A stretch of DNA of 52,607 nucleotides, taken from positions 1 to 52,607 of IMG/VR virus record IMGVR_UViG_3300036861_000357; one strand, given 5' to 3'. The notes under the pieces were generated by a model. It had not been told where the DNA came from. It did not search any database and saw nothing but the letters and a program-made list of their open reading frames with translations. Shown here piece after piece: positions 1 through 52,607 of the stretch. Source of the DNA: a virus (Duplodnaviria; Caudoviricetes). The translations under genes and the position numbers were made by a program. Numbering within the stretch: the first letter of the stretch is position 1; every line of letters starts with the position of its first letter.

Positions 1-151
1 CACTCGTGTGCAACCGGAGGTCCATCCATTCCCGCCTGACGATCCGCGAGGAAACGACGTGCTCGCGTATCCGGAGGATTGCTGTGCCGAGTGACCTCCG
101 GGTGAGCGGGCAGAGCAGGGGGGACGGTAAGGATTCCTTGTCGCTTTTCTC

Positions 152-180
152 TTGACAATGGGCTACCTGAGTAGTACATT
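152..180 (+). promoter_or_regulatory. sigma70-type promoter, probably leaderless
   Basis: TTGACA (152-157), 17 bp spacer, TACATT (175-180); ATG at 187 with no SD. Confidence 0.75.
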
Positions 181-186
181 TAGGCC

Positions 187-429
187 ATGAAGAATACAGC
201 AAAGTCGAAGGGCGTATCGGCGGCGGCGTGGTTTTACGCGCAGCCGGGGTTTCGTACCGCTGAGCCGCGCGTGATGGTTGACCTGTGCCTCTGTGGGCAC
301 GGCCGACCCGAGCACGTGGGCGGCTACCAGGGCTGTCTGATCTGCACGAAGAAGGGACCGGGCGTGTTCACCTGCCGGCCCGGTACGTGTGATCGGTTCA
401 CTTGGAATCCGGACGCGGAGCGGAAGTGA
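187..429 (+). CDS. small Cys/His-rich hypothetical protein
   Basis: CLCGH..H..CLIC..C..C; directly downstream of a consensus promoter. Confidence 0.7.
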   Translation: MKNTAKSKGVSAAAWFYAQPGFRTAEPRVMVDLCLCGHGRPEHVGGYQGCLICTKKGPGVFTCRPGTCDRFTWNPDAERK

Positions 430-638
430 AGCGGGCCGCAATAAAGCGAGGGGGCCGGGTCTCTATACAGGCCCGGCTCCTTCGGGAGGCGGCGTGTGAA
501 TGGGCCGCGCACGCTCACGAGCCAATCCTAGACGATAACGACTCGGCCAGTAAGAAGCGCTGGTATCGACTGGCTCGCGCCGCCTACGAATACGCGCGGC
601 ACGTCGGGGCCATTCCCGGCATCCCGGCGGAGCGATGA
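426..638 (+). CDS. hypothetical protein
   Basis: GTGA overlap with the upstream stop and ATGA overlap with the next gene. Confidence 0.55.
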   Translation: MKRAAIKRGGRVSIQARLLREAACEWAAHAHEPILDDNDSASKKRWYRLARAAYEYARHVGAIPGIPAER

Positions 639-820
639 GCGCCCTCCGCGTCCGCAAGGCGACGGTCTACGACTGCACCTGTGAGCGGTGTGGGCACAAA
701 TGGCTGGCCTTCAAGCTGCCTACGGCCTGTGCGAAGTGCAAGAGCCGGAGCTGGAACGTCCCGGAGGGGTCGGTTCCGCTTGGACGCCCACCGAAGGGGA
801 GGCCCGATGACCGGGGATAA
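635..820 (+). CDS. zinc-ribbon protein with AT-hook-like GRPPK tail
   Basis: CERCGHKW...CAKCKS, then LGRPPKGRP. Confidence 0.7.
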   Translation: MSALRVRKATVYDCTCERCGHKWLAFKLPTACAKCKSRSWNVPEGSVPLGRPPKGRPDDRG

Positions 821-1940
821 CGAGGGAGAGAGCGCCAAAGTGAGCGCGGAGGTAATCGTTGAGCGCTGGTGCTCAATTCTGGTCCCATCGCGAGACGCCG
901 ATGCACTTTACACCGTCTATGTCGTAGATCGCGACAGGCTCGTCTCACTCATCGAATCGGCTCTCCAGTCGCGGGACGAGCGCATCCGCGCCTTGCAGGA
1001 GGAGGTGGAGAGGCTGACCCGCGAGTGCCAGCGTGAGTCCGACAACGCAGCGCGCATGGACAAGCTGTGGGCCGAGGAAGAGACGCTGCACAAGACCGCC
1101 GAATCCGCGCTCTCCGCCGCCCGTGCCAACTTGGAGCGGCTGACGTTGAAGTGCCAGCGGTTGCGTGTGGCCGTTCGCACGACAAACAAGGCGCTAGAGA
1201 CCCGGCGCTATCAGCAGGACCGCAAGCGGCTCGGACACATACTTGCCACGACGGAACGACTACAGGCCGAAATCATGAAGCTCCACCCGGTGGGCGACTA
1301 CCTGTGGGTCAAGCGTGCCGACCTGGAGCGGGAGCGGGCCAAGCGGGAGGCCGCCGTATGGGAGAGGGACGAGGCACGGGAGGCGCTACGCCGAATCAAG
1401 GATCTCCCGCGTGGGAGGCGGCCGGCCATTACTGCGACTGACGCTCGCAAGATCGCTCGTACCGCCCTCCGCGCGTCCCGCCAGCCTGCCACGCCGGCCC
1501 GAGAGGAGATGTCCGATGGGACTTCCACGAAACCCGCGAGCGAAGTGCGCGTGCGGGAAGATGGCGAAGGCGCTGGTGGGGCTAACCCCAAAGTGCTCGG
1601 CATGCACCAAGAAGGCGCGACGGTAGCGGGGAGCGCTCCCACGGAGGAGCCGCCACGCTGGCTGGAAGGTACCTGGCCCGCCGATTGTGTCCAGCGCGCG
1701 TTCGTGGACGGCGCGAAGTGGTGGCAGTACGCGGCGCACGGCTGCACGGCGTTCGCGGTTGAGCGTGACGAGATGGAGGCCGAGGCGGTGCGGCGTTACG
1801 GGGAGCCCCCCAGCGCCCCGGCCCCACAGGTCCACACGGAAGCATGTAAGAGCGCGCGGTTGGACGGCGACGTGGCGCCTTGCATCTGCGCACCCCCATC
1901 GGAGCCGCCCGCCCCGGTGCCCGGCCGGGAGAAGGGATGA
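807..1940 (+). CDS. coiled-coil hypothetical protein
   Basis: start refined to ATG 807 after GGAGG; E/R/A/L heptad-rich; ATGA-coupled to the next gene. Confidence 0.65.
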   Translation: MTGDNEGESAKVSAEVIVERWCSILVPSRDADALYTVYVVDRDRLVSLIESALQSRDERIRALQEEVERLTRECQRESDNAARMDKLWAEEETLHKTAESALSAARANLERLTLKCQRLRVAVRTTNKALETRRYQQDRKRLGHILATTERLQAEIMKLHPVGDYLWVKRADLERERAKREAAVWERDEAREALRRIKDLPRGRRPAITATDARKIARTALRASRQPATPAREEMSDGTSTKPASEVRVREDGEGAGGANPKVLGMHQEGATVAGSAPTEEPPRWLEGTWPADCVQRAFVDGAKWWQYAAHGCTAFAVERDEMEAEAVRRYGEPPSAPAPQVHTEACKSARLDGDVAPCICAPPSEPPAPVPGREKG

Positions 1941-2641
1941 AGCACATCGTTGCCCTTTCCGGCGGCAAGGACTCGACGGCAATGGCGCTCCGGCTGGTGG
2001 AGGTCGAGCCGCGCGATTACGAGTTCGTTTGCACGCCGACCGGCAACGAGCTTCCCGACATGGTGCAGCATTGGGTCCGGCTCGGTCGTCTCCTCGGCAA
2101 GCCACTTCGCCCGCTTGTTACCGGCGTCAGCCTCGGCTCCCTGATCCGCTGGTGGAACGCGCTCCCGAATTGGCGGCAGCGGTGGTGTACGCGGGTGCTC
2201 AAGATTGAGCCATTCCAGCAGTACGTAGCCGCGAACAGCCCAGCGACGATCTACGTGGGCATCCGCGCCGACGAGCAGGACCGAGAGGGTGTCGAGTACG
2301 AGAACCGACGTTTCCCGCTGGTTGAGTGGGGATGGGACAAGGCGAAGGTGCTTTCCTATCTCGCGGAGCGCGGGGTGGAGATTCCGAAGCGAACCGATTG
2401 CGCGGCGTGCTTCTTCCAAACTCTCGGGGAATGGTGGGCGCTGTGGCACGACCACCCGGCCGACTATCTCGAAGCCGAAGCGTGGGAGGCGCAAACAGGC
2501 CACACGTTCCGTAGCCCGCAGCGCGACACGCATCCGGTGGCATTGAAGGATCTGCGGGCCGAGTTCGAGGCGGGCTACGTGCCGAAGGCGCGTGCGACGA
2601 TGGACGACCGGCCGCGCATGTGTGGGACGTGTGCGCGATGA
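1937..2641 (+). CDS. PAPS-reductase/PP-loop family protein with possible Fe-S cysteines
   Basis: HIVALSGGKDS PP-loop, RWCTRVLKIEP, VGIRADE, FPL..W, CAAC, CGTC. Confidence 0.85.
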   Translation: MKHIVALSGGKDSTAMALRLVEVEPRDYEFVCTPTGNELPDMVQHWVRLGRLLGKPLRPLVTGVSLGSLIRWWNALPNWRQRWCTRVLKIEPFQQYVAANSPATIYVGIRADEQDREGVEYENRRFPLVEWGWDKAKVLSYLAERGVEIPKRTDCAACFFQTLGEWWALWHDHPADYLEAEAWEAQTGHTFRSPQRDTHPVALKDLRAEFEAGYVPKARATMDDRPRMCGTCAR

Positions 2642-2681
2642 CGGGGGGACCGCAGGGGGCGAGGGGGAAGGGGCGAGGGGA

Positions 2682-2873
2682 GTGAGCCGCAGAGTCCATT
2701 TATTCATCAACGTCGCCAACCGGCACCAACCGACTGGAGGTGAACCTAGGACAGCAATCGTGGAATGCGGCCGGTGTTCTTGTGGCTGGCCTCAGCGCAA
2801 CGGGAGGAGCACTAGGCGCTGGGCGACGTACTCACAGTGGGCAATGCACGAACGCTCTAAGAGGAAGCGATGA
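2682..2873 (+). CDS. small hypothetical protein (CSCGW..H)
   Basis: GTG after a G-rich SD-like sequence; ATGA-coupled to the next ORF. Confidence 0.45.
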   Translation: MSRRVHLFINVANRHQPTGGEPRTAIVECGRCSCGWPQRNGRSTRRWATYSQWAMHERSKRKR

Positions 2874-3040
2874 CCTCCCGCCTCCAGGACGAGCCGATAG
2901 TCTACACCACGAAATGCCGCACGGCCGATGGCGCAGTCTACGACCTAGGCGAGTTTCAACACCCACCGAAGCATGAGCACCCCGTCGCATGTGCGGGCTG
3001 CCTTGTGGTGGATGCGTGGACGGAAAGGACGACCCGATGA
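2870..3040 (+). CDS. 56-aa hypothetical protein (not in ORF track)
   Basis: read manually as MTSRLQDEPIVY...CAGC...; ATGA overlaps at both ends. Confidence 0.5.
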   Translation: MTSRLQDEPIVYTTKCRTADGAVYDLGEFQHPPKHEHPVACAGCLVVDAWTERTTR

Positions 3041-3243
3041 GCCTCCGCCTCGACTCGCGCGGTTTTGTCTATGTTGGGGTGATCCTGCCGGCCCTCGTTT
3101 CCGGGGCCTGCACTCACCTCCGGGACCTGGACTGCCGCATCGCCCCATGCCCAGCAGGTCAGATCTGCAAGCCGCAGCCGGGTGGTGAGCCGCTCGGCTG
3201 GATCTGCGTTCCTGTCCCCAAGCCATCGCCCTCCCCTGGCTGA
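3037..3243 (+). CDS. small Cys/Pro-rich putative lipoprotein
   Basis: hydrophobic FVYVGVILPALV then SGAC lipobox-like motif; four more Cys; Pro-rich end. Confidence 0.5.
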   Translation: MSLRLDSRGFVYVGVILPALVSGACTHLRDLDCRIAPCPAGQICKPQPGGEPLGWICVPVPKPSPSPG

Positions 3244-3274
3244 ACCGAGGCTCTGGAGGTGTAAGATTCCTCCA

Positions 3275-4303
3275 ATGCCACGCCCCATTCGCCGCCCGCC
3301 TCGCCCCTTCGAGCTTCCAGACCTCACCGATGACGCTCAGCGGATGCGGGATCTCTCGAACACCGACCTCGACCTGCTCGCCAAGCTCCAACCTTCGCTC
3401 CGCCGGCAGATCGAGATGGTCAAGGAGGTGCGAGCGCGACGCCTCGCGATGCTGGCGGAGTCCAAGTCCGCCCTCGCTGCTGCCAACCCAAAGAAGTTCC
3501 TCTGGGAGGCGCTTGGGATGCGCCCCACCGACGTCGCTGCCAACGCCTACAAGATCCGTTCCCCGATCACGGACGACCAGGAGAAGGTGCTCGACTCCTT
3601 TGTCCGCTACAAGCGCACCGCCGTCCCATCGGGCCAGGGCGCTGGGAAGACCTGCCTCGCCGCTGTCTGCGCCCTCTGGTTCCTCTACCGCTACGAGCCC
3701 TCTATCGTCATCACCACCGCTACCACCTGGACCCTGGTCGAAGCCCAACTATGGCGGGAGATCCACGACCGCTTCATCAAGGCCCGGATTCCCCTCCCCG
3801 GCAAGCTCATGCAGACCGAGCTACGGATCTCCCCTCGCCACTTCATGCTGGGGATCTCCACCGACGACGTCTCGCGCTTCCAGGGCTTCCACGCGCCCCA
3901 CGTCCTGGTCATCATCGACGAGGCCACTGGCGTGCGCGAGGAACTCTGGGACGGCGCGGAGGCGATCACCGTGGGCCGAGAGGATCGGATCCTTGCCTTC
4001 GGCAACCCAACCGATCCCGGCTCGCGTTTCTACCGCTCCTGTCAGTCTCCGCTCTGGAACGTGGTGCCCATCGACTGTCTGAACCACCCCAACGTCCTCC
4101 ACAACGACCCCGGCATCATCCCCGGCGCGGTGACGAAGGAGTGGTGCGATGACCGCCTCGAAGAGTACGGTGCCCAGGACCATCCCTTGTACCTGGCCCG
4201 TGTCCGGGGCGAGTGGCCGAAGCAGGGTGAATTCTCCCTCGTCTCGATCGCTGATGTGGAGCGGGCGCAGCAGTGGGATGAGCGGCACCAGGAGGTCGCG
4301 TGA
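3275..4303 (+). CDS. terminase large subunit, ATPase half
   Basis: Walker A VPSGQGAGKT, Walker B VLVIIDEA, coupling motif FGNP, ARVRGEW. Confidence 0.9.
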   Translation: MPRPIRRPPRPFELPDLTDDAQRMRDLSNTDLDLLAKLQPSLRRQIEMVKEVRARRLAMLAESKSALAAANPKKFLWEALGMRPTDVAANAYKIRSPITDDQEKVLDSFVRYKRTAVPSGQGAGKTCLAAVCALWFLYRYEPSIVITTATTWTLVEAQLWREIHDRFIKARIPLPGKLMQTELRISPRHFMLGISTDDVSRFQGFHAPHVLVIIDEATGVREELWDGAEAITVGREDRILAFGNPTDPGSRFYRSCQSPLWNVVPIDCLNHPNVLHNDPGIIPGAVTKEWCDDRLEEYGAQDHPLYLARVRGEWPKQGEFSLVSIADVERAQQWDERHQEVA

Positions 4304-5118
4304 GCACCTCCACCCGCCTCGCCAGTGCCCGCCTCGTCACCCACGCCGGCAAGGGGATCGCCCTTGGCCTCGACGTCGCTGGCCCCGGCACGGACCTCGC
4401 CCCCTGCTGGTCGATCTGCGACGGGCGGGCCAAGCTCGAATGGTGGGTGGTCCACAACGACCTGATGGACACCGCCGACCGCGTCGCTCGCACCGTCAAC
4501 GATTACGAGGGCCGGGTGAAGGTGGTCTGCATCGACGACACTGGGATCGGGGGCGGAGTCACCTCGCGCCTCCGCCAACTCCAGCGCTGGGAGCGCTCGC
4601 GCCTGAACTCCCCTGAGTCTGGCCCCGGCTACCTCTCCGCCTGCACCATCGTGGCAATCAACTTCGGGCAGGAGCCGCGCAACCCGGCCAAGTTCCGCCG
4701 GGCGAAGGACGAACTCTGGTGGACGCTCTCCGAGAGCCTGAAGAAGACTCTGCTTGGTCTCCCGCCCGATTCAGAATTGGCAAAGGCGCGTCTCCCGAAG
4801 GGCAATTCCCTCATCGCGCAACTCGTCTCCGCGATCTACGAAACTGACGCCTCCGGCAGGATCAAGGTCTACGACCGCCGAGACCCGAAGTCCTCCTCAG
4901 AGAAGCTCAAGGCTCTCCCCACCAAGTCTCCGGACCTCGCGCACTCCCTCATGCTTGCCAATTGGGGCTTCCACCTCATGCGCGCGCAGTGGGACGAGGA
5001 GCAGCCGCGCACGATCTTGGAGAAGCGCGCAAAGGAGTGGCGCGAGCGCATAAAGAAGGATATCCAGCAGCACTTCCGGCCCGACGAGAGGGGGCCGGAT
5101 AACTTCGATTTCTGCTAG
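4300..5118 (+). CDS. terminase large subunit, RNase H-like nuclease half
   Basis: ALGLDVAGPGTD, CIDDTGIGGGV, INFG, KSPDLAHSLMLA; own GGAGG SD at 4291-4295. Confidence 0.85.
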   Translation: MSTSTRLASARLVTHAGKGIALGLDVAGPGTDLAPCWSICDGRAKLEWWVVHNDLMDTADRVARTVNDYEGRVKVVCIDDTGIGGGVTSRLRQLQRWERSRLNSPESGPGYLSACTIVAINFGQEPRNPAKFRRAKDELWWTLSESLKKTLLGLPPDSELAKARLPKGNSLIAQLVSAIYETDASGRIKVYDRRDPKSSSEKLKALPTKSPDLAHSLMLANWGFHLMRAQWDEEQPRTILEKRAKEWRERIKKDIQQHFRPDERGPDNFDFC

Positions 5119-5121
5119 CCC

Positions 5122-5523
5122 ATGACCGTCCTCACCGCTTCTGGCCGCGACCCCGAGCAAACTCGCCTCAACGCGATGCTCCAGCACTGGCTCCGCCTTC
5201 CAGGCACCCCTCTCATGTGCCATCATCTCGGGTCCAATCGCTTCACCCGAGAGGATCTCGTCCGACTCGACGCCGGCCAGATGGACAAGCTTGAACTCTC
5301 GACTTGGATCGTGCGTCTTCTTACCAACCGGCAGATCAAGGCGCATATCGTCAAGCAACTCGTAGAGGATCGGGCCTACCGGGAGAAGCAGTGCGCGCCC
5401 AACAAGCAGTTCCCGGCCGACACAATCTCCACCACCAAGGCCGTGAAGGCTGACTTAACGCAGATTTACGCGGAGGTGAAGGAGCGGGCGGAGCTTGGGC
5501 GGAAGGGCATCCTCCTCCCCTGA
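5122..5523 (+). CDS. hypothetical protein
   Basis: ORF packed in the packaging operon with typical codon usage. Confidence 0.65.
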   Translation: MTVLTASGRDPEQTRLNAMLQHWLRLPGTPLMCHHLGSNRFTREDLVRLDAGQMDKLELSTWIVRLLTNRQIKAHIVKQLVEDRAYREKQCAPNKQFPADTISTTKAVKADLTQIYAEVKERAELGRKGILLP

Positions 5524-5705
5524 TGCCCCGGCTCATCGACGCTCGCTGGACGCCCCAGGTGAACATGCTTCTCATCGAGTGCTCCTGCGGGGAGCGCTTC
5601 GAGTGGAGGGCGGATCGGGCCTTCGCGGAGTGCCCCTCGTGCGAGGCGAGGATCGGGCTCTTCCCGCTCAAGGCTGGCTTGACAACCTCGTCCTCGCGGG
5701 GCTAG
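5523..5705 (+). CDS. zinc-ribbon protein
   Basis: ECSCG..F....ECPSC; TGATG coupling. Confidence 0.6.
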   Translation: MPRLIDARWTPQVNMLLIECSCGERFEWRADRAFAECPSCEARIGLFPLKAGLTTSSSRG

Positions 5706-5756
5706 TCTCAACCCGGTACGAACCCCGGGTCCCCGATCCCGAGGAGGCGACGGCGA

Positions 5757-6323
5757 ATGACACCTTTCCAGGCTCTCGCGCTCCTGGCCTCCTGTGTCTT
5801 CGCCGTCGCCTCCGTCTCCACCACCCTCTGGCTGATCGGCCTCCTGAAGCACGTCCTCCGCGATACCTACGCCCTCCAGGACAAGCTCCGCGAGGCGCTC
5901 CACGTCCTGTTGAACCGCGCCCAGCGCGCCGAGGAGCAACTCGCCGAGGAGCGCTCCCTGCTTCGAGAAGCTCTCGCCAAATCCGCGGAACTCGAAGTCG
6001 CTCGTCAGGAGATCGACTACCTCCAGGGCCAACTCCATCAGCACCAGCTTGCGCTGATCGACGGTGCCCAGGTAGCTCAAGCCAGGATCATGGCCCTGCT
6101 CAGTGATCGTCCCCCGCTCCGCCCGAGTCACACGATCGATAGTTCTCCACCCCCACCCGAGCCGATCGACGAAGGCCCCTGGACCTCGCCCCCGGATTCC
6201 CCCGGCCCGCGCTCTTCGGTGGCGCTCCCACCGGATTCCTCCCCCAGAATCTACAAGGAGCCCATGGACGAATCCGTGGTGGACGCCGGCCTGCGCGCCG
6301 TGATGGCGACGCCGATCGAGTAG
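5757..6323 (+). CDS. N-terminally membrane-anchored coiled-coil protein
   Basis: GAGGAGG SD; hydrophobic residues ~5-30, coiled coil, Pro-rich tail. Confidence 0.7.
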   Translation: MTPFQALALLASCVFAVASVSTTLWLIGLLKHVLRDTYALQDKLREALHVLLNRAQRAEEQLAEERSLLREALAKSAELEVARQEIDYLQGQLHQHQLALIDGAQVAQARIMALLSDRPPLRPSHTIDSSPPPPEPIDEGPWTSPPDSPGPRSSVALPPDSSPRIYKEPMDESVVDAGLRAVMATPIE

Positions 6324-6327
6324 TTGG

Positions 6328-9018
6328 GTGGGGGGCTTCGCTAATCCTCGCCGCTCGCGCCAAGCCTACGAGGAGCTTCCGCCCGAGGGATCCTCGCCCT
6401 CGAAGTTCATGTCGCACTTCCGCTCCGTCATCGACCCGCGATCCGAGCGTCGCATCGAGTACCTGCGCGAACTGAACATAGCGCGCGCTTTCATGCTCTC
6501 GGAGCAGTGGCTCGCGCTCGAAGGTGCGGTCGCCTCCACCGATGGGCGAATCTTCGCGTCCCGTTACACGCGCCAGGACCCGAGGGCCAAGATCCCCCGG
6601 CCGGTCGAGAACGAAACCCTCCCGCTCGTTGACAACGAGATCGCAAAGCAGGCCCGCCGACGCTCCACCGCTCGCGTCCGAACCGTCGCATTCCAGGAGG
6701 GCACCCTTGGCTCGGGTGGGCGCGAGGTGGCGCAGGGCATCCTCGACTGGCACCTCGAAGCGATCAACTGGTCGGGGCGGCGGGTGGCGGGACTCCGCCA
6801 CGAAGTCCTCTACGGGACCATGTATATCTGGTCCTACCTCGACCAATCCTTCCTGAAGACCGTCCGCGTGGGGATCACCGACGCGCGCCGCTGCACGCAC
6901 GGCTGCGACTTCGTGCTGGCCTCGCCCGCCATCCCGGAGAAGGCGGCCATGCGCGACGGCTACAACCTCAACGACCCGAGCCGTGTGAAGCGCGCGGTGG
7001 GGACCGACGAATCTGGCCTCCCCACCGTGGACTACACGGCCCGGACCTGCCTCGCCTGTGGTGGTCCCCTCGAAGAGTTTGCCCCGATGGGGGACATGCT
7101 TGAATCCCCCGACGCCTTCGGCCGGGACCTCTACGAGGAGGTGCCCCTCAACCAGCCCGACATCGAGATGCCGCCGCCTCACGAGGTCTACCCAGACAAC
7201 GACGGCGCTGGCTACGAACTCTTCAGGGACGTCCCTCGCTGGTATCGGGCCGCCCCGCGCGACCTCGACTGGATCAAGTCCCATTACGCGCACATCCCGG
7301 AAGTCGCCAAGCTCAAGGCGGATCCGGTCGAGGAAATCTCGCGCTTCACTCCGGTCGATGGGATCTACGGCTACAACGGGACCGTGCGCGGCTCGAAGAT
7401 GTGGCGGAACCACGCCGTGGTCTACACCGCGGTCTGCAACCCGTACCTCGACTGGGAGGATGGGAGATTCGTCGAGGCGGTGGGATCGGAGCGTGGCCCG
7501 ATCACCCTTCGCGACGAGCCCCTTTTCCGGCCGTCCAAGCGCAAAAAGGGTCTCCAGATCCCCCTCGTGAAGATCGCTGGCGCTCGCCTCATCGTGAAAG
7601 ACGGCGAGATCCAGGGTCAGGGTATCGTGCGCCCCAACATCTCCCCGCAGAACCGCGTCAACATGTGCTTCAGCCAGATCGTGGACACGCGCCAGCGAGG
7701 CGGAGTGGATGGGTTGCTCGTGCCCGACGACATGCAACTCACCTCGGGCATGTTCTATGGCTTCACTGGGCGCGTGGTCCGCTTCCGCCCCTCGGTCTCC
7801 AATCCCCAATACGTCCCCGCTTTCCTGCGCGCCCACACGATGGACCAGGGCGTCTACCAGGAGATTGACCGTACGATTGATCGGATGCAGAACCGGGTTG
7901 GGGCTCAGGACGCCGACGTGGGCAAGGCGCCCCGCAACGTCTCCGCTGCCTCCGCCATCCAACTCCTCCTCGAACAGGTGGCGGTGCGACGGGAACTCCG
8001 CGAGCAGGAAGTCACCGAAGCTTTCCGCGAGGTCTTCTCGCACCAACTTCTCCTGCTCGCTGAATTCGCTATCGAGCCTCGCCAGTACCGCACCGAGGTC
8101 CAGAAAGGGAAGTGGGAATACAAGACCTTCAGTGGTCAGGATCTCGAAGGCCACACCGACGTCGTGGTGGAGGAGGCTGCCGGCTACGACGCCCAGGCGT
8201 TCGAGCGCGAGGCCATGATCCAGGCCCTCCAGATGGGCGTGGTGCAGCCCACTACTCCCTACTCCCGACGCGAGGTGCTTCGCGTCCTCGGGACCTCCAC
8301 GAGGCCCCTCGACGAGGAGAACGTTCAAATCTCTGACGCGGAGTCGAAGTGGTACGCCTTCCGGGACAATCAGATAATCCCGGTGATCGACCCCGACCTC
8401 GACGACCACTACCTGATGTTCATGGTCTATGGTCGATTCCTGAAATCGAACGAGGGTGTCCAGATGGCCCAGGAGGCGAACTGGCCCCAGATCCTTACCG
8501 TCATCTCGGGATGGGAGGACAAGCTCTCCAAGGCCCGCCAACTCGACCAGAAGATCCGTGGGCTGATGGCGGCGGCGCAGTCTCCCCCCTCTCCGCCTTC
8601 GCCCGGACTCCCAGGTCCCGGTGGCGTCCCGCTCCCACCGCCTCCCTCCCCCGGCGACCAGGCGAGGATGATCCTTGGGGGGATGACTCAGGCCGGTGTT
8701 GACCCGCGATCAATGATGATGCCGCAGGAGGTCACGCAGCAGATACTCTACGTCTGGGCTCGCATGGCACAGCAGGCTCAGGCCCCCGACTTCACCCAGA
8801 TTCCATTCACGCAGTTCATGGCCGTGGTGCGCGGGCACCGTCTCCTCGGTGAGGGCAAGAAGGCGATGGCGATGGGCAGCCCCACCATGGCGGCGCCGGG
8901 CGGCTCATCCACCACCGCCGGCACCGAGCCCGTCCTCGGTTCGACCGCCACCCCGGGCCAGGGCACCCCGAGCGAGGCCGCGGGTCTTCCTGCCGGGGCG
9001 ACTCCAGCGCAGGGTTGA
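6328..9018 (+). CDS. portal protein
   Basis: 896 aa between terminase and scaffold; SAASAIQLLLEQ and Q..VN...SQ portal-like motifs; Q/P/M-rich C-terminus. Confidence 0.8.
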   Translation: MGGFANPRRSRQAYEELPPEGSSPSKFMSHFRSVIDPRSERRIEYLRELNIARAFMLSEQWLALEGAVASTDGRIFASRYTRQDPRAKIPRPVENETLPLVDNEIAKQARRRSTARVRTVAFQEGTLGSGGREVAQGILDWHLEAINWSGRRVAGLRHEVLYGTMYIWSYLDQSFLKTVRVGITDARRCTHGCDFVLASPAIPEKAAMRDGYNLNDPSRVKRAVGTDESGLPTVDYTARTCLACGGPLEEFAPMGDMLESPDAFGRDLYEEVPLNQPDIEMPPPHEVYPDNDGAGYELFRDVPRWYRAAPRDLDWIKSHYAHIPEVAKLKADPVEEISRFTPVDGIYGYNGTVRGSKMWRNHAVVYTAVCNPYLDWEDGRFVEAVGSERGPITLRDEPLFRPSKRKKGLQIPLVKIAGARLIVKDGEIQGQGIVRPNISPQNRVNMCFSQIVDTRQRGGVDGLLVPDDMQLTSGMFYGFTGRVVRFRPSVSNPQYVPAFLRAHTMDQGVYQEIDRTIDRMQNRVGAQDADVGKAPRNVSAASAIQLLLEQVAVRRELREQEVTEAFREVFSHQLLLLAEFAIEPRQYRTEVQKGKWEYKTFSGQDLEGHTDVVVEEAAGYDAQAFEREAMIQALQMGVVQPTTPYSRREVLRVLGTSTRPLDEENVQISDAESKWYAFRDNQIIPVIDPDLDDHYLMFMVYGRFLKSNEGVQMAQEANWPQILTVISGWEDKLSKARQLDQKIRGLMAAAQSPPSPPSPGLPGPGGVPLPPPPSPGDQARMILGGMTQAGVDPRSMMMPQEVTQQILYVWARMAQQAQAPDFTQIPFTQFMAVVRGHRLLGEGKKAMAMGSPTMAAPGGSSTTAGTEPVLGSTATPGQGTPSEAAGLPAGATPAQG

Positions 9019-9019
9019 C

Positions 9020-9232
9020 GTGTCGGCGCACTGGACCAGCTTTCGGCAGGGCCGGGAGACACGCCCACGCCTCGTCCCCGATCCGGAGCGCCGCATAGGA
9101 GCCGACGAGGGCGGGCACTCATGGGCGCTCGCGAAGGGCCAGCCCGGCTACCGGGTCTGCCGCCGCTGCGGGACGCTCCGCGATGAGAAGCGGGGTAACA
9201 AGGTCTGCCGGTTCCGGTCCTTCCTCTTCTAG
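9020..9232 (+). CDS. small Zn-binding hypothetical protein
   Basis: GHSW...CRRCG...C; GTG just after the portal stop. Confidence 0.5.
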   Translation: MSAHWTSFRQGRETRPRLVPDPERRIGADEGGHSWALAKGQPGYRVCRRCGTLRDEKRGNKVCRFRSFLF

Positions 9233-9245
9233 AAATACTGCCTGC

Positions 9246-9275
9246 TTGACAAAACCCCATTGCGGGGTGCATCCT
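9246..9275 (+). promoter_or_regulatory. possible promoter for the head genes
   Basis: TTGACA at 9246-9251, 18 bp spacer, CATCCT; intergenic. Confidence 0.45.
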
Positions 9276-9343
9276 CCTCCCAGGTAGACCCCCCGAGCCA
9301 CCCCCGAGCCCCCCTCGTGGGTGAGGAAGAGGAGACAGGTCAA

Positions 9344-10645
9344 ATGGCCCGCATTCCCGGCAGCGACGGCGACGAACCCAAGAGTCTCGACGCGCTCCGC
9401 GGTGCCATCTTCGGCGCCGTGGACGCGATAGCTTCGGGCTCGGACGCGGACGAGATCGCCGATCCTACCGAGGGTCTACCGGGAGGTGAGGAGACCCCTC
9501 CCTCTCGCAAGCAACCCCCAGCCACCGACGACGACACGTCCGAAAGTGGTGATGAGGGTGAGGAGTCCGACGAGCCTTCCAAGGAAGACTCCGAGGGCGA
9601 GCCGGAACCGCAAAAGAAGGAAAAGCACGCACCCGAAGGCAAGGAGCCCCCCTCCACGGCCGAAGGTGAAGCGGAAGGCGCAGACGAGTCCGCCAGGATC
9701 CAAGAGCGCCTGGACGCGATGTCCTACAATCGTAGGACCGCGGTCCAGAAGTTCCTGCCCGGCGGAAAGGCGAGTACGCTCGCCGAACTCTCCGACGCCG
9801 AGGCGCAGTTCGAGAACGACTACTGGCGTCTCCAGCAGCGTCTCTCGGAGCGGGAGAAGGAATCCCCCGTGGCCAAGCCGGCGAAGGAAAAGCCGGCCGA
9901 GGTCCCGCCCGACCTTCAACTCTTCGACTCGAAGATCCAGTCGTTCGAGCAGGAAGCCAAGAACTGCGATGCTCACATCAGCGGATGGTTCCAGGAACTC
10001 CAGACCACCAGGGCCAAGCTCGCAGACCTGACCGGCCGACGCGCCGCTCAGGACCCCACCGTGGATCCGGACGAGATCATCCGCCTCCACGCGCGCGTGG
10101 ATCAGATCACCTCCAACATCGGTGCGTGGAGGGACCGGAAGGCCAACTTCAACCAGGCGATCTCCGATCTCCAAGCCAACCGCTCCCTCACCGAGAAGAT
10201 GCTGGACACGCGCTCCCGGCTCGAACGGCGAGAGACAGAGGACGCGAGTAGGGCAAGCGTCGAGCGCACCCAAGCCTTTGCGCGCGACTGGGCCAAGTCT
10301 TACAACACCGTGGTCAAGGCCCTCAAGATTCCCGAGAACAAGCAGGCGCAATTCCGGAAGCGGGCGGCCGACGCTACCTTCGTTCACCTCGCCGTCAACG
10401 GCGGGATGAAACCGGGGGAGGTCTCCGACTTCCTGATGAGCTTCGGCAAGGAGTTCAAGGGTCTCTACGAGGAAGCCAAGGCCGAAGGTGCCGCCTCCTA
10501 CGCGGACGGCAAGCGCAAAGATGCGCCCAAGGTCCCCCGTGGTGGTGGGAAGACAGCGGCCCAGCAGCAGCGCCACGGCAAGAAGCCCCCTCGCCCCTCG
10601 ATGCGTGAACTCCAGGCTCGGATCATGGGAGCGGACTTCGACTAG
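9344..10645 (+). CDS. capsid scaffolding protein
   Basis: acidic disordered N-terminus, coiled coil, basic C-terminus; directly before the capsid gene; GAGGAG SD. Confidence 0.7.
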   Translation: MARIPGSDGDEPKSLDALRGAIFGAVDAIASGSDADEIADPTEGLPGGEETPPSRKQPPATDDDTSESGDEGEESDEPSKEDSEGEPEPQKKEKHAPEGKEPPSTAEGEAEGADESARIQERLDAMSYNRRTAVQKFLPGGKASTLAELSDAEAQFENDYWRLQQRLSEREKESPVAKPAKEKPAEVPPDLQLFDSKIQSFEQEAKNCDAHISGWFQELQTTRAKLADLTGRRAAQDPTVDPDEIIRLHARVDQITSNIGAWRDRKANFNQAISDLQANRSLTEKMLDTRSRLERRETEDASRASVERTQAFARDWAKSYNTVVKALKIPENKQAQFRKRAADATFVHLAVNGGMKPGEVSDFLMSFGKEFKGLYEEAKAEGAASYADGKRKDAPKVPRGGGKTAAQQQRHGKKPPRPSMRELQARIMGADFD

Positions 10646-10799
10646 CGTCGCCTAGTCCACCGCCTCTCCTGGCTCCCTGCCTCTGGGGGCTTCCTTCATG
10701 TCCAAGATCAAAGGCCGGTCCACGAAGGGGATTCCCTCGTGGGTCCTGTCTCTCCCATCCGAGGACCGCTTCCCCGGTTGGCCGCTGGTTGGTGGTGGC
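10640..10799 (+). ncRNA. putative structured cis-RNA (capsid leader)
   Basis: several nested stems between the scaffold stop and the capsid GTG at 10800. Confidence 0.4.
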
Positions 10800-12128
10800 G
10801 TGGCTTCCACGTTCACCAACCTCTCGGCCGGCCTGAAGCGCATCTACTCGGACGAGACGTTCGAGTACGCGCAGAACGCCGCCTCGCCGCTGGTCGAACT
10901 CTTCGAGGAGGCGGACGAGATCGAGCCGGAGGGCGCCGGATACTTCTGGCCCTTCATGCTGCGCTCGCCCCAGAACATCGGCACCCCGGCCGAGGCCGGA
11001 AACGTCCCGCCGATCAAGCAGCGCACGGAGATTCAGGGCAGCCTGAACGCCGGGCAGTTCGTTGGGGGCTTCGAGATTTCGTTCCTGCTCGAAGCCGTGG
11101 GCACGGCGCGGGGTACCTGGAACAAGGGTGAGGTCAAGAAGCACAGCTTCGACACCCTGCGCGACCTCGTCAAGCACCGCAACCGGATCTACGCCGGCAC
11201 GCACGGGACCGGGCGCATCGCGACCGTGCAGACCACCACCTCGTCCCTCAACACCTTCGTCGCCTCCCTCTCCACGACCGGGGCGGGCTTCGGCGGCGCG
11301 GGCTTCGGCGCGCTCCTCCTCCGCCCCAACATGCTCATCGACGTCTACACCCTGGACGTGGGCGGGGCCTCCGTCATCACCAGCCGCAAGATCACCGACA
11401 TCGCGAAGGCCACCCGCACCGTGACCTTCGATGGTGCTGCGGCTTCGCTCACCGCCGGCCAACACGTCTACATCGCCGGCAGCTACGGTCAGACCACGGT
11501 CCCCAACGGGCTGATGGGGCTCGTGGACGACGGGGAGTTCCTGGACGTTATCCACGGTCAGTCCCGTACCACCAACCCCGAACTCAAGGGCCTCGTCATG
11601 CGGAACGGCGGCACACTGCGCGCCATCGACGAGGATCTCCTGATCGGTGGTGGGCTCGTCCTCCGCACCGACTCCGACTCCGCCATCGACGCGATGGTGA
11701 TGAACGTGGGCCAGTACCTCAAGTACATCAAGTCCGTGCGGCCCACGCGCTACCAGGATCTCGCGGGTGGGCGCGGACCCCTCCGGTACATGGGGGGCAC
11801 CGGGGGCGACGAGACGATCGCCTTCTTCTTCGACGGGCGGCCGATCCGTCGCGTGGTCGCGGAGGACGTCGCTCCTCGCCACGTGTACGGCATCGACCTC
11901 TCGGCGATGCGGTGGGCGCCGATCCGCCGCCTCGGCTGGTACGATCACGGGGGAGGCTCCATGTTCATCCAGGGCGCTGACTCCGGAGGGCTCAAGACCA
12001 CCCGCCAGGCCACGATGTACTCGATCGAGAACATCGGCACCTTGGCCCCGTGGGCGCACATCCGCTACCAGGACTGCTCGGATCCGCTTCTGTGCGGTCC
12101 CATCTACGGGGGATCCGACACCGTCTGA
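10800..12128 (+). CDS. major capsid protein
   Basis: MASTFTNLSAGLKRIY..SPL start, GTHGTGRIA, PNGLMGLVDDG, HGQSRT; strong codon bias; position after scaffold. Confidence 0.85.
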   Translation: MASTFTNLSAGLKRIYSDETFEYAQNAASPLVELFEEADEIEPEGAGYFWPFMLRSPQNIGTPAEAGNVPPIKQRTEIQGSLNAGQFVGGFEISFLLEAVGTARGTWNKGEVKKHSFDTLRDLVKHRNRIYAGTHGTGRIATVQTTTSSLNTFVASLSTTGAGFGGAGFGALLLRPNMLIDVYTLDVGGASVITSRKITDIAKATRTVTFDGAAASLTAGQHVYIAGSYGQTTVPNGLMGLVDDGEFLDVIHGQSRTTNPELKGLVMRNGGTLRAIDEDLLIGGGLVLRTDSDSAIDAMVMNVGQYLKYIKSVRPTRYQDLAGGRGPLRYMGGTGGDETIAFFFDGRPIRRVVAEDVAPRHVYGIDLSAMRWAPIRRLGWYDHGGGSMFIQGADSGGLKTTRQATMYSIENIGTLAPWAHIRYQDCSDPLLCGPIYGGSDTV

Positions 12129-12143
12129 GGTCTCCCGAGACGT

Positions 12144-12183
12144 GCCGCTGGGCGGGGAAACAATAGGTCAACCGCCCAGCGGC
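12144..12183 (+). terminator. hairpin after the capsid gene
   Basis: perfect 12-bp inverted repeat GCCGCTGGGCGG/CCGCCCAGCGGC. Confidence 0.6.
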
Positions 12184-12208
12184 GTTCCAAGGACTGAGGT
12201 TCTTCTTC

Positions 12209-12970
12209 GTGCTCCAGCGCGGCGACACCGATCGGGTCTTCGAGATGCTCCTTGCTGGGGCGAAGTCCGCCATGGCGAACCGCTGGCGCTACGCCGGCTA
12301 CAGGATCGCCACCTTCGCGCCCCCCGGCCTCCCATTCGATCCGGCCGTGGTGGCTCGCTTTCGCTCCGAGATCGATCCCGACGTTGCGTTCCTGTGGATG
12401 CGACACGTCTGGATCTCCCCGGCCGGGACCGAGCACTGCTTTGACTACCACGTCATCGCGTCCGCCTCCGAGAACTGCATCGCGATCGAAGAGGACGAGG
12501 ACCAGACCAAGCGTGCCGTGCCCCCTCACCGCGACTTCCAGCATGGGGTCCTCCAGCCCTACTTCGGCAAGCGAGTTCGCCCGCACTCCTACATCGAGAT
12601 CCTTCACTCGCGGTCGAGGTATCTCCCAAAGAAGATCCTTGGTGTCTTCGATCCACTCTCGATGCGCCACTTCCACAAGTACCGGGAGATCACCTATCTC
12701 CACGACACCGTGAAGAGGAAGGATCTCAACAAGCAGGAGGTGGAGGGCGTCTACGAGCGCATACGCAAGATCGACTCCGCGTGGCAGGCCGAGTCCGACT
12801 ACCGCTGGGACCACGACTGGAATTATCTCGCTGGGTTGGTGAACAAGCTCGATGCCCGGGAGCGCGCGGAGATCCTTGGTGGCGCCCAGCGTCGCGCGAA
12901 CTACATCGGACACGCTCTTCCCCCGGAGGTCGCGGCCATGCTCCGCCGGGCCGGGGTCCCCGCCGCATGA
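12209..12970 (+). CDS. hypothetical protein
   Basis: ORF with typical codon usage; GAGGT SD. Confidence 0.7.
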   Translation: MLQRGDTDRVFEMLLAGAKSAMANRWRYAGYRIATFAPPGLPFDPAVVARFRSEIDPDVAFLWMRHVWISPAGTEHCFDYHVIASASENCIAIEEDEDQTKRAVPPHRDFQHGVLQPYFGKRVRPHSYIEILHSRSRYLPKKILGVFDPLSMRHFHKYREITYLHDTVKRKDLNKQEVEGVYERIRKIDSAWQAESDYRWDHDWNYLAGLVNKLDARERAEILGGAQRRANYIGHALPPEVAAMLRRAGVPAA

Positions 12971-12995
12971 CGAGAAGATAGAAAGGATCGCCACT

Positions 12996-14021
12996 ATGTC
13001 CAGCGCAGCCGCCGGAATCGGTCGGGTTGGGAACTTGCTCCCGGGCCAGAAGCGCACCGAAGTCGTTCCTCGCCCCGTGGACTACCACGAGATCACGACC
13101 CCGATACGGGGTCAGGAAATCTACAACCCCGATCCCGACCAGGAGGTGATCGCGGAGTTCAATGGAGAGCGCTACCGTATCCCGCCCCGTGGGGAGCGCC
13201 TTGTCTTCCGCGACCCGTTCACGCTGGCCGAGACCCAGTACCCCAAGCCCGGGGTGTGCCCGATCCGAGACTACACAGTCATGGTCCACGGCAAGCGCTA
13301 CGTCTACCTGGCGAAGGACATCATCAAGTTCTTCTGCGGCGAAGACGGGCGCTCCGGTACGCTCTCACCGCTCGGAGTGCGGCCTCTCTTCGGCGACAAC
13401 GGGGAGAAGGACGCCGCCGCTCGCGCCGACGCCGAGCAGGCTTGGGCGGGGGGCAAGGACGGGGAGGCCAGGCAGATCGTCACCAACCACGAGGAGGCCG
13501 TTGCCTTCGCCCGCGACACGGGCGGGTCGGTGCCGCGCCCCACCGCCAGGGTCCTCTGGGCCTACGACTGGCTCGACTCCCGAGATGCCGAGGCCCTGCT
13601 CCCCTACTCCTGCGCGGTGTGCAACCAGGGCTTCAAGGACGAGCGCTCCATGCTCGTCCACACCGTCGCTCGTCACAAGAAGCACCCGGCGGCCCAGGAC
13701 GCGGCGCGGGCGCTGAACCTCCAAGGGGAGACCGGGAACGTGGGGGTTACCAATCCCACGCCCGCCCCTCCGGCCCCGACCGAAGCCGACGTCCAGCGCA
13801 TCCTCGAACAGCGTGAGCGCGAGGATCCCGTCGAGGGACTCACTGAGGATGCGCTCACCGGCGCTGCCGCTGCGCCCGCGGTGGCGGCTGGTCCGGACGA
13901 GGACGACGACGACGGTGAGGGGGAGGACGAGGATCGTGAGACGGGTGATCCGGTCGGCAAGGCGTCGGCCCCGGGGCTTCCCCCGCCGCCGGCCACCAGC
14001 CGCTCGAACAGGAAGAGGTGA
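12996..14021 (+). CDS. protein with a classical C2H2 zinc finger and acidic tail
   Basis: AAGGA SD; YSCAVCNQGFKDERSMLVHTVARH. Confidence 0.75.
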   Translation: MSSAAAGIGRVGNLLPGQKRTEVVPRPVDYHEITTPIRGQEIYNPDPDQEVIAEFNGERYRIPPRGERLVFRDPFTLAETQYPKPGVCPIRDYTVMVHGKRYVYLAKDIIKFFCGEDGRSGTLSPLGVRPLFGDNGEKDAAARADAEQAWAGGKDGEARQIVTNHEEAVAFARDTGGSVPRPTARVLWAYDWLDSRDAEALLPYSCAVCNQGFKDERSMLVHTVARHKKHPAAQDAARALNLQGETGNVGVTNPTPAPPAPTEADVQRILEQREREDPVEGLTEDALTGAAAAPAVAAGPDEDDDDGEGEDEDRETGDPVGKASAPGLPPPPATSRSNRKR

Positions 14022-14024
14022 GAT

Positions 14025-14555
14025 ATGGCCGGGAGAAAGAAGGCGGCGGAGGCCGGTGGGACCGACACCGGGGCGGCGGTCTTCGTGGACAACCCTACCA
14101 AGGACAGCTTCGAGTTCGGGGCCGCAGGGGAGATGTACTCGCTATCCCCGGGCGCGAACAAGATGGTGCCGAAGACGTTGGGGCTGACCGCCCAGCGCCT
14201 CGGCGAGGCTGCCCTGGAGCAACTCGGGGGGAAGGGCCTCGTGCTCCGAGCCACCGGCGGGAAGAGGGCGGTCAAGGCGGAGCCGGCGAAGAAGGGCGCC
14301 AAGAAGGGCGCCACCGTCTCGGTCTTCGGTCGCGCCGGTGCCACGCTCTACCCCGCTGACCAGGCGAAGGCGCTGGAAGGCGTCCAGAGCCCTCCAGCGG
14401 AGGAGCGGATGCAGCCGATCCGCCAACCCGAGGCCACCGACCGCGGCCCCTCGTCGGGGTTCAAGGACGAGACGAAGAAGGCGAAGCGTGGAAAGGGGAA
14501 GAAGAAGGAGACCGGGGCCAAGCGGGGCAAGGCCACGGTGAAGAAAGGCAAGTAG
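14025..14555 (+). CDS. Lys-rich hypothetical protein
   Basis: GAGGTG SD; basic C-terminus. Confidence 0.7.
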   Translation: MAGRKKAAEAGGTDTGAAVFVDNPTKDSFEFGAAGEMYSLSPGANKMVPKTLGLTAQRLGEAALEQLGGKGLVLRATGGKRAVKAEPAKKGAKKGATVSVFGRAGATLYPADQAKALEGVQSPPAEERMQPIRQPEATDRGPSSGFKDETKKAKRGKGKKKETGAKRGKATVKKGK

Positions 14556-14582
14556 GGGCTCCTTTCCAGTCCTTGCTTGTCT

Positions 14583-14627
14583 GGGCGCGGCCGGGTCCGT
14601 GGCGAGCCCGCCCGCGCCCTCTTTCTT
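14583..14627 (+). terminator. intrinsic terminator
   Basis: GGGCGCGG..CCGCGCCC stem followed by TCTTTCTT. Confidence 0.6.
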
Positions 14628-14638
14628 GAGGTGATCGC

Positions 14639-15367
14639 TTGGCGACCGAAGACCTCGGCAACGGGAAGGAAATGATCGATGCCCTGATTCAGTTTGGGCT
14701 CGAACTCGACCTCGCCGACGCCTACGTCACTACCGAGTGGATCCCCAGGGCCAAGTTTGCCGTGCAGATCGCCGTCAACGAGTTCTGGAGGGCGGGTGAT
14801 TGGGACATCAAATTCCCCTCCACCACCCTCACCCTCCTCGCCGCCAACTCGGACTGGGCCGAGGCCCCCGCCGACTTCCTCCGAGTGGGCGCGCACGGGG
14901 GACTCTACGTCTTTGGTAAGACCAAGATCGACTACCGGGACCCAGAGAGATTCCTGCGCGAGCGGCGGGTGATCGGGAACTCGTACGCGACCTACCCCCG
15001 CTTCTACACGATCCGCGGGCAGACCGCCAACCGCCTCCCGAAGATCCTCTTCATGCTTCCCATCGACCCAGCCGGAGCCAACCTCGACATCGACCTCTTC
15101 TACGAGGCCCGCCGCCCCCAGGTGCTCTACGCCACTACCGCCGGGGCAAATGGGATCGACGTCATCCCCGTCGAGTACCGTCACGACATCATCTACGTTG
15201 GGGCGCTTGACTACCTCCGTTACGACGGTGGGGACGCGCGCACTATCATGCAGATCTCCCCGGGCTTCAAGCGGGCAGTGCTGGAGGCGGCGGGTCAGAG
15301 GCTCCACCAACTCGATGGTGTCCAGCAAATCGCGGACGAAGGTATCGCCGATGAAGGGATGTGGTGA
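14639..15367 (+). CDS. head-tail adaptor-like protein
   Basis: size, position and motifs W...F, P.DF, P.FY, IPVEYRHDIIYVGA. Confidence 0.65.
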   Translation: MATEDLGNGKEMIDALIQFGLELDLADAYVTTEWIPRAKFAVQIAVNEFWRAGDWDIKFPSTTLTLLAANSDWAEAPADFLRVGAHGGLYVFGKTKIDYRDPERFLRERRVIGNSYATYPRFYTIRGQTANRLPKILFMLPIDPAGANLDIDLFYEARRPQVLYATTAGANGIDVIPVEYRHDIIYVGALDYLRYDGGDARTIMQISPGFKRAVLEAAGQRLHQLDGVQQIADEGIADEGMW

Positions 15368-15368
15368 G

Positions 15369-16112
15369 ATGAAGAAGCTCTGGGCTGGCGTGCTCGCCCT
15401 CCTCCTGTTCCCGGTGCCGCTCCTGCCCCAGCCGGTGGGTCCGCTCAAGACGGTTCGCGTGGTGGTGGAGAACTGGGACCTTGACGCCACCACCTACACC
15501 TATCCCCTGACTTCCCCTGCGATCATGGGGCCGGGCCAGCGGGCGGTGACAAGTGGCGCCTCTACCACCGTGACGAACTGCGCCCTCTGCACCGCGCCCT
15601 TCGCCGGGGTGGCGGTCGGCGACGTCATCATCTTCTTCGTCAACGATACCCAGGTGTACCGCTATGTCACGGCGAAGGCTTCCGACATCTCGATCACGGT
15701 GGATACTGCGATCGACCTCTCCACCAATGGGACGGTAGGCTACTCCTTCGTATACCGGACAGTCACCATCGGGACCGGAGCCACAAACGGCTGGTTCCAG
15801 GTCGGAGGTGGTGGCATCTCCAGCGCCGTCACCTACCAGATCGACCAGTTGAACGCGACAGGTGGGGTGGACGTGCGGATCGAGTGCCGGATGTCCTCCT
15901 CCGCTAGCGGGCTCTCCGCTCCGATCAGCGTCTTCGAGCGCAATGTGACCACGGCTGGGATCGGGACCGCGGCCTCCACCGGGCGCACCACCGTCGAGAT
16001 TTTGCCCCACTTTACCGATTGCAGGGTCGGGATGAAGTTCGGGTCCGCCGACGACGGGACCGACACCGGGGCAGCGGCCGAGGTCATCAACATCTACGTG
16101 AACACGTACTGA
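15369..16112 (+). CDS. signal-peptide-bearing beta-rich (T/G/V) structural-like protein
   Basis: MKKLWAGVLALLLFPVPLLP-Q; 4 Cys. Confidence 0.75.
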   Translation: MKKLWAGVLALLLFPVPLLPQPVGPLKTVRVVVENWDLDATTYTYPLTSPAIMGPGQRAVTSGASTTVTNCALCTAPFAGVAVGDVIIFFVNDTQVYRYVTAKASDISITVDTAIDLSTNGTVGYSFVYRTVTIGTGATNGWFQVGGGGISSAVTYQIDQLNATGGVDVRIECRMSSSASGLSAPISVFERNVTTAGIGTAASTGRTTVEILPHFTDCRVGMKFGSADDGTDTGAAAEVINIYVNTY

Positions 16113-16124
16113 GGGGGGAGAAGC

Positions 16125-17132
16125 GTGAACAAGAAGCTCTCGGCGATCACCGCGGTCTTCCTTGGCCTCGCTGCGCTGGTGGGAGCGGAGCCGGTGGAGT
16201 CCTCCCTCAAGCTCTTCTACATTGGCCAGGTCAAGGGAGCGGGTGGGCGGGTGTACTCGGCTTACAAGATGCCGCTGTTCGACGTGGTGGCGCTGAGAGG
16301 TGGCGGGGCCGTCACGGCCAGTGGTAACAACAATTTCACCGGCACCAACACCTTCCTCGACACGAATTTCTCCATCCTCGATGACGGGGACACGACGAAG
16401 GCGGTGAAGTTCCAGGTCTCCGGCGTCACCACTGGGAACACGGTCACGCCGTTCACCTTCCAAGGCACAGCCGCCGCCCCTGCGATAGGAATCCCGGATG
16501 GGACGGCTCTTGTCCCGGCAATCAACTTCCAATCTGATGCGGATGGGACCGGGGGTGGGCTCTTTCGCTCAGCAGCGAATCAGATCAGCCTCAGTATCAA
16601 CGGGGCGGAGCAGATTCGATGGGGAGCAAGTGCCCTGTATCTGTCAGGAAACTTGGCAGTCAATACCCACGTCACACGGTTAGCATCAGGATCTACTATT
16701 GGCTGGTCAACCACCTCTGCTATATCTGGGCAATTAACTGTCCAAGAGACATCGGTTGGGGCTGCCAAGACGTTAATCGATGCTACTGCTGTGAACTTCG
16801 TTCAAGTTTCAGTAGCTTCCAACTCCAGTGCCTATGTTGACATCACATATGGCGTGGAAGCTCAGAACGGGACCGACTGGCAAGTCACGGGGGGGACGGC
16901 CCATGTAGCTATTGTCAACAAGGCCGGCACGGAGACGTGTTCCGCGATCACCGAAGTCGGGGAAGTGACCCAGGCATCGCTCGGTACTCTTACCGCAACA
17001 ATCACCTGTGACACTTCTCCTACCAATGGCATCAACTTTCAGATGAACGCGGACTCCTCGCTCAATGTGGCCCCTACGATGGTTTACCGGGTGCTGAGGA
17101 TGGTGGGGAGTGGGAATATCACGCCGCAGTAA
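16125..17132 (+). CDS. signal-peptide-bearing tail fibre-like protein
   Basis: MNKKLSAITAVFLGLAALVGA-E; fibre-type motifs DDGDTTKAVKF and PDGTALVPAINF..D..GGLFRSAANQI; 2 Cys. Confidence 0.75.
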   Translation: MNKKLSAITAVFLGLAALVGAEPVESSLKLFYIGQVKGAGGRVYSAYKMPLFDVVALRGGGAVTASGNNNFTGTNTFLDTNFSILDDGDTTKAVKFQVSGVTTGNTVTPFTFQGTAAAPAIGIPDGTALVPAINFQSDADGTGGGLFRSAANQISLSINGAEQIRWGASALYLSGNLAVNTHVTRLASGSTIGWSTTSAISGQLTVQETSVGAAKTLIDATAVNFVQVSVASNSSAYVDITYGVEAQNGTDWQVTGGTAHVAIVNKAGTETCSAITEVGEVTQASLGTLTATITCDTSPTNGINFQMNADSSLNVAPTMVYRVLRMVGSGNITPQ

Positions 17133-17148
17133 GACTTGGAGGAACCAG

Positions 17149-17535
17149 ATGAAGAGGTTGGTGGGCGCGTTTGGTGTCGTCGTGGCTCTGTTCGGTGGTG
17201 CCTACGCTCTTGCCCAGCAGGCCACCCTCAGTACCCCAGTGACCCGCGCCTCCGAGGACAACCTCCGGGTCGAGACCTACTTCGCCACCCGCGACTCCGG
17301 TGGGCGATGGGAGGTCCAGGTCTCCGTCCGAGATAGCAGCGGGAACGAGATCCGGCGTGTGAACCACTCCGGCCCCGACGCCGCGCACTCTGGGGCCACT
17401 GCGCTCGCGTTCGTGACCGCGCAAATGACAATCCGAGCGAGCGAGACGGGAGGCAATGCGCGCAAGATGGACTTCCGGATCCTGGGCTTCCTGCTCGACA
17501 ACGGCTACCTCTCCGGAGTGACGCTGGTCCCGTAA
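17149..17535 (+). CDS. signal-peptide-bearing small protein
   Basis: GGAGG SD; MKRLVGAFGVVVALFGGAYALA-QQ (AxA cleavage site). Confidence 0.75.
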   Translation: MKRLVGAFGVVVALFGGAYALAQQATLSTPVTRASEDNLRVETYFATRDSGGRWEVQVSVRDSSGNEIRRVNHSGPDAAHSGATALAFVTAQMTIRASETGGNARKMDFRILGFLLDNGYLSGVTLVP

Positions 17536-17544
17536 CCATCGCCC

Positions 17545-17976
17545 GTGCTCCCGCTCATGCTAATGACCACTCCGACCCCGGAACCAGCACCGTTCGTGGG
17601 GCCACCCCCACCCAGGACTTCGGCCGCCGCAGTCCCAGGGTTCACCCACGAGGAGTCTCGTCCCGCTGGTCTCCATCCTGCACTCAAGTACGGACCCGCC
17701 GCCGCACACCTCGCCGACGCGCTCAGCACGCTGAAGGTGATCCAGGGGGGTGGGCGAGAACTCGACCCGGTCCTAGAACCATTCGCGGACAATCCGGCCG
17801 CTCTCGTCGGGACCAAGGTCATTGGTGGGCTGGCGATGGGACTCCTCGCCGATCTCCTCGCGAAGAAGGGCCACCGTAATTGGGCGAAGGCCGCCGCTGG
17901 TCTCAACATCGGAGTGCCGCTCGGGGCCGCCGGCCTCAACCTGAGCGGCGCAGTCAAGAAGAGGGAGCAACGGTGA
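17545..17976 (+). CDS. hypothetical, possibly membrane-associated protein
   Basis: G/A/L-rich hydrophobic helices. Confidence 0.55.
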   Translation: MLPLMLMTTPTPEPAPFVGPPPPRTSAAAVPGFTHEESRPAGLHPALKYGPAAAHLADALSTLKVIQGGGRELDPVLEPFADNPAALVGTKVIGGLAMGLLADLLAKKGHRNWAKAAAGLNIGVPLGAAGLNLSGAVKKREQR

Positions 17977-17979
17977 CGC

Positions 17980-18489
17980 ATGGATCTCTCCCCCACAACG
18001 ATCGGTTCGACGGCGTTCGGTGGCGCGGTCATAGCGGTCCTCGCTGCGATAGCCGGCCGCTACTTCGTCCCGAAATGGATCGCTGCGCGGGAGAGGTTCG
18101 AGAAGGAGATCACGGAGCAACTCCAGGGACTAATCCAGGAGCGAGCCCACCTTCTTCGCGAGCAGTCGGCCGAGAACAGGCGGCTCCAGGAGCGCATGGA
18201 TACCGCCGACCAGGCCATTCGCATGGAAATGCTTGGGAAGGATGCCGTCCTGAGGGACCTCTGGCACGCGGAGGCCGACCGATTCAATGTAGCGGTTGGT
18301 AAAGCCATGGCTCGAACTGAAGAGAACGCTCGGAATATCGATGGGATCTACACTCGTCTGAAGACGATCGAGGATCGGGCCGACGAGCGCCACGAGAAAA
18401 TCTCCGACGACCTGCACAAGCTCGACGTCACCATAACGCGGCTTGCCTCTGGAGTGGAGAACCTCATTCGGAAGAGTGGGAATGTCTGA
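17980..18489 (+). CDS. membrane-anchored coiled-coil protein (lysis cassette)
   Basis: N-terminal TM helix then coiled coil; upstream of the lysozyme. Confidence 0.65.
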   Translation: MDLSPTTIGSTAFGGAVIAVLAAIAGRYFVPKWIAARERFEKEITEQLQGLIQERAHLLREQSAENRRLQERMDTADQAIRMEMLGKDAVLRDLWHAEADRFNVAVGKAMARTEENARNIDGIYTRLKTIEDRADERHEKISDDLHKLDVTITRLASGVENLIRKSGNV

Positions 18490-18491
18490 TC

Positions 18492-18716
18492 GTGGAGCCA
18501 GTCCTGTGGTGGATCATCGGTGCCCTCCTGACCGCGCTCGGGGCCGTGCTCGGGGTGGCGCTGTGGATGGCCCAGCGCTGGCAATCCCGCGTCGAGAACC
18601 GACTGCGCCGGCTTCACCACCAGGCCAACCTCCTCCAGTGGCTGGTCTTCGTTGTCAAGGATCTGTACCGCAAGGTCTTCGGACGCGAGCCGCCGCCACC
18701 CCCCAAGGAGTCCTGA
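18492..18716 (+). CDS. small TM protein, holin candidate
   Basis: VLWWIIGALLTALGAVLGVALW TM helix; adjacent to the endolysin. Confidence 0.55.
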   Translation: MEPVLWWIIGALLTALGAVLGVALWMAQRWQSRVENRLRRLHHQANLLQWLVFVVKDLYRKVFGREPPPPPKES

Positions 18717-18720
18717 TCTG

Positions 18721-19236
18721 ATGATTCTGGAGAGTCTCATCCCGAGTCTCCGGGGCGCAGAGGGGTGGAGCCCGACCGTCTACATTGACACCACTGGTAA
18801 TCTCACCATCGGATACGGCTTCAATCTTGGGAAGCTCCACGTATCCGCCGCCGGCACTGTGAAGGTCGATCCCGTCAACGGGATATCTGTCGCGGTTGGT
18901 GAGCAACTCATTTTGTCCGAAGTCGTCGAGGTCATAACTGCCATTCGGGCCTCGCTCCCCTGGTGGGACCGCCTCGACGACGTCCGCCAGGAAGTCCTCG
19001 CCGATATGGCCTACAACCTGGGGATGCCCGGCCTGCTGAAGTGGCCGATCTTTCTCCGGCAGGTCAGGACCGGAGACTACGCCTCTGCCGCTGGCAACAT
19101 GCGTTCAACCCTCTGGTATCGGCAGACGGGGCGTCGCGCCCGCCGATTGGTTAAGATGATGGAGACTGGGCAGGATCAGCCGCCGCTCAAGCTCAGGCCG
19201 AAGAAGTTGAAGAAGCTGAAAAAGGAGGAAAAGTGA
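18721..19236 (+). CDS. endolysin, T4-like/GH24 lysozyme
   Basis: EG..PTVYIDTTGNLTIGYG catalytic E-D-T motif; RQEVLADMAYNLG; W..Q..RA.R. Confidence 0.9.
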   Translation: MILESLIPSLRGAEGWSPTVYIDTTGNLTIGYGFNLGKLHVSAAGTVKVDPVNGISVAVGEQLILSEVVEVITAIRASLPWWDRLDDVRQEVLADMAYNLGMPGLLKWPIFLRQVRTGDYASAAGNMRSTLWYRQTGRRARRLVKMMETGQDQPPLKLRPKKLKKLKKEEK

Positions 19237-20156
19237 AGAAGGAGACGAAGAGCAAAGTCAGGAACCCGAAGCACGCAGCCGCGACCGATCTCACCATCAA
19301 GGATCTGGAGAACCTCCGGGTCCTCAACCGCGCGTTCTCGGCGGACGACATCGTCGCCGCTGGGCAGAAGCGAGGTCTCGTTGGCAAGAAGGCCATCGAC
19401 ATCAACCTGCTCATGCAACTGCTCGTCCAGCTTGGCCCGATCCTCGGACCGCTGCTCATCCAGATCCTCACCAAGCCACCGCAACCGCAGCCCACCCCGG
19501 CGCCGACCCCCTCGCCAAGCCCCATCCCACCACCTCCGCCACCGGCCCCAACGCCGACACCCATCCCCACTCCCACCCCGGTGCCGCCTCCAGTTCCGTC
19601 GCGCACGGTGGCCTCCATTGGTTCGCGCGTCCTGGGGATCGAGGGCTGGGACCCGCGACGCGGGCATTTCCTGCTCGGCGGGGGGACGGTGCGGAACATC
19701 GTCAACGGCGCTGAGTTGATCGGCGCCGGCTACCGGATCCACTTCGACTCCACGCCGAAGGACCAGAACGGGCAGCCGTTCTTCAACGGGGACCTGCCGC
19801 GGTATCCCGAACTGTTCGCCATCGACCCCACGCAGGTCGCCATCGACCCTCGCAACGGGAAGTGGTCGAGCGGGGAGGGCAACAACCGGATCGAGCACTG
19901 GATCCGCGTCGATGGCCGCGAGTACGGCCCGCAGGGCGACACCGAGCCGGGCACGCCGTTCGACGGCCAGGAAGTCGTGGCACTGACCTCCGAGTACGAC
20001 GACGGCGCCTGCACGCCCGTCCTGACAGTGCCGCAGGACATCGACCTGTCCGCCGAGCACACCGTCGCCTACAGGGCGGTGTGGGTCGGCCCGGACGGCC
20101 GGCGGGTGGGGGGCAACTGGACGTCCGAGATGCGAGTACACGCCTGGGGGTTCTGA
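19233..20156 (+). CDS. protein with hydrophobic segment, PT/PS linker and beta domain
   Basis: LLMQLLVQLGPILGPLLIQIL, a long Pro/Thr linker, then a globular C-terminal domain. Confidence 0.7.
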   Translation: MKKETKSKVRNPKHAAATDLTIKDLENLRVLNRAFSADDIVAAGQKRGLVGKKAIDINLLMQLLVQLGPILGPLLIQILTKPPQPQPTPAPTPSPSPIPPPPPPAPTPTPIPTPTPVPPPVPSRTVASIGSRVLGIEGWDPRRGHFLLGGGTVRNIVNGAELIGAGYRIHFDSTPKDQNGQPFFNGDLPRYPELFAIDPTQVAIDPRNGKWSSGEGNNRIEHWIRVDGREYGPQGDTEPGTPFDGQEVVALTSEYDDGACTPVLTVPQDIDLSAEHTVAYRAVWVGPDGRRVGGNWTSEMRVHAWGF

Positions 20157-20163
20157 GGTAGCA

Positions 20164-20202
20164 ACGGCCCCGGGGTGGGATTTGGTCTTGCCTCGGGGCC
20201 GT
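20164..20202 (+). terminator. 17-bp hairpin (with G-U pairs)
   Basis: ACGGCCCCGGGGTGGGA-TTTGG-TCTTGCCTCGGGGCCGT in an intergenic gap. Confidence 0.55.
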
Positions 20203-20218
20203 CCTTAGGAGGGGCAGG

Positions 20219-20599
20219 ATGAGCGTAGTGCGGCGGCTCCCGGACGTCCCGGTCGTCCACCGGATGCCCACCCAGCAGAAGGTGAAGGCGTGGTTCGCGA
20301 TGAATCGCACGCTTGTCGGTGGGCTGCTCCTCCTCGCCTCTACCATCTTCCGCTTCACGCTTCACTTCGAGGGCCACAGCGACTTCGCGGACAACCTCAA
20401 GTTCTTCGCCGACCTCTGCATCACCGGCGGCGCCGCCCTGGCCGTGGCCGGTCGCACCAACTCCGACGAGGTGCACGAGGAGCGTGTGCACGCGGAGATC
20501 CGGCGGCGCTCTGGCGAGTATCCTGCCTACCGCCGTCGTGTGACCGACGTCGATCAGCTTGCGTCGATCCGAAAGAGGGATCAGGGTGGCTCTTCGTAA
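20219..20599 (+). CDS. two-TM holin-like protein
   Basis: AGGAGG SD; two hydrophobic segments and a charged C-terminus. Confidence 0.55.
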   Translation: MSVVRRLPDVPVVHRMPTQQKVKAWFAMNRTLVGGLLLLASTIFRFTLHFEGHSDFADNLKFFADLCITGGAALAVAGRTNSDEVHEERVHAEIRRRSGEYPAYRRRVTDVDQLASIRKRDQGGSS

Positions 20600-21983
20600 C
20601 GAGAAGGAGCAGGGTTACCGCACTCCGATCGACTCCCGGCTCGGGGTCAACATCGAGCATTTCGGCGGAGTGGACGTCGAGAGCGACCCCGCCGCGGTAG
20701 TGGATGGTCGATTCCAGTCCCTCATCAACGCTCTCCTCGGGACCGGGCCGATCAAGAACCGCGGAGGGCAATCCAAGACCAATCTCGTGGCGATCGGCAA
20801 CATCGAGGGCATGATCGACGCCTCCGACGTCGGAGCCTCCCACGAGATCGAGCTTGAGCCGGCGCCCGGTGGGGTCCTCCGACTCTTCTGGATCGGGACC
20901 GGCTCTGCGGACACGATCCAGCACAAGACCTACGACGGGGCCACCCTCGATACTCTCAGCGGGACGCTTGCCCCCGAGGGGGGCTCGCCAACCGCCCTCT
21001 TGAGCTTGGTGAGCGGGCCACCCAAGCTCTACGTCGGTGTCCCATCCTACCTGTCCGGGAGCGACTACATCCTCCCGCTCCTGCGCTGGACCGATGGCTC
21101 TCCCCCGTCAGGGGCTCTCGTCAATGTTGGGACCATCGTGAACCTTGGGGCGGGAGCGGGGAAGGCCCAGGCCGTCGTGTCCGCGCTGGCAAGGAGATTC
21201 ACGCGGCTCTACATCGGGATAGGGAGCCAGGATACCAGCCTCTACGCCACCGCCAGCGTCTACTCATGGGATGGTGCGACCTTCACCCTCGAAGACACTG
21301 TCACCTCTCCATGGACCGCTGCCGGCGAGACCATCTATCCGATACTCCTCATCGATGGACAGCGGGTGTACGCCTTCTATGCTGGCCTGCACGCCGCCGA
21401 TCCGGATGGGGATTACAAGATCCGGTTGCGGAACAGCGCCGGGGTGTGGAGCGACCTCACGCTGCCGGCCGCGATGAGCAATTCTCTCGGCCACTTCATC
21501 CCGACCAACTGCGACATCTTCAACGGGCTCGTCTATGTGGCGGGATTTGGGCAGGACGACGCCAATCCGATTGGTCAGTTCATATTCTCTTCAAACGCTG
21601 GGAGCAACTTCTCGCTGGAGCGAAAGATCCCGGATAGTGGTATCACCGCAGGAGTGGATCTCCGCACCTTCAACGGCTACCTCTATTACCTCTGGAGGAA
21701 GCTAAGCACCACAAACCTATTCCTTGGACGCTATGACGGAGCGACTTGGGACGACAACCACATCGACTTCACCGCCGCCTTCCCAGCGGAGCTTCCGATC
21801 AACGGGAGAGGGATGGAGGTCTACAACGGGTCTCTCTATATTTCCGCGTCGGGCAACCTCTACAAGTCGAATGGCGTCGTCACTGGCTCGGGCTGGACGA
21901 AGATCGGAGCGGTGTCGGGGCCGCAGATCGCAGTACCGGATCTTGCCGCGCGGAGGCATTGGCTCGCCACCTACAAGGCTTAG
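20586..21983 (+). CDS. tail nozzle-like protein, N-terminal part with beta-propeller
   Basis: FGGVDVESDP...SLIN...G.IKNRGG N-terminus; repeated FNG.LY and YDGATW blades. Confidence 0.65.
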   Translation: MALRNEKEQGYRTPIDSRLGVNIEHFGGVDVESDPAAVVDGRFQSLINALLGTGPIKNRGGQSKTNLVAIGNIEGMIDASDVGASHEIELEPAPGGVLRLFWIGTGSADTIQHKTYDGATLDTLSGTLAPEGGSPTALLSLVSGPPKLYVGVPSYLSGSDYILPLLRWTDGSPPSGALVNVGTIVNLGAGAGKAQAVVSALARRFTRLYIGIGSQDTSLYATASVYSWDGATFTLEDTVTSPWTAAGETIYPILLIDGQRVYAFYAGLHAADPDGDYKIRLRNSAGVWSDLTLPAAMSNSLGHFIPTNCDIFNGLVYVAGFGQDDANPIGQFIFSSNAGSNFSLERKIPDSGITAGVDLRTFNGYLYYLWRKLSTTNLFLGRYDGATWDDNHIDFTAAFPAELPINGRGMEVYNGSLYISASGNLYKSNGVVTGSGWTKIGAVSGPQIAVPDLAARRHWLATYKA

Positions 21984-21986
21984 GGC

Positions 21987-23651
21987 ATGGCAGAGGGGCA
22001 TCACCTCGTCGTAGCCGAAGGGATCCTCTGGACCCGCCTGCAATCCGGGGCCAACTTCTCTTCGCTTGGAATCCCGGCCGGGGTTGGACTCCTCGGGAAC
22101 CGCCCGTTCATGACCCGCTTCCGTCGCGCGGTGGTGGGGGTCGGGCGCCACACTCCAGGCTTTGTCTACTCCGACGAGTTCAATAAGGCGTGGGCGCTGG
22201 GGATAGCGGACCCCTCGGTCGCGCTCACCATCTCCACCTCTGGCACGGGGATCACCGGCATCGTCATCCTCTATTACAACTGGCGGCACAAGGAGGGCAC
22301 CTCCCTCATCCACCAGGGCAATATCTCCCCTGGGTCGAACTCGCTCTCCGTTACGAACCAGGGAGTGACCACCACCAACATCCCAGCTACCGCCCCCGAC
22401 GCCCGCACCACCCACGTTGGGATCTGGGCCTCAGTGGATGGGGACATCCCGAAGTACGTCAGCGAGGTCACGATCGGGACCACCTCTTTCACCTGGAACG
22501 GTCCGGTCGCCGCCCGCGGTGACACCGTCCCCGTCAACTCGGATGGGACAATCAACGTCGGTGCCCGGGGGCGGCCTCCGATCGGCACGGTTGCGGTGCG
22601 CTACCACGGCCGGGTTTGGTATCTTGAGACCCTCCACCCGGAGCGCGTCTACTACTCCCTGATCGAGGAGGGGGAGAGCGTCAGTCCCACCGCGTACCTC
22701 AATACCCTCGGTCGTGAGGCCACCGTTGGGATGGGAGTGCAAGACGATCAACTCGTGGTCTTCGGCGCCGAGGTCATGTTCGACGTTCAGGGCTACGCCG
22801 GGGGCGGCTCCAACCCGGACTTCACGATGCGCTACATCGCCCAGGACATCGGCTGCATCTCCGCGTGCTCGGTGAAGTCGGTTTTCGGGCGGCTGCACTT
22901 CGCGTCAAAGAGGGGGCCGGCTCGCTACAGCGGTGGAGGGCGCCCGGAGATTCTCGGCGACGATAAGATCCAAACCTTCTGGATCGACGAGTACAAGGCC
23001 AACCGCGCCGCCTACGAGGATTGCCAGGGGGATTACGACGTCGAGCACCACGCTTATAAGATCCTCATCCCGGGGACGCCACCCTTCTACTACATCGTGA
23101 GCTACGCGCTCGGGGAGGATCGCCTCCCAGAGGTCCACTTCATGGACCGGACGCGCAACGACAACTCGATTGGGACCTTGTGGGATTCGGAATCGGGGGC
23201 GAGCTTCAACTACGTGGGAGGTGCGGACGGGTTCTTGAGGAAGGAGAACCAGTACACCAACGCGGACGACGACGGGGACACGCTCGCCAAGCGGCTCATC
23301 ATCATCCCGAAGCATCTCCTCGTACAGCCATCAGGTGGGCGAGCGCACGGGGGCACCTTCAAGGGTTTGACCCTCTACATTCGGAGCGCCAGCCAGGGCT
23401 ACATTGTCTCCGCCTACGGAGGGGACGATCCCGCCGCCGAGGCCGATGCTCCGCGGTGGGGGCCATTCACGTTTGGTGCCCTGCACATCGCGGGGAAGGT
23501 GGACGAGACGAGTAAGTTCATTCGCCTCACCCGAATGTCCGGGAAAGGCATGACCCTCAAGATCCAGGTCAACTCCCCGATTGGGTTTGAATACCGGGGG
23601 TTTTCGGTGGATCATGTATCCGGGTCACAGTCCGGAGGGCTAAAGGCGTAG
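21987..23651 (+). CDS. tail nozzle / packaged-DNA-stabilisation-like protein, C-terminal part
   Basis: YHGRVW, RVYYS, QLVVF, DIGCIS..SV motifs; C-terminal beta-sandwich GKGMTLKI. Confidence 0.7.
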   Translation: MAEGHHLVVAEGILWTRLQSGANFSSLGIPAGVGLLGNRPFMTRFRRAVVGVGRHTPGFVYSDEFNKAWALGIADPSVALTISTSGTGITGIVILYYNWRHKEGTSLIHQGNISPGSNSLSVTNQGVTTTNIPATAPDARTTHVGIWASVDGDIPKYVSEVTIGTTSFTWNGPVAARGDTVPVNSDGTINVGARGRPPIGTVAVRYHGRVWYLETLHPERVYYSLIEEGESVSPTAYLNTLGREATVGMGVQDDQLVVFGAEVMFDVQGYAGGGSNPDFTMRYIAQDIGCISACSVKSVFGRLHFASKRGPARYSGGGRPEILGDDKIQTFWIDEYKANRAAYEDCQGDYDVEHHAYKILIPGTPPFYYIVSYALGEDRLPEVHFMDRTRNDNSIGTLWDSESGASFNYVGGADGFLRKENQYTNADDDGDTLAKRLIIIPKHLLVQPSGGRAHGGTFKGLTLYIRSASQGYIVSAYGGDDPAAEADAPRWGPFTFGALHIAGKVDETSKFIRLTRMSGKGMTLKIQVNSPIGFEYRGFSVDHVSGSQSGGLKA

Positions 23652-23661
23652 GAGGTCTGCG

Positions 23662-24435
23662 ATGGGTGCCCTGATACCGCCCAACCCGTTCGGTGGGTCC
23701 TCCAGCAGCCTCACCACCAACCCGTTCGCCTCCCCACCGCCTCCTGCCCCTACGGGGGCGGCAACACCATACCAGGTTCCGTACGCCGCCACCCCCATCC
23801 CTGGCTCTGGCGCGGTTGGTTCTGGGTTCGTCCCACCTCCGGCCCCGGGCGTCACCACCAGTGTCAACACCGCCGCTCCGCCGCCGGAACTCATGCAGGT
23901 CTTCAACGCGGTGACGAGCAAGGCCGGGGTCGTCGATCCGAACCAGGCCAAGGCCATCTCGAACATCGAAGGGCGGATGTCCGCCGACACCACCGCCCGA
24001 GCGATCCAGAACGCGCAGAGCGCATCGCAGGACGCGCTCGCGGGGCAGATCCAGGCGGCGAAGGAGAGGGCGGCGGCCGGTGGGACCTCCTCCAATATCC
24101 AGAACCAGATCCAGGCTCTCACGGATCAGGCGGCTCGGAACCAAGCGGCGCAGGCGGCGGGAATCACGCTCGGGCGAGAGAGGGACCTCGACGCCCTCGC
24201 GCTAGGTAGCGTGGGGGCCTACGGTGCTCCCTCCCAGCGGGAACTCTCACTCCTTGGGCTCGGGGCCGGGGCCGCGGGGGACATCGCTGGTGCGCGGCTC
24301 GGCGAGCTTTCGCAGAATCAGGCTACCGCTGCCGCCGCCCAGGCCGCCCAAGTCGCCCAGCAGCAGCTTGCGATCCAGGCCGCCCAGCAGCAGCAGAACG
24401 CGATGCTAGACCTCTATCGGACGCTCTGGATCTAG
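23662..24435 (+). CDS. putative ejection (internal virion) protein
   Basis: A/Q/G-rich helical protein after the nozzle; AGGAGG SD. Confidence 0.6.
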   Translation: MGALIPPNPFGGSSSSLTTNPFASPPPPAPTGAATPYQVPYAATPIPGSGAVGSGFVPPPAPGVTTSVNTAAPPPELMQVFNAVTSKAGVVDPNQAKAISNIEGRMSADTTARAIQNAQSASQDALAGQIQAAKERAAAGGTSSNIQNQIQALTDQAARNQAAQAAGITLGRERDLDALALGSVGAYGAPSQRELSLLGLGAGAAGDIAGARLGELSQNQATAAAAQAAQVAQQQLAIQAAQQQQNAMLDLYRTLWI

Positions 24436-24444
24436 GAGGACCGT

Positions 24445-25149
24445 ATGGCAACGATGCCGCCCGTCTACGCCCCCGCCGCACCGCCCGGATTTCGAGGAGC
24501 CTTCACCTTCGGGCCTGGCGGAGTGGCCCAATCGACCGCGAGCGGCCCCACCATTGGGGGTGCCGGAGGTGGTGGGCTCGACATGGGCCTGCTCCAGAGA
24601 CTCCTGCTCCGTCGAGAGGCCGAGCGAGGAGAGGATCGAGCGTCTGCCCAAGCGATGCGGAAGGAGCAGATGATGGCGATGCGCCGCCAGATGTCGGCGG
24701 CAGAGAGCGCTGGGCAGGCGGGCAAGGCCGAGGCCCTGAAGGCGGGCATGGGGCTGCGCGGGGGGAGGCCGGTCTTCACCCAGACGGTCGGTGGCGCGGG
24801 GATGGCACCGGGACGAATCCGCGCGAGCCAGTGGCAGCCGGGATCCGACTTCGCTGGGTACGAGGAAGATCTCGGCACCGGACCTGCCGCCGCGCACTTC
24901 ATTCCGCCGAATTTCGCTGGGCTCTCCCGAGCGTCGAGCGAGTTCGGGGCACCGAACCAGGGACCGGCCGGCAGCTACGCCAGTCCGGCCTACTCGGCAG
25001 CGGGACCGCTCTCGAACGCGGCCGGAGGTGCTCCGCTGGTGGCCCGCGCCGAACGTAGCAACATGGACATCAACGCACGCGAGCAGCAGAGGCAGGAGCA
25101 GCAGCGGGCGCTCCTTGCCATGCTCGGCGCTGGCCCACGCTACTACTGA
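24445..25149 (+). CDS. putative ejection protein
   Basis: G/A/M/Q-rich; AGGAGG SD. Confidence 0.55.
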   Translation: MATMPPVYAPAAPPGFRGAFTFGPGGVAQSTASGPTIGGAGGGGLDMGLLQRLLLRREAERGEDRASAQAMRKEQMMAMRRQMSAAESAGQAGKAEALKAGMGLRGGRPVFTQTVGGAGMAPGRIRASQWQPGSDFAGYEEDLGTGPAAAHFIPPNFAGLSRASSEFGAPNQGPAGSYASPAYSAAGPLSNAAGGAPLVARAERSNMDINAREQQRQEQQRALLAMLGAGPRYY

Positions 25150-25160
25150 GGAGGTGAGGG

Positions 25161-26270
25161 ATGGGCTTCTTCAGCTTCCTGCCGCCGCCGATGCTGCGCC
25201 GAGGTGTGCCGGCACCGGAGGAGGAGCTTCCCACTCCTCGCCCGATCCACACCATGCCCAACTTCCCGATCGTGCCCCCTACCCAAGGGTGGAGCACGAA
25301 CTGGCCGGGGAGCGACGTCATCCCCTATGACATAACTGAGGAGGCGATGGCGCTGGCCCAGCGCACGCCGGCCACCCACCCGGTTCCTTCCACGGTGGGA
25401 ACCGGGCCGGGGATGACGTTCGGGACCGCGCAGGCCCCGCAGCTTCGTGCGGCCACACCAGCGCCGGTGGGGTTCCGTGGTGCGGGGTCCTCGGCCGGCT
25501 GGACTCCTGCGCCGGGCGCCCCTGAGTCGAGCTTCGGCGGCCACATGCGCGCCTTGCCCGGAGCGGTCCTCGAAACCCTGAAGGGCTACGGTGGTGGGAT
25601 CGCCCGCGCGCTCGGCGCCTTCCCCACCCAGGGGATCTTCAGCGCCTCGATGCAGGGGAGTCCGGAGCCGGCTCCTGGGATCCTCCCTGTTGCCCGAGCG
25701 GACACGCGGCCCGCCAACCCGAACGAGGCCGCGCACAAGCAGGCGCGCAGGGAGCCCACCGCCGCCGCCCAGCCCACGGTTCCTTTCCAGCCCCCAGCGG
25801 AAGGGGAGAAGAGGGTGGCACCTTCCCCCGAGCAGGACCCGCGCAACGTCGGCAAGCGCCCGGGAGAAAGGGGCTACGTCTACACCAACCTCGACCTCGA
25901 CCGGGTTCGCAGGGAGGGACCTTCGCGCGGGGGGTTCGGGACCTTCACCACCAACGACCCTGAGGAGCGGCTCTTCGGCCAGGCCATGCGGATCGCGGAG
26001 GCGCGGGGCAAGGCGCTCGAAGAAGACCCGATGGGTATCAAGGCGTACCGGGCGAGGAAGGAGGTCGAGGAGGAGTTCGGGAGCCGAGTCGATCGCCAGG
26101 TGCTCGAACAGAAGAACCAGATCGAGGCCCACGCCGAGGCCCAGATCGAGCGCGCACGCCGCGATCCGAATCTCTCTCCGGAGCAGCGTGATGATACCGT
26201 CGCCCGCATCAAGGAGTGGAGGGATCAGCGCATCAGCGCGATCGACCCGCGTTACAAGCCGGTCTTATAA
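25161..26270 (+). CDS. putative ejection protein
   Basis: Pro-rich N-terminus and charged helical C-terminus; GAGGAGGTGAGG SD. Confidence 0.55.
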   Translation: MGFFSFLPPPMLRRGVPAPEEELPTPRPIHTMPNFPIVPPTQGWSTNWPGSDVIPYDITEEAMALAQRTPATHPVPSTVGTGPGMTFGTAQAPQLRAATPAPVGFRGAGSSAGWTPAPGAPESSFGGHMRALPGAVLETLKGYGGGIARALGAFPTQGIFSASMQGSPEPAPGILPVARADTRPANPNEAAHKQARREPTAAAQPTVPFQPPAEGEKRVAPSPEQDPRNVGKRPGERGYVYTNLDLDRVRREGPSRGGFGTFTTNDPEERLFGQAMRIAEARGKALEEDPMGIKAYRARKEVEEEFGSRVDRQVLEQKNQIEAHAEAQIERARRDPNLSPEQRDDTVARIKEWRDQRISAIDPRYKPVL

Positions 26271-26279
26271 GGGGACTAC

Positions 26280-29200
26280 GTGGCCCTCCGCCTCCCCACC
26301 TATGACGAGTTCTTGGGTCGGATGCCAAGCGAGGGTGGGCGCGCGCCCGAGCCCCATGGGGGTGTGGGGCGGCGGCCGGCGCTCGATCTCCCGAGCTACG
26401 AGAGCTTCACAGCGGGGTTCGGACCCCCCGAGCCCGCCAGCCCCGGGTTCTTCGCCAAGGCCGGTCAGGCCCTCGGCCGCGCGCGTGAGGTCATCCGTCG
26501 AGCACCAGCCATCGCGGGCTACTACTACGCGGGTCAGATGCCTGGGCAGGAAGGGTTCGCGGGTCGCGCTCTCACCGCTCCAGAGGAGGAGTTCGAGCCC
26601 TCCCAGATCCGAGAACTGATCTCCCCGCCCGAGCAGCCGGCCACCTCCATCCCCGGGGCCATCGCGCGCGGGGTGGCCGGGGAGGTCGGCACCATCCTGG
26701 CCGACCCAGAGCAACTCGCGATCCTCGCCGGGCTCCGTGGACTCGGTGGGGCCGCCACCCGCGCGCGAGCCGCTGTCACCGCAGCCCCAACTGTTGAGGC
26801 CGCCGCCGCCGCTGCTTCCCGTGCGCGAGCACTCGCGGCTCTCCAGCGTGGGGTCTCGGCTGGCTTCGCCGCGGAGATGCTCCCCGGCGCGGCGGAGGGA
26901 GTCGCGGAGGCCGGGCGCCGGTACATGGAGGGGGGCCTCACTCCGGAGACGGCGGAGGCTGCGACCCAGGCCGCCCTCGGGACGCTCTTCACCCTCGGGG
27001 CCGGGCTCCATGCGGTGGGGCCGACGCCGGCCGCCGCCAGGGTGCCCTCGCCGGCCGAGGTCCAAGGACTCTTCGCGCACGAGAGGCCGATCGGCCCGGA
27101 GTTCTCCTACGGCGAGGCCCCGATCGGCCCCGTCCCTGAGTCCCCGGTGCCCATCGGCCCGATGGGTCCCTATCCCGAGCCAATCGGTCCCATTGGGGAG
27201 GCCCCTCGCCCCCTCGGCCCCGAGCCCCTCCCCGCTCCGCGCCCGGACCGAGACTTCATCACCGACTACCGGCCGGAGCGGATCTTCCGCGCGCCTGAGC
27301 AACCCTTCCTCCTCCCAGACGTCGAGCCCTACCCGATCACCCCGTCATGGCGGACTGGCCTCGTCACCGAAGCCGCTCCACCCCCTCCGGCCCCGGGGCT
27401 CGAAGCCCAGTTCGGGCAAGCGCTCCGGGCGCCTCGTCAGGTTGGGAGGGAGGCGACCTTCGAACTCCTCCAGGGGCCGCCGATCCCGGAGCCGCCCCCG
27501 GCCCCGTCCATGGCCCCTCCTCCGCTGGCGGCGCCACCCTCGCAGGTTCCGCTCCTGCCGGATCTCCGTCCCGTGCCAACAAGAGCATTGGAGCCGCCGC
27601 CCGCTCCGCGCGGACCCGCTCCCGCAGCAGGGCCGGTCGCGGGGCAGCACCGACTCCCCTACGACCAGATCGAGACCATGGTGGACGAGAGCGTTCCGGC
27701 AGCCGAGGCTGCGCTGCGCCGGCCCGGTGGGGAACAGGGAGGGATCGCGCGCGATGCCACTGGAGCGGTGGTCAACATGCTCGCACCGGGAATGCACCCG
27801 GCCAAGGTTGAGTTCGGCCTGGAAGGTCTGAAGGAAGGACCAAAGAAGATCGCCGACGCTCTCCACAGGGATAAGGACAACCCGCTCTACCTACGCGCGC
27901 GCGAGGCCATGCGAACCTCCATCGAGGATAGGGTGGATCTCGAAGCCCGTTACCGCGGGGAAGCGTACGAGGCACCGGGCGCGGTGGACACGAGCTTCAA
28001 CCCCGAGGAGTTCGAGCCCGCTGCCCAGGCCGCGACCACCGCCCCCGCTCCCAGGGTGCCCTACGACTTCCCACTGGAGCGTGTCCCGGAGGTGCAGCAG
28101 GTCGCGGCTCGGGAAGCAGCGCGCGGCCTCGCTCGGGAGTTCGCCGAAACGGGCAAGCTCGACGACGCCGCCCTCGACGCGCGGTTGCCCGAGAATCTCA
28201 AGGCGCACCGCGAGGCGATCAAAAGCCACGTGGTGCAGGAGGCCTCGGCGCTCATCCAGGGGCGGGACTTCGTCGAGGCCCTGCGCGAGCGGCACGGGGA
28301 AGCGGGGCCGGATGGGGTGTCGGTCGTGGCTCCGGGGGCGGCGCGAAGCGGCCTTCCCGAATGGGTCCACGGGATGCCGGATTCATACGACATCGTCCAG
28401 CGCGCGGGCGGGAAGATCGTGGGCGGCGCCGAGGTGCGCGGCAACACGCTGGTGATGATCTCGGGTGGGCGTGCGCTCGACTCCCCCGTCAGCATCCGGC
28501 CGGTCTACGAGGCGCTTGACAAGGCCGGGGTCCGCCGCAATGATATCCTCACCGTTTTAGGGGCCGAGGCCAGGGCCACCCGACGCGCCGCCCCGAGGGA
28601 GGAAGTAGATGTCAGCCGCAAGCCCCGTCCCGAGCCCCCAGCCGCAGCCGCTCCCGAACTTCCTCGACCGGCTGAAGGCCCGCGCCCAGGACCAGAGCCT
28701 CCACCCGCTGCTGCGGCAGGAGTTCCTGCGGAGGGTCGAGGCGCTGGAGAAGAGCCTCGCGCCGTCGCCCAGCCAACGCCCACAGCCCCCGCTCCCGAAG
28801 TCGAACGGCCGGTAGTCAAAGAGGTCGCACCTCGGCCACCGGAGGCCGCGAAGCCGGAAGCCGCCGCACCACCACCTGCCCCACCCAGCGAAGTACCTCC
28901 GGAGGCTGAGCCCCCTGCCGTGGTCTCCTTCGGCAAGCCCGCCACCTATCAGGGCCGCAAGCGCATCGAGGTCAAGCCCCCCTTCGAGTCTCCCAAGCGC
29001 TTTGCGATCGAACAAGACGCGAAGGGTGCCAAGACCTACTCCGTCGTTAGTGAGGAGACCTCCGGCGCCACTGGGGAGAAGTCTCGCACCGTCCACGCCA
29101 GTGGGTTGACGCTCAACGAGGCCAAGCGCCGTGCGCCGGAGTTCGTAGGGGAGGCGCCGGAGGTGGTGCCTGGCTGGACTCGAAGCGACGTTCTCACTGC

Positions 29201-32200
29201 GCTCGAACTCGCAGACGAGGCCAAGCTCGCGGACGAGACTGGACTGGCCCCCGCCGCGGTTCGACGCGCCCTCGACGACCTCCGGCGCGGGAGCATGACC
29301 ACGGATGCGGAGACGGTCCAGGGAGCCATCACCCGGGGGGTGGAGGCGGAGCGGGCTGCCACCTCCGCCGAGATCGACCGCATCGCCGAGGGACGTCCCC
29401 CGAGCGAGGCGTTCGCGTGGCTCGACCAGCAGGCCGACCCGGCCCTCGATCACCTGAAGAAGCTCGCGGAGACCACTCGCAAGGCTGGGCTAGGGAGGGG
29501 GCAGGCTGGGATGGGGCTCGATCCAACTCTTGTTGGGGACGCCCTCCAGGACATCGTGCGCGGGCTCGGGCGCCGGCTGAAGGAACTACGCCCCTCGGCC
29601 GCGCTCGTGGACCGATTCGAGGCACTGAAGGAGGAGGCGTTCGGCAAGGCGACGGGGAAGCCTGGTGAGGCCACTGCGGCGCTCGATCCTGCTCGGATCA
29701 TCCGTGAGGCGCAGGAGCGTGCGGACATCCGCAAGCTGGAGGGGGAGGCCCGGGATCGGGCGATCGCGGACGACATTGGGCGCCAGATAGTGGAGGCCAC
29801 CCTCCACGAGGCGGCACACGGGCCGGAGGGCGGGCATGGACCTCGCTTCGACCAGCGTGTCGAGGATCTTCGCTCCGCGCTCGGAGGGAGGGACTTCGAG
29901 GCGGCGGTGAAGAACGCGAGGGAGAAGCTCCTTCAGCGAGCGCGAGTATCACGAGCAGGAGGCTCCCCACCGGAAAACGCGCCAACGTTCGACCTTGCTG
30001 TCTGGGCTTGGCGTACTGGTTTGTGGAACGAGATTCTGGGACTGCGGCGACAAGGGATGGCAAAGTCGGAGGTCACGGAGACTCTCGCGAGTAAGGTTCC
30101 CTGGCGAGACAAGGGCCGCATCACTGACCTTGTGCCTCTTGTCGATATATGGGCGGCTCCCAAGGACGAGTGGGTGGCCGCTTATGACGTCAAGTATGGT
30201 AAGGGGTCCCCGGGTGTAATCGCCTCCATGGGCGCCGACCCCACCGTCATGCGAGACCTCTCCCTGGTTGGTGCTCGCTGGATCCGCGACGGAGTGCGTG
30301 ACGTTGCCTCCTTCACCGGCCGCCTCGTAGCGGAGTTCGGCCAAGGTGTGACCCGGATCGCCCGGACGGTGTGGGACTCCGCGATGGCCCTCCTGCGCCG
30401 AGGTCGCGCCGAGGAAGCCGCTACTCCACCCCCCACACAAGCTCCCGCGCAGGCACAGGCCCTCGGTGGGGCAACCCGTCCCACTGGCGCCGAGGTGGTT
30501 CCTCCTGTCCTCGGCGGACCTTCTCAGCCTCGGCCTGCGCGGGGGACCAAGCCCGCCCCGGCCTACACCCCCCGCCCCGCTGGCTCCGCCGTCCCCATCC
30601 CACCCGAGGTCGAGGCCCGCAAAGCGGCCGAGGCGGCAATGAAGACCACCCCTCCGCCCGCCGAGGGGAAGCCTAGCGCGGAGCCGGCGAAGGGCGAGGT
30701 CGAAGCGGACATCAACGTAGAGAGGATCTCGCCCGAGGAACGGGTGCAGCAGATCGTCGGGCGGATCGTGGGGGCCGCGCCTGGTTACTTCGGCCGAGGG
30801 GAAGCCGGTGCTCGCGGCCCCGTCCGCCCGTGGGCGGAGGTCCGAGTCGAGGCCGTCAAGCAGGGCTTCACCGATTCCGAGATCAAGCGGGCGTTCAAGA
30901 ACAAGGGCGGGATGCTCTCTGACGTCGAACTCGAAGGGGCCAAGATCGCCGCCGACGAGATCACGAAGAAGGCAGCCAACCTATTCGAGGAGGCGGAGCG
31001 GCTCCGAAAGGAAGGGAAGACGGGAGCAGCGGAGGACAACGACGTCTTGTACGGGGCAGAGGTCGCGCGGCTGATGGCTCTCCAGTACGCGATGATCGGA
31101 GCCAAGAGCGAGGCCGCACGGACCCTTGCCCTGGCCCGAAAGCTCGGAGAGGGCCTCGACCCAATGGAGCGCGCCTTTCAGAAGTGGTTGAAATCCAACC
31201 GCCTTCTCGATCCCAAGGTGCAGCGCGAGTTCTACAAAGCCTTCAAGAAGAAGGACGCTAAGACCCTCAACGATCTCCGCCGCCGGTACGCGGACGCGAC
31301 GTGGATGCAGAAGATCGTTGAGGGCTGGAAGGCCGGGATACTGAGCGCAATCCCGACCCAGGTGGTTAACTTCGCGTCGAACGCTGGAAAGATCACGGTC
31401 ATGGAGCCGGTCGAGGCCGAGATAATGGGGATGCTCGACTTCCTCCGCAGCAAGCCCGAGGCCGAGCGCAACGCCTTCAATGGGGAAGGACTGGCGATGT
31501 GGAAGGGTGCTCGCCACGCCCTCTACTACGCCCTACATGGGAGGGAGGAGAAGGGATACGCGGGGCTCTTCCCAGGGATGAAGGAGATATTCACCCTCAA
31601 ATACGAAGAGTCCCAAGGGCGCCGGCTACTGGAGCGCGGAGCCGAAGGGGCCAGCGAGTTCGAGAAGATCGGCGGGGCAATCGCAGGGAAGAAAGGAGAG
31701 GCAGCGAGGATTCCGTTCCACCTCCTCAACCTCGCCGACGCTTTCTGGAAGGAGATCGCGGGCAGCCAGGAACTCTACCGGCAAGCCTACCGCGATGGTC
31801 GCCGTCAGGGCTACGCCGGTCCCCGCCTTGAATCCCATATCCGCGACTACACTGCGAAGTACGCGGACGGCACTCTTCCCAATATTGATGAGATCCAGGC
31901 CAGGGTGAGCACTGCCCGGGTCCGCAACACGTGGCAGCAGCAGCTTGGTCCGGTGGGGAGATCGGTGCAGCAGTTCGAGCGGGCGCACCCTTTCTTCTCC
32001 TTCATCATGCCCTTCGTCAAGACCCCCTTCAACATCGGGCTCGACATCCTCCGACACACACCCTTCGGGATCGTCGAAGCAGTGTGGCGGCAGGCTCAGC
32101 CGGAGTGGTTCCGCAAGAACTTCGGCAAGAAGGTTCCCCTCCCGGCCGAGCTATTCGAGAAGCGTCTGGCAGAGGGGATCTTTGGGACCAGCGTCGCCGC

Positions 32201-33143
32201 TGCGATCTACTTCACCGCGAAGGACGGTGGGCTCGATTTCACCGGAGGTGGGCCGGCCGACCCGAAGAAGAGGCAGAATCTCATCGACACCGGCTGGCAG
32301 CCTTACTCGATCAAGTGGGGGAACCGTTACATCTCCTACCAGCGGCTTGAACCGCTCTCCTCAATCATCGGGATGGCAGCGGACGCTAGAGAGCTTAAGG
32401 ACGTCCGCACCGCCAACGACGCCGTTATGAAGATGGGGAGCCTCATCGGGGAGAACCTCACTAACAAGACCTTCCTAGCCGGCCTCGAAGGCTTCACCTC
32501 CGCCCTCCACGACCCAGTCCAGTACGGCAAGGGGTTCGTGAAGCAGCTTGAGGGGAGCGTCGTCCCCGCGATCGTCGGTAGGGCCGCCCAGGCCGCGGAC
32601 GCTACTGTCCGAGAGACCGAACCCTTCCGGACCACCTACGGGGTGCCAGAGCCTATTGCCGCCCGCATCCCAGGGCTGAGCCGCACGCTGCCGGCGAAGC
32701 GCACCCCAACCGGAGAGGAGAGAGTTCGCCATACTTCGGCCGCAGAGAGGTTCCTCTCCCCCTTCCCAATCACCCAGGAAGAGGAGGGTCCGAGCGCGGA
32801 TCTCCAGAGAGAATTCGCCAAGCTCGACTTCATCCCCGATCAGCCGCGGAAGTCCGTCAGTCTCCCCGGCGGAGCCAAGATCGACCTCACCGAGAAGGAG
32901 TACGAGATCCTTCGGGCCTCGAACCTCGAAGCCTCCTGGTGGGCGGCCAGGCTCATCCGGTCCCGGTACTACGAGGCCCTCGACCCCGACGACCAGGTCG
33001 AGGCACTCCGCAAGATATACTCAGACGCCCGGCGGATCACGCGCTCGAAGCTCTATCGGGACCGGGAGTTCAGGCAGAGGGCGGCCAAGGTCGCTCGGGC
33101 GTACCGGGAAGAGATTGCTCAGCTTCGACGCCGGGAGGTTTGA
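26280..33143 (+). CDS. giant internal virion / DNA-ejection protein (2287 aa)
   Basis: C-terminal PFVKTPFNI, YISYQRLEP and NKTFLAGL motifs resemble podoviral internal virion proteins; internal HEAAH. Confidence 0.75.
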   Translation: MALRLPTYDEFLGRMPSEGGRAPEPHGGVGRRPALDLPSYESFTAGFGPPEPASPGFFAKAGQALGRAREVIRRAPAIAGYYYAGQMPGQEGFAGRALTAPEEEFEPSQIRELISPPEQPATSIPGAIARGVAGEVGTILADPEQLAILAGLRGLGGAATRARAAVTAAPTVEAAAAAASRARALAALQRGVSAGFAAEMLPGAAEGVAEAGRRYMEGGLTPETAEAATQAALGTLFTLGAGLHAVGPTPAAARVPSPAEVQGLFAHERPIGPEFSYGEAPIGPVPESPVPIGPMGPYPEPIGPIGEAPRPLGPEPLPAPRPDRDFITDYRPERIFRAPEQPFLLPDVEPYPITPSWRTGLVTEAAPPPPAPGLEAQFGQALRAPRQVGREATFELLQGPPIPEPPPAPSMAPPPLAAPPSQVPLLPDLRPVPTRALEPPPAPRGPAPAAGPVAGQHRLPYDQIETMVDESVPAAEAALRRPGGEQGGIARDATGAVVNMLAPGMHPAKVEFGLEGLKEGPKKIADALHRDKDNPLYLRAREAMRTSIEDRVDLEARYRGEAYEAPGAVDTSFNPEEFEPAAQAATTAPAPRVPYDFPLERVPEVQQVAAREAARGLAREFAETGKLDDAALDARLPENLKAHREAIKSHVVQEASALIQGRDFVEALRERHGEAGPDGVSVVAPGAARSGLPEWVHGMPDSYDIVQRAGGKIVGGAEVRGNTLVMISGGRALDSPVSIRPVYEALDKAGVRRNDILTVLGAEARATRRAAPREEVDVSRKPRPEPPAAAAPELPRPAEGPRPGPEPPPAAAAGVPAEGRGAGEEPRAVAQPTPTAPAPEVERPVVKEVAPRPPEAAKPEAAAPPPAPPSEVPPEAEPPAVVSFGKPATYQGRKRIEVKPPFESPKRFAIEQDAKGAKTYSVVSEETSGATGEKSRTVHASGLTLNEAKRRAPEFVGEAPEVVPGWTRSDVLTALELADEAKLADETGLAPAAVRRALDDLRRGSMTTDAETVQGAITRGVEAERAATSAEIDRIAEGRPPSEAFAWLDQQADPALDHLKKLAETTRKAGLGRGQAGMGLDPTLVGDALQDIVRGLGRRLKELRPSAALVDRFEALKEEAFGKATGKPGEATAALDPARIIREAQERADIRKLEGEARDRAIADDIGRQIVEATLHEAAHGPEGGHGPRFDQRVEDLRSALGGRDFEAAVKNAREKLLQRARVSRAGGSPPENAPTFDLAVWAWRTGLWNEILGLRRQGMAKSEVTETLASKVPWRDKGRITDLVPLVDIWAAPKDEWVAAYDVKYGKGSPGVIASMGADPTVMRDLSLVGARWIRDGVRDVASFTGRLVAEFGQGVTRIARTVWDSAMALLRRGRAEEAATPPPTQAPAQAQALGGATRPTGAEVVPPVLGGPSQPRPARGTKPAPAYTPRPAGSAVPIPPEVEARKAAEAAMKTTPPPAEGKPSAEPAKGEVEADINVERISPEERVQQIVGRIVGAAPGYFGRGEAGARGPVRPWAEVRVEAVKQGFTDSEIKRAFKNKGGMLSDVELEGAKIAADEITKKAANLFEEAERLRKEGKTGAAEDNDVLYGAEVARLMALQYAMIGAKSEAARTLALARKLGEGLDPMERAFQKWLKSNRLLDPKVQREFYKAFKKKDAKTLNDLRRRYADATWMQKIVEGWKAGILSAIPTQVVNFASNAGKITVMEPVEAEIMGMLDFLRSKPEAERNAFNGEGLAMWKGARHALYYALHGREEKGYAGLFPGMKEIFTLKYEESQGRRLLERGAEGASEFEKIGGAIAGKKGEAARIPFHLLNLADAFWKEIAGSQELYRQAYRDGRRQGYAGPRLESHIRDYTAKYADGTLPNIDEIQARVSTARVRNTWQQQLGPVGRSVQQFERAHPFFSFIMPFVKTPFNIGLDILRHTPFGIVEAVWRQAQPEWFRKNFGKKVPLPAELFEKRLAEGIFGTSVAAAIYFTAKDGGLDFTGGGPADPKKRQNLIDTGWQPYSIKWGNRYISYQRLEPLSSIIGMAADARELKDVRTANDAVMKMGSLIGENLTNKTFLAGLEGFTSALHDPVQYGKGFVKQLEGSVVPAIVGRAAQAADATVRETEPFRTTYGVPEPIAARIPGLSRTLPAKRTPTGEERVRHTSAAERFLSPFPITQEEEGPSADLQREFAKLDFIPDQPRKSVSLPGGAKIDLTEKEYEILRASNLEASWWAARLIRSRYYEALDPDDQVEALRKIYSDARRITRSKLYRDREFRQRAAKVARAYREEIAQLRRREV

Positions 33144-33611
33144 GTGACAACCCGTCGACGACATCCGATCCCGGCTTCTAATTTCCGGGCTCTCATCGCT
33201 GGGTTGCCGGATGAGATGCAGCGTCCCCTCGGGCGCTTCGCGGAAGCCCTAGAGAAGTTCGCTCGTAATGTCCTCGACATGCACGACAGCGAGCCGGGGC
33301 CGCACGCGAGCACCCACGCCCCGAACACACTGGACGACCCGCTCGCGACGGCGGCACCGTCCAACGACGTGGACGGGGATGCGCCGCTCGCTGGCAGCCT
33401 CGGGACTCTCCTCCGCTCCGACGCCAAGATGCGGCTCGGGATCACCACTACCAAGGGGGACTTGATCGTCCGCTCCACGAAAAACGATCGACTCGCAGTC
33501 GGGGTGAACGGAGAGGTGCTCACCGCAGACTCTACCCAGGCTTCTGGGGTGAAGTGGGCGGCGGTGGCTGCGGGTGATCTGGACGCGCAACTCATGGCGA
33601 TAATGCTCTGA
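33144..33611 (+). CDS. tail fibre-associated protein
   Basis: TTKGDLIV...RLAVG.NGEVLTADS..ASGVKW fibre-repeat motif. Confidence 0.65.
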   Translation: MTTRRRHPIPASNFRALIAGLPDEMQRPLGRFAEALEKFARNVLDMHDSEPGPHASTHAPNTLDDPLATAAPSNDVDGDAPLAGSLGTLLRSDAKMRLGITTTKGDLIVRSTKNDRLAVGVNGEVLTADSTQASGVKWAAVAAGDLDAQLMAIML

Positions 33612-33614
33612 GCC

Positions 33615-33935
33615 ATGCACACCGCGCTAGCCATCGCAGACGGTCAACTCCCTGCGGCCAAGGGCACCCTCTACACAGTCCCGGCCGCGACCATCGTCGT
33701 AATCACCAGCTTCTCCCTCGCCCACGCTGGGGCAGCGGATCGGACCGTGAACCTGTACGTGAACCGCTCAGGGACCTCGCGTAGGATCATCGGGAAGGAC
33801 CGGACCCTGGCGGTGGGGGAGTCGATCGAGAAGGACAAGACTTCGATCGTCCTAGAAACGGGGGACCTGATTGAAGGGGATGCTTCAGCCGCAAGCGAAA
33901 TCGACTATGTCTTCAGTGGCTTCAAGAGCACGTAG
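33615..33935 (+). CDS. small beta-sandwich structural protein
   Basis: TLYTVPAAT...VLETGDLI pattern common in phage tail regions. Confidence 0.65.
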   Translation: MHTALAIADGQLPAAKGTLYTVPAATIVVITSFSLAHAGAADRTVNLYVNRSGTSRRIIGKDRTLAVGESIEKDKTSIVLETGDLIEGDASAASEIDYVFSGFKST

Positions 33936-35466
33936 GCTCCTCTGGATTCTGCTCGCATCGCTGGCGCTAGCGGCGCCGGGTTGGTCGCAGCAGTACGACT
34001 CTGCCGGCAACCTCAAGACGGTGTCGAAGCAGGGAGCCGGGGCGGGGGCAGCGACCAACTTCTGGAACTTCCGCCTCACCAACGGGACCAGCTTCTACGA
34101 CGGGCTCGCATCGAGCCAGCTTCCAGCGGCGCTCGTGGGTGGGAGGCTGGACGTCAACCTCGGAGCACTAGGTAACACCGCCCTCTCCGGGGCAAACGTC
34201 GTGGACGCAGGCAACACGGCCTTCCGCGTGAACTGCGTGGTTGGGTGCGGTGGCAGTAGTTTCTCGGACAACTCGGCCTTCACCTTCGGCACTACCGCCA
34301 TAGGGATCGTGGGCTACGTGCTCGACGACGTCTCGCCAAACGCCGTCACCGAGAACCGGGCGGCGGCCCCGAGGATGTCGGCGAACCGGGTAGCCTACGC
34401 CCAGATCCGGGACGCGGCTGGGAACGAGCGCGGGGTGAACGTCACCGTGGCTAACGCCCTCGTGGTCGAGGACAACCCCGGGGTGGTAGCGGCGGTGACG
34501 GCGGCCTGGACCTCCGCGACCGCGGTGGACACCGTCCTCTCCCTCACCGTCACTGGCTACTCGACGGTTGCGGTCAGCTTCCGCCCGGTCGGGACGATCA
34601 CGGCCGGCGGCATCAACTTCGAGGCGTCGGACGACGGAGGGTCGAACTGGTACGCGGTGTCGGTCGCCCGCCAGGGCACGGCCGTACTGGAGGCCACCTA
34701 CACCTTCTCCACCCTGAAGCTCTGGCAGGCAGGGGTGGAGGGGCTCACTACCTTCCGGGTGCGCCTCAACCCGGTAATCAGTGGGGCTGGGACCGCAAAC
34801 ATCCGGATCCAAGCGAGTGCGGCCCCTCCGGAAACGTGGACGACGGTCTCCCAGGTGAACGCCGCCGACCTCAACGCCACGGTGAAGGTCACAGACGGCT
34901 CGACGACCGTGACTTTCACTGGGACCTCCATCAACGTGAACTGTACCGGGGGCTGCGGGACCCCGACCCAAGCCCAGACCTACTTCGCCACTGCCGTGTC
35001 GGCGGCGAGTGCGGCGAGCAAGGACTACCTCAACCTGTTCAATGCGTCGGGTTCCGGGAAGATCCTTCGCATCCTTAATATCGGAGTCATCTCGGACAAC
35101 ACCGCCGCCATCGCAGGTGTCGGGGCGACGCTCCGGATAAATCAGATCACCACTGCCGGGTCCACATGCACCGCCCTGACTATCCAGAAGGCCGACTCCA
35201 CCAACGCCGCGGTCCCGGCCCAGGTCACGTTCACCACCAACTGCACCACCGACCCCACGATCGGGTTTACGATTGGTAGCTGCCACACTGCGGTGGACGA
35301 GGCCCAAGTGCTCAACCAGGGGATCGGCGAGGACGGGAACTGTTACAGGTTCGCCAACAACGGCGGGCAACCAATCACCCTGAGGGAGGGGCAGGGGATC
35401 AACCTCGTTCACAACGCGGTGGCCCCCGTGGGGCTCATTACCATCTTCGTTGAATTCACGATGTGA
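33907..35466 (+). CDS. signal-peptide-bearing tail spike/fibre-like protein
   Basis: RARRLLWILLASLALAAPGWS-QQ; T/A/G/V/N-rich; LPAALVGGRLDVN; 8 Cys. Confidence 0.75.
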   Translation: MSSVASRARRLLWILLASLALAAPGWSQQYDSAGNLKTVSKQGAGAGAATNFWNFRLTNGTSFYDGLASSQLPAALVGGRLDVNLGALGNTALSGANVVDAGNTAFRVNCVVGCGGSSFSDNSAFTFGTTAIGIVGYVLDDVSPNAVTENRAAAPRMSANRVAYAQIRDAAGNERGVNVTVANALVVEDNPGVVAAVTAAWTSATAVDTVLSLTVTGYSTVAVSFRPVGTITAGGINFEASDDGGSNWYAVSVARQGTAVLEATYTFSTLKLWQAGVEGLTTFRVRLNPVISGAGTANIRIQASAAPPETWTTVSQVNAADLNATVKVTDGSTTVTFTGTSINVNCTGGCGTPTQAQTYFATAVSAASAASKDYLNLFNASGSGKILRILNIGVISDNTAAIAGVGATLRINQITTAGSTCTALTIQKADSTNAAVPAQVTFTTNCTTDPTIGFTIGSCHTAVDEAQVLNQGIGEDGNCYRFANNGGQPITLREGQGINLVHNAVAPVGLITIFVEFTM

Positions 35467-35472
35467 GGGCTT

Positions 35473-35691
35473 GTGGCGATCGCACTCAGCTTCGCTAGAG
35501 TCAGTACGTTGAACCAGGCGGTGGGGGTCTTCTCTCTTGTTTTCTACGCCCTTATCATCGGGAACGTCTCCAAGTTCACAGCGGTGACGTCGAGCGGGGC
35601 GGTTCTGACCTTCTCTGTGGATGACCCTACCACCGAAGCAGACTTCCTCGCGGTTTTCCCCTCGGCAGTCCGAGTGTCGGACATAACTTGA
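35473..35691 (+). CDS. hypothetical protein
   Basis: GAGGG SD; lower GC. Confidence 0.5.
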   Translation: MAIALSFARVSTLNQAVGVFSLVFYALIIGNVSKFTAVTSSGAVLTFSVDDPTTEADFLAVFPSAVRVSDIT

Positions 35692-35717
35692 AAGAAGAGA
35701 AGAGAGGAGACCCATTC

Positions 35718-35867
35718 ATGCCTCGGGACATTTCATCTTGGCTGTTCCTAGCCGCGGTCGCCGCCTGCGCCGTCGAGGTCGGCAGGAGCCTGCGAGTGCG
35801 AAGCGTGAACTTGATCGCCCTTGGGGTCGGGCTGATCGCGGCGGGGCTGCTCGTACTCGGCAACTAA
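35718..35867 (+). CDS. 49-aa two-helix membrane peptide (not in ORF track)
   Basis: GAGGAG SD; MPRDISSWLFLAAVAACAVEVGRSLRVRSVNLIALGVGLIAAGLLVLGN. Confidence 0.55.
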   Translation: MPRDISSWLFLAAVAACAVEVGRSLRVRSVNLIALGVGLIAAGLLVLGN

Positions 35868-36392
35868 CTGAGCCAGCCGGCGCTCGTAGTAGCGGACCTT
35901 GACGGTCCACCGCTGGACCGCCTTGGCCGCCAGCTTCGCCCGGTGCTCCGCCCGGTCCCGACGCCTCCGAGCCGCTGCCAGCTTGGACTCGGCTCGCTCG
36001 GTCGCGCTTGGCTTCGGGGCCGAGAGGGCTTGGGCTCGCACGGGCATGACGAAGGACGCGACCCACTCCGGCACCGGCCCCGAACACCAGCGGAGATCCG
36101 AGGCCATCTCCCCGTGTTGAATCCCGAGGTTGTGAGCGTGCTCGTGCCGAATGGTCCGGTAGAACGATGCAAGATGCAGCGCTTTGGGACCAGGCAAAGA
36201 TAGCTTCATGTAGCGGGCTGCTCGATCACCCCCGAGCGTTGCACAGCCCCAGTGCGTACCGTTTCTTGACGGGACTACCTCGATGATCTTCCGCTTCCGG
36301 TGCTGGGGCTGGACCCCAAGCGAGACGAAGGAAGCGTGCAGGAACTTCTTGATCGCTCTTGTGTCGTAGCAGGTCGTGTTAGTTACCTTCAT
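35748..36392 (-). CDS. HExxH metalloprotease-like protein with coiled-coil tail
   Basis: start refined to MKVTNTT (TGATG coupling); IRHEHAHNLGIQH. Confidence 0.7.
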   Translation of the reverse strand: MKVTNTTCYDTRAIKKFLHASFVSLGVQPQHRKRKIIEVVPSRNGTHWGCATLGGDRAARYMKLSLPGPKALHLASFYRTIRHEHAHNLGIQHGEMASDLRWCSGPVPEWVASFVMPVRAQALSAPKPSATERAESKLAAARRRRDRAEHRAKLAAKAVQRWTVKVRYYERRLAQLVAEYEQPRRDQPDPKGDQVHASHSQAPADLDGAGGDRG

Positions 36393-36550
36393 CAGCGGCC
36401 CCCGATCTTGTCGAACCCGAACATACGACCGAAGGTCTCTGTTAGGTCTGGATCGTAGAAGCTGACACCTCCGCAGGACGGGCACTTCTTTGGAAGCTCC
36501 TTGAACCACCGCTTGCACTTGTCACACTGGTAATTTCCTGGCCTCTTCAT
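36392..36550 (-). CDS. 52-aa zinc-ribbon protein (not in ORF track)
   Basis: AGGAGG SD; MKRPGNYQCDKCKRWF...KCPSCGG. Confidence 0.7.
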   Translation of the reverse strand: MKRPGNYQCDKCKRWFKELPKKCPSCGGVSFYDPDLTETFGRMFGFDKIGGR

Positions 36551-36608
36551 TTCGTCCTCCTGCTCTTATTTTCTCTCGGGTGTCAACCTCACCTTCTTGA
36601 AAACGCAC

Positions 36609-36617
36609 TTATCCACA
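36609..36617 (+). promoter_or_regulatory. consensus DnaA box
   Basis: TTATCCACA in an AT-rich intergenic region. Confidence 0.45.
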
Positions 36618-36679
36618 GGCGAAGTCTCTTCGCTTCAGTCCGCAAATAAATTTTTCTGCTTGATTTCTCTTAACTTCTC

Positions 36680-39600
36680 TTAGACAGCCTTTAACTGGTC
36701 AAACTCGATCTCATCCAAGAGTTCGTCGAGGTCTTCGTCGTACTCATCGATTGGGATGAAATCTTCGCGTAGGCCAGTTTCCCCTTGCGCCGCTCGGTCG
36801 AAGTCGGCTAGTCTCGGCTCCGTGAGCTTAGCCAGGTCGAAGTGCTTGGTCATTCCTTCGAGGTTCGCATGAGAGTCGAACACCGCCCAGTTCCTCCCTA
36901 CCTTGACATCGACACCCATCTGGAGATGCGATCCCAGACCCCATTCCGGCGGGCATGGCTGTTCTTCGATGGGTCTAGTCATTGCCGAGCGGAGCTTCTC
37001 GATTACTACTTCTACTCTCGCTGTGGGCACTTCAAGCAAGAGGGAATCGTGGATCAAGGCCCGCAGGGGGGTCTTCCCGTAGAACTCCTCGCCAATGAAG
37101 TTTGGATGATCCGGATCGAATAGCTCCAGCATCGCTTCCTTGATGACACCGGCCGCGACCGACTGCTGGAAGAAGGCCACGCACCGCTTTCCATCCTCCC
37201 CCAGGCCCACCTTGAAGTTCTTGCCCGCGATCTTGACGATCTGCGAGGCCCTCGTCATTCCCTTGACCGGGCGGTATTCGAGGACGTTGTAGAAGTAGTG
37301 CCGGTAGCCGTAGGGGTGGAAGCCAGGGAGGGGGTTGTAGCGGGCGTTGTCGATCTTGCCCCCGAGGATCCGGTAGCGGGCGGCGTGCTCCCGAATCTGG
37401 GCGTGCCACTTCGGCAGCCCCGGCACCACCGAGTAGTAGATGTCCTGGACGCGCTGAGCGATCTTCTCAGTGGGGAAGACGTCGGGGTACTGGAGAACCA
37501 TCCCGCGGACGGTGAGCCCGTTGTTGTTCCCGTTCACCGCGCACTTGACCTGCTTGTAGGTGGCCTCTTGGTTGGTCTTGATCTCCTCGAAGTAAGCCTT
37601 CAGGTCCGGGTCCGACCACTTCAGGTCCGCCGGCCGACCGATCGCGACCGAGGTGACGAAGGCGTGAATGGAGAGCTTCGAGAGCCTGATGTAGTTCGGG
37701 TCCCCAATGTACCAGCCGACCTCGGTGGGCTCCATCGCGTTGTAGTCGGCCTCGACCAGGAGGCAGCCGGGGGACGCCTCCACGCACAGGCGGAAGCCGG
37801 CGGCGGGGTTCTTCTCCTCCTTCTTCCCAGCCTCGGTGATGATCGCGCGATCGGCGACGACGTTCTGGAAGTTCGGGGTCTGGGAGGTCCGGGCGGTCGA
37901 GGGAGCGTGCGTGGTGGTGCAATGGAGCCGGTGATCCTGCTGCGACCGCGGGTCCTCGGCGAGGCGCTTCTGGGTCCCCACCGCGTAGGTCCGCCAGACC
38001 TTGTCGATGATCCGGATCTCCCGGAGGCGAGGGTAGAGCGGGTCGCGCGTGGTCTTGATGAGGTGGGTGATGGTGTCCTTGTTCGAGGAATCCTTCTTGC
38101 TCTTCTTGTCCTTCTTGGGGACGTGCCCGCGGAACCTGATATAGGCCAGCACCTGTGGCGGTGACCCGGGGTTGAAGGACTCCCTCCGGTAGAACCTCTG
38201 GACCTCCCGCTCCGCCATCACCACCCGCGCGGTAAGACCACGGTCCTCGCAGCGGTGCGTCTTGGAGATCTGCTCGGCCCCGCAGGTCTCGCAGACTTGG
38301 ACGAGGGTGGTGACGACGCGCTCCAAGACATCGGGCTCGGGCGAGCCGTCGTCGAGGAGCGGGCGCTTCTTCAGCCCACCATCCGCGTTCCGGGTTGCCC
38401 AAGCGGTCATCAGTTCCTCGGGGACGATGGCCTGGATCTCGGTATTGATCCGCTTGTGCTTCTCCTCTAGCGACGCGGTGAACTCCTTGAGCCGCTCCTC
38501 GTTGATGTTGATCCCCACCTCCTCCGCCGGCCAGAAGGCCCTCTTGTCTAGGAGGTAGACGTGGCGGTAGTAGGGGGTCTCCCAGAGCCCGAGGCGCTGG
38601 AGCTTGTCTGCGATCCAGAAGCCTATCCGGAGGGTCCTGGGGCCGTCGTTGGCGGCGTACCAGACCGGGTCGGTATGGGCGCGGTGCTTCCAAGGCTCTA
38701 GCCTTGGGGAGACGAAAGGGGAAATGAAGCCCAGCCCCCGTGGGAGGTCGGACTGGTAGCGCTTCCACATCCACATCGAGTCGAAGACCGGCCCCCGGAC
38801 CTCGTGGCCGGCGTGTCGTAGGCGAGGGATATCGTAGGGACCGTTGTGGAAGAGCTTGACCCCCCGCGAGGCGAGCACCTTGGTGATGAGCGGGACATAG
38901 GGGCCGGAGTGTGGGACGGTGATCCCCTGGTCAGGGTGGCAGGCGAAGTTGACCCGGATGATGTGCCACGACTTGGCCTCGCGCGACTTGATCTCGCCCT
39001 CGTCGGTCTGCCGCTCCTTGTCTGGGGTCTCGACGTCCACCGCCAGCCAGGTCTCGTCCATATCCGCAGAGAGATAGGAATCGACCCACTCCTCGAACCA
39101 CTCGATCGGGGGGTCGAGGACGAGGTCGAGTTCCTCGCGCTCGAAGCCGTGCTGAGCGATCTCGAAGGCGTGCTGGAGGTCCCAGGACGAGGTCCCGATC
39201 AGGTTGAACGCACCGCGGGATATGTGCGATGGATGGAAGGTGGGGACGACCCAGAAGCGGTCGGAGGGGTCCCGGTTGACGGTGCCGTGGAAGTCCTGGA
39301 CCCTTACCCCAGAGCCGCTCGGATAATCGAGGAGCCAGCGGAGCGGGATCCCCCCGAGCGTCACCACCACCTTGTCCTTGGCCCCAGGTGGAGTGTCGGC
39401 CAGCCAGCGGTCGAGAGCGGGCTGCCAATGGCGCGTGCGGCAGGTCGTGATCGCCTCGGACTCGTAGACGGCGCCGTCGAGGATGTTGTTGGGGGGCCGG
39501 CACCAGAGGGTATTCATGATGAGGTGCGACTCCCGGGTGATCGAGTTCATCCGGAAGACCCTGTTTAGTAGGGAGCCGGCGCGCCCGCGGAAGGGCTCGG

Positions 39601-39757
39601 AGAGGTAGACCTCGTCCTCGCCAGCCGCCTCGCCAAGGAAGAGGATGCGCGAGGAGGTGGGGCCGAGCTTGGGGACGAACCCGGTGGGGGAACCATAGGG
39701 CTCTCGGTAGAGGACGCAGGAGGAACACAACGCGGGAGGTTTTGGGGTGACGGGCAC
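36680..39757 (-). CDS. polA: family A DNA polymerase with N-terminal family-4-like uracil-DNA glycosylase domain and 3'-5' exonuclease
   Basis: UDG motifs CxxC, LGEAAG, PFRG, WCRP, TFHPS; exonuclease motifs VDVET, FHN.PYD, YAAND; polymerase motifs EADY..ME and LIHDSL. Confidence 0.92.
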   Translation of the reverse strand: MPVTPKPPALCSSCVLYREPYGSPTGFVPKLGPTSSRILFLGEAAGEDEVYLSEPFRGRAGSLLNRVFRMNSITRESHLIMNTLWCRPPNNILDGAVYESEAITTCRTRHWQPALDRWLADTPPGAKDKVVVTLGGIPLRWLLDYPSGSGVRVQDFHGTVNRDPSDRFWVVPTFHPSHISRGAFNLIGTSSWDLQHAFEIAQHGFEREELDLVLDPPIEWFEEWVDSYLSADMDETWLAVDVETPDKERQTDEGEIKSREAKSWHIIRVNFACHPDQGITVPHSGPYVPLITKVLASRGVKLFHNGPYDIPRLRHAGHEVRGPVFDSMWMWKRYQSDLPRGLGFISPFVSPRLEPWKHRAHTDPVWYAANDGPRTLRIGFWIADKLQRLGLWETPYYRHVYLLDKRAFWPAEEVGININEERLKEFTASLEEKHKRINTEIQAIVPEELMTAWATRNADGGLKKRPLLDDGSPEPDVLERVVTTLVQVCETCGAEQISKTHRCEDRGLTARVVMAEREVQRFYRRESFNPGSPPQVLAYIRFRGHVPKKDKKSKKDSSNKDTITHLIKTTRDPLYPRLREIRIIDKVWRTYAVGTQKRLAEDPRSQQDHRLHCTTTHAPSTARTSQTPNFQNVVADRAIITEAGKKEEKNPAAGFRLCVEASPGCLLVEADYNAMEPTEVGWYIGDPNYIRLSKLSIHAFVTSVAIGRPADLKWSDPDLKAYFEEIKTNQEATYKQVKCAVNGNNNGLTVRGMVLQYPDVFPTEKIAQRVQDIYYSVVPGLPKWHAQIREHAARYRILGGKIDNARYNPLPGFHPYGYRHYFYNVLEYRPVKGMTRASQIVKIAGKNFKVGLGEDGKRCVAFFQQSVAAGVIKEAMLELFDPDHPNFIGEEFYGKTPLRALIHDSLLLEVPTARVEVVIEKLRSAMTRPIEEQPCPPEWGLGSHLQMGVDVKVGRNWAVFDSHANLEGMTKHFDLAKLTEPRLADFDRAAQGETGLREDFIPIDEYDEDLDELLDEIEFDQLKAV

Positions 39758-39766
39758 GAGAGCTTT

Positions 39767-40030
39767 CTAGCTCCCCTCTTCCTTCGGCGGGTCCTCGATC
39801 TCGATTCCCCGCAGCCGGAGCCACTCCGCCACACGGACCGCGTTTTTCCTGAGCAGGCGCGAGGTCCCCTTGCGCCGTACGAACCGCCAGAAGGTCGTGG
39901 GCTCGATCCCGAGGAAGTGGGCGAGAAGAGAGATCCGAGGCGTCATCCCGCAGGAGGGGCAGGGAAGTTGGAGTTGAAGGCGAACCTGAGTGCGGAGTCG
40001 GTCTTCATAAGGCTTCTCAGGCTTTGGCAC
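39767..40030 (-). CDS. small HTH-like protein with CxxC
   Basis: CPSCG, ISLLAHFLGIEPTTFWRF; GAGGAGG SD. Confidence 0.6.
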   Translation of the reverse strand: MPKPEKPYEDRLRTQVRLQLQLPCPSCGMTPRISLLAHFLGIEPTTFWRFVRRKGTSRLLRKNAVRVAEWLRLRGIEIEDPPKEEGS

Positions 40031-40430
40031 CAGCCATCCTCCTCATCACACCTTCTGCTCGACTCCAAAAGCGCCCCTCCCCAGCGCGGCGGAGCCAGCG
40101 AAGAGCGCGTTGGCGTGTCCTAAGCCTGATACTGAAAAGGTTATCGGTGTCGCTGATAGGAAAGCTGGTCCAACCCCCCCACCACCCGTGGAGACCGATC
40201 CGCGTGAAGTTCCTCGGGGGATGCCACTGCCGCGGGTCCAAGTACGTCACCAATGGAAGGCGGTAGGCCAAAATTTCAAGTGGGAGGCAGAAGCGTTCTG
40301 AGCCAGGTAGTTCCCCGCCTTCGGACACTTCAATGATCTCTCCCCGGTATAAGACCAGGTGAAATGAACGATCGCCACGCCAAGGGCGATCAAGGAATTC
40401 ATCCATGAATGCCTTGTCGATCAGGGTCAT
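40017..40430 (-). CDS. hypothetical protein
   Basis: ORF filling the operon; lower GC. Confidence 0.55.
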   Translation of the reverse strand: MTLIDKAFMDEFLDRPWRGDRSFHLVLYRGEIIEVSEGGELPGSERFCLPLEILAYRLPLVTYLDPRQWHPPRNFTRIGLHGWWGGWTSFPISDTDNLFSIRLRTRQRALRWLRRAGEGRFWSRAEGVMRRMAGAKA

Positions 40431-40442
40431 TTGGACACCGGG

Positions 40443-40703
40443 TCAATCACAGTCCCCGAACTCCCTGTTCCCCTTGAAGCGCCCGTGCCAGATGTTCTCT
40501 ATTGCCCTCCGCTGCGCGGCGCTCGCGTACTTGCGCTCGTGGACGGTGTCGTAGATCCCGGTGAGGGTCTCGCCGGCCCACTCGAAGGAGCCGCAGGAGC
40601 GCATCCACTCGATGATGTCGAGGAGTTCCTGGGCCGCCTCCCCGTCCACGGTCGAGGGGGAAGAAGAGCCGGCGCCGTCGAGGTCGTCAAAGCGCCGAGG
40701 CAT
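40443..40703 (-). CDS. hypothetical protein
   Basis: AAGG SD; S..Q..AIENI pattern. Confidence 0.65.
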   Translation of the reverse strand: MPRRFDDLDGAGSSSPSTVDGEAAQELLDIIEWMRSCGSFEWAGETLTGIYDTVHERKYASAAQRRAIENIWHGRFKGNREFGDCD

Positions 40704-40732
40704 TGGTCTCGCCTTCCTTGTTCAACGGGCAC

Positions 40733-41140
40733 TCACCCGCAGACCCTCACCCTGATCTTCGCCTGGTCGCAGAGGTTTACCATGTTCCAGGTCCCTTTGC
40801 TCTCGGGGAGCGGGAAGGCGAGGCAGAGGTCGATCGGATCTTGCCTCTCGGGGTGGTGCTCCTCCTTCAGCATCCTGGAGTTCCGGTTGCCTCCGGCCTC
40901 GGGCCACGGACCGTCCTTGGCCTCGTCCACCGGGTAGGGACGTACCTCCCAGCCGAACTTCCTGGCAGCCTCGTCCACGAGGGCGTCCGCGCCCCGTGCG
41001 CCCCCATGGATGATGATGATGGGCAAGGACGCCCCCTCAGTGGCGCCGAGGAGGGACCCGCGGATGAAAGCCCTGGAGAAGATCGTGTCCTTCCACGCGC
41101 GGGAGCCGGTGCAGAGGATCTTCACAGCGCGATCAACCAT
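40733..41140 (-). CDS. SLOG superfamily (DUF2493/YspA-like) protein
   Basis: ILCTGSR, IIHGGARGAD, AG..RN..ML, LAFP, SKGTWNM. Confidence 0.85.
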   Translation of the reverse strand: MVDRAVKILCTGSRAWKDTIFSRAFIRGSLLGATEGASLPIIIIHGGARGADALVDEAARKFGWEVRPYPVDEAKDGPWPEAGGNRNSRMLKEEHHPERQDPIDLCLAFPLPESKGTWNMVNLCDQAKIRVRVCG

Positions 41141-41215
41141 TCGAGGTTGGGGTTGGTGGCGCCGATTATTTCTAGGATCCGGCAGCGCCAGTATAGGTGG
41201 CGGGCGTAGGCGATC

Positions 41216-41464
41216 TCAATCACTACCCTGCTCCGGTGGCTTGCCGGCAGCGAGTTCACGCTCTCGGGACGCCTTTCGGGACGCGAACTTCTCGCCTTCC
41301 CTAGGCTCAGGCACCTGGTCCTTGGGATAGACCTTGATGAGCCCGGCTTCCACGAAGCTCGCTTCCGTCCCGAGGAGGTAGCCCGGGTCCTTCAGGTAGA
41401 AGGGCTGCCCACCGACGTGGACCACCGTCATCTCCTCCACCCGAACCGAGATCAGCTTTTCCAT
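41216..41464 (-). CDS. hypothetical protein
   Basis: AAGGA SD; typical codon usage. Confidence 0.6.
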   Translation of the reverse strand: MEKLISVRVEEMTVVHVGGQPFYLKDPGYLLGTEASFVEAGLIKVYPKDQVPEPREGEKFASRKASRERELAAGKPPEQGSD

Positions 41465-41478
41465 ACCGTCATCCTTTC

Positions 41479-42258
41479 CTAGAGCGCGAGGAGATCCTTC
41501 GCGAGCCTCTTGAGCGAGAATCCCTGTGGTGATCGCTTGTCCTCCCCAACGTAGTCCTCTTCCAGGATCGCGTATGCTTCGTCACAGTAGCGATCGACCC
41601 AGGCCCAGGTCGCCTTCTGGAGGGCGCCCCAGGTAACGAAGGTGACTCCCCCGGAGTCGTAGTCCACCACGTTCATCGCGTGGCCGCCCCACGAGCCGGG
41701 GACGGCCGCTGGCCCCTCCCCGACGTCCCACAACTTCTGGCCCTGCGCGGAGACGGGGAGGTTAGCCCCGATGTAGATGCCACCGAAGAGGAAGTGGGCG
41801 GTGCGGAGTTGATCGTGGTTGGTTGGGTCCACGGAGACGTAGGCGTAGATCCTGTTCCTGATCGTTGGCCCGTTGAGTATCATCCCCTCTTTCCTCATCG
41901 CGTTGAGGACGTCGAGCATGGCCGCCCCCTCGTCCACCCCACCGTTGACCTTGTTGTACATCTCGACCACGGCTTCGTCATCCGGCTCCCATGGGACGAG
42001 GCCGTAGACGGTCCAGGTCTGGAACATGTGGCCGATCGCGGCGCACGTGCAGTCGCCGAGGATGTCGTTACGCATCATCCTGAGGAGCGGGAATGTCTTG
42101 AGGGTCTTCTTGGAGAGGTTGTGCCGGCGCGGGATGACCGGGACCCTCCGCTTCTCGATGTAGCGCGCGAGGCGGAGGGTGCGGCGGTCGAACTTGGCCG
42201 CCTTCTTGCCCAGGAGCCGGCCGGGGACGATGACGGCGGGGGTGGCTTCGGTGGACAT
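41479..42258 (-). CDS. papain-like (C1) cysteine peptidase
   Basis: ND.LGDCTCAA catalytic Cys, GGHAM His, VTWG. Confidence 0.8.
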   Translation of the reverse strand: MSTEATPAVIVPGRLLGKKAAKFDRRTLRLARYIEKRRVPVIPRRHNLSKKTLKTFPLLRMMRNDILGDCTCAAIGHMFQTWTVYGLVPWEPDDEAVVEMYNKVNGGVDEGAAMLDVLNAMRKEGMILNGPTIRNRIYAYVSVDPTNHDQLRTAHFLFGGIYIGANLPVSAQGQKLWDVGEGPAAVPGSWGGHAMNVVDYDSGGVTFVTWGALQKATWAWVDRYCDEAYAILEEDYVGEDKRSPQGFSLKRLAKDLLAL

Positions 42259-42263
42259 CGCGA

Positions 42264-42749
42264 TCACTCCTTCTTGTCTATGGGCTCCGCGTCGATCACG
42301 TCTCCGTGGCCGAGCAGCCTGATCTCGGGGGTGCCGCCCTTGAGCGCTTCGACCACCTGGCCGCGGATCTGCTCGGAGACCGTGCGCCCGTTGGGGAGGA
42401 CGATCTGGGCCAGGAAGGCGTCGTCGAAAATCTCGACCCCGTTGGCGACGCCTTCGAGCTTGCCCTTGATGCAGAGCAGGAGGGCGCGCCAGCGGCGGCG
42501 GACCTCAGTCTCCTGCTGCTCGACTGCGGTAAGGGAGCGGTTGTAGCGCAGCCGCCGGTCCTGGAACTTCTTGACTTCGGGGATCGGGATGCGGAACAGG
42601 ATACGCCGGTCCCGGGCTTGGAACATGATGCAGGCTTCGCGCGCGCCCATCATGTACCCGAACTCGGCTCCACCGTGCCTGTTGACCAGCTTCTCTATCT
42701 GGGCTCGGGAGCGCTCGACGGGAACGGAGGTTTTGGCGGCGTAAGGCAT
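42264..42749 (-). CDS. conserved phage hypothetical protein
   Basis: YA..TSVPVERS..QIE, WRALLL.IK.KLE, AFL..IVLP.G.TV motifs. Confidence 0.75.
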   Translation of the reverse strand: MPYAAKTSVPVERSRAQIEKLVNRHGGAEFGYMMGAREACIMFQARDRRILFRIPIPEVKKFQDRRLRYNRSLTAVEQQETEVRRRWRALLLCIKGKLEGVANGVEIFDDAFLAQIVLPNGRTVSEQIRGQVVEALKGGTPEIRLLGHGDVIDAEPIDKKE

Positions 42750-42869
42750 TCAGCACCTTCCACAGAAATAGCCTTGCAAGTACAAAACGAAGAGGAGCCC
42801 GAGGGCGAGAAGCGCGACCACCCCCCAGGAGAAGACGAAGAGGAGGAGGGCCTTGGTCTTATCCTTCAT
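42750..42869 (-). CDS. 39-aa membrane peptide (not in ORF track)
   Basis: MKDKTKALLLFVFSWGVVALLALGLLFVLYLQGYFCGRC fills the gap between genes. Confidence 0.45.
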   Translation of the reverse strand: MKDKTKALLLFVFSWGVVALLALGLLFVLYLQGYFCGRC

Positions 42870-43170
42870 CCCTGCGCCTCGTATAGGAGAGTCTCCCCGT
42901 CCTCAAGTAGGACATCACGCACTCGAATTGCATGAAGCGGATCCACGCGGTTGGGTAGGGGCGGTTGTCGAAGTAGATCGAAGGCTCGTATCGAAGAGCA
43001 ATGTCGAGTTCTTCTGCGGAGCGGATTCTCTCTCCCCGGCAGGTCTTCTTCTTCCGCCGCCCGCGCAACTTGAAGCGGAGGGGGATCTGGTTGGGGGTGT
43101 CCCGCTGCCGCCTCGCATAGCCAACGGGATCGTAGAGGACGATCGCGGTGGTGGCGGTGGCGGTGGTCAT
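42859..43170 (-). CDS. hypothetical protein
   Basis: start refined to MTTATATT with ATGA coupling. Confidence 0.55.
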   Translation of the reverse strand: MTTATATTAIVLYDPVGYARRQRDTPNQIPLRFKLRGRRKKKTCRGERIRSAEELDIALRYEPSIYFDNRPYPTAWIRFMQFECVMSYLRTGRLSYTRRRDEG

Positions 43171-43448
43171 TGGTTCCACGCCGCGTCCACCTCCACCCAC
43201 CCGCTCGGGTTCCTCCGCAGTTCCAACCCCAGCGCCCGCGCCGCCAGCACGCAGGGGCAGCCGAAGTGGTGCCCGAAGTCGGTCTTCTCGTCCTCGCCTG
43301 GGAGGAAGTAGGCGGTGTCCGGTCCCTGCCCTCCGCAGATGCACTCGGCCTCGACGATCGCGTTGAGGGCCGCCCGGTAGCGCTGGTAGAGGATCCTCAT
43401 CTCGATCGGGTTGGTGGCACGGACGATCGGCTTCCTCTTCTTCCCCAT
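43167..43448 (-). CDS. hypothetical protein (CIC..HH..C.C)
   Basis: ORF between the helicase and the next gene; start uncertain. Confidence 0.55.
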   Translation of the reverse strand: MGKKRKPIVRATNPIEMRILYQRYRAALNAIVEAECICGGQGPDTAYFLPGEDEKTDFGHHFGCPCVLAARALGLELRRNPSGWVEVDAAWNQ

Positions 43449-43469
43449 CTTCTTCGTGGTGGTCCCCAA

Positions 43470-44780
43470 TCAGAGCCACCTCTCCACCCGTGGGTCGGCC
43501 CGGCACCTCTCGACGAAGACCTCGGGGGTGCCTACCAGCCGGAGGCCCTCGGCGCTCCTGGCTCGGCTCAATGCCACGTAGAGGCTCCCGGGGTTGGAGA
43601 AGAAGTGGTGCTGGTAGGCGACCTGCACCTTGTCGAGGCTGAGTCCCTGGCTCTTGTGGACGGTGCAGGCCCACGCGAGCCGGAGGGGGGTGTACTCGAC
43701 CCAGCCCTCGACCGTGAACTTCTCCTTCCTCACTCCGAGGGCGCCGGTGGGGACGAGGAACTCCCTCCGGACCTGGACCACCGGCGTCACCTGGCCCGTC
43801 CTCTGGAGCCTCACCAGGGCGACCTGGCTGGCCGGCCTCCCGAGTACCGCCTGGGCAAACGCGTTCTCGGCCTCGTCGTAGCCCTCAAAGGTGCCGAGAT
43901 CCCCGTTGATGTAGGTGTAGTGACGGCTGCCCGGCTCCTTGTAGTTGGAGAGGATCATCACCAGGGCGCCCTCGCGGAGGCGAAGCTCGTCTGGGATATG
44001 CTTCCACTCCCCACGCTGCTTGCCCTCCCGCTTGGCTCGGAAGACGAACTCGTTGCCGCCGAGCAGGTCGTAGCGGAGAGAGTTGAAACGGTCCACCTCA
44101 ACGTTGGTGGCGAGTACGGTGGGACCGTCGAAGCTGTCGTCCTTGGTGGGGTGGAGCCTGGCTCGGAAGTATTCGAGCGCCCCACGCCCGTCCCCTCGCC
44201 GGGCACAGCGGAGGGCTCCGATGAAGTCGGCGTCGTCCTGGCGGCGGGTGCCCGTCATCCGAACCGTGTTCCGCTCGAAGCGCTCCCACACCGGGACCTC
44301 GAAGCAGAAGGGGGCGTCCACGGGGGGAAGCTGGGCGAAGTCCCCCACGAGCGTGAGGTGGATGCGGGGATCGTCGGAGTCGTCGCCGTCCCAGCCCCGG
44401 TCCACGTCCTCGTTGACCTCATCGATGCCCTTGCAGAGGACCACCAACTGGCGCCCGTCCATCATCGACGCCTCGTCCACCACGATCCGGGTGGTGCCGC
44501 CCGAGCGGTATTTGCGGAGCCGGGACTGGAGCCAGCCGTTCGTGTAGTTCTCCTTGAGGCTTCCGTAGTCGAAGTAGCCGATGGCGGCATTGATGGTGGT
44601 GCCGCCTAGATTGATGGCGGCGATCCCGGTGGTGCTCACCAGGAGGGTGCGGTAGTCCGCGTCCTCTTTGGCCTGGAAGGTCTTGCCGCAGCCGGCGGGG
44701 CCACAAATGAACCTGTACGGGGGCTCGGACTCGGAGGGGACCTGCTCGATCTCATCGGCGACCTTGGTCTCTTCGCTCAT
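43470..44780 (-). CDS. PIF1/RecD-like SF1B helicase
   Basis: GPAGCGKT, VVDEASM, GDFAQLPPV, TVHKSQGLSLD, YVALSRAR. Confidence 0.92.
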   Translation of the reverse strand: MSEETKVADEIEQVPSESEPPYRFICGPAGCGKTFQAKEDADYRTLLVSTTGIAAINLGGTTINAAIGYFDYGSLKENYTNGWLQSRLRKYRSGGTTRIVVDEASMMDGRQLVVLCKGIDEVNEDVDRGWDGDDSDDPRIHLTLVGDFAQLPPVDAPFCFEVPVWERFERNTVRMTGTRRQDDADFIGALRCARRGDGRGALEYFRARLHPTKDDSFDGPTVLATNVEVDRFNSLRYDLLGGNEFVFRAKREGKQRGEWKHIPDELRLREGALVMILSNYKEPGSRHYTYINGDLGTFEGYDEAENAFAQAVLGRPASQVALVRLQRTGQVTPVVQVRREFLVPTGALGVRKEKFTVEGWVEYTPLRLAWACTVHKSQGLSLDKVQVAYQHHFFSNPGSLYVALSRARSAEGLRLVGTPEVFVERCRADPRVERWL

Positions 44781-44819
44781 TTCTGATCTCTCTTTTCCTT
44801 CCTCGCTCTTTTTGTGGGT

Positions 44820-44872
44820 GGGGTCCGCGGCCCGGGATGGGACGTCCTGCCTGGGCTCGGGCCGCGGACCCC
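44820..44872. terminator. 15-bp perfect inverted repeat
   Basis: GGGGTCCGCGGCCCG...CGGGCCGCGGACCCC in an intergenic gap. Confidence 0.6.
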
Positions 44873-44918
44873 TTCTCTTCTCTCCTGGCTCGATGGTGCC
44901 TCCTCTCTCCTGGTCCTC

Positions 44919-45845
44919 CTACCTCCGGCGGGCCGGCCGTGGTGCGGCAGGGGCGGCCGGTGCCTGGGGTGGTTGAACGGCCTTGGCCGAGGCGGGTGCC
45001 GGAGCCGGTGGGGCCGGCGTGGGTGTGGCCTCCTCCTGCACTTCGCCGTTCCCCTCGGGCTTGGCTTCTTGGGCGGGCGCCCCCTCGCTGGCCGAGCCAA
45101 AGGGCAGGATCTCGCGGATCTCGGCGAACGCTCCGAGACGCGCGCCGCACAGGCAGTCGAAGCGCTCGACCCAGTCCCCAGCGTGGGCCACGACCTCTCC
45201 GGCGTCGTCGAGCACGTCCTCCTCGTAGCGGGGGAAGAGGATGCTCTTGGAGCCGTCGCGCTTCTTGAAGATCCGGGTGGCATAGCTCCGGCCGCAGCCC
45301 TTCTTGCCCTTCACCACGCCGGCCTCGACCACGTTCCCGGACTCGTCCTCCGTCACCTTGTAGATGTCGTTCTTCGGGTTGCACTTCACCGCCCAGTCGA
45401 GCCGGCCTCGGAAGCGCTGCCCGGAGGCCGCCACCAGCGCCCGTGCCCAGGCCGAGTTGGGCTTGCCCTGGAGCTTCTCGGCCATGTCGGGGACGGTGGC
45501 CTGGATCAGGTAGACCATGGTGTTGGCGACGTTGTCGCCCATTTTCCGGTCGAGGTTGTTCGCGATCCAGCCCACCGGCTTGTTGATGTCCCGCTGCCGG
45601 GGAGCCTTGATGACCACGAGTTCCTGGCCGCCGCGGAAGGTGTAGCTGAATCCCTTGACCCCACCGTCACCCTCGACGTCGTCCCAGTTCTCGTCGGCCA
45701 AGCTGATGGCGGGCAGCCGGAACCCGTACCCCGGCCCCGGCTGTGGCAGGGGCTCCCGCTGAATGATCTGGTCTGCGAGCTTCCTCATGTCCGTGGGGAC
45801 TGGCTCCTCCCCCAGCGTCTCGTGAACTACATCGAATTTCGGCAT
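44919..45845 (-). CDS. hypothetical replication-module protein (possibly ssDNA-binding)
   Basis: GAGGA SD; globular domain with C..C..CLC plus a disordered P/A tail; function inferred from position only. Confidence 0.6.
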   Translation of the reverse strand: MPKFDVVHETLGEEPVPTDMRKLADQIIQREPLPQPGPGYGFRLPAISLADENWDDVEGDGGVKGFSYTFRGGQELVVIKAPRQRDINKPVGWIANNLDRKMGDNVANTMVYLIQATVPDMAEKLQGKPNSAWARALVAASGQRFRGRLDWAVKCNPKNDIYKVTEDESGNVVEAGVVKGKKGCGRSYATRIFKKRDGSKSILFPRYEEDVLDDAGEVVAHAGDWVERFDCLCGARLGAFAEIREILPFGSASEGAPAQEAKPEGNGEVQEEATPTPAPPAPAPASAKAVQPPQAPAAPAAPRPARRR

Positions 45846-45895
45846 CGCTTTCAGTCCTCTCTATTTTTGGTGCGGTACTGCTCTGAGTAAAACGA

Positions 45896-46369
45896 CTATT
45901 CCGGAGTCCCCTGTTCCTGAGATCGTTCCGGAAGATCCTTCGGAGCCTCGATGACGATGAGGTCGCCCCCGTCGAAGACGATCCGGCCTCCGAATTGGAG
46001 GAGGGCGTCGGTGAGGGCCTTCTTCAGCCCTGAGAAGTTGGGGACTTTTCTGAACTTGATCTCCTTCGTACGTGGCGGCGTCGTGAAGTAGACTCCACCA
46101 ACTCGCCCTTGATCGCAATAGGGGACTTCCTTGGCTTCGACTTCCTTCGGCACCTGGCCCCCTTCCAGTCGTTTCTCCAGGATGGGATTCCGGAAGATAT
46201 CGAAGAGAGTACCCTCGACCATCCTCTGCGCGGAGACGACGGAGACGCGCGCGTCTGAGTTTCCGGGGAAAGGGCCACTCACCTCTTTCACCAGAGTGGC
46301 GCAGGCAAGGGCGAGTTCCTGGATGGCGAAGCTCAGGATGACCGCCTGTTCTTTCTCCATCGCCATCAT
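45896..46369 (-). CDS. hypothetical protein
   Basis: start refined to MMAMEKEQ with ATGA overlap. Confidence 0.6.
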   Translation of the reverse strand: MMAMEKEQAVILSFAIQELALACATLVKEVSGPFPGNSDARVSVVSAQRMVEGTLFDIFRNPILEKRLEGGQVPKEVEAKEVPYCDQGRVGGVYFTTPPRTKEIKFRKVPNFSGLKKALTDALLQFGGRIVFDGGDLIVIEAPKDLPERSQEQGTPE

Positions 46370-47331
46370 CCTTTCGCCTTCGGCGTCTTGCGCCCACCTC
46401 CGGTCGGCACCCGTATCGGCGCCGCCACGGGGGCCTTCGGCGCGGACGCTCCCGCTCCCGCAACCGCCCGAGGGGCAGGGGCCGCTGGCTTCGGCGCGGA
46501 GACCGCTACCGGCCCTGCGGGAGGCCGGGAGGCGACCTTGGGCTGCCCTGCGGGGCGAGGGCCGGCGGGCAACGGCATAGCCTCTGCGAGCTTCGCGAGC
46601 TTTGCCTCTGCTCGGGTGGCCTGGGCCGCCGCTAGGTCTCCCATCTGAACCTTGCCGGCCCCCGGGTCCACGAGTCTCGGGGCGCCGGTCGCCTTGGCCG
46701 CCGCGATCTGGCCGGCGGGGGTACTCGGGTCCGCGCCTGCTCCCTCGATGAGCTTGGCCCCCGGGATGGTCGCGACCTCGGTCTCGTCCGTCCCGCTCAC
46801 CCCGGCAAGGGAGTAGGTGACACGGTTTTTGGCCTTGGTGATCGCGGTCATCATCGCGTTGCTCAGTTCGGCCGGAGGGTACAGGTTTCCCTCCACGTTC
46901 ACCACCGGCACCACACCAATGTCCTCGTCCTCCCGATTCTCCGGAGTCCGCGCCGTGACGTGGACGATGTAGACCCCGGCCTCGATCTGGAGCTTCTGCT
47001 CCTTGATCGCGCACGAGATCCCCTTGTTCGCTCGAAGCTGGCTTGCACGGTCCTTCGTGCTGACCAGCATCATCTTCCCGTCCTTGGCCTTGCCCCACAT
47101 GTAGGGCCGCTGAAGGATCGAAATGTTCTCCTCCTTGCATTTCCGTTGGACGAGAAGAAGGCGCTGGACGATGGGGAGCTTCGAGTAGTCCCCCATCATG
47201 ATAGCGGCCTCGATCGCGAGGAGGTCGTCGTCGGTGGCGTCTTCGAGGCGAATCAGCTTGCCGAAGGGCTGGCGGTTGACGGTGAGGGCCTCGACCGGAG
47301 CTTCGGCTGGTTCTTCCTGCGACTCGCTCAT
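46366..47331 (-). CDS. putative single-strand annealing protein / recombinase
   Basis: NAMMTAITKAKNRVTYSLAG..GTDETEV motif; AAGGAG SD; close to the exonuclease gene. Confidence 0.6.
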   Translation of the reverse strand: MSESQEEPAEAPVEALTVNRQPFGKLIRLEDATDDDLLAIEAAIMMGDYSKLPIVQRLLLVQRKCKEENISILQRPYMWGKAKDGKMMLVSTKDRASQLRANKGISCAIKEQKLQIEAGVYIVHVTARTPENREDEDIGVVPVVNVEGNLYPPAELSNAMMTAITKAKNRVTYSLAGVSGTDETEVATIPGAKLIEGAGADPSTPAGQIAAAKATGAPRLVDPGAGKVQMGDLAAAQATRAEAKLAKLAEAMPLPAGPRPAGQPKVASRPPAGPVAVSAPKPAAPAPRAVAGAGASAPKAPVAAPIRVPTGGGRKTPKAKG

Positions 47332-47564
47332 GCTTGGTCTCCTTCGCCCGGCTCTACCGGGTAGAGAAACTGGAATTGTCCTGGCTGCGGAGGTCCCTCG
47401 CTGTAGGGGAGGCCGTCGTGGTCCGGGCAAGGAAACTCGAAGCTGTGGTAGGGGATGATTATCCCCCATGTCGATGGCCTCCTGTTTTCAAGATCCCAGG
47501 TCGATGGGTGGTCCCAGGTATGCGCCCCCACCGGACACAGGTGAATCCAAGTCGGCGCCCTCAT
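47328..47564 (-). CDS. small hypothetical protein (H.C...H.W...CPDH)
   Basis: ATGA overlaps at both ends. Confidence 0.5.
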   Translation of the reverse strand: MRAPTWIHLCPVGAHTWDHPSTWDLENRRPSTWGIIIPYHSFEFPCPDHDGLPYSEGPPQPGQFQFLYPVEPGEGDQA

Positions 47565-48991
47565 TCCCCAGCCTCCTCGCTGTCCGCCAACATTTCCTTG
47601 GGGAGCGGAACGCCTGCCTTCTTGAGCGCCTGTAGCTCGGGCTCGTGGTGTGGTACGCGAAGCTGGTACAACCCGCTCTCCATGATCGCCTCGATCGTGG
47701 TGGGGATCTCGCCCGTGCAGATCGGCAGGTAGGAGCACATCCGACCCCACTTCTTGCACTGCCAGGACTGGGGAATGTGCTCGTCGAGGGCATCCTTCAA
47801 CGGGATGGCACGGCGGGTGGCGTTTCCCTGCCGGTCAGGGTGGCCCGTCGCGTCGTTGTAGACGTCCCAGTTCCTCCGAGGCCACCGGACGAGTTCCTCG
47901 GCCTCCACGCTCCGGAGGTGGCCCGGGATCATCCACGTCTGCCGATCGTAGGGGCCGAGCCTGGTGAGCAGCGCGTTGCGCTCCGCTTCACTCATCACGT
48001 TCTCGACCACATATTCGACGGGCGTCCACCCCTTCGGCCGCTCGGGGTTGATCTCCCAGGTCGAGGTCTTCTTGTACCAGGGGACGCCTCCTTGGCCGCT
48101 TTTGGTCGAGAACTTGTCCTCGGTCACGCCGGGCTCGAACCCCACGTAGCAGTAGTGGACCTGCTGCTGGTAGGGACCCTTGTACTCGTTCGGCCCGGAG
48201 TACATCCGGCGACGCCCGCCCTTGTGAAGGACGTGGAGGGTGTAGTGCGAGACCTTCTCTCCAATCCTCCTCTCGACAGCGAGGGTCTGCGTGGCCTGCT
48301 GAGGGGAAGTCCGGTAGAGTTCGACCTCGTCTTCGCCGACATCGTAGGAGGAGGTCTTGAAGTCGTCCACCCCGAATTGGTTGTCTGATCGTCGGCGGGT
48401 GACGAAGTCGGGGCGGGCCTGGTGGACGAGACCGTTGCAGTCTGCCTTCTGGTGGTCGGCGAGTTCCTCTTTCTTCATCTTCTTCTTGACGAGCGTCTTG
48501 TTCGCCCGCTTGCGCCCGGCTGGGCAATCGCAACCGATGACGAACCATTCCTCTTCCTCGACCGCGACGATCTCGTGCTCGGCGAGAAGGATCGGAAGCT
48601 GCTGGCGCGTCCAGTTCCAGGTGATCCCCTCGACCAGGGCGCACTGCTCGTTGACGGTGCGCTCGACCGCGTCCTCGTTCACGCTCTGGAGGCGCTTCTT
48701 CGCCCGCTCGACCTCGGCCCGGTACTCGTCCTGAGCCGATCGAATGGCGGCCCTCACTTGGGCTCTGGCGTGCTCATTGAGCGGAAATGTGGGCGCGGCC
48801 GAGCCCACCGCCAGCGTGCGGAGGACCCCAGCGAGCGCGGAGTGCGCGCCCTGGCCGGTGAGCAGCGGAATGTTGCGGGCTACTCCGATGATCCCGTAGC
48901 CGTTGGACCCGCCGTGGTAGCGGTGCCAGCGTCGGCGGAGGCACCAGGCCAGGCCGTCCTCCTGCCGCGAGCGATCCGTGTATGTGAGCAT
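47561..48991 (-). CDS. PD-(D/E)xK Cas4/RecB-like exonuclease
   Basis: WCLRR, EEE, RPDFV, VDDFKT, Q; C-terminal QC.....CSY..IC. Confidence 0.8.
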   Translation of the reverse strand: MLTYTDRSRQEDGLAWCLRRRWHRYHGGSNGYGIIGVARNIPLLTGQGAHSALAGVLRTLAVGSAAPTFPLNEHARAQVRAAIRSAQDEYRAEVERAKKRLQSVNEDAVERTVNEQCALVEGITWNWTRQQLPILLAEHEIVAVEEEEWFVIGCDCPAGRKRANKTLVKKKMKKEELADHQKADCNGLVHQARPDFVTRRRSDNQFGVDDFKTSSYDVGEDEVELYRTSPQQATQTLAVERRIGEKVSHYTLHVLHKGGRRRMYSGPNEYKGPYQQQVHYCYVGFEPGVTEDKFSTKSGQGGVPWYKKTSTWEINPERPKGWTPVEYVVENVMSEAERNALLTRLGPYDRQTWMIPGHLRSVEAEELVRWPRRNWDVYNDATGHPDRQGNATRRAIPLKDALDEHIPQSWQCKKWGRMCSYLPICTGEIPTTIEAIMESGLYQLRVPHHEPELQALKKAGVPLPKEMLADSEEAGE

Positions 48992-49045
48992 GGGTGGCGA
49001 TTTTGGTTGGGGGGCCGCTGAGTAGGAGCCGGCCCCCTCGGGAAC

Positions 49046-49405
49046 CTACTGGAGGCCGGTCGCCTCGTCGGTGGCGACCCCACCCCCGTCATCCACGGCC
49101 AGCGGGCGGGCCTTCTTCTTCTTCTTGGCCTTGGCCTTGACCTTCACCGGGGCGGGGGGCCTCGGGGCGGCGACCGGGGCGGTGACGATCTTGGGCTTGG
49201 GCTTGGCGCCGGTCTTCTTCGCCGTCTTCTTCGGCGCCTCGGCCTTGAGCCGATCGTCGATCAGGGCCAGCACCACGTCGCGGACCTCGGGAGACAGCCT
49301 GAGCAGCATCCTCACAATCGTGGCGACGATGACGAGGGCCGTCTCCCCAGCGCCCCCGCGCGGTCCCAGCTTCCTCTTTCCGGACTTCGGCACTCCTCTC
49401 GGCAT
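49046..49405 (-). CDS. basic K/A/P-rich DNA-binding-like protein
   Basis: AGGAGG SD; MPRGVPKSGKRK; histone-H1-like tail. Confidence 0.7.
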   Translation of the reverse strand: MPRGVPKSGKRKLGPRGGAGETALVIVATIVRMLLRLSPEVRDVVLALIDDRLKAEAPKKTAKKTGAKPKPKIVTAPVAAPRPPAPVKVKAKAKKKKKARPLAVDDGGGVATDEATGLQ

Positions 49406-49681
49406 CTAGTTCCTCCTGAAATTGGTGATCTTGTACCTTGAACCGCCCCACTCTTCGAGGCTTGGGGTGCTCTCTCCGCAGAGAACGCACACGAAGCCAC
49501 GATGGCGCGGGTGTGGAATTGGAGCGTGCTCGCCTCTCGTCCGTGCCCAGCAGCGGATCGCGTCCCAGAGTCCGAGTTCGAGGATGTTGTCGTGGCGCCG
49601 GGCGTAGTCGGCGGCGTACCAGATCACCACGAGCAGAGTCGCGAGGACGACGAAGCAGAGGGTCACGATTCCGAGTTGCAC
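49406..49681 (-). CDS. membrane-anchored small Zn-binding protein
   Basis: GTG start 7 nt after the -10 box; TM helix then C..H..CVLCG. Confidence 0.6.
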   Translation of the reverse strand: MQLGIVTLCFVVLATLLVVIWYAADYARRHDNILELGLWDAIRCWARTRGEHAPIPHPRHRGFVCVLCGESTPSLEEWGGSRYKITNFRRN

Positions 49682-49688
49682 GCCAAAG

Positions 49689-49717
49689 ATAATAGTGGGC
49701 GGGGAGGTGGGTGTCAA
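49689..49717 (-). promoter_or_regulatory. sigma70-type promoter (leftward)
   Basis: TTGACA (49717-49712), 17 bp spacer, TATTAT (49694-49689). Confidence 0.8.
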
Positions 49718-49723
49718 GGGTTT

Positions 49724-49756
49724 TTGCATAGCAAGCAAAGAAATCTTGCCTAGCAT
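49724..49756. promoter_or_regulatory. two operator-like imperfect palindromes
   Basis: TTGCATAGCAA (49724-49734) and TTGCCTAGCAT (49746-49756), 22 bp apart. Confidence 0.5.
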
Positions 49757-49764
49757 GTTATCCT
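49756..49764 (+). promoter_or_regulatory. extended -10 promoter (rightward)
   Basis: TGnTATCCT, 6 nt before ATG 49771. Confidence 0.55.
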
Positions 49765-49770
49765 CTCTGC

Positions 49771-50172
49771 ATGGCCGAGGACCAGGACCCCACCACGACG
49801 GGGATCGAGCCTCCCGCCGCCCCCTTGCTGCTCCGCCGAGCATTCGAGGAGAAGCTCGGGCTCGCCGCCGACGTTCCCGCCGTCCCCGTCACCGCTCCAT
49901 CCTCCCGCACCTCCCTGTCCCCCGAGGACCGAAGGGAGCGTGCGGCCTTGGGCGGGCGGGCAAGGGCCAGGAAGCTCCCCGCCCACGCTCGACGCAAGAT
50001 CGCGAAGGCCGGGGCCAAGGGCAGGATCCGCCACAAGCTGCTCAGGGAGCGGGGGGCGGCCCTGCTGTCGCGGCTCGCTCAGCAGGAGCAGGGGAAGCTG
50101 GCCCAGGCGCAGGAGGAGGCGGCGAAGGTGGGGCGGGTGCTGGCCCGGGCAGCGGCTGGGCGCAGTCGGTAG
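49771..50172 (+). CDS. basic helical protein, only + strand gene in the - arm
   Basis: LSPEDRRERAALGGRARARKL...RRKIAKAGAKGR (KGG-repeat-like); own promoter. Confidence 0.6.
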   Translation: MAEDQDPTTTGIEPPAAPLLLRRAFEEKLGLAADVPAVPVTAPSSRTSLSPEDRRERAALGGRARARKLPAHARRKIAKAGAKGRIRHKLLRERGAALLSRLAQQEQGKLAQAQEEAAKVGRVLARAAAGRSR

Positions 50173-50812
50173 CCCCTGGCGGGCTCCAGATCCCCCTCTC
50201 TGCGTCCATGGCGTGGCGCTCGGCGGTGATGAATCGCGCCCGCTGCTTGAAGGCCACCCAGCGATAGACCTTGGCCCAGCCGGCCTCCACCATGGCCTCG
50301 TTGGCGCTCTCCCCCTGTCCCTCCGCGCGGACATAGGCGAGCACCCGCTTGTAGGCGTCCCTCTTCAGGGGGCCGCCATCACCAGAGACGACGACGATCA
50401 CCTCACCCCGATCAGCGCCCAGCAGTCTTTCGAGGGCGCCCCTTGCCTCGACCGCGCAGCGCTCGACCGGCTTGTTTGGATGGTGGAGTTCGGGCGCGTC
50501 GATGCCGAGCAGCCGGACTTTGCCCAAGCTGCCGAGCACCACGGTGTCCCCGTCGATGACCCGCTTGACCCTGTGCCTGCCGGCGAGCCTTGCGCTTCGC
50601 TGCTCGCTCGGCGCGTTTCCTTTCGAGGGCGAGTCGGTGGAGGTCGTTCCGGGAGCGCTCGGCAAAAGCGCGCTCAGCATCAGACAGGGGGCGATCAGGA
50701 GGAGGCTCGTGGTGGCCGGCCGCCTCCAGGATCCTTTGGGCCGCAACTTGCCCGGCGCTGGCGAGCCGAGCCGCGCGCTCACTGACGCTGCGCTTGTCCG
50801 TGGGCGGTGCAT
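50042..50812 (-). CDS. thermonuclease (SNase family)
   Basis: VIDGDT, VRLLGIDAPE, D.Y.R.LAYV, NEAMVEAGWA, RGIW; start uncertain. Confidence 0.85.
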   Translation of the reverse strand: MHRPRTSAASVSARLGSPAPGKLRPKGSWRRPATTSLLLIAPCLMLSALLPSAPGTTSTDSPSKGNAPSEQRSARLAGRHRVKRVIDGDTVVLGSLGKVRLLGIDAPELHHPNKPVERCAVEARGALERLLGADRGEVIVVVSGDGGPLKRDAYKRVLAYVRAEGQGESANEAMVEAGWAKVYRWVAFKQRARFITAERHAMDAERGIWSPPGATDCAQPLPGPAPAPPSPPPPAPGPASPAPAERAATAGPPPAP

Positions 50813-51005
50813 TCTCCTCCTCCTGCTCGGCTCTGAGCCGAGCCTCTTCTCTTGCGACCGCTGCCTCCCAAGCCACGTGGCGCCGCGCATCTCCCTCTGG
50901 GTCGGTGGGCTGGCCGGTATGTGGGTTGGGGCGAGACCCCCGGGGCTCCTCCGCGCGGAGGCGAGCGAGGACTTCGGCGGCAGGCTGGTTCTCGGTGTAC
51001 CTCAT
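50412..51005 (-). CDS. charged helical hypothetical protein overlapping the nuclease gene
   Basis: the first ~140 codons look protein-like; follows directly after the upstream gene. Confidence 0.5.
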   Translation of the reverse strand: MRYTENQPAAEVLARLRAEEPRGSRPNPHTGQPTDPEGDARRHVAWEAAVAREEARLRAEQEEENAPPTDKRSVSERAARLASAGQVAAQRILEAAGHHEPPPDRPLSDAERAFAERSRNDLHRLALERKRAERAAKRKARRQAQGQAGHRRGHRGARQLGQSPAARHRRARTPPSKQAGRALRGRGKGRPRKTAGR

Positions 51006-51012
51006 CTGGGGC

Positions 51013-51180
51013 TCAGCGATAGTCGATCATCGGCTTGTGGCGTCCGCCCTTCTTGTGCCTTTTCACCGTCCCCTTCACCACCGCCGTCCCCACCGCGTAG
51101 GGGTTGACCGCCCCGCCCTTCTTCCCGATCTTCTTCGCGATCCGGTGCGCCTTCTCGATCTGGGGCTTGCTCATCTTCAT
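51013..51180 (-). CDS. 55-aa basic protein (not in ORF track)
   Basis: GGAGG SD; MKMSKPQIEKAHRIAKKIGKKGGAVNPYAVG... Confidence 0.65.
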   Translation of the reverse strand: MKMSKPQIEKAHRIAKKIGKKGGAVNPYAVGTAVVKGTVKRHKKGGRHKPMIDYR

Positions 51181-51192
51181 CGGAGCCTCCGA

Positions 51193-52062
51193 TCAAAAAA
51201 TGAAACTGTTTAATTGGAATCCCGCTGAGTTCTTATGCCCCCCGCCTCCGTACCTCTTTGCAATCTCAGAGACGTCAAGCTCTCCTCTTGAGCGGAGGGA
51301 GTATTGAAACTTTCCATCCGCACGTTGCCACCACCCAACCGAGATGAAGCTCTCGTGCTTGTCCATCAGATGCTCAAGTAGCTCGCTGATGTCGCATTGG
51401 GGCGCGCACACGATAGGAACTTCGGCGCATCCAAGGACGTCAAGGATTCTCGCGTTCTTTCCAACCTCGACGCAGTATTGCTTGACCTTCATTGCCGTGA
51501 TGAGACCACGCTCGATCAGCATGTCCTCGGTGAGCCCGATCAGCTTCTTCCATTCCGCGAACTCGAACGGGATTGCCCCAAGGTAGGCGTTGATCTCTTG
51601 GCTATGTGGTAGCTTCCACCGCCAGAGGTCCCGGTCCTCGACGTAGTTCACAAAGAGTGGTCGCGGGCATCCTTCGTTGAAGTAATCCCAAGCAATCCCG
51701 GCCCCCGAGCGTCCCATGTCGAAGATGACCTCGTCGGGGCTTTCGCTGCTGACCCCCAACCGACCAATATCATCGACCAAGTCCCGAAGATCGGCCTCTG
51801 CCGTCTTGTGGTGGTCGAGAACGTGGATCACCGAGGTGGTTGCGAGCTTCAACATCTTTTCGCGCGGGTAGGAGAAGTCGAGGATGAAGACGTGACCACC
51901 TCCCCGCTCAGGTGGATCGGTCCCGTAGTAGGCGGGGTGGAAATCTGCTTTTCCCTCGAAATAGAGCCACGCGCAAAATGCTGCGGCGAAACCATCTCGG
52001 CAGCCCGCGTGGTAGATAACGAGGGGTGCTCGTGTCTTGGGGAATCGGCGATCCCTTACCAC
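51193..52062 (-). CDS. DHH/DHHA1 phosphoesterase (NrnB-like)
   Basis: VIYH..C.DG, ILDFS, LDHHKT, YSLRS, GGGGHKNSAGF. Confidence 0.9.
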   Translation of the reverse strand: MVRDRRFPKTRAPLVIYHAGCRDGFAAAFCAWLYFEGKADFHPAYYGTDPPERGGGHVFILDFSYPREKMLKLATTSVIHVLDHHKTAEADLRDLVDDIGRLGVSSESPDEVIFDMGRSGAGIAWDYFNEGCPRPLFVNYVEDRDLWRWKLPHSQEINAYLGAIPFEFAEWKKLIGLTEDMLIERGLITAMKVKQYCVEVGKNARILDVLGCAEVPIVCAPQCDISELLEHLMDKHESFISVGWWQRADGKFQYSLRSRGELDVSEIAKRYGGGGHKNSAGFQLNSFIF

Positions 52063-52352
52063 GATGCCCTCACCACCGCCGCCACCTCTGGCCCACCACC
52101 GAAATTGTACCTGGCCCTCGCCACCACTGCCCACTCCGGACCGCGCCCGTCGAGGTTGGAGAACTTGTGGGCGACCATCACCCCACCCCCCTTGTTCGTG
52201 ATCTCTAAGAAGGCGTCGCCGTGGCCGGGGGCCAGTCCAGCGAGGGCGTCCTCGACGGCCCTGCGTAGAGCACCGTTCCCGAACTCCGAGACGGGGAGGG
52301 GATCGGAGAGGCGCTCAAGAGGGATAGACGGGAAGGGCAGGATGTTCCCCAC
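52056..52352 (-). CDS. hypothetical protein
   Basis: GGAGG SD before GTG (VGNILPFP...). Confidence 0.5.
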   Translation of the reverse strand: MGNILPFPSIPLERLSDPLPVSEFGNGALRRAVEDALAGLAPGHGDAFLEITNKGGGVMVAHKFSNLDGRGPEWAVVARARYNFGGGPEVAAVVRASW

Positions 52353-52607
52353 TAGTGGCCTCCCTTTGTTCTTCGCCAGAAGCCCTCGGTCGGCTGCTCG
52401 ATCAGTCCAGCGTCCTTCCACTTGTCGAGTCTTCGATAGATTGCGCTCCGGCTGATGTTGTGCATGGAGGCAATCTGCACGATGCGCTTGGCTGGCATCG
52501 GGGATTCCTCTGGGCCAGGGATTGCGTTGAAAACCTCGTCGGTGTCGGCCTCGATTGCCTTCTCAGCCTCGATCCTCTCGACCTCCTCCTGGGACATCGG
52601 GACAAAG
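52352..52607 (-). CDS. 3' end of a gene cut by the window edge (winged-HTH-like C-terminus)
   Basis: ISRSAIYRRLDKW..AGLIEQ...G.W. Confidence 0.6.
   Translation of the reverse strand, partial: FVPMSQEEVERIEAEKAIEADTDEVFNAIPGPEESPMPAKRIVQIASMHNISRSAIYRRLDKWKDAGLIEQPTEGFWRRTKGGH

What the first reader, a model, noticed from the sequence alone, without database searches (positions are those of the whole stretch)
15369..17535. Three consecutive tail-operon genes carry cleavable Sec-type signal peptides: candidate exported virion-appendage system
Seen: directly after the head-tail adaptor, three ORFs begin with basic-hydrophobic-cleavage leaders (MKKLWAGVLALLLFPVPLLP-Q, MNKKLSAITAVFLGLAALVGA-E, MKRLVGAFGVVVALFGGAYALA-Q). 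The first two mature regions look like beta-rich T/G/V phage structural or fibre modules and have even Cys counts (4 and 2). Established: tailed-phage virion proteins normally assemble in the cytoplasm without signal peptides. Inference: these subunits may be exported, oxidatively folded in the periplasm and added to particles at or after lysis. Alternatively they may act as secreted receptor decoys.
Basis: partly seen in the sequence, partly recalled or inferred. Interest (0 to 1): 0.85.

Follow-up and report, generated by a model that had tools for sequence, protein, structure and literature searches.

The report
Phage fibre module carrying secretion signals
Three neighbouring late genes of an uncultured short-tailed phage, one of them a fibre-like three-chain protein, begin with conserved bacterial export signals, so they probably mature outside the cytoplasm where phage particles are built, and whether they then join the particle is untested.

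Summary
ORFs A (15369-16112), B (16125-17132) and C (17149-17535) are real, tightly packed late genes with basic-hydrophobic N-termini. B and C have canonical -3/-1 cleavage sites. A in this copy does not.

The leaders are conserved:
- about 30 of 31 A relatives;
- 23 of 24 C relatives;
- about 117 of 130 full-length proteins sharing B's C-terminal domain.

Three results argue for real export. Cysteines come and go in pairs. Gln follows the predicted cut in 21/29, 23/24 and 56/104 relatives, which fits the Bacteroidetes Q-rule. Leaders vary while mature parts are conserved.

B shares a repeat motif with ordinary leaderless tail fibres and is predicted to form an intertwined trimer (score 0.85, best control 0.00). 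A is an all-beta sandwich. C is a small alpha/beta protein of unknown fold.

The module sits between an adaptor-like gene and the lysis cassette, and this order recurs in related contigs. Whether the proteins end up on the virion is untested. I put late docking after membrane permeabilisation at about 0.4 and a non-virion exported role at about 0.33.

This scan has noted the same phenomenon before on other phage DNA. I found no paper describing it.

The parts
14639..15367 (+). Upstream gene (242 aa), adaptor-like. Its stop lies one base before A's start.
   Evidence: ORF and junction. Atlas features match SU10_adaptor clusters at 0.97, 30 of 30 hits. No Pfam, PHROG or NCBIfam hit. A relative precedes the A-like gene in L008.
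15369..16112 (+). ORF A, 247 aa: a leader followed by an all-beta protein with 4 Cys (71, 74, 173, 218).
   Evidence: 31 relatives. Model pLDDT 88.3, pTM 0.79. Cys pairs covary.
15369..15428 (+). Leader of A (about residues 1-20). No canonical -3/-1 site in this copy.
   Evidence: The leader is kept in about 30 of 31 relatives.
16125..17132 (+). ORF B, 335 aa, GTG start: leader, short N-terminal segment, fibre-repeat region, C-terminal knob.
   Evidence: Homotrimer score 0.85 against best control 0.00.
16125..16187 (+). Leader of B (residues 1-21), site VGA|E.
16266..16355 (+). Residues 48-77 of B: a Gly-run and repeat motif shared with about 900-aa leaderless tail-fibre-like proteins.
   Evidence: tblastn matches of 70-74% identity to L002 and L003, read. 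13 hits match only this region.
16737..17129 (+). C-terminal domain of B (about residues 205-335) with Cys272 and Cys295. GC3 of the gene is lower than its neighbours'.
   Evidence: Present in 138 of 151 proteins examined. Cys pair table [[90,22],[1,30]]. GC3 is 0.68 against 0.86 for A and 0.83 for C.
17149..17535 (+). ORF C, 128 aa: leader followed by a small alpha/beta protein without Cys.
   Evidence: 24 relatives. Model pLDDT 87.6. No fold match.
17149..17214 (+). Leader of C (residues 1-22), site ALA|QQ.
   Evidence: A22, Q23 and Q24 are nearly invariant in alignment A2. Leader identity is 0.37 against 0.66 for the mature part.
17545..19236 (+). Context: the lysis-type cassette that follows directly. 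It holds a membrane protein (17545-17976), a TM plus coiled-coil protein (17980-18489), a small TM protein (18492-18716) and a lysozyme (18652/18721-19236).
   Evidence: The 17545-17976 relative follows the C relative in L004.
33907..35466 (+). Context: the only other gene of the window with a leader-like N-terminus (519 aa). It lies behind a leaderless 155-aa fibre-anchor-like gene.
   Evidence: PHROG hits of 33144-33611 to N-terminal parts of long virion proteins.

Best explanation
A, B and C are late proteins of an uncultured short-tailed phage that cross the host inner membrane by the Sec route. B and C are then cut by signal peptidase I. This copy of A may stay anchored by its leader. All three fold in the periplasm, where A and B gain disulfides.

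B is an intertwined three-chain fibre with a swappable distal knob. A is a beta-sandwich protein of the lectin or adhesin kind. C is a small companion protein.

My committed reading is that B, possibly standing on A, is a receptor-binding appendage. It would meet the finished, leaderless particle only after holin and lysozyme have opened the inner membrane and wall, and would dock then.

What is shown by computation:
- the leaders are real and conserved;
- cysteines covary in pairs;
- the cut sites are host-like;
- B is fibre-like and predicted to trimerise;
- the gene order is conserved.

What is inferred:
- export itself (about 0.8);
- the fibre being a receptor binder (about 0.6);
- docking to the virion after membrane permeabilisation (about 0.4 overall, which is the confidence given).
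For: Leaders conserved:
- A family: 26 of 31 by rule and 30 of 31 by eye. P0033 lacks one.
- C family: 22 of 24 by rule and 23 of 24 by eye. P0040 starts at the mature end.
- B's C-terminal domain is present in 138 of 151 proteins. Of those, 103 pass the rule, 14 more are leader-like by eye, 8 are fragments under 200 aa, and 13 have no leader.
- 15 of 17 viral loci carry a leader.

Cys covariation:
- Three pairs in A, p = 1e-4, 8e-4 and 2e-6. Non-partner columns give p = 0.54 and 0.11.
- B Cys272/Cys295, table [[90,22],[1,30]], p = 1e-15.

Gln follows an allowed cut site in 21/29 (A), 23/24 (C) and 56/104 (B). Background Gln content is 2-3.5%. This matches the Bacteroidetes Q-rule, where the mean Q-value is 71% and 332 of 334 species exceed 48% (PMC5837995, passages).

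In the C family the leader shows 0.37 identity against 0.66 for the mature part.

Fibre nature of B:
- It shares a motif with long leaderless fibres.
- Trimer score 0.85, best of 3 controls 0.00. That mark was reached by 20 of 30 proteins solved as pairs of one chain and 1 of 23 solved as single chains. Runs agree in at least 78% of contacts, and partner pLDDT is at least 78.
- The N-terminal part is conserved in some relatives with other knobs (P0067). L004 keeps the A-B'-C order with a different distal part.

Operon and context:
- Spacers are 1-16 nt, and no + strand promoter-like site was found in 12000-21000. The one + strand terminator-like site lies inside A.
- No second copy of B's knob exists in the window.
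- The only other fibre candidate is a leaderless stub followed by another leader-bearing protein.
- No lipoprotein-type ORF that could be an outer-membrane spanin was found between 14000 and 36000 near the lysis genes. That would allow a period in which cytoplasm and periplasm mix.
Against: - There is no proteome, no N-terminal sequencing and no trained predictor. Everything rests on my own heuristic and on models.
- I found no paper describing export of a tailed-phage virion part.
- A, B and C match no Pfam, PHROG or NCBIfam family, including tail-fibre families.
- A's fold matches are weak, with TM 0.18-0.38.
- The module adjoins the lysis cassette, where accessory envelope proteins are common. 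The nozzle-like and internal virion genes lie further downstream.
- B has only about 40 mature residues before the trimer starts, and no recognised virion-anchor domain.
- This copy of A lacks a canonical cut site.
- B itself has Glu, not Gln, at +1.
- The Fisher tests are not corrected for relatedness.
- The trimer job used three copies and my own alignment, unlike the calibration. It may score high from likeness to solved fibres.
- 13 full-length relatives of B's knob have no leader.
- Later checks of like claims in this scan priced the bold reading at 6-30 in 100.
Confidence: 0.4

Rival explanations
1. Exported but not part of the virion. A, B and C are periplasmic or envelope-acting late proteins. 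B, with A, could bind envelope glycans or receptors on the lysing cell and its debris, so that progeny are not lost on debris. Alternatively it could act on neighbouring cells once released. C could be a periplasmic regulator or partner of the membrane proteins of the lysis cassette, in the manner of a periplasmic antiholin.
For: - All the evidence for export applies here too.
- The module abuts the lysis cassette in the window, and in L004, L005, L008 and L016.
- In L015, L018 and L019 the B-like gene is followed by further leader and lipoprotein-type genes. In L018 and L019 these are followed by an endolysin-like gene, confirmed in L019.
- C is always next to membrane or lysis genes.
- Known phage proteins with signal sequences near tail genes are non-virion envelope proteins (lambda Lom and Bor, T5 Llp, Cor; recalled, not from a call).
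- A resembles adhesin and carbohydrate-binding sandwiches only weakly.
Against: - A decoy or masking protein should share its binding domain with the virion's own fibre, and no second copy exists in the window.
- Without an outer-membrane export signal, a periplasmic fibre cannot reach the cell surface before lysis. B has no lipobox and no Pfam hit to a type IX secretion tail domain.
- Late expression coupled to the adaptor gene is odd for superinfection exclusion.
- Fibre-like modular exchange of the distal part is what receptor binders show.
- No leaderless fibre candidate was recognised in the 52.6-kb record. Many ORFs remain unassigned, however, and the record is rated 83% complete.
Confidence: 0.33
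2. Not exported during infection. The hydrophobic N-termini serve another purpose. They could be an uncleaved membrane anchor that gathers fibres at the inner face or in the membrane, a membrane-active segment used at infection, or a docking helix. Under this reading the proteins assemble on particles in the cytoplasm as usual.
For: - This copy of A has no canonical cut site.
- In L008 the frame of the A-like gene stays open for about 110 codons upstream of its leader, so that copy could be a membrane-anchored fusion.
- Cytoplasmic assembly is the rule for tailed phages (established knowledge).
- 13 full-length relatives of B's knob lack a leader and presumably fold in the cytoplasm.
Against: - The nearly invariant small-x-small|Gln sites, with 23 of 24 in C.
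- Paired-cysteine covariation.
- Leader divergence against mature-part conservation.
- The n-h-c layout across about 170 relatives.

These are what cleaved export signals show, and none is needed for a docking helix.
Confidence: 0.15
3. Artefact: wrong start codons or non-coding ORFs that begin with hydrophobic stretches by chance.
For: The genome is GC-rich with many spurious long ORFs on both strands. P0005 shows that another caller started A six codons earlier.
Against: - Hundreds of relatives exist, with the leader in register.
- GC3 is 0.83-0.86 for A and C.
- Shine-Dalgarno sites precede B and C.
- Both monomer models are confident.
- Gene order is conserved in L004, L008 and L016.
Confidence: 0.02

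Closest known systems
Bdellovibrio bacteriovorus MAT (mosaic adhesive trimer) fibres (Caulton et al. 2024, PMC10769870; passages read)
   Same: Both have a signal peptide followed by a phage-tail-fibre-like intertwined trimer with varied C-terminal beta-rich tips. One MAT tip holds a single disulphide. Both work outside the cytoplasm as adhesins.
   Different: MATs are encoded by a bacterium and sit on its surface. All 21 share a roughly 130-aa beta-rich domain after the signal peptide, and many end in an S74 chaperone-protease. B is phage-encoded in a late operon and is far shorter. No sequence match to any solved chain was found with its profile, and no S74 domain was found.
Podophage tail fibres with a conserved N-terminal anchor and exchanged distal modules (T7 gp17, SU10 long and short fibres; recalled, not from a call)
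   Same: Trimeric fibre, conserved proximal part, swapped distal knob, and a gene placed beside adaptor or tail genes. The repeat motif is shared with long leaderless fibres.
   Different: Those fibres have no signal peptide and join the tail in the cytoplasm. B has a leader, a disulfide-type Cys pair in the knob, and no recognised anchor domain. It matches no PHROG or Pfam tail-fibre family.
Phage-encoded envelope proteins with signal sequences near tail or lysis genes (lambda Lom and Bor, T5 Llp, phi80/N15 Cor; recalled)
   Same: Exported phage proteins encoded within or beside the structural genes. They act at the envelope and not in the virion.
   Different: Those are small outer-membrane proteins or lipoproteins. 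A, B and C have no lipobox. B is a fibre-like trimer, and the module is a conserved, translationally packed part of the late operon.
Signal-peptide genes of Porphyromonas phages that obey the Bacteroidetes Q-rule (Matrishin et al. 2023, PMC10367356, passages; Q-rule: PMC5837995, passages)
   Same: Phage genes whose predicted signal-peptidase-I cut exposes Gln, read as adaptation to the host's secretion system.
   Different: In the passages I read, those genes are of unknown function and are read as envelope modifiers, apart from capsid proteins and spanins. No tail fibre is named there. Their Supplementary Data 4, which lists the genes, could not be seen.
Periplasmic antiholins such as T4 RI (recalled)
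   Same: As a lead for C only: a small exported protein encoded beside membrane proteins of the lysis cassette.
   Different: No sequence or fold likeness was found for C. RI uses a signal-anchor-release domain, whereas C has a classical ALA|QQ site.

Membership tests
Type I (Sec / signal peptidase I) signal peptides | Positively charged n-region followed by a hydrophobic h-region of about 7-15 residues at the extreme N-terminus | tested here: met
   Charge is +2 in all three. Hydropathy maxima are 2.96, 2.87 and 2.80. This is my own rule, not a trained predictor.
Type I (Sec / signal peptidase I) signal peptides | c-region with small uncharged residues at -3 and -1, and no Pro at +1 | tested here: inconclusive
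   Met for B (VGA|E) and C (ALA|QQ). Not met for this copy of A, where no allowed site was found. Met in most A relatives.
Type I (Sec / signal peptidase I) signal peptides | Leader kept in homologues while its sequence drifts faster than the mature part | tested here: met
   Leader kept in 30/31 (A), 23/24 (C) and 117/130 (B domain). In the C family the leader shows 0.37 identity against 0.66 for the mature part. In the A family the contrast is small, 0.30 against 0.35.
Type I (Sec / signal peptidase I) signal peptides | Experimental cleavage and export | not testable with these tools
   Needs N-terminal proteomics or reporter fusions.
Bacteroidetes Q-rule substrates | Gln directly after the signal-peptidase-I cut | tested here: inconclusive
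   In the window: C yes; B no (Glu); A has Gln after a non-canonical site. In the families: 21/29, 23/24 and 56/104. The host is unknown.
Phage tail fibre / receptor-binding protein | Match to a curated tail-fibre family | tested here: not met
   No Pfam, PHROG or NCBIfam hit for B. No tblastn hit in 50,697 phage records at E <= 0.01.
Phage tail fibre / receptor-binding protein | Intertwined homotrimer | tested here: met
   Prediction only: score 0.85 against best control 0.00, with the interface spanning residues 61-328.
Phage tail fibre / receptor-binding protein | Sequence elements shared with accepted fibres | tested here: met
   Residues 48-77 match fibre-like proteins of 890-985 aa in L002 and L003. 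13 leaderless proteins with fibre-type N-termini match through this region only. That those N-termini are fibre-type is my reading.
Phage tail fibre / receptor-binding protein | N-terminal domain that anchors the fibre to the tail, and presence in the virion | not testable with these tools
   No anchor domain was recognised. There are no proteome data.
Superinfection-exclusion or outer-membrane lipoproteins (Llp, Cor, o-spanins) | Lipobox with Cys at +1 | tested here: not met
   No lipobox in A, B or C. The lipobox scan (printed for starts 14000-36000) gave nothing in the lysis region 17500-20600; its five hits were alternative starts over 15198-16112, 34201-35466 and 35688-35867.
Bdellovibrio MAT fibres | Conserved roughly 130-aa beta-rich domain directly after the signal peptide; cellular gene | tested here: not met
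   B has about 40 residues before the trimer and lies in a virus record. No direct sequence comparison with MAT proteins was run.
SU10-type podophage adaptor (for the upstream gene 14639-15367) | Match to PF24175 | tested here: inconclusive
   Atlas feature likeness is 0.97 to clusters where 71-84% of members carry PF24175. hmmscan against Pfam finds nothing even at E <= 10.

The most novel reading that the evidence does not exclude
This phage lineage builds its particle in two compartments. Head, adaptor, nozzle and internal proteins assemble in the cytoplasm. The receptor-binding fibres (B, perhaps seated on A, and the 33907-35466 protein) are exported, disulfide-bonded and N-terminally capped in the periplasm.

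After holin and lysozyme act, and with no spanin to burst the outer membrane at once, the outer-membrane-bounded cell would become a mixing chamber. There the hardened fibres would dock on leaderless anchor points, namely the adaptor and the 155-aa stub.
Probability: 0.25. Interest if true: 0.9.

Novelty: new variant of a known kind. Interest (0 to 1): 0.64.

Why it matters
Tailed-phage particles are taken to assemble entirely in the cytoplasm. Here a large, conserved family of phage fibre-like proteins looks built for the periplasm:
- 704 cluster representatives at E <= 0.001;
- roughly nine in ten full-length members carry an export signal;
- their cysteines behave like disulfide pairs.

If these are the virions' own receptor binders, assembly in these uncultured phages spans two compartments, and lysis timing becomes part of morphogenesis.

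If they are not virion parts, phages secrete fibre-shaped adhesins for another purpose, which is also undescribed.

Either way, annotation pipelines that treat a signal peptide as 'not structural' would mislabel them. The Gln-after-cut signature also offers a host clue (Bacteroidota-type) for phages that have none.

Tried and rejected
**Family and similarity searches that gave nothing for A, B or C**
- PHROGs, Pfam (also at E <= 10) and NCBIfam.
- tblastn of B against 50,697 phage records. The capsid protein found one 22%-identical record.
- PDB sequence profiles of A and B. B's profile matched nothing; A's gave four hits at E 0.15-0.98 that I read as chance.
- PDB sequence searches of 20559-21983 and 21987-23651.
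- Atlas search for C.
- Foldseek of C against the PDB: no match at E <= 0.001.

**Fold matches of A**
These were weak. The best PDB hit was E 6e-4 at TM 0.18. The BFVD top hits had TM 0.25-0.35 and were tip-attachment-like or unnamed phage proteins. I therefore do not assign A to a fold family.

**Searches for related loci**
- A alone in viral contigs found none.
- The C profile found none in viral contigs, three short contigs in metagenomes, and none in species genomes.
- The B profile found none in species genomes with the single pattern used. That is not evidence of absence from bacterial genomes.

**Ideas considered and dropped**
- Decoy idea: I looked for a second copy of A, B or C in all six frames of the window and found none at E <= 10. 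B against the 33907-35466 protein gives only E = 0.08.
- Spanin or lipoprotein idea: no lipobox.
- Independent 'moron' transcription unit: no + strand promoter-like site in the scanned stretch. The scan covers sigma-70 promoters only, and a Bacteroidota-type host would use others.
- tRNA genes as a host clue: none.

**Limits of the methods**
- My first crude gene caller missed B because of its lower GC3 and mis-set several starts. I replaced it with a scan of all starts.
- The strict leader rule undercounts. It gave 89 of 150 before I allowed internal Met starts. The by-eye additions are my judgement.

**Literature**
Three full-text searches listed no paper on signal peptides on tail fibres of tailed phages. 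I saw titles and abstract starts only. I read passages of PMC3556154, which proved irrelevant.
Full report
**What the window is**

The window is a whole virus record of 52,607 bases, rated 83% complete, with 60-71% G+C. On the + strand it holds, in order:
- a split terminase;
- a P22-type portal (6328-9018);
- a major head protein (10698-12128);
- several unassigned late genes;
- a lysozyme (18652/18721-19236);
- a 2287-aa internal virion protein (26280-33143), and short fibre-anchor-like genes behind it.

Replication genes lie on the - strand. It is a very divergent short-tailed phage. The capsid protein finds one 22%-identical record among 50,697 phage records.

**The observation**

ORFs A (15369-16112, 247 aa), B (16125-17132, 335 aa, GTG) and C (17149-17535, 128 aa) are there, and their N-termini read as quoted.

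They are packed head to tail with the gene before and the genes after, with spacers of 1, 12, 16, 9, 3 and 2 nt. No + strand promoter-like site was found between 12000 and 21000. The one + strand terminator-like site found lies inside A.

SignalP is not on hand, so I wrote a simple rule. All three pass it. B and C have canonical small-x-small sites.

Cys counts are 4, 2 and 0. Scanning every start codon of the window, only one further plausible gene, 33907-35466, has such an N-terminus. Three in a row among 58 crude gene calls has p = 0.007.

**Are the leaders a selected feature?**

Yes, in all three families.

- *A family.* It has 31 relatives. The rule finds a leader in 26. The alignment shows one in 30. 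P0006, P0012, P0013 and P0021 fail the rule only because of longer N-terminal extensions or a long uncharged stretch. P0033 has none.
- *C family.* It has 24 relatives: 22 by rule and 23 by eye. P0040 begins at the mature end. The Ala-Gln-Gln-Ala-Thr junction is nearly invariant.
- *B family.* B has few close relatives, but its C-terminal domain is widespread: 704 representatives at E <= 0.001. I examined 151 proteins, namely the 150 listed (the query among them) plus P0004. Of these, 138 carry the domain.
  - 103 pass the rule.
  - 14 more have hydrophobic leader-like starts by eye.
  - 8 are fragments under 200 aa.
  - 13 have no leader.
- The 13 proteins that lack the domain match B only through its repeat region. 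Twelve of them have ordinary leaderless N-termini of the kind seen on tail fibres. The thirteenth was flagged by the rule through an internal Met, which I doubt.
- In viral contigs, 15 of 17 loci have a leader on the B-like protein. That is 11 of 13 after merging identical loci. L007 and L020 do not.

**Independent signs of export**

1. *Cysteines come and go in pairs.*
   - In A, columns at window positions 46/134, 173/218 and an inserted pair covary (p = 1e-4, 8e-4 and 2e-6). Non-partner columns do not (p = 0.54 and 0.11).
   - In B, Cys272 and Cys295 give the table [[90,22],[1,30]], p = 1e-15.
   - The tests ignore relatedness, so the p-values are too small. The non-partner control argues that the effect is real.
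2. *Gln follows an allowed cut site.* This holds in 21 of 29 A-family, 23 of 24 C-family and 56 of 104 B-family proteins, against 2-3.5% Gln in the mature parts. In the passages I read, Bacteroidetes species average 71% Gln at this position, and most Chlorobi lie below 9% (PMC5837995). The leaders thus look tuned to a Bacteroidota-type secretion system, which also gives a host lead. Low-GC loci L015, L018 and L019 have leaders and lipoprotein-type neighbours of that style.
3. *Leader drift.* In the C family the leader is 37% identical on average and the mature part 66%. In the A family the contrast is small, 30% against 35%.

**What the proteins are**

- *A.* It models confidently (pLDDT 88.3, pTM 0.79) as an all-beta protein. 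Fold matches are weak. They include jelly-roll capsid and TNF-like sandwiches, a gingipain adhesin domain, carbohydrate-binding modules, two podophage tail entries, tip-attachment-like proteins and unnamed phage proteins.
- *B.* Behind its leader and a segment of about 40 residues it carries a Gly-run and a repeat motif. That motif is found at 70-74% identity in fibre-like proteins of 890-985 aa. Three copies of mature B are predicted to form an intertwined trimer from residue 61 to 328.
  - The score was 0.85 (runs 0.81, 0.88, 0.85), with the best of 3 controls at 0.00.
  - That mark was reached by 20 of 30 proteins solved as pairs of one chain and 1 of 23 solved as single chains.
  - Runs agree in at least 78% of contacts, and pLDDT is at least 78.
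  - The job differs from the calibration, and the result may reflect likeness to solved fibres.
  - B's GC3 is 0.68 against 0.86 for A and 0.83 for C. Relative L004 keeps A, C and the next gene but has a different distal part in B'. This is the pattern of exchanged receptor-binding modules.
- *C.* It models as a three-stranded sheet with two helices (pLDDT 87.6). It has no fold or family match.

**Context in relatives**

- The gene before A resembles SU10-type adaptors by Atlas features only.
- L008 keeps the order capsid, adaptor-like, A-like, a 267-aa leader protein, then a 707-aa B-like protein. The leader of its A-like gene sits about 110 codons into an open frame.
- L016 has an A-like gene, two B-like genes, a 220-aa leader protein and then a lysozyme.
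- In most loci the B-like gene is followed by a small leader-bearing gene. These small genes are not relatives of C.
- In L019 an endolysin follows a few genes later.
- The module is therefore a stable part of the late operon. It sits where structural genes meet lysis genes.

**Reading**

Export and periplasmic folding are well supported for a computational case. I put them at about 0.8. What the proteins do afterwards is open.

For a virion role:
- B is fibre-like and modular.
- It is translationally packed behind the adaptor-like gene.
- Its distal domain has no second copy that a 'real' fibre could carry.
- The only other fibre candidate of the genome is a leaderless 155-aa stub followed by another leader-bearing protein.
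- No lipoprotein-type spanin candidate was found. After holin and lysozyme act, cytoplasm and periplasm could therefore mix inside the outer membrane.

Against a virion role:
- There is no proteome and no recognised anchor domain.
- No precedent turned up in three literature searches.
- The module lies next to lysis genes, and known signal-bearing phage proteins near tail genes are non-virion envelope proteins (recalled).
- Thirteen relatives are leaderless.

I give late docking 0.4, an exported non-virion role 0.33, no export 0.15 and artefact 0.02. The rest is left open.

**Relation to earlier notes of this scan**

The scan has recorded the same phenomenon on other phage genomes, where nozzle and fibre genes carry leaders. 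Later checks priced the bold reading at 6-30 in 100. Those notes gave me the leads to Matrishin et al. 2023 and Caulton et al. 2024, whose relevant passages I read.

Here the nozzle-like region shows no leader, so only distal parts would need to dock late. That is the less demanding version of the idea.

Noticed in passing
window 33907-35466: This is the fourth leader-bearing protein (519 aa). Its n-region holds twin arginines before the hydrophobic stretch, which could mean Tat rather than Sec export. The predicted cut exposes Gln-Gln. It shows weak likeness to B's knob around two Cys (E = 0.08).
   Followed up: partly
window 16600-17130: The 3' half of B is visibly poorer in G+C than its surroundings. 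GC3 of the gene is 0.68 against 0.83-0.86 for its neighbours, and the 16001-18000 stretch is 61.6% G+C. This suggests a recently exchanged distal module.
   Followed up: partly
window 17500-20600: The lysis region shows membrane proteins and a lysozyme, but no ORF with a lipobox that could be an outer-membrane spanin. 19233-20156 has a long Pro-rich linker that draws spurious NCBIfam hits.
   Followed up: partly
window 20559-21983: By eye this 474-aa leaderless protein has repeated strand-turn motifs like a beta-propeller, and could be the nozzle. No family or PDB sequence match was found.
   Followed up: partly
window 26280-33143: A giant 2287-aa protein matches a PHROG internal virion protein only over residues 1820-2076.
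   Followed up: no
L008 4332-5423: The A-like gene's reading frame is open for about 110 codons upstream of its leader, with a good Shine-Dalgarno at 4332. This is either a separate small gene without a stop of its own or a membrane-anchored fusion.
   Followed up: partly
L015, L018, L019 (low-GC viral contigs): B-like proteins of 534-1095 aa with leaders are followed by runs of leader-bearing genes, several of lipoprotein type in L018 and L019, where an endolysin-like gene follows (confirmed in L019). The leaders end in Gly/Ser-Gln, as in Bacteroidota.
   Followed up: partly
L007 4-2011: A 340-aa leader-bearing ORF overlaps the start of the leaderless B-like ORF. The two may be one gene split by a frameshift or an assembly error.
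   Followed up: no
B-family proteins P0073, P0074, P0085, P0090, P0108 and others: Many relatives start their mature part with a short Asp-Val-Val/Ile-Cys...Cys loop directly after the cut site. This is a second, N-terminal Cys pair not present in the window's B.
   Followed up: no
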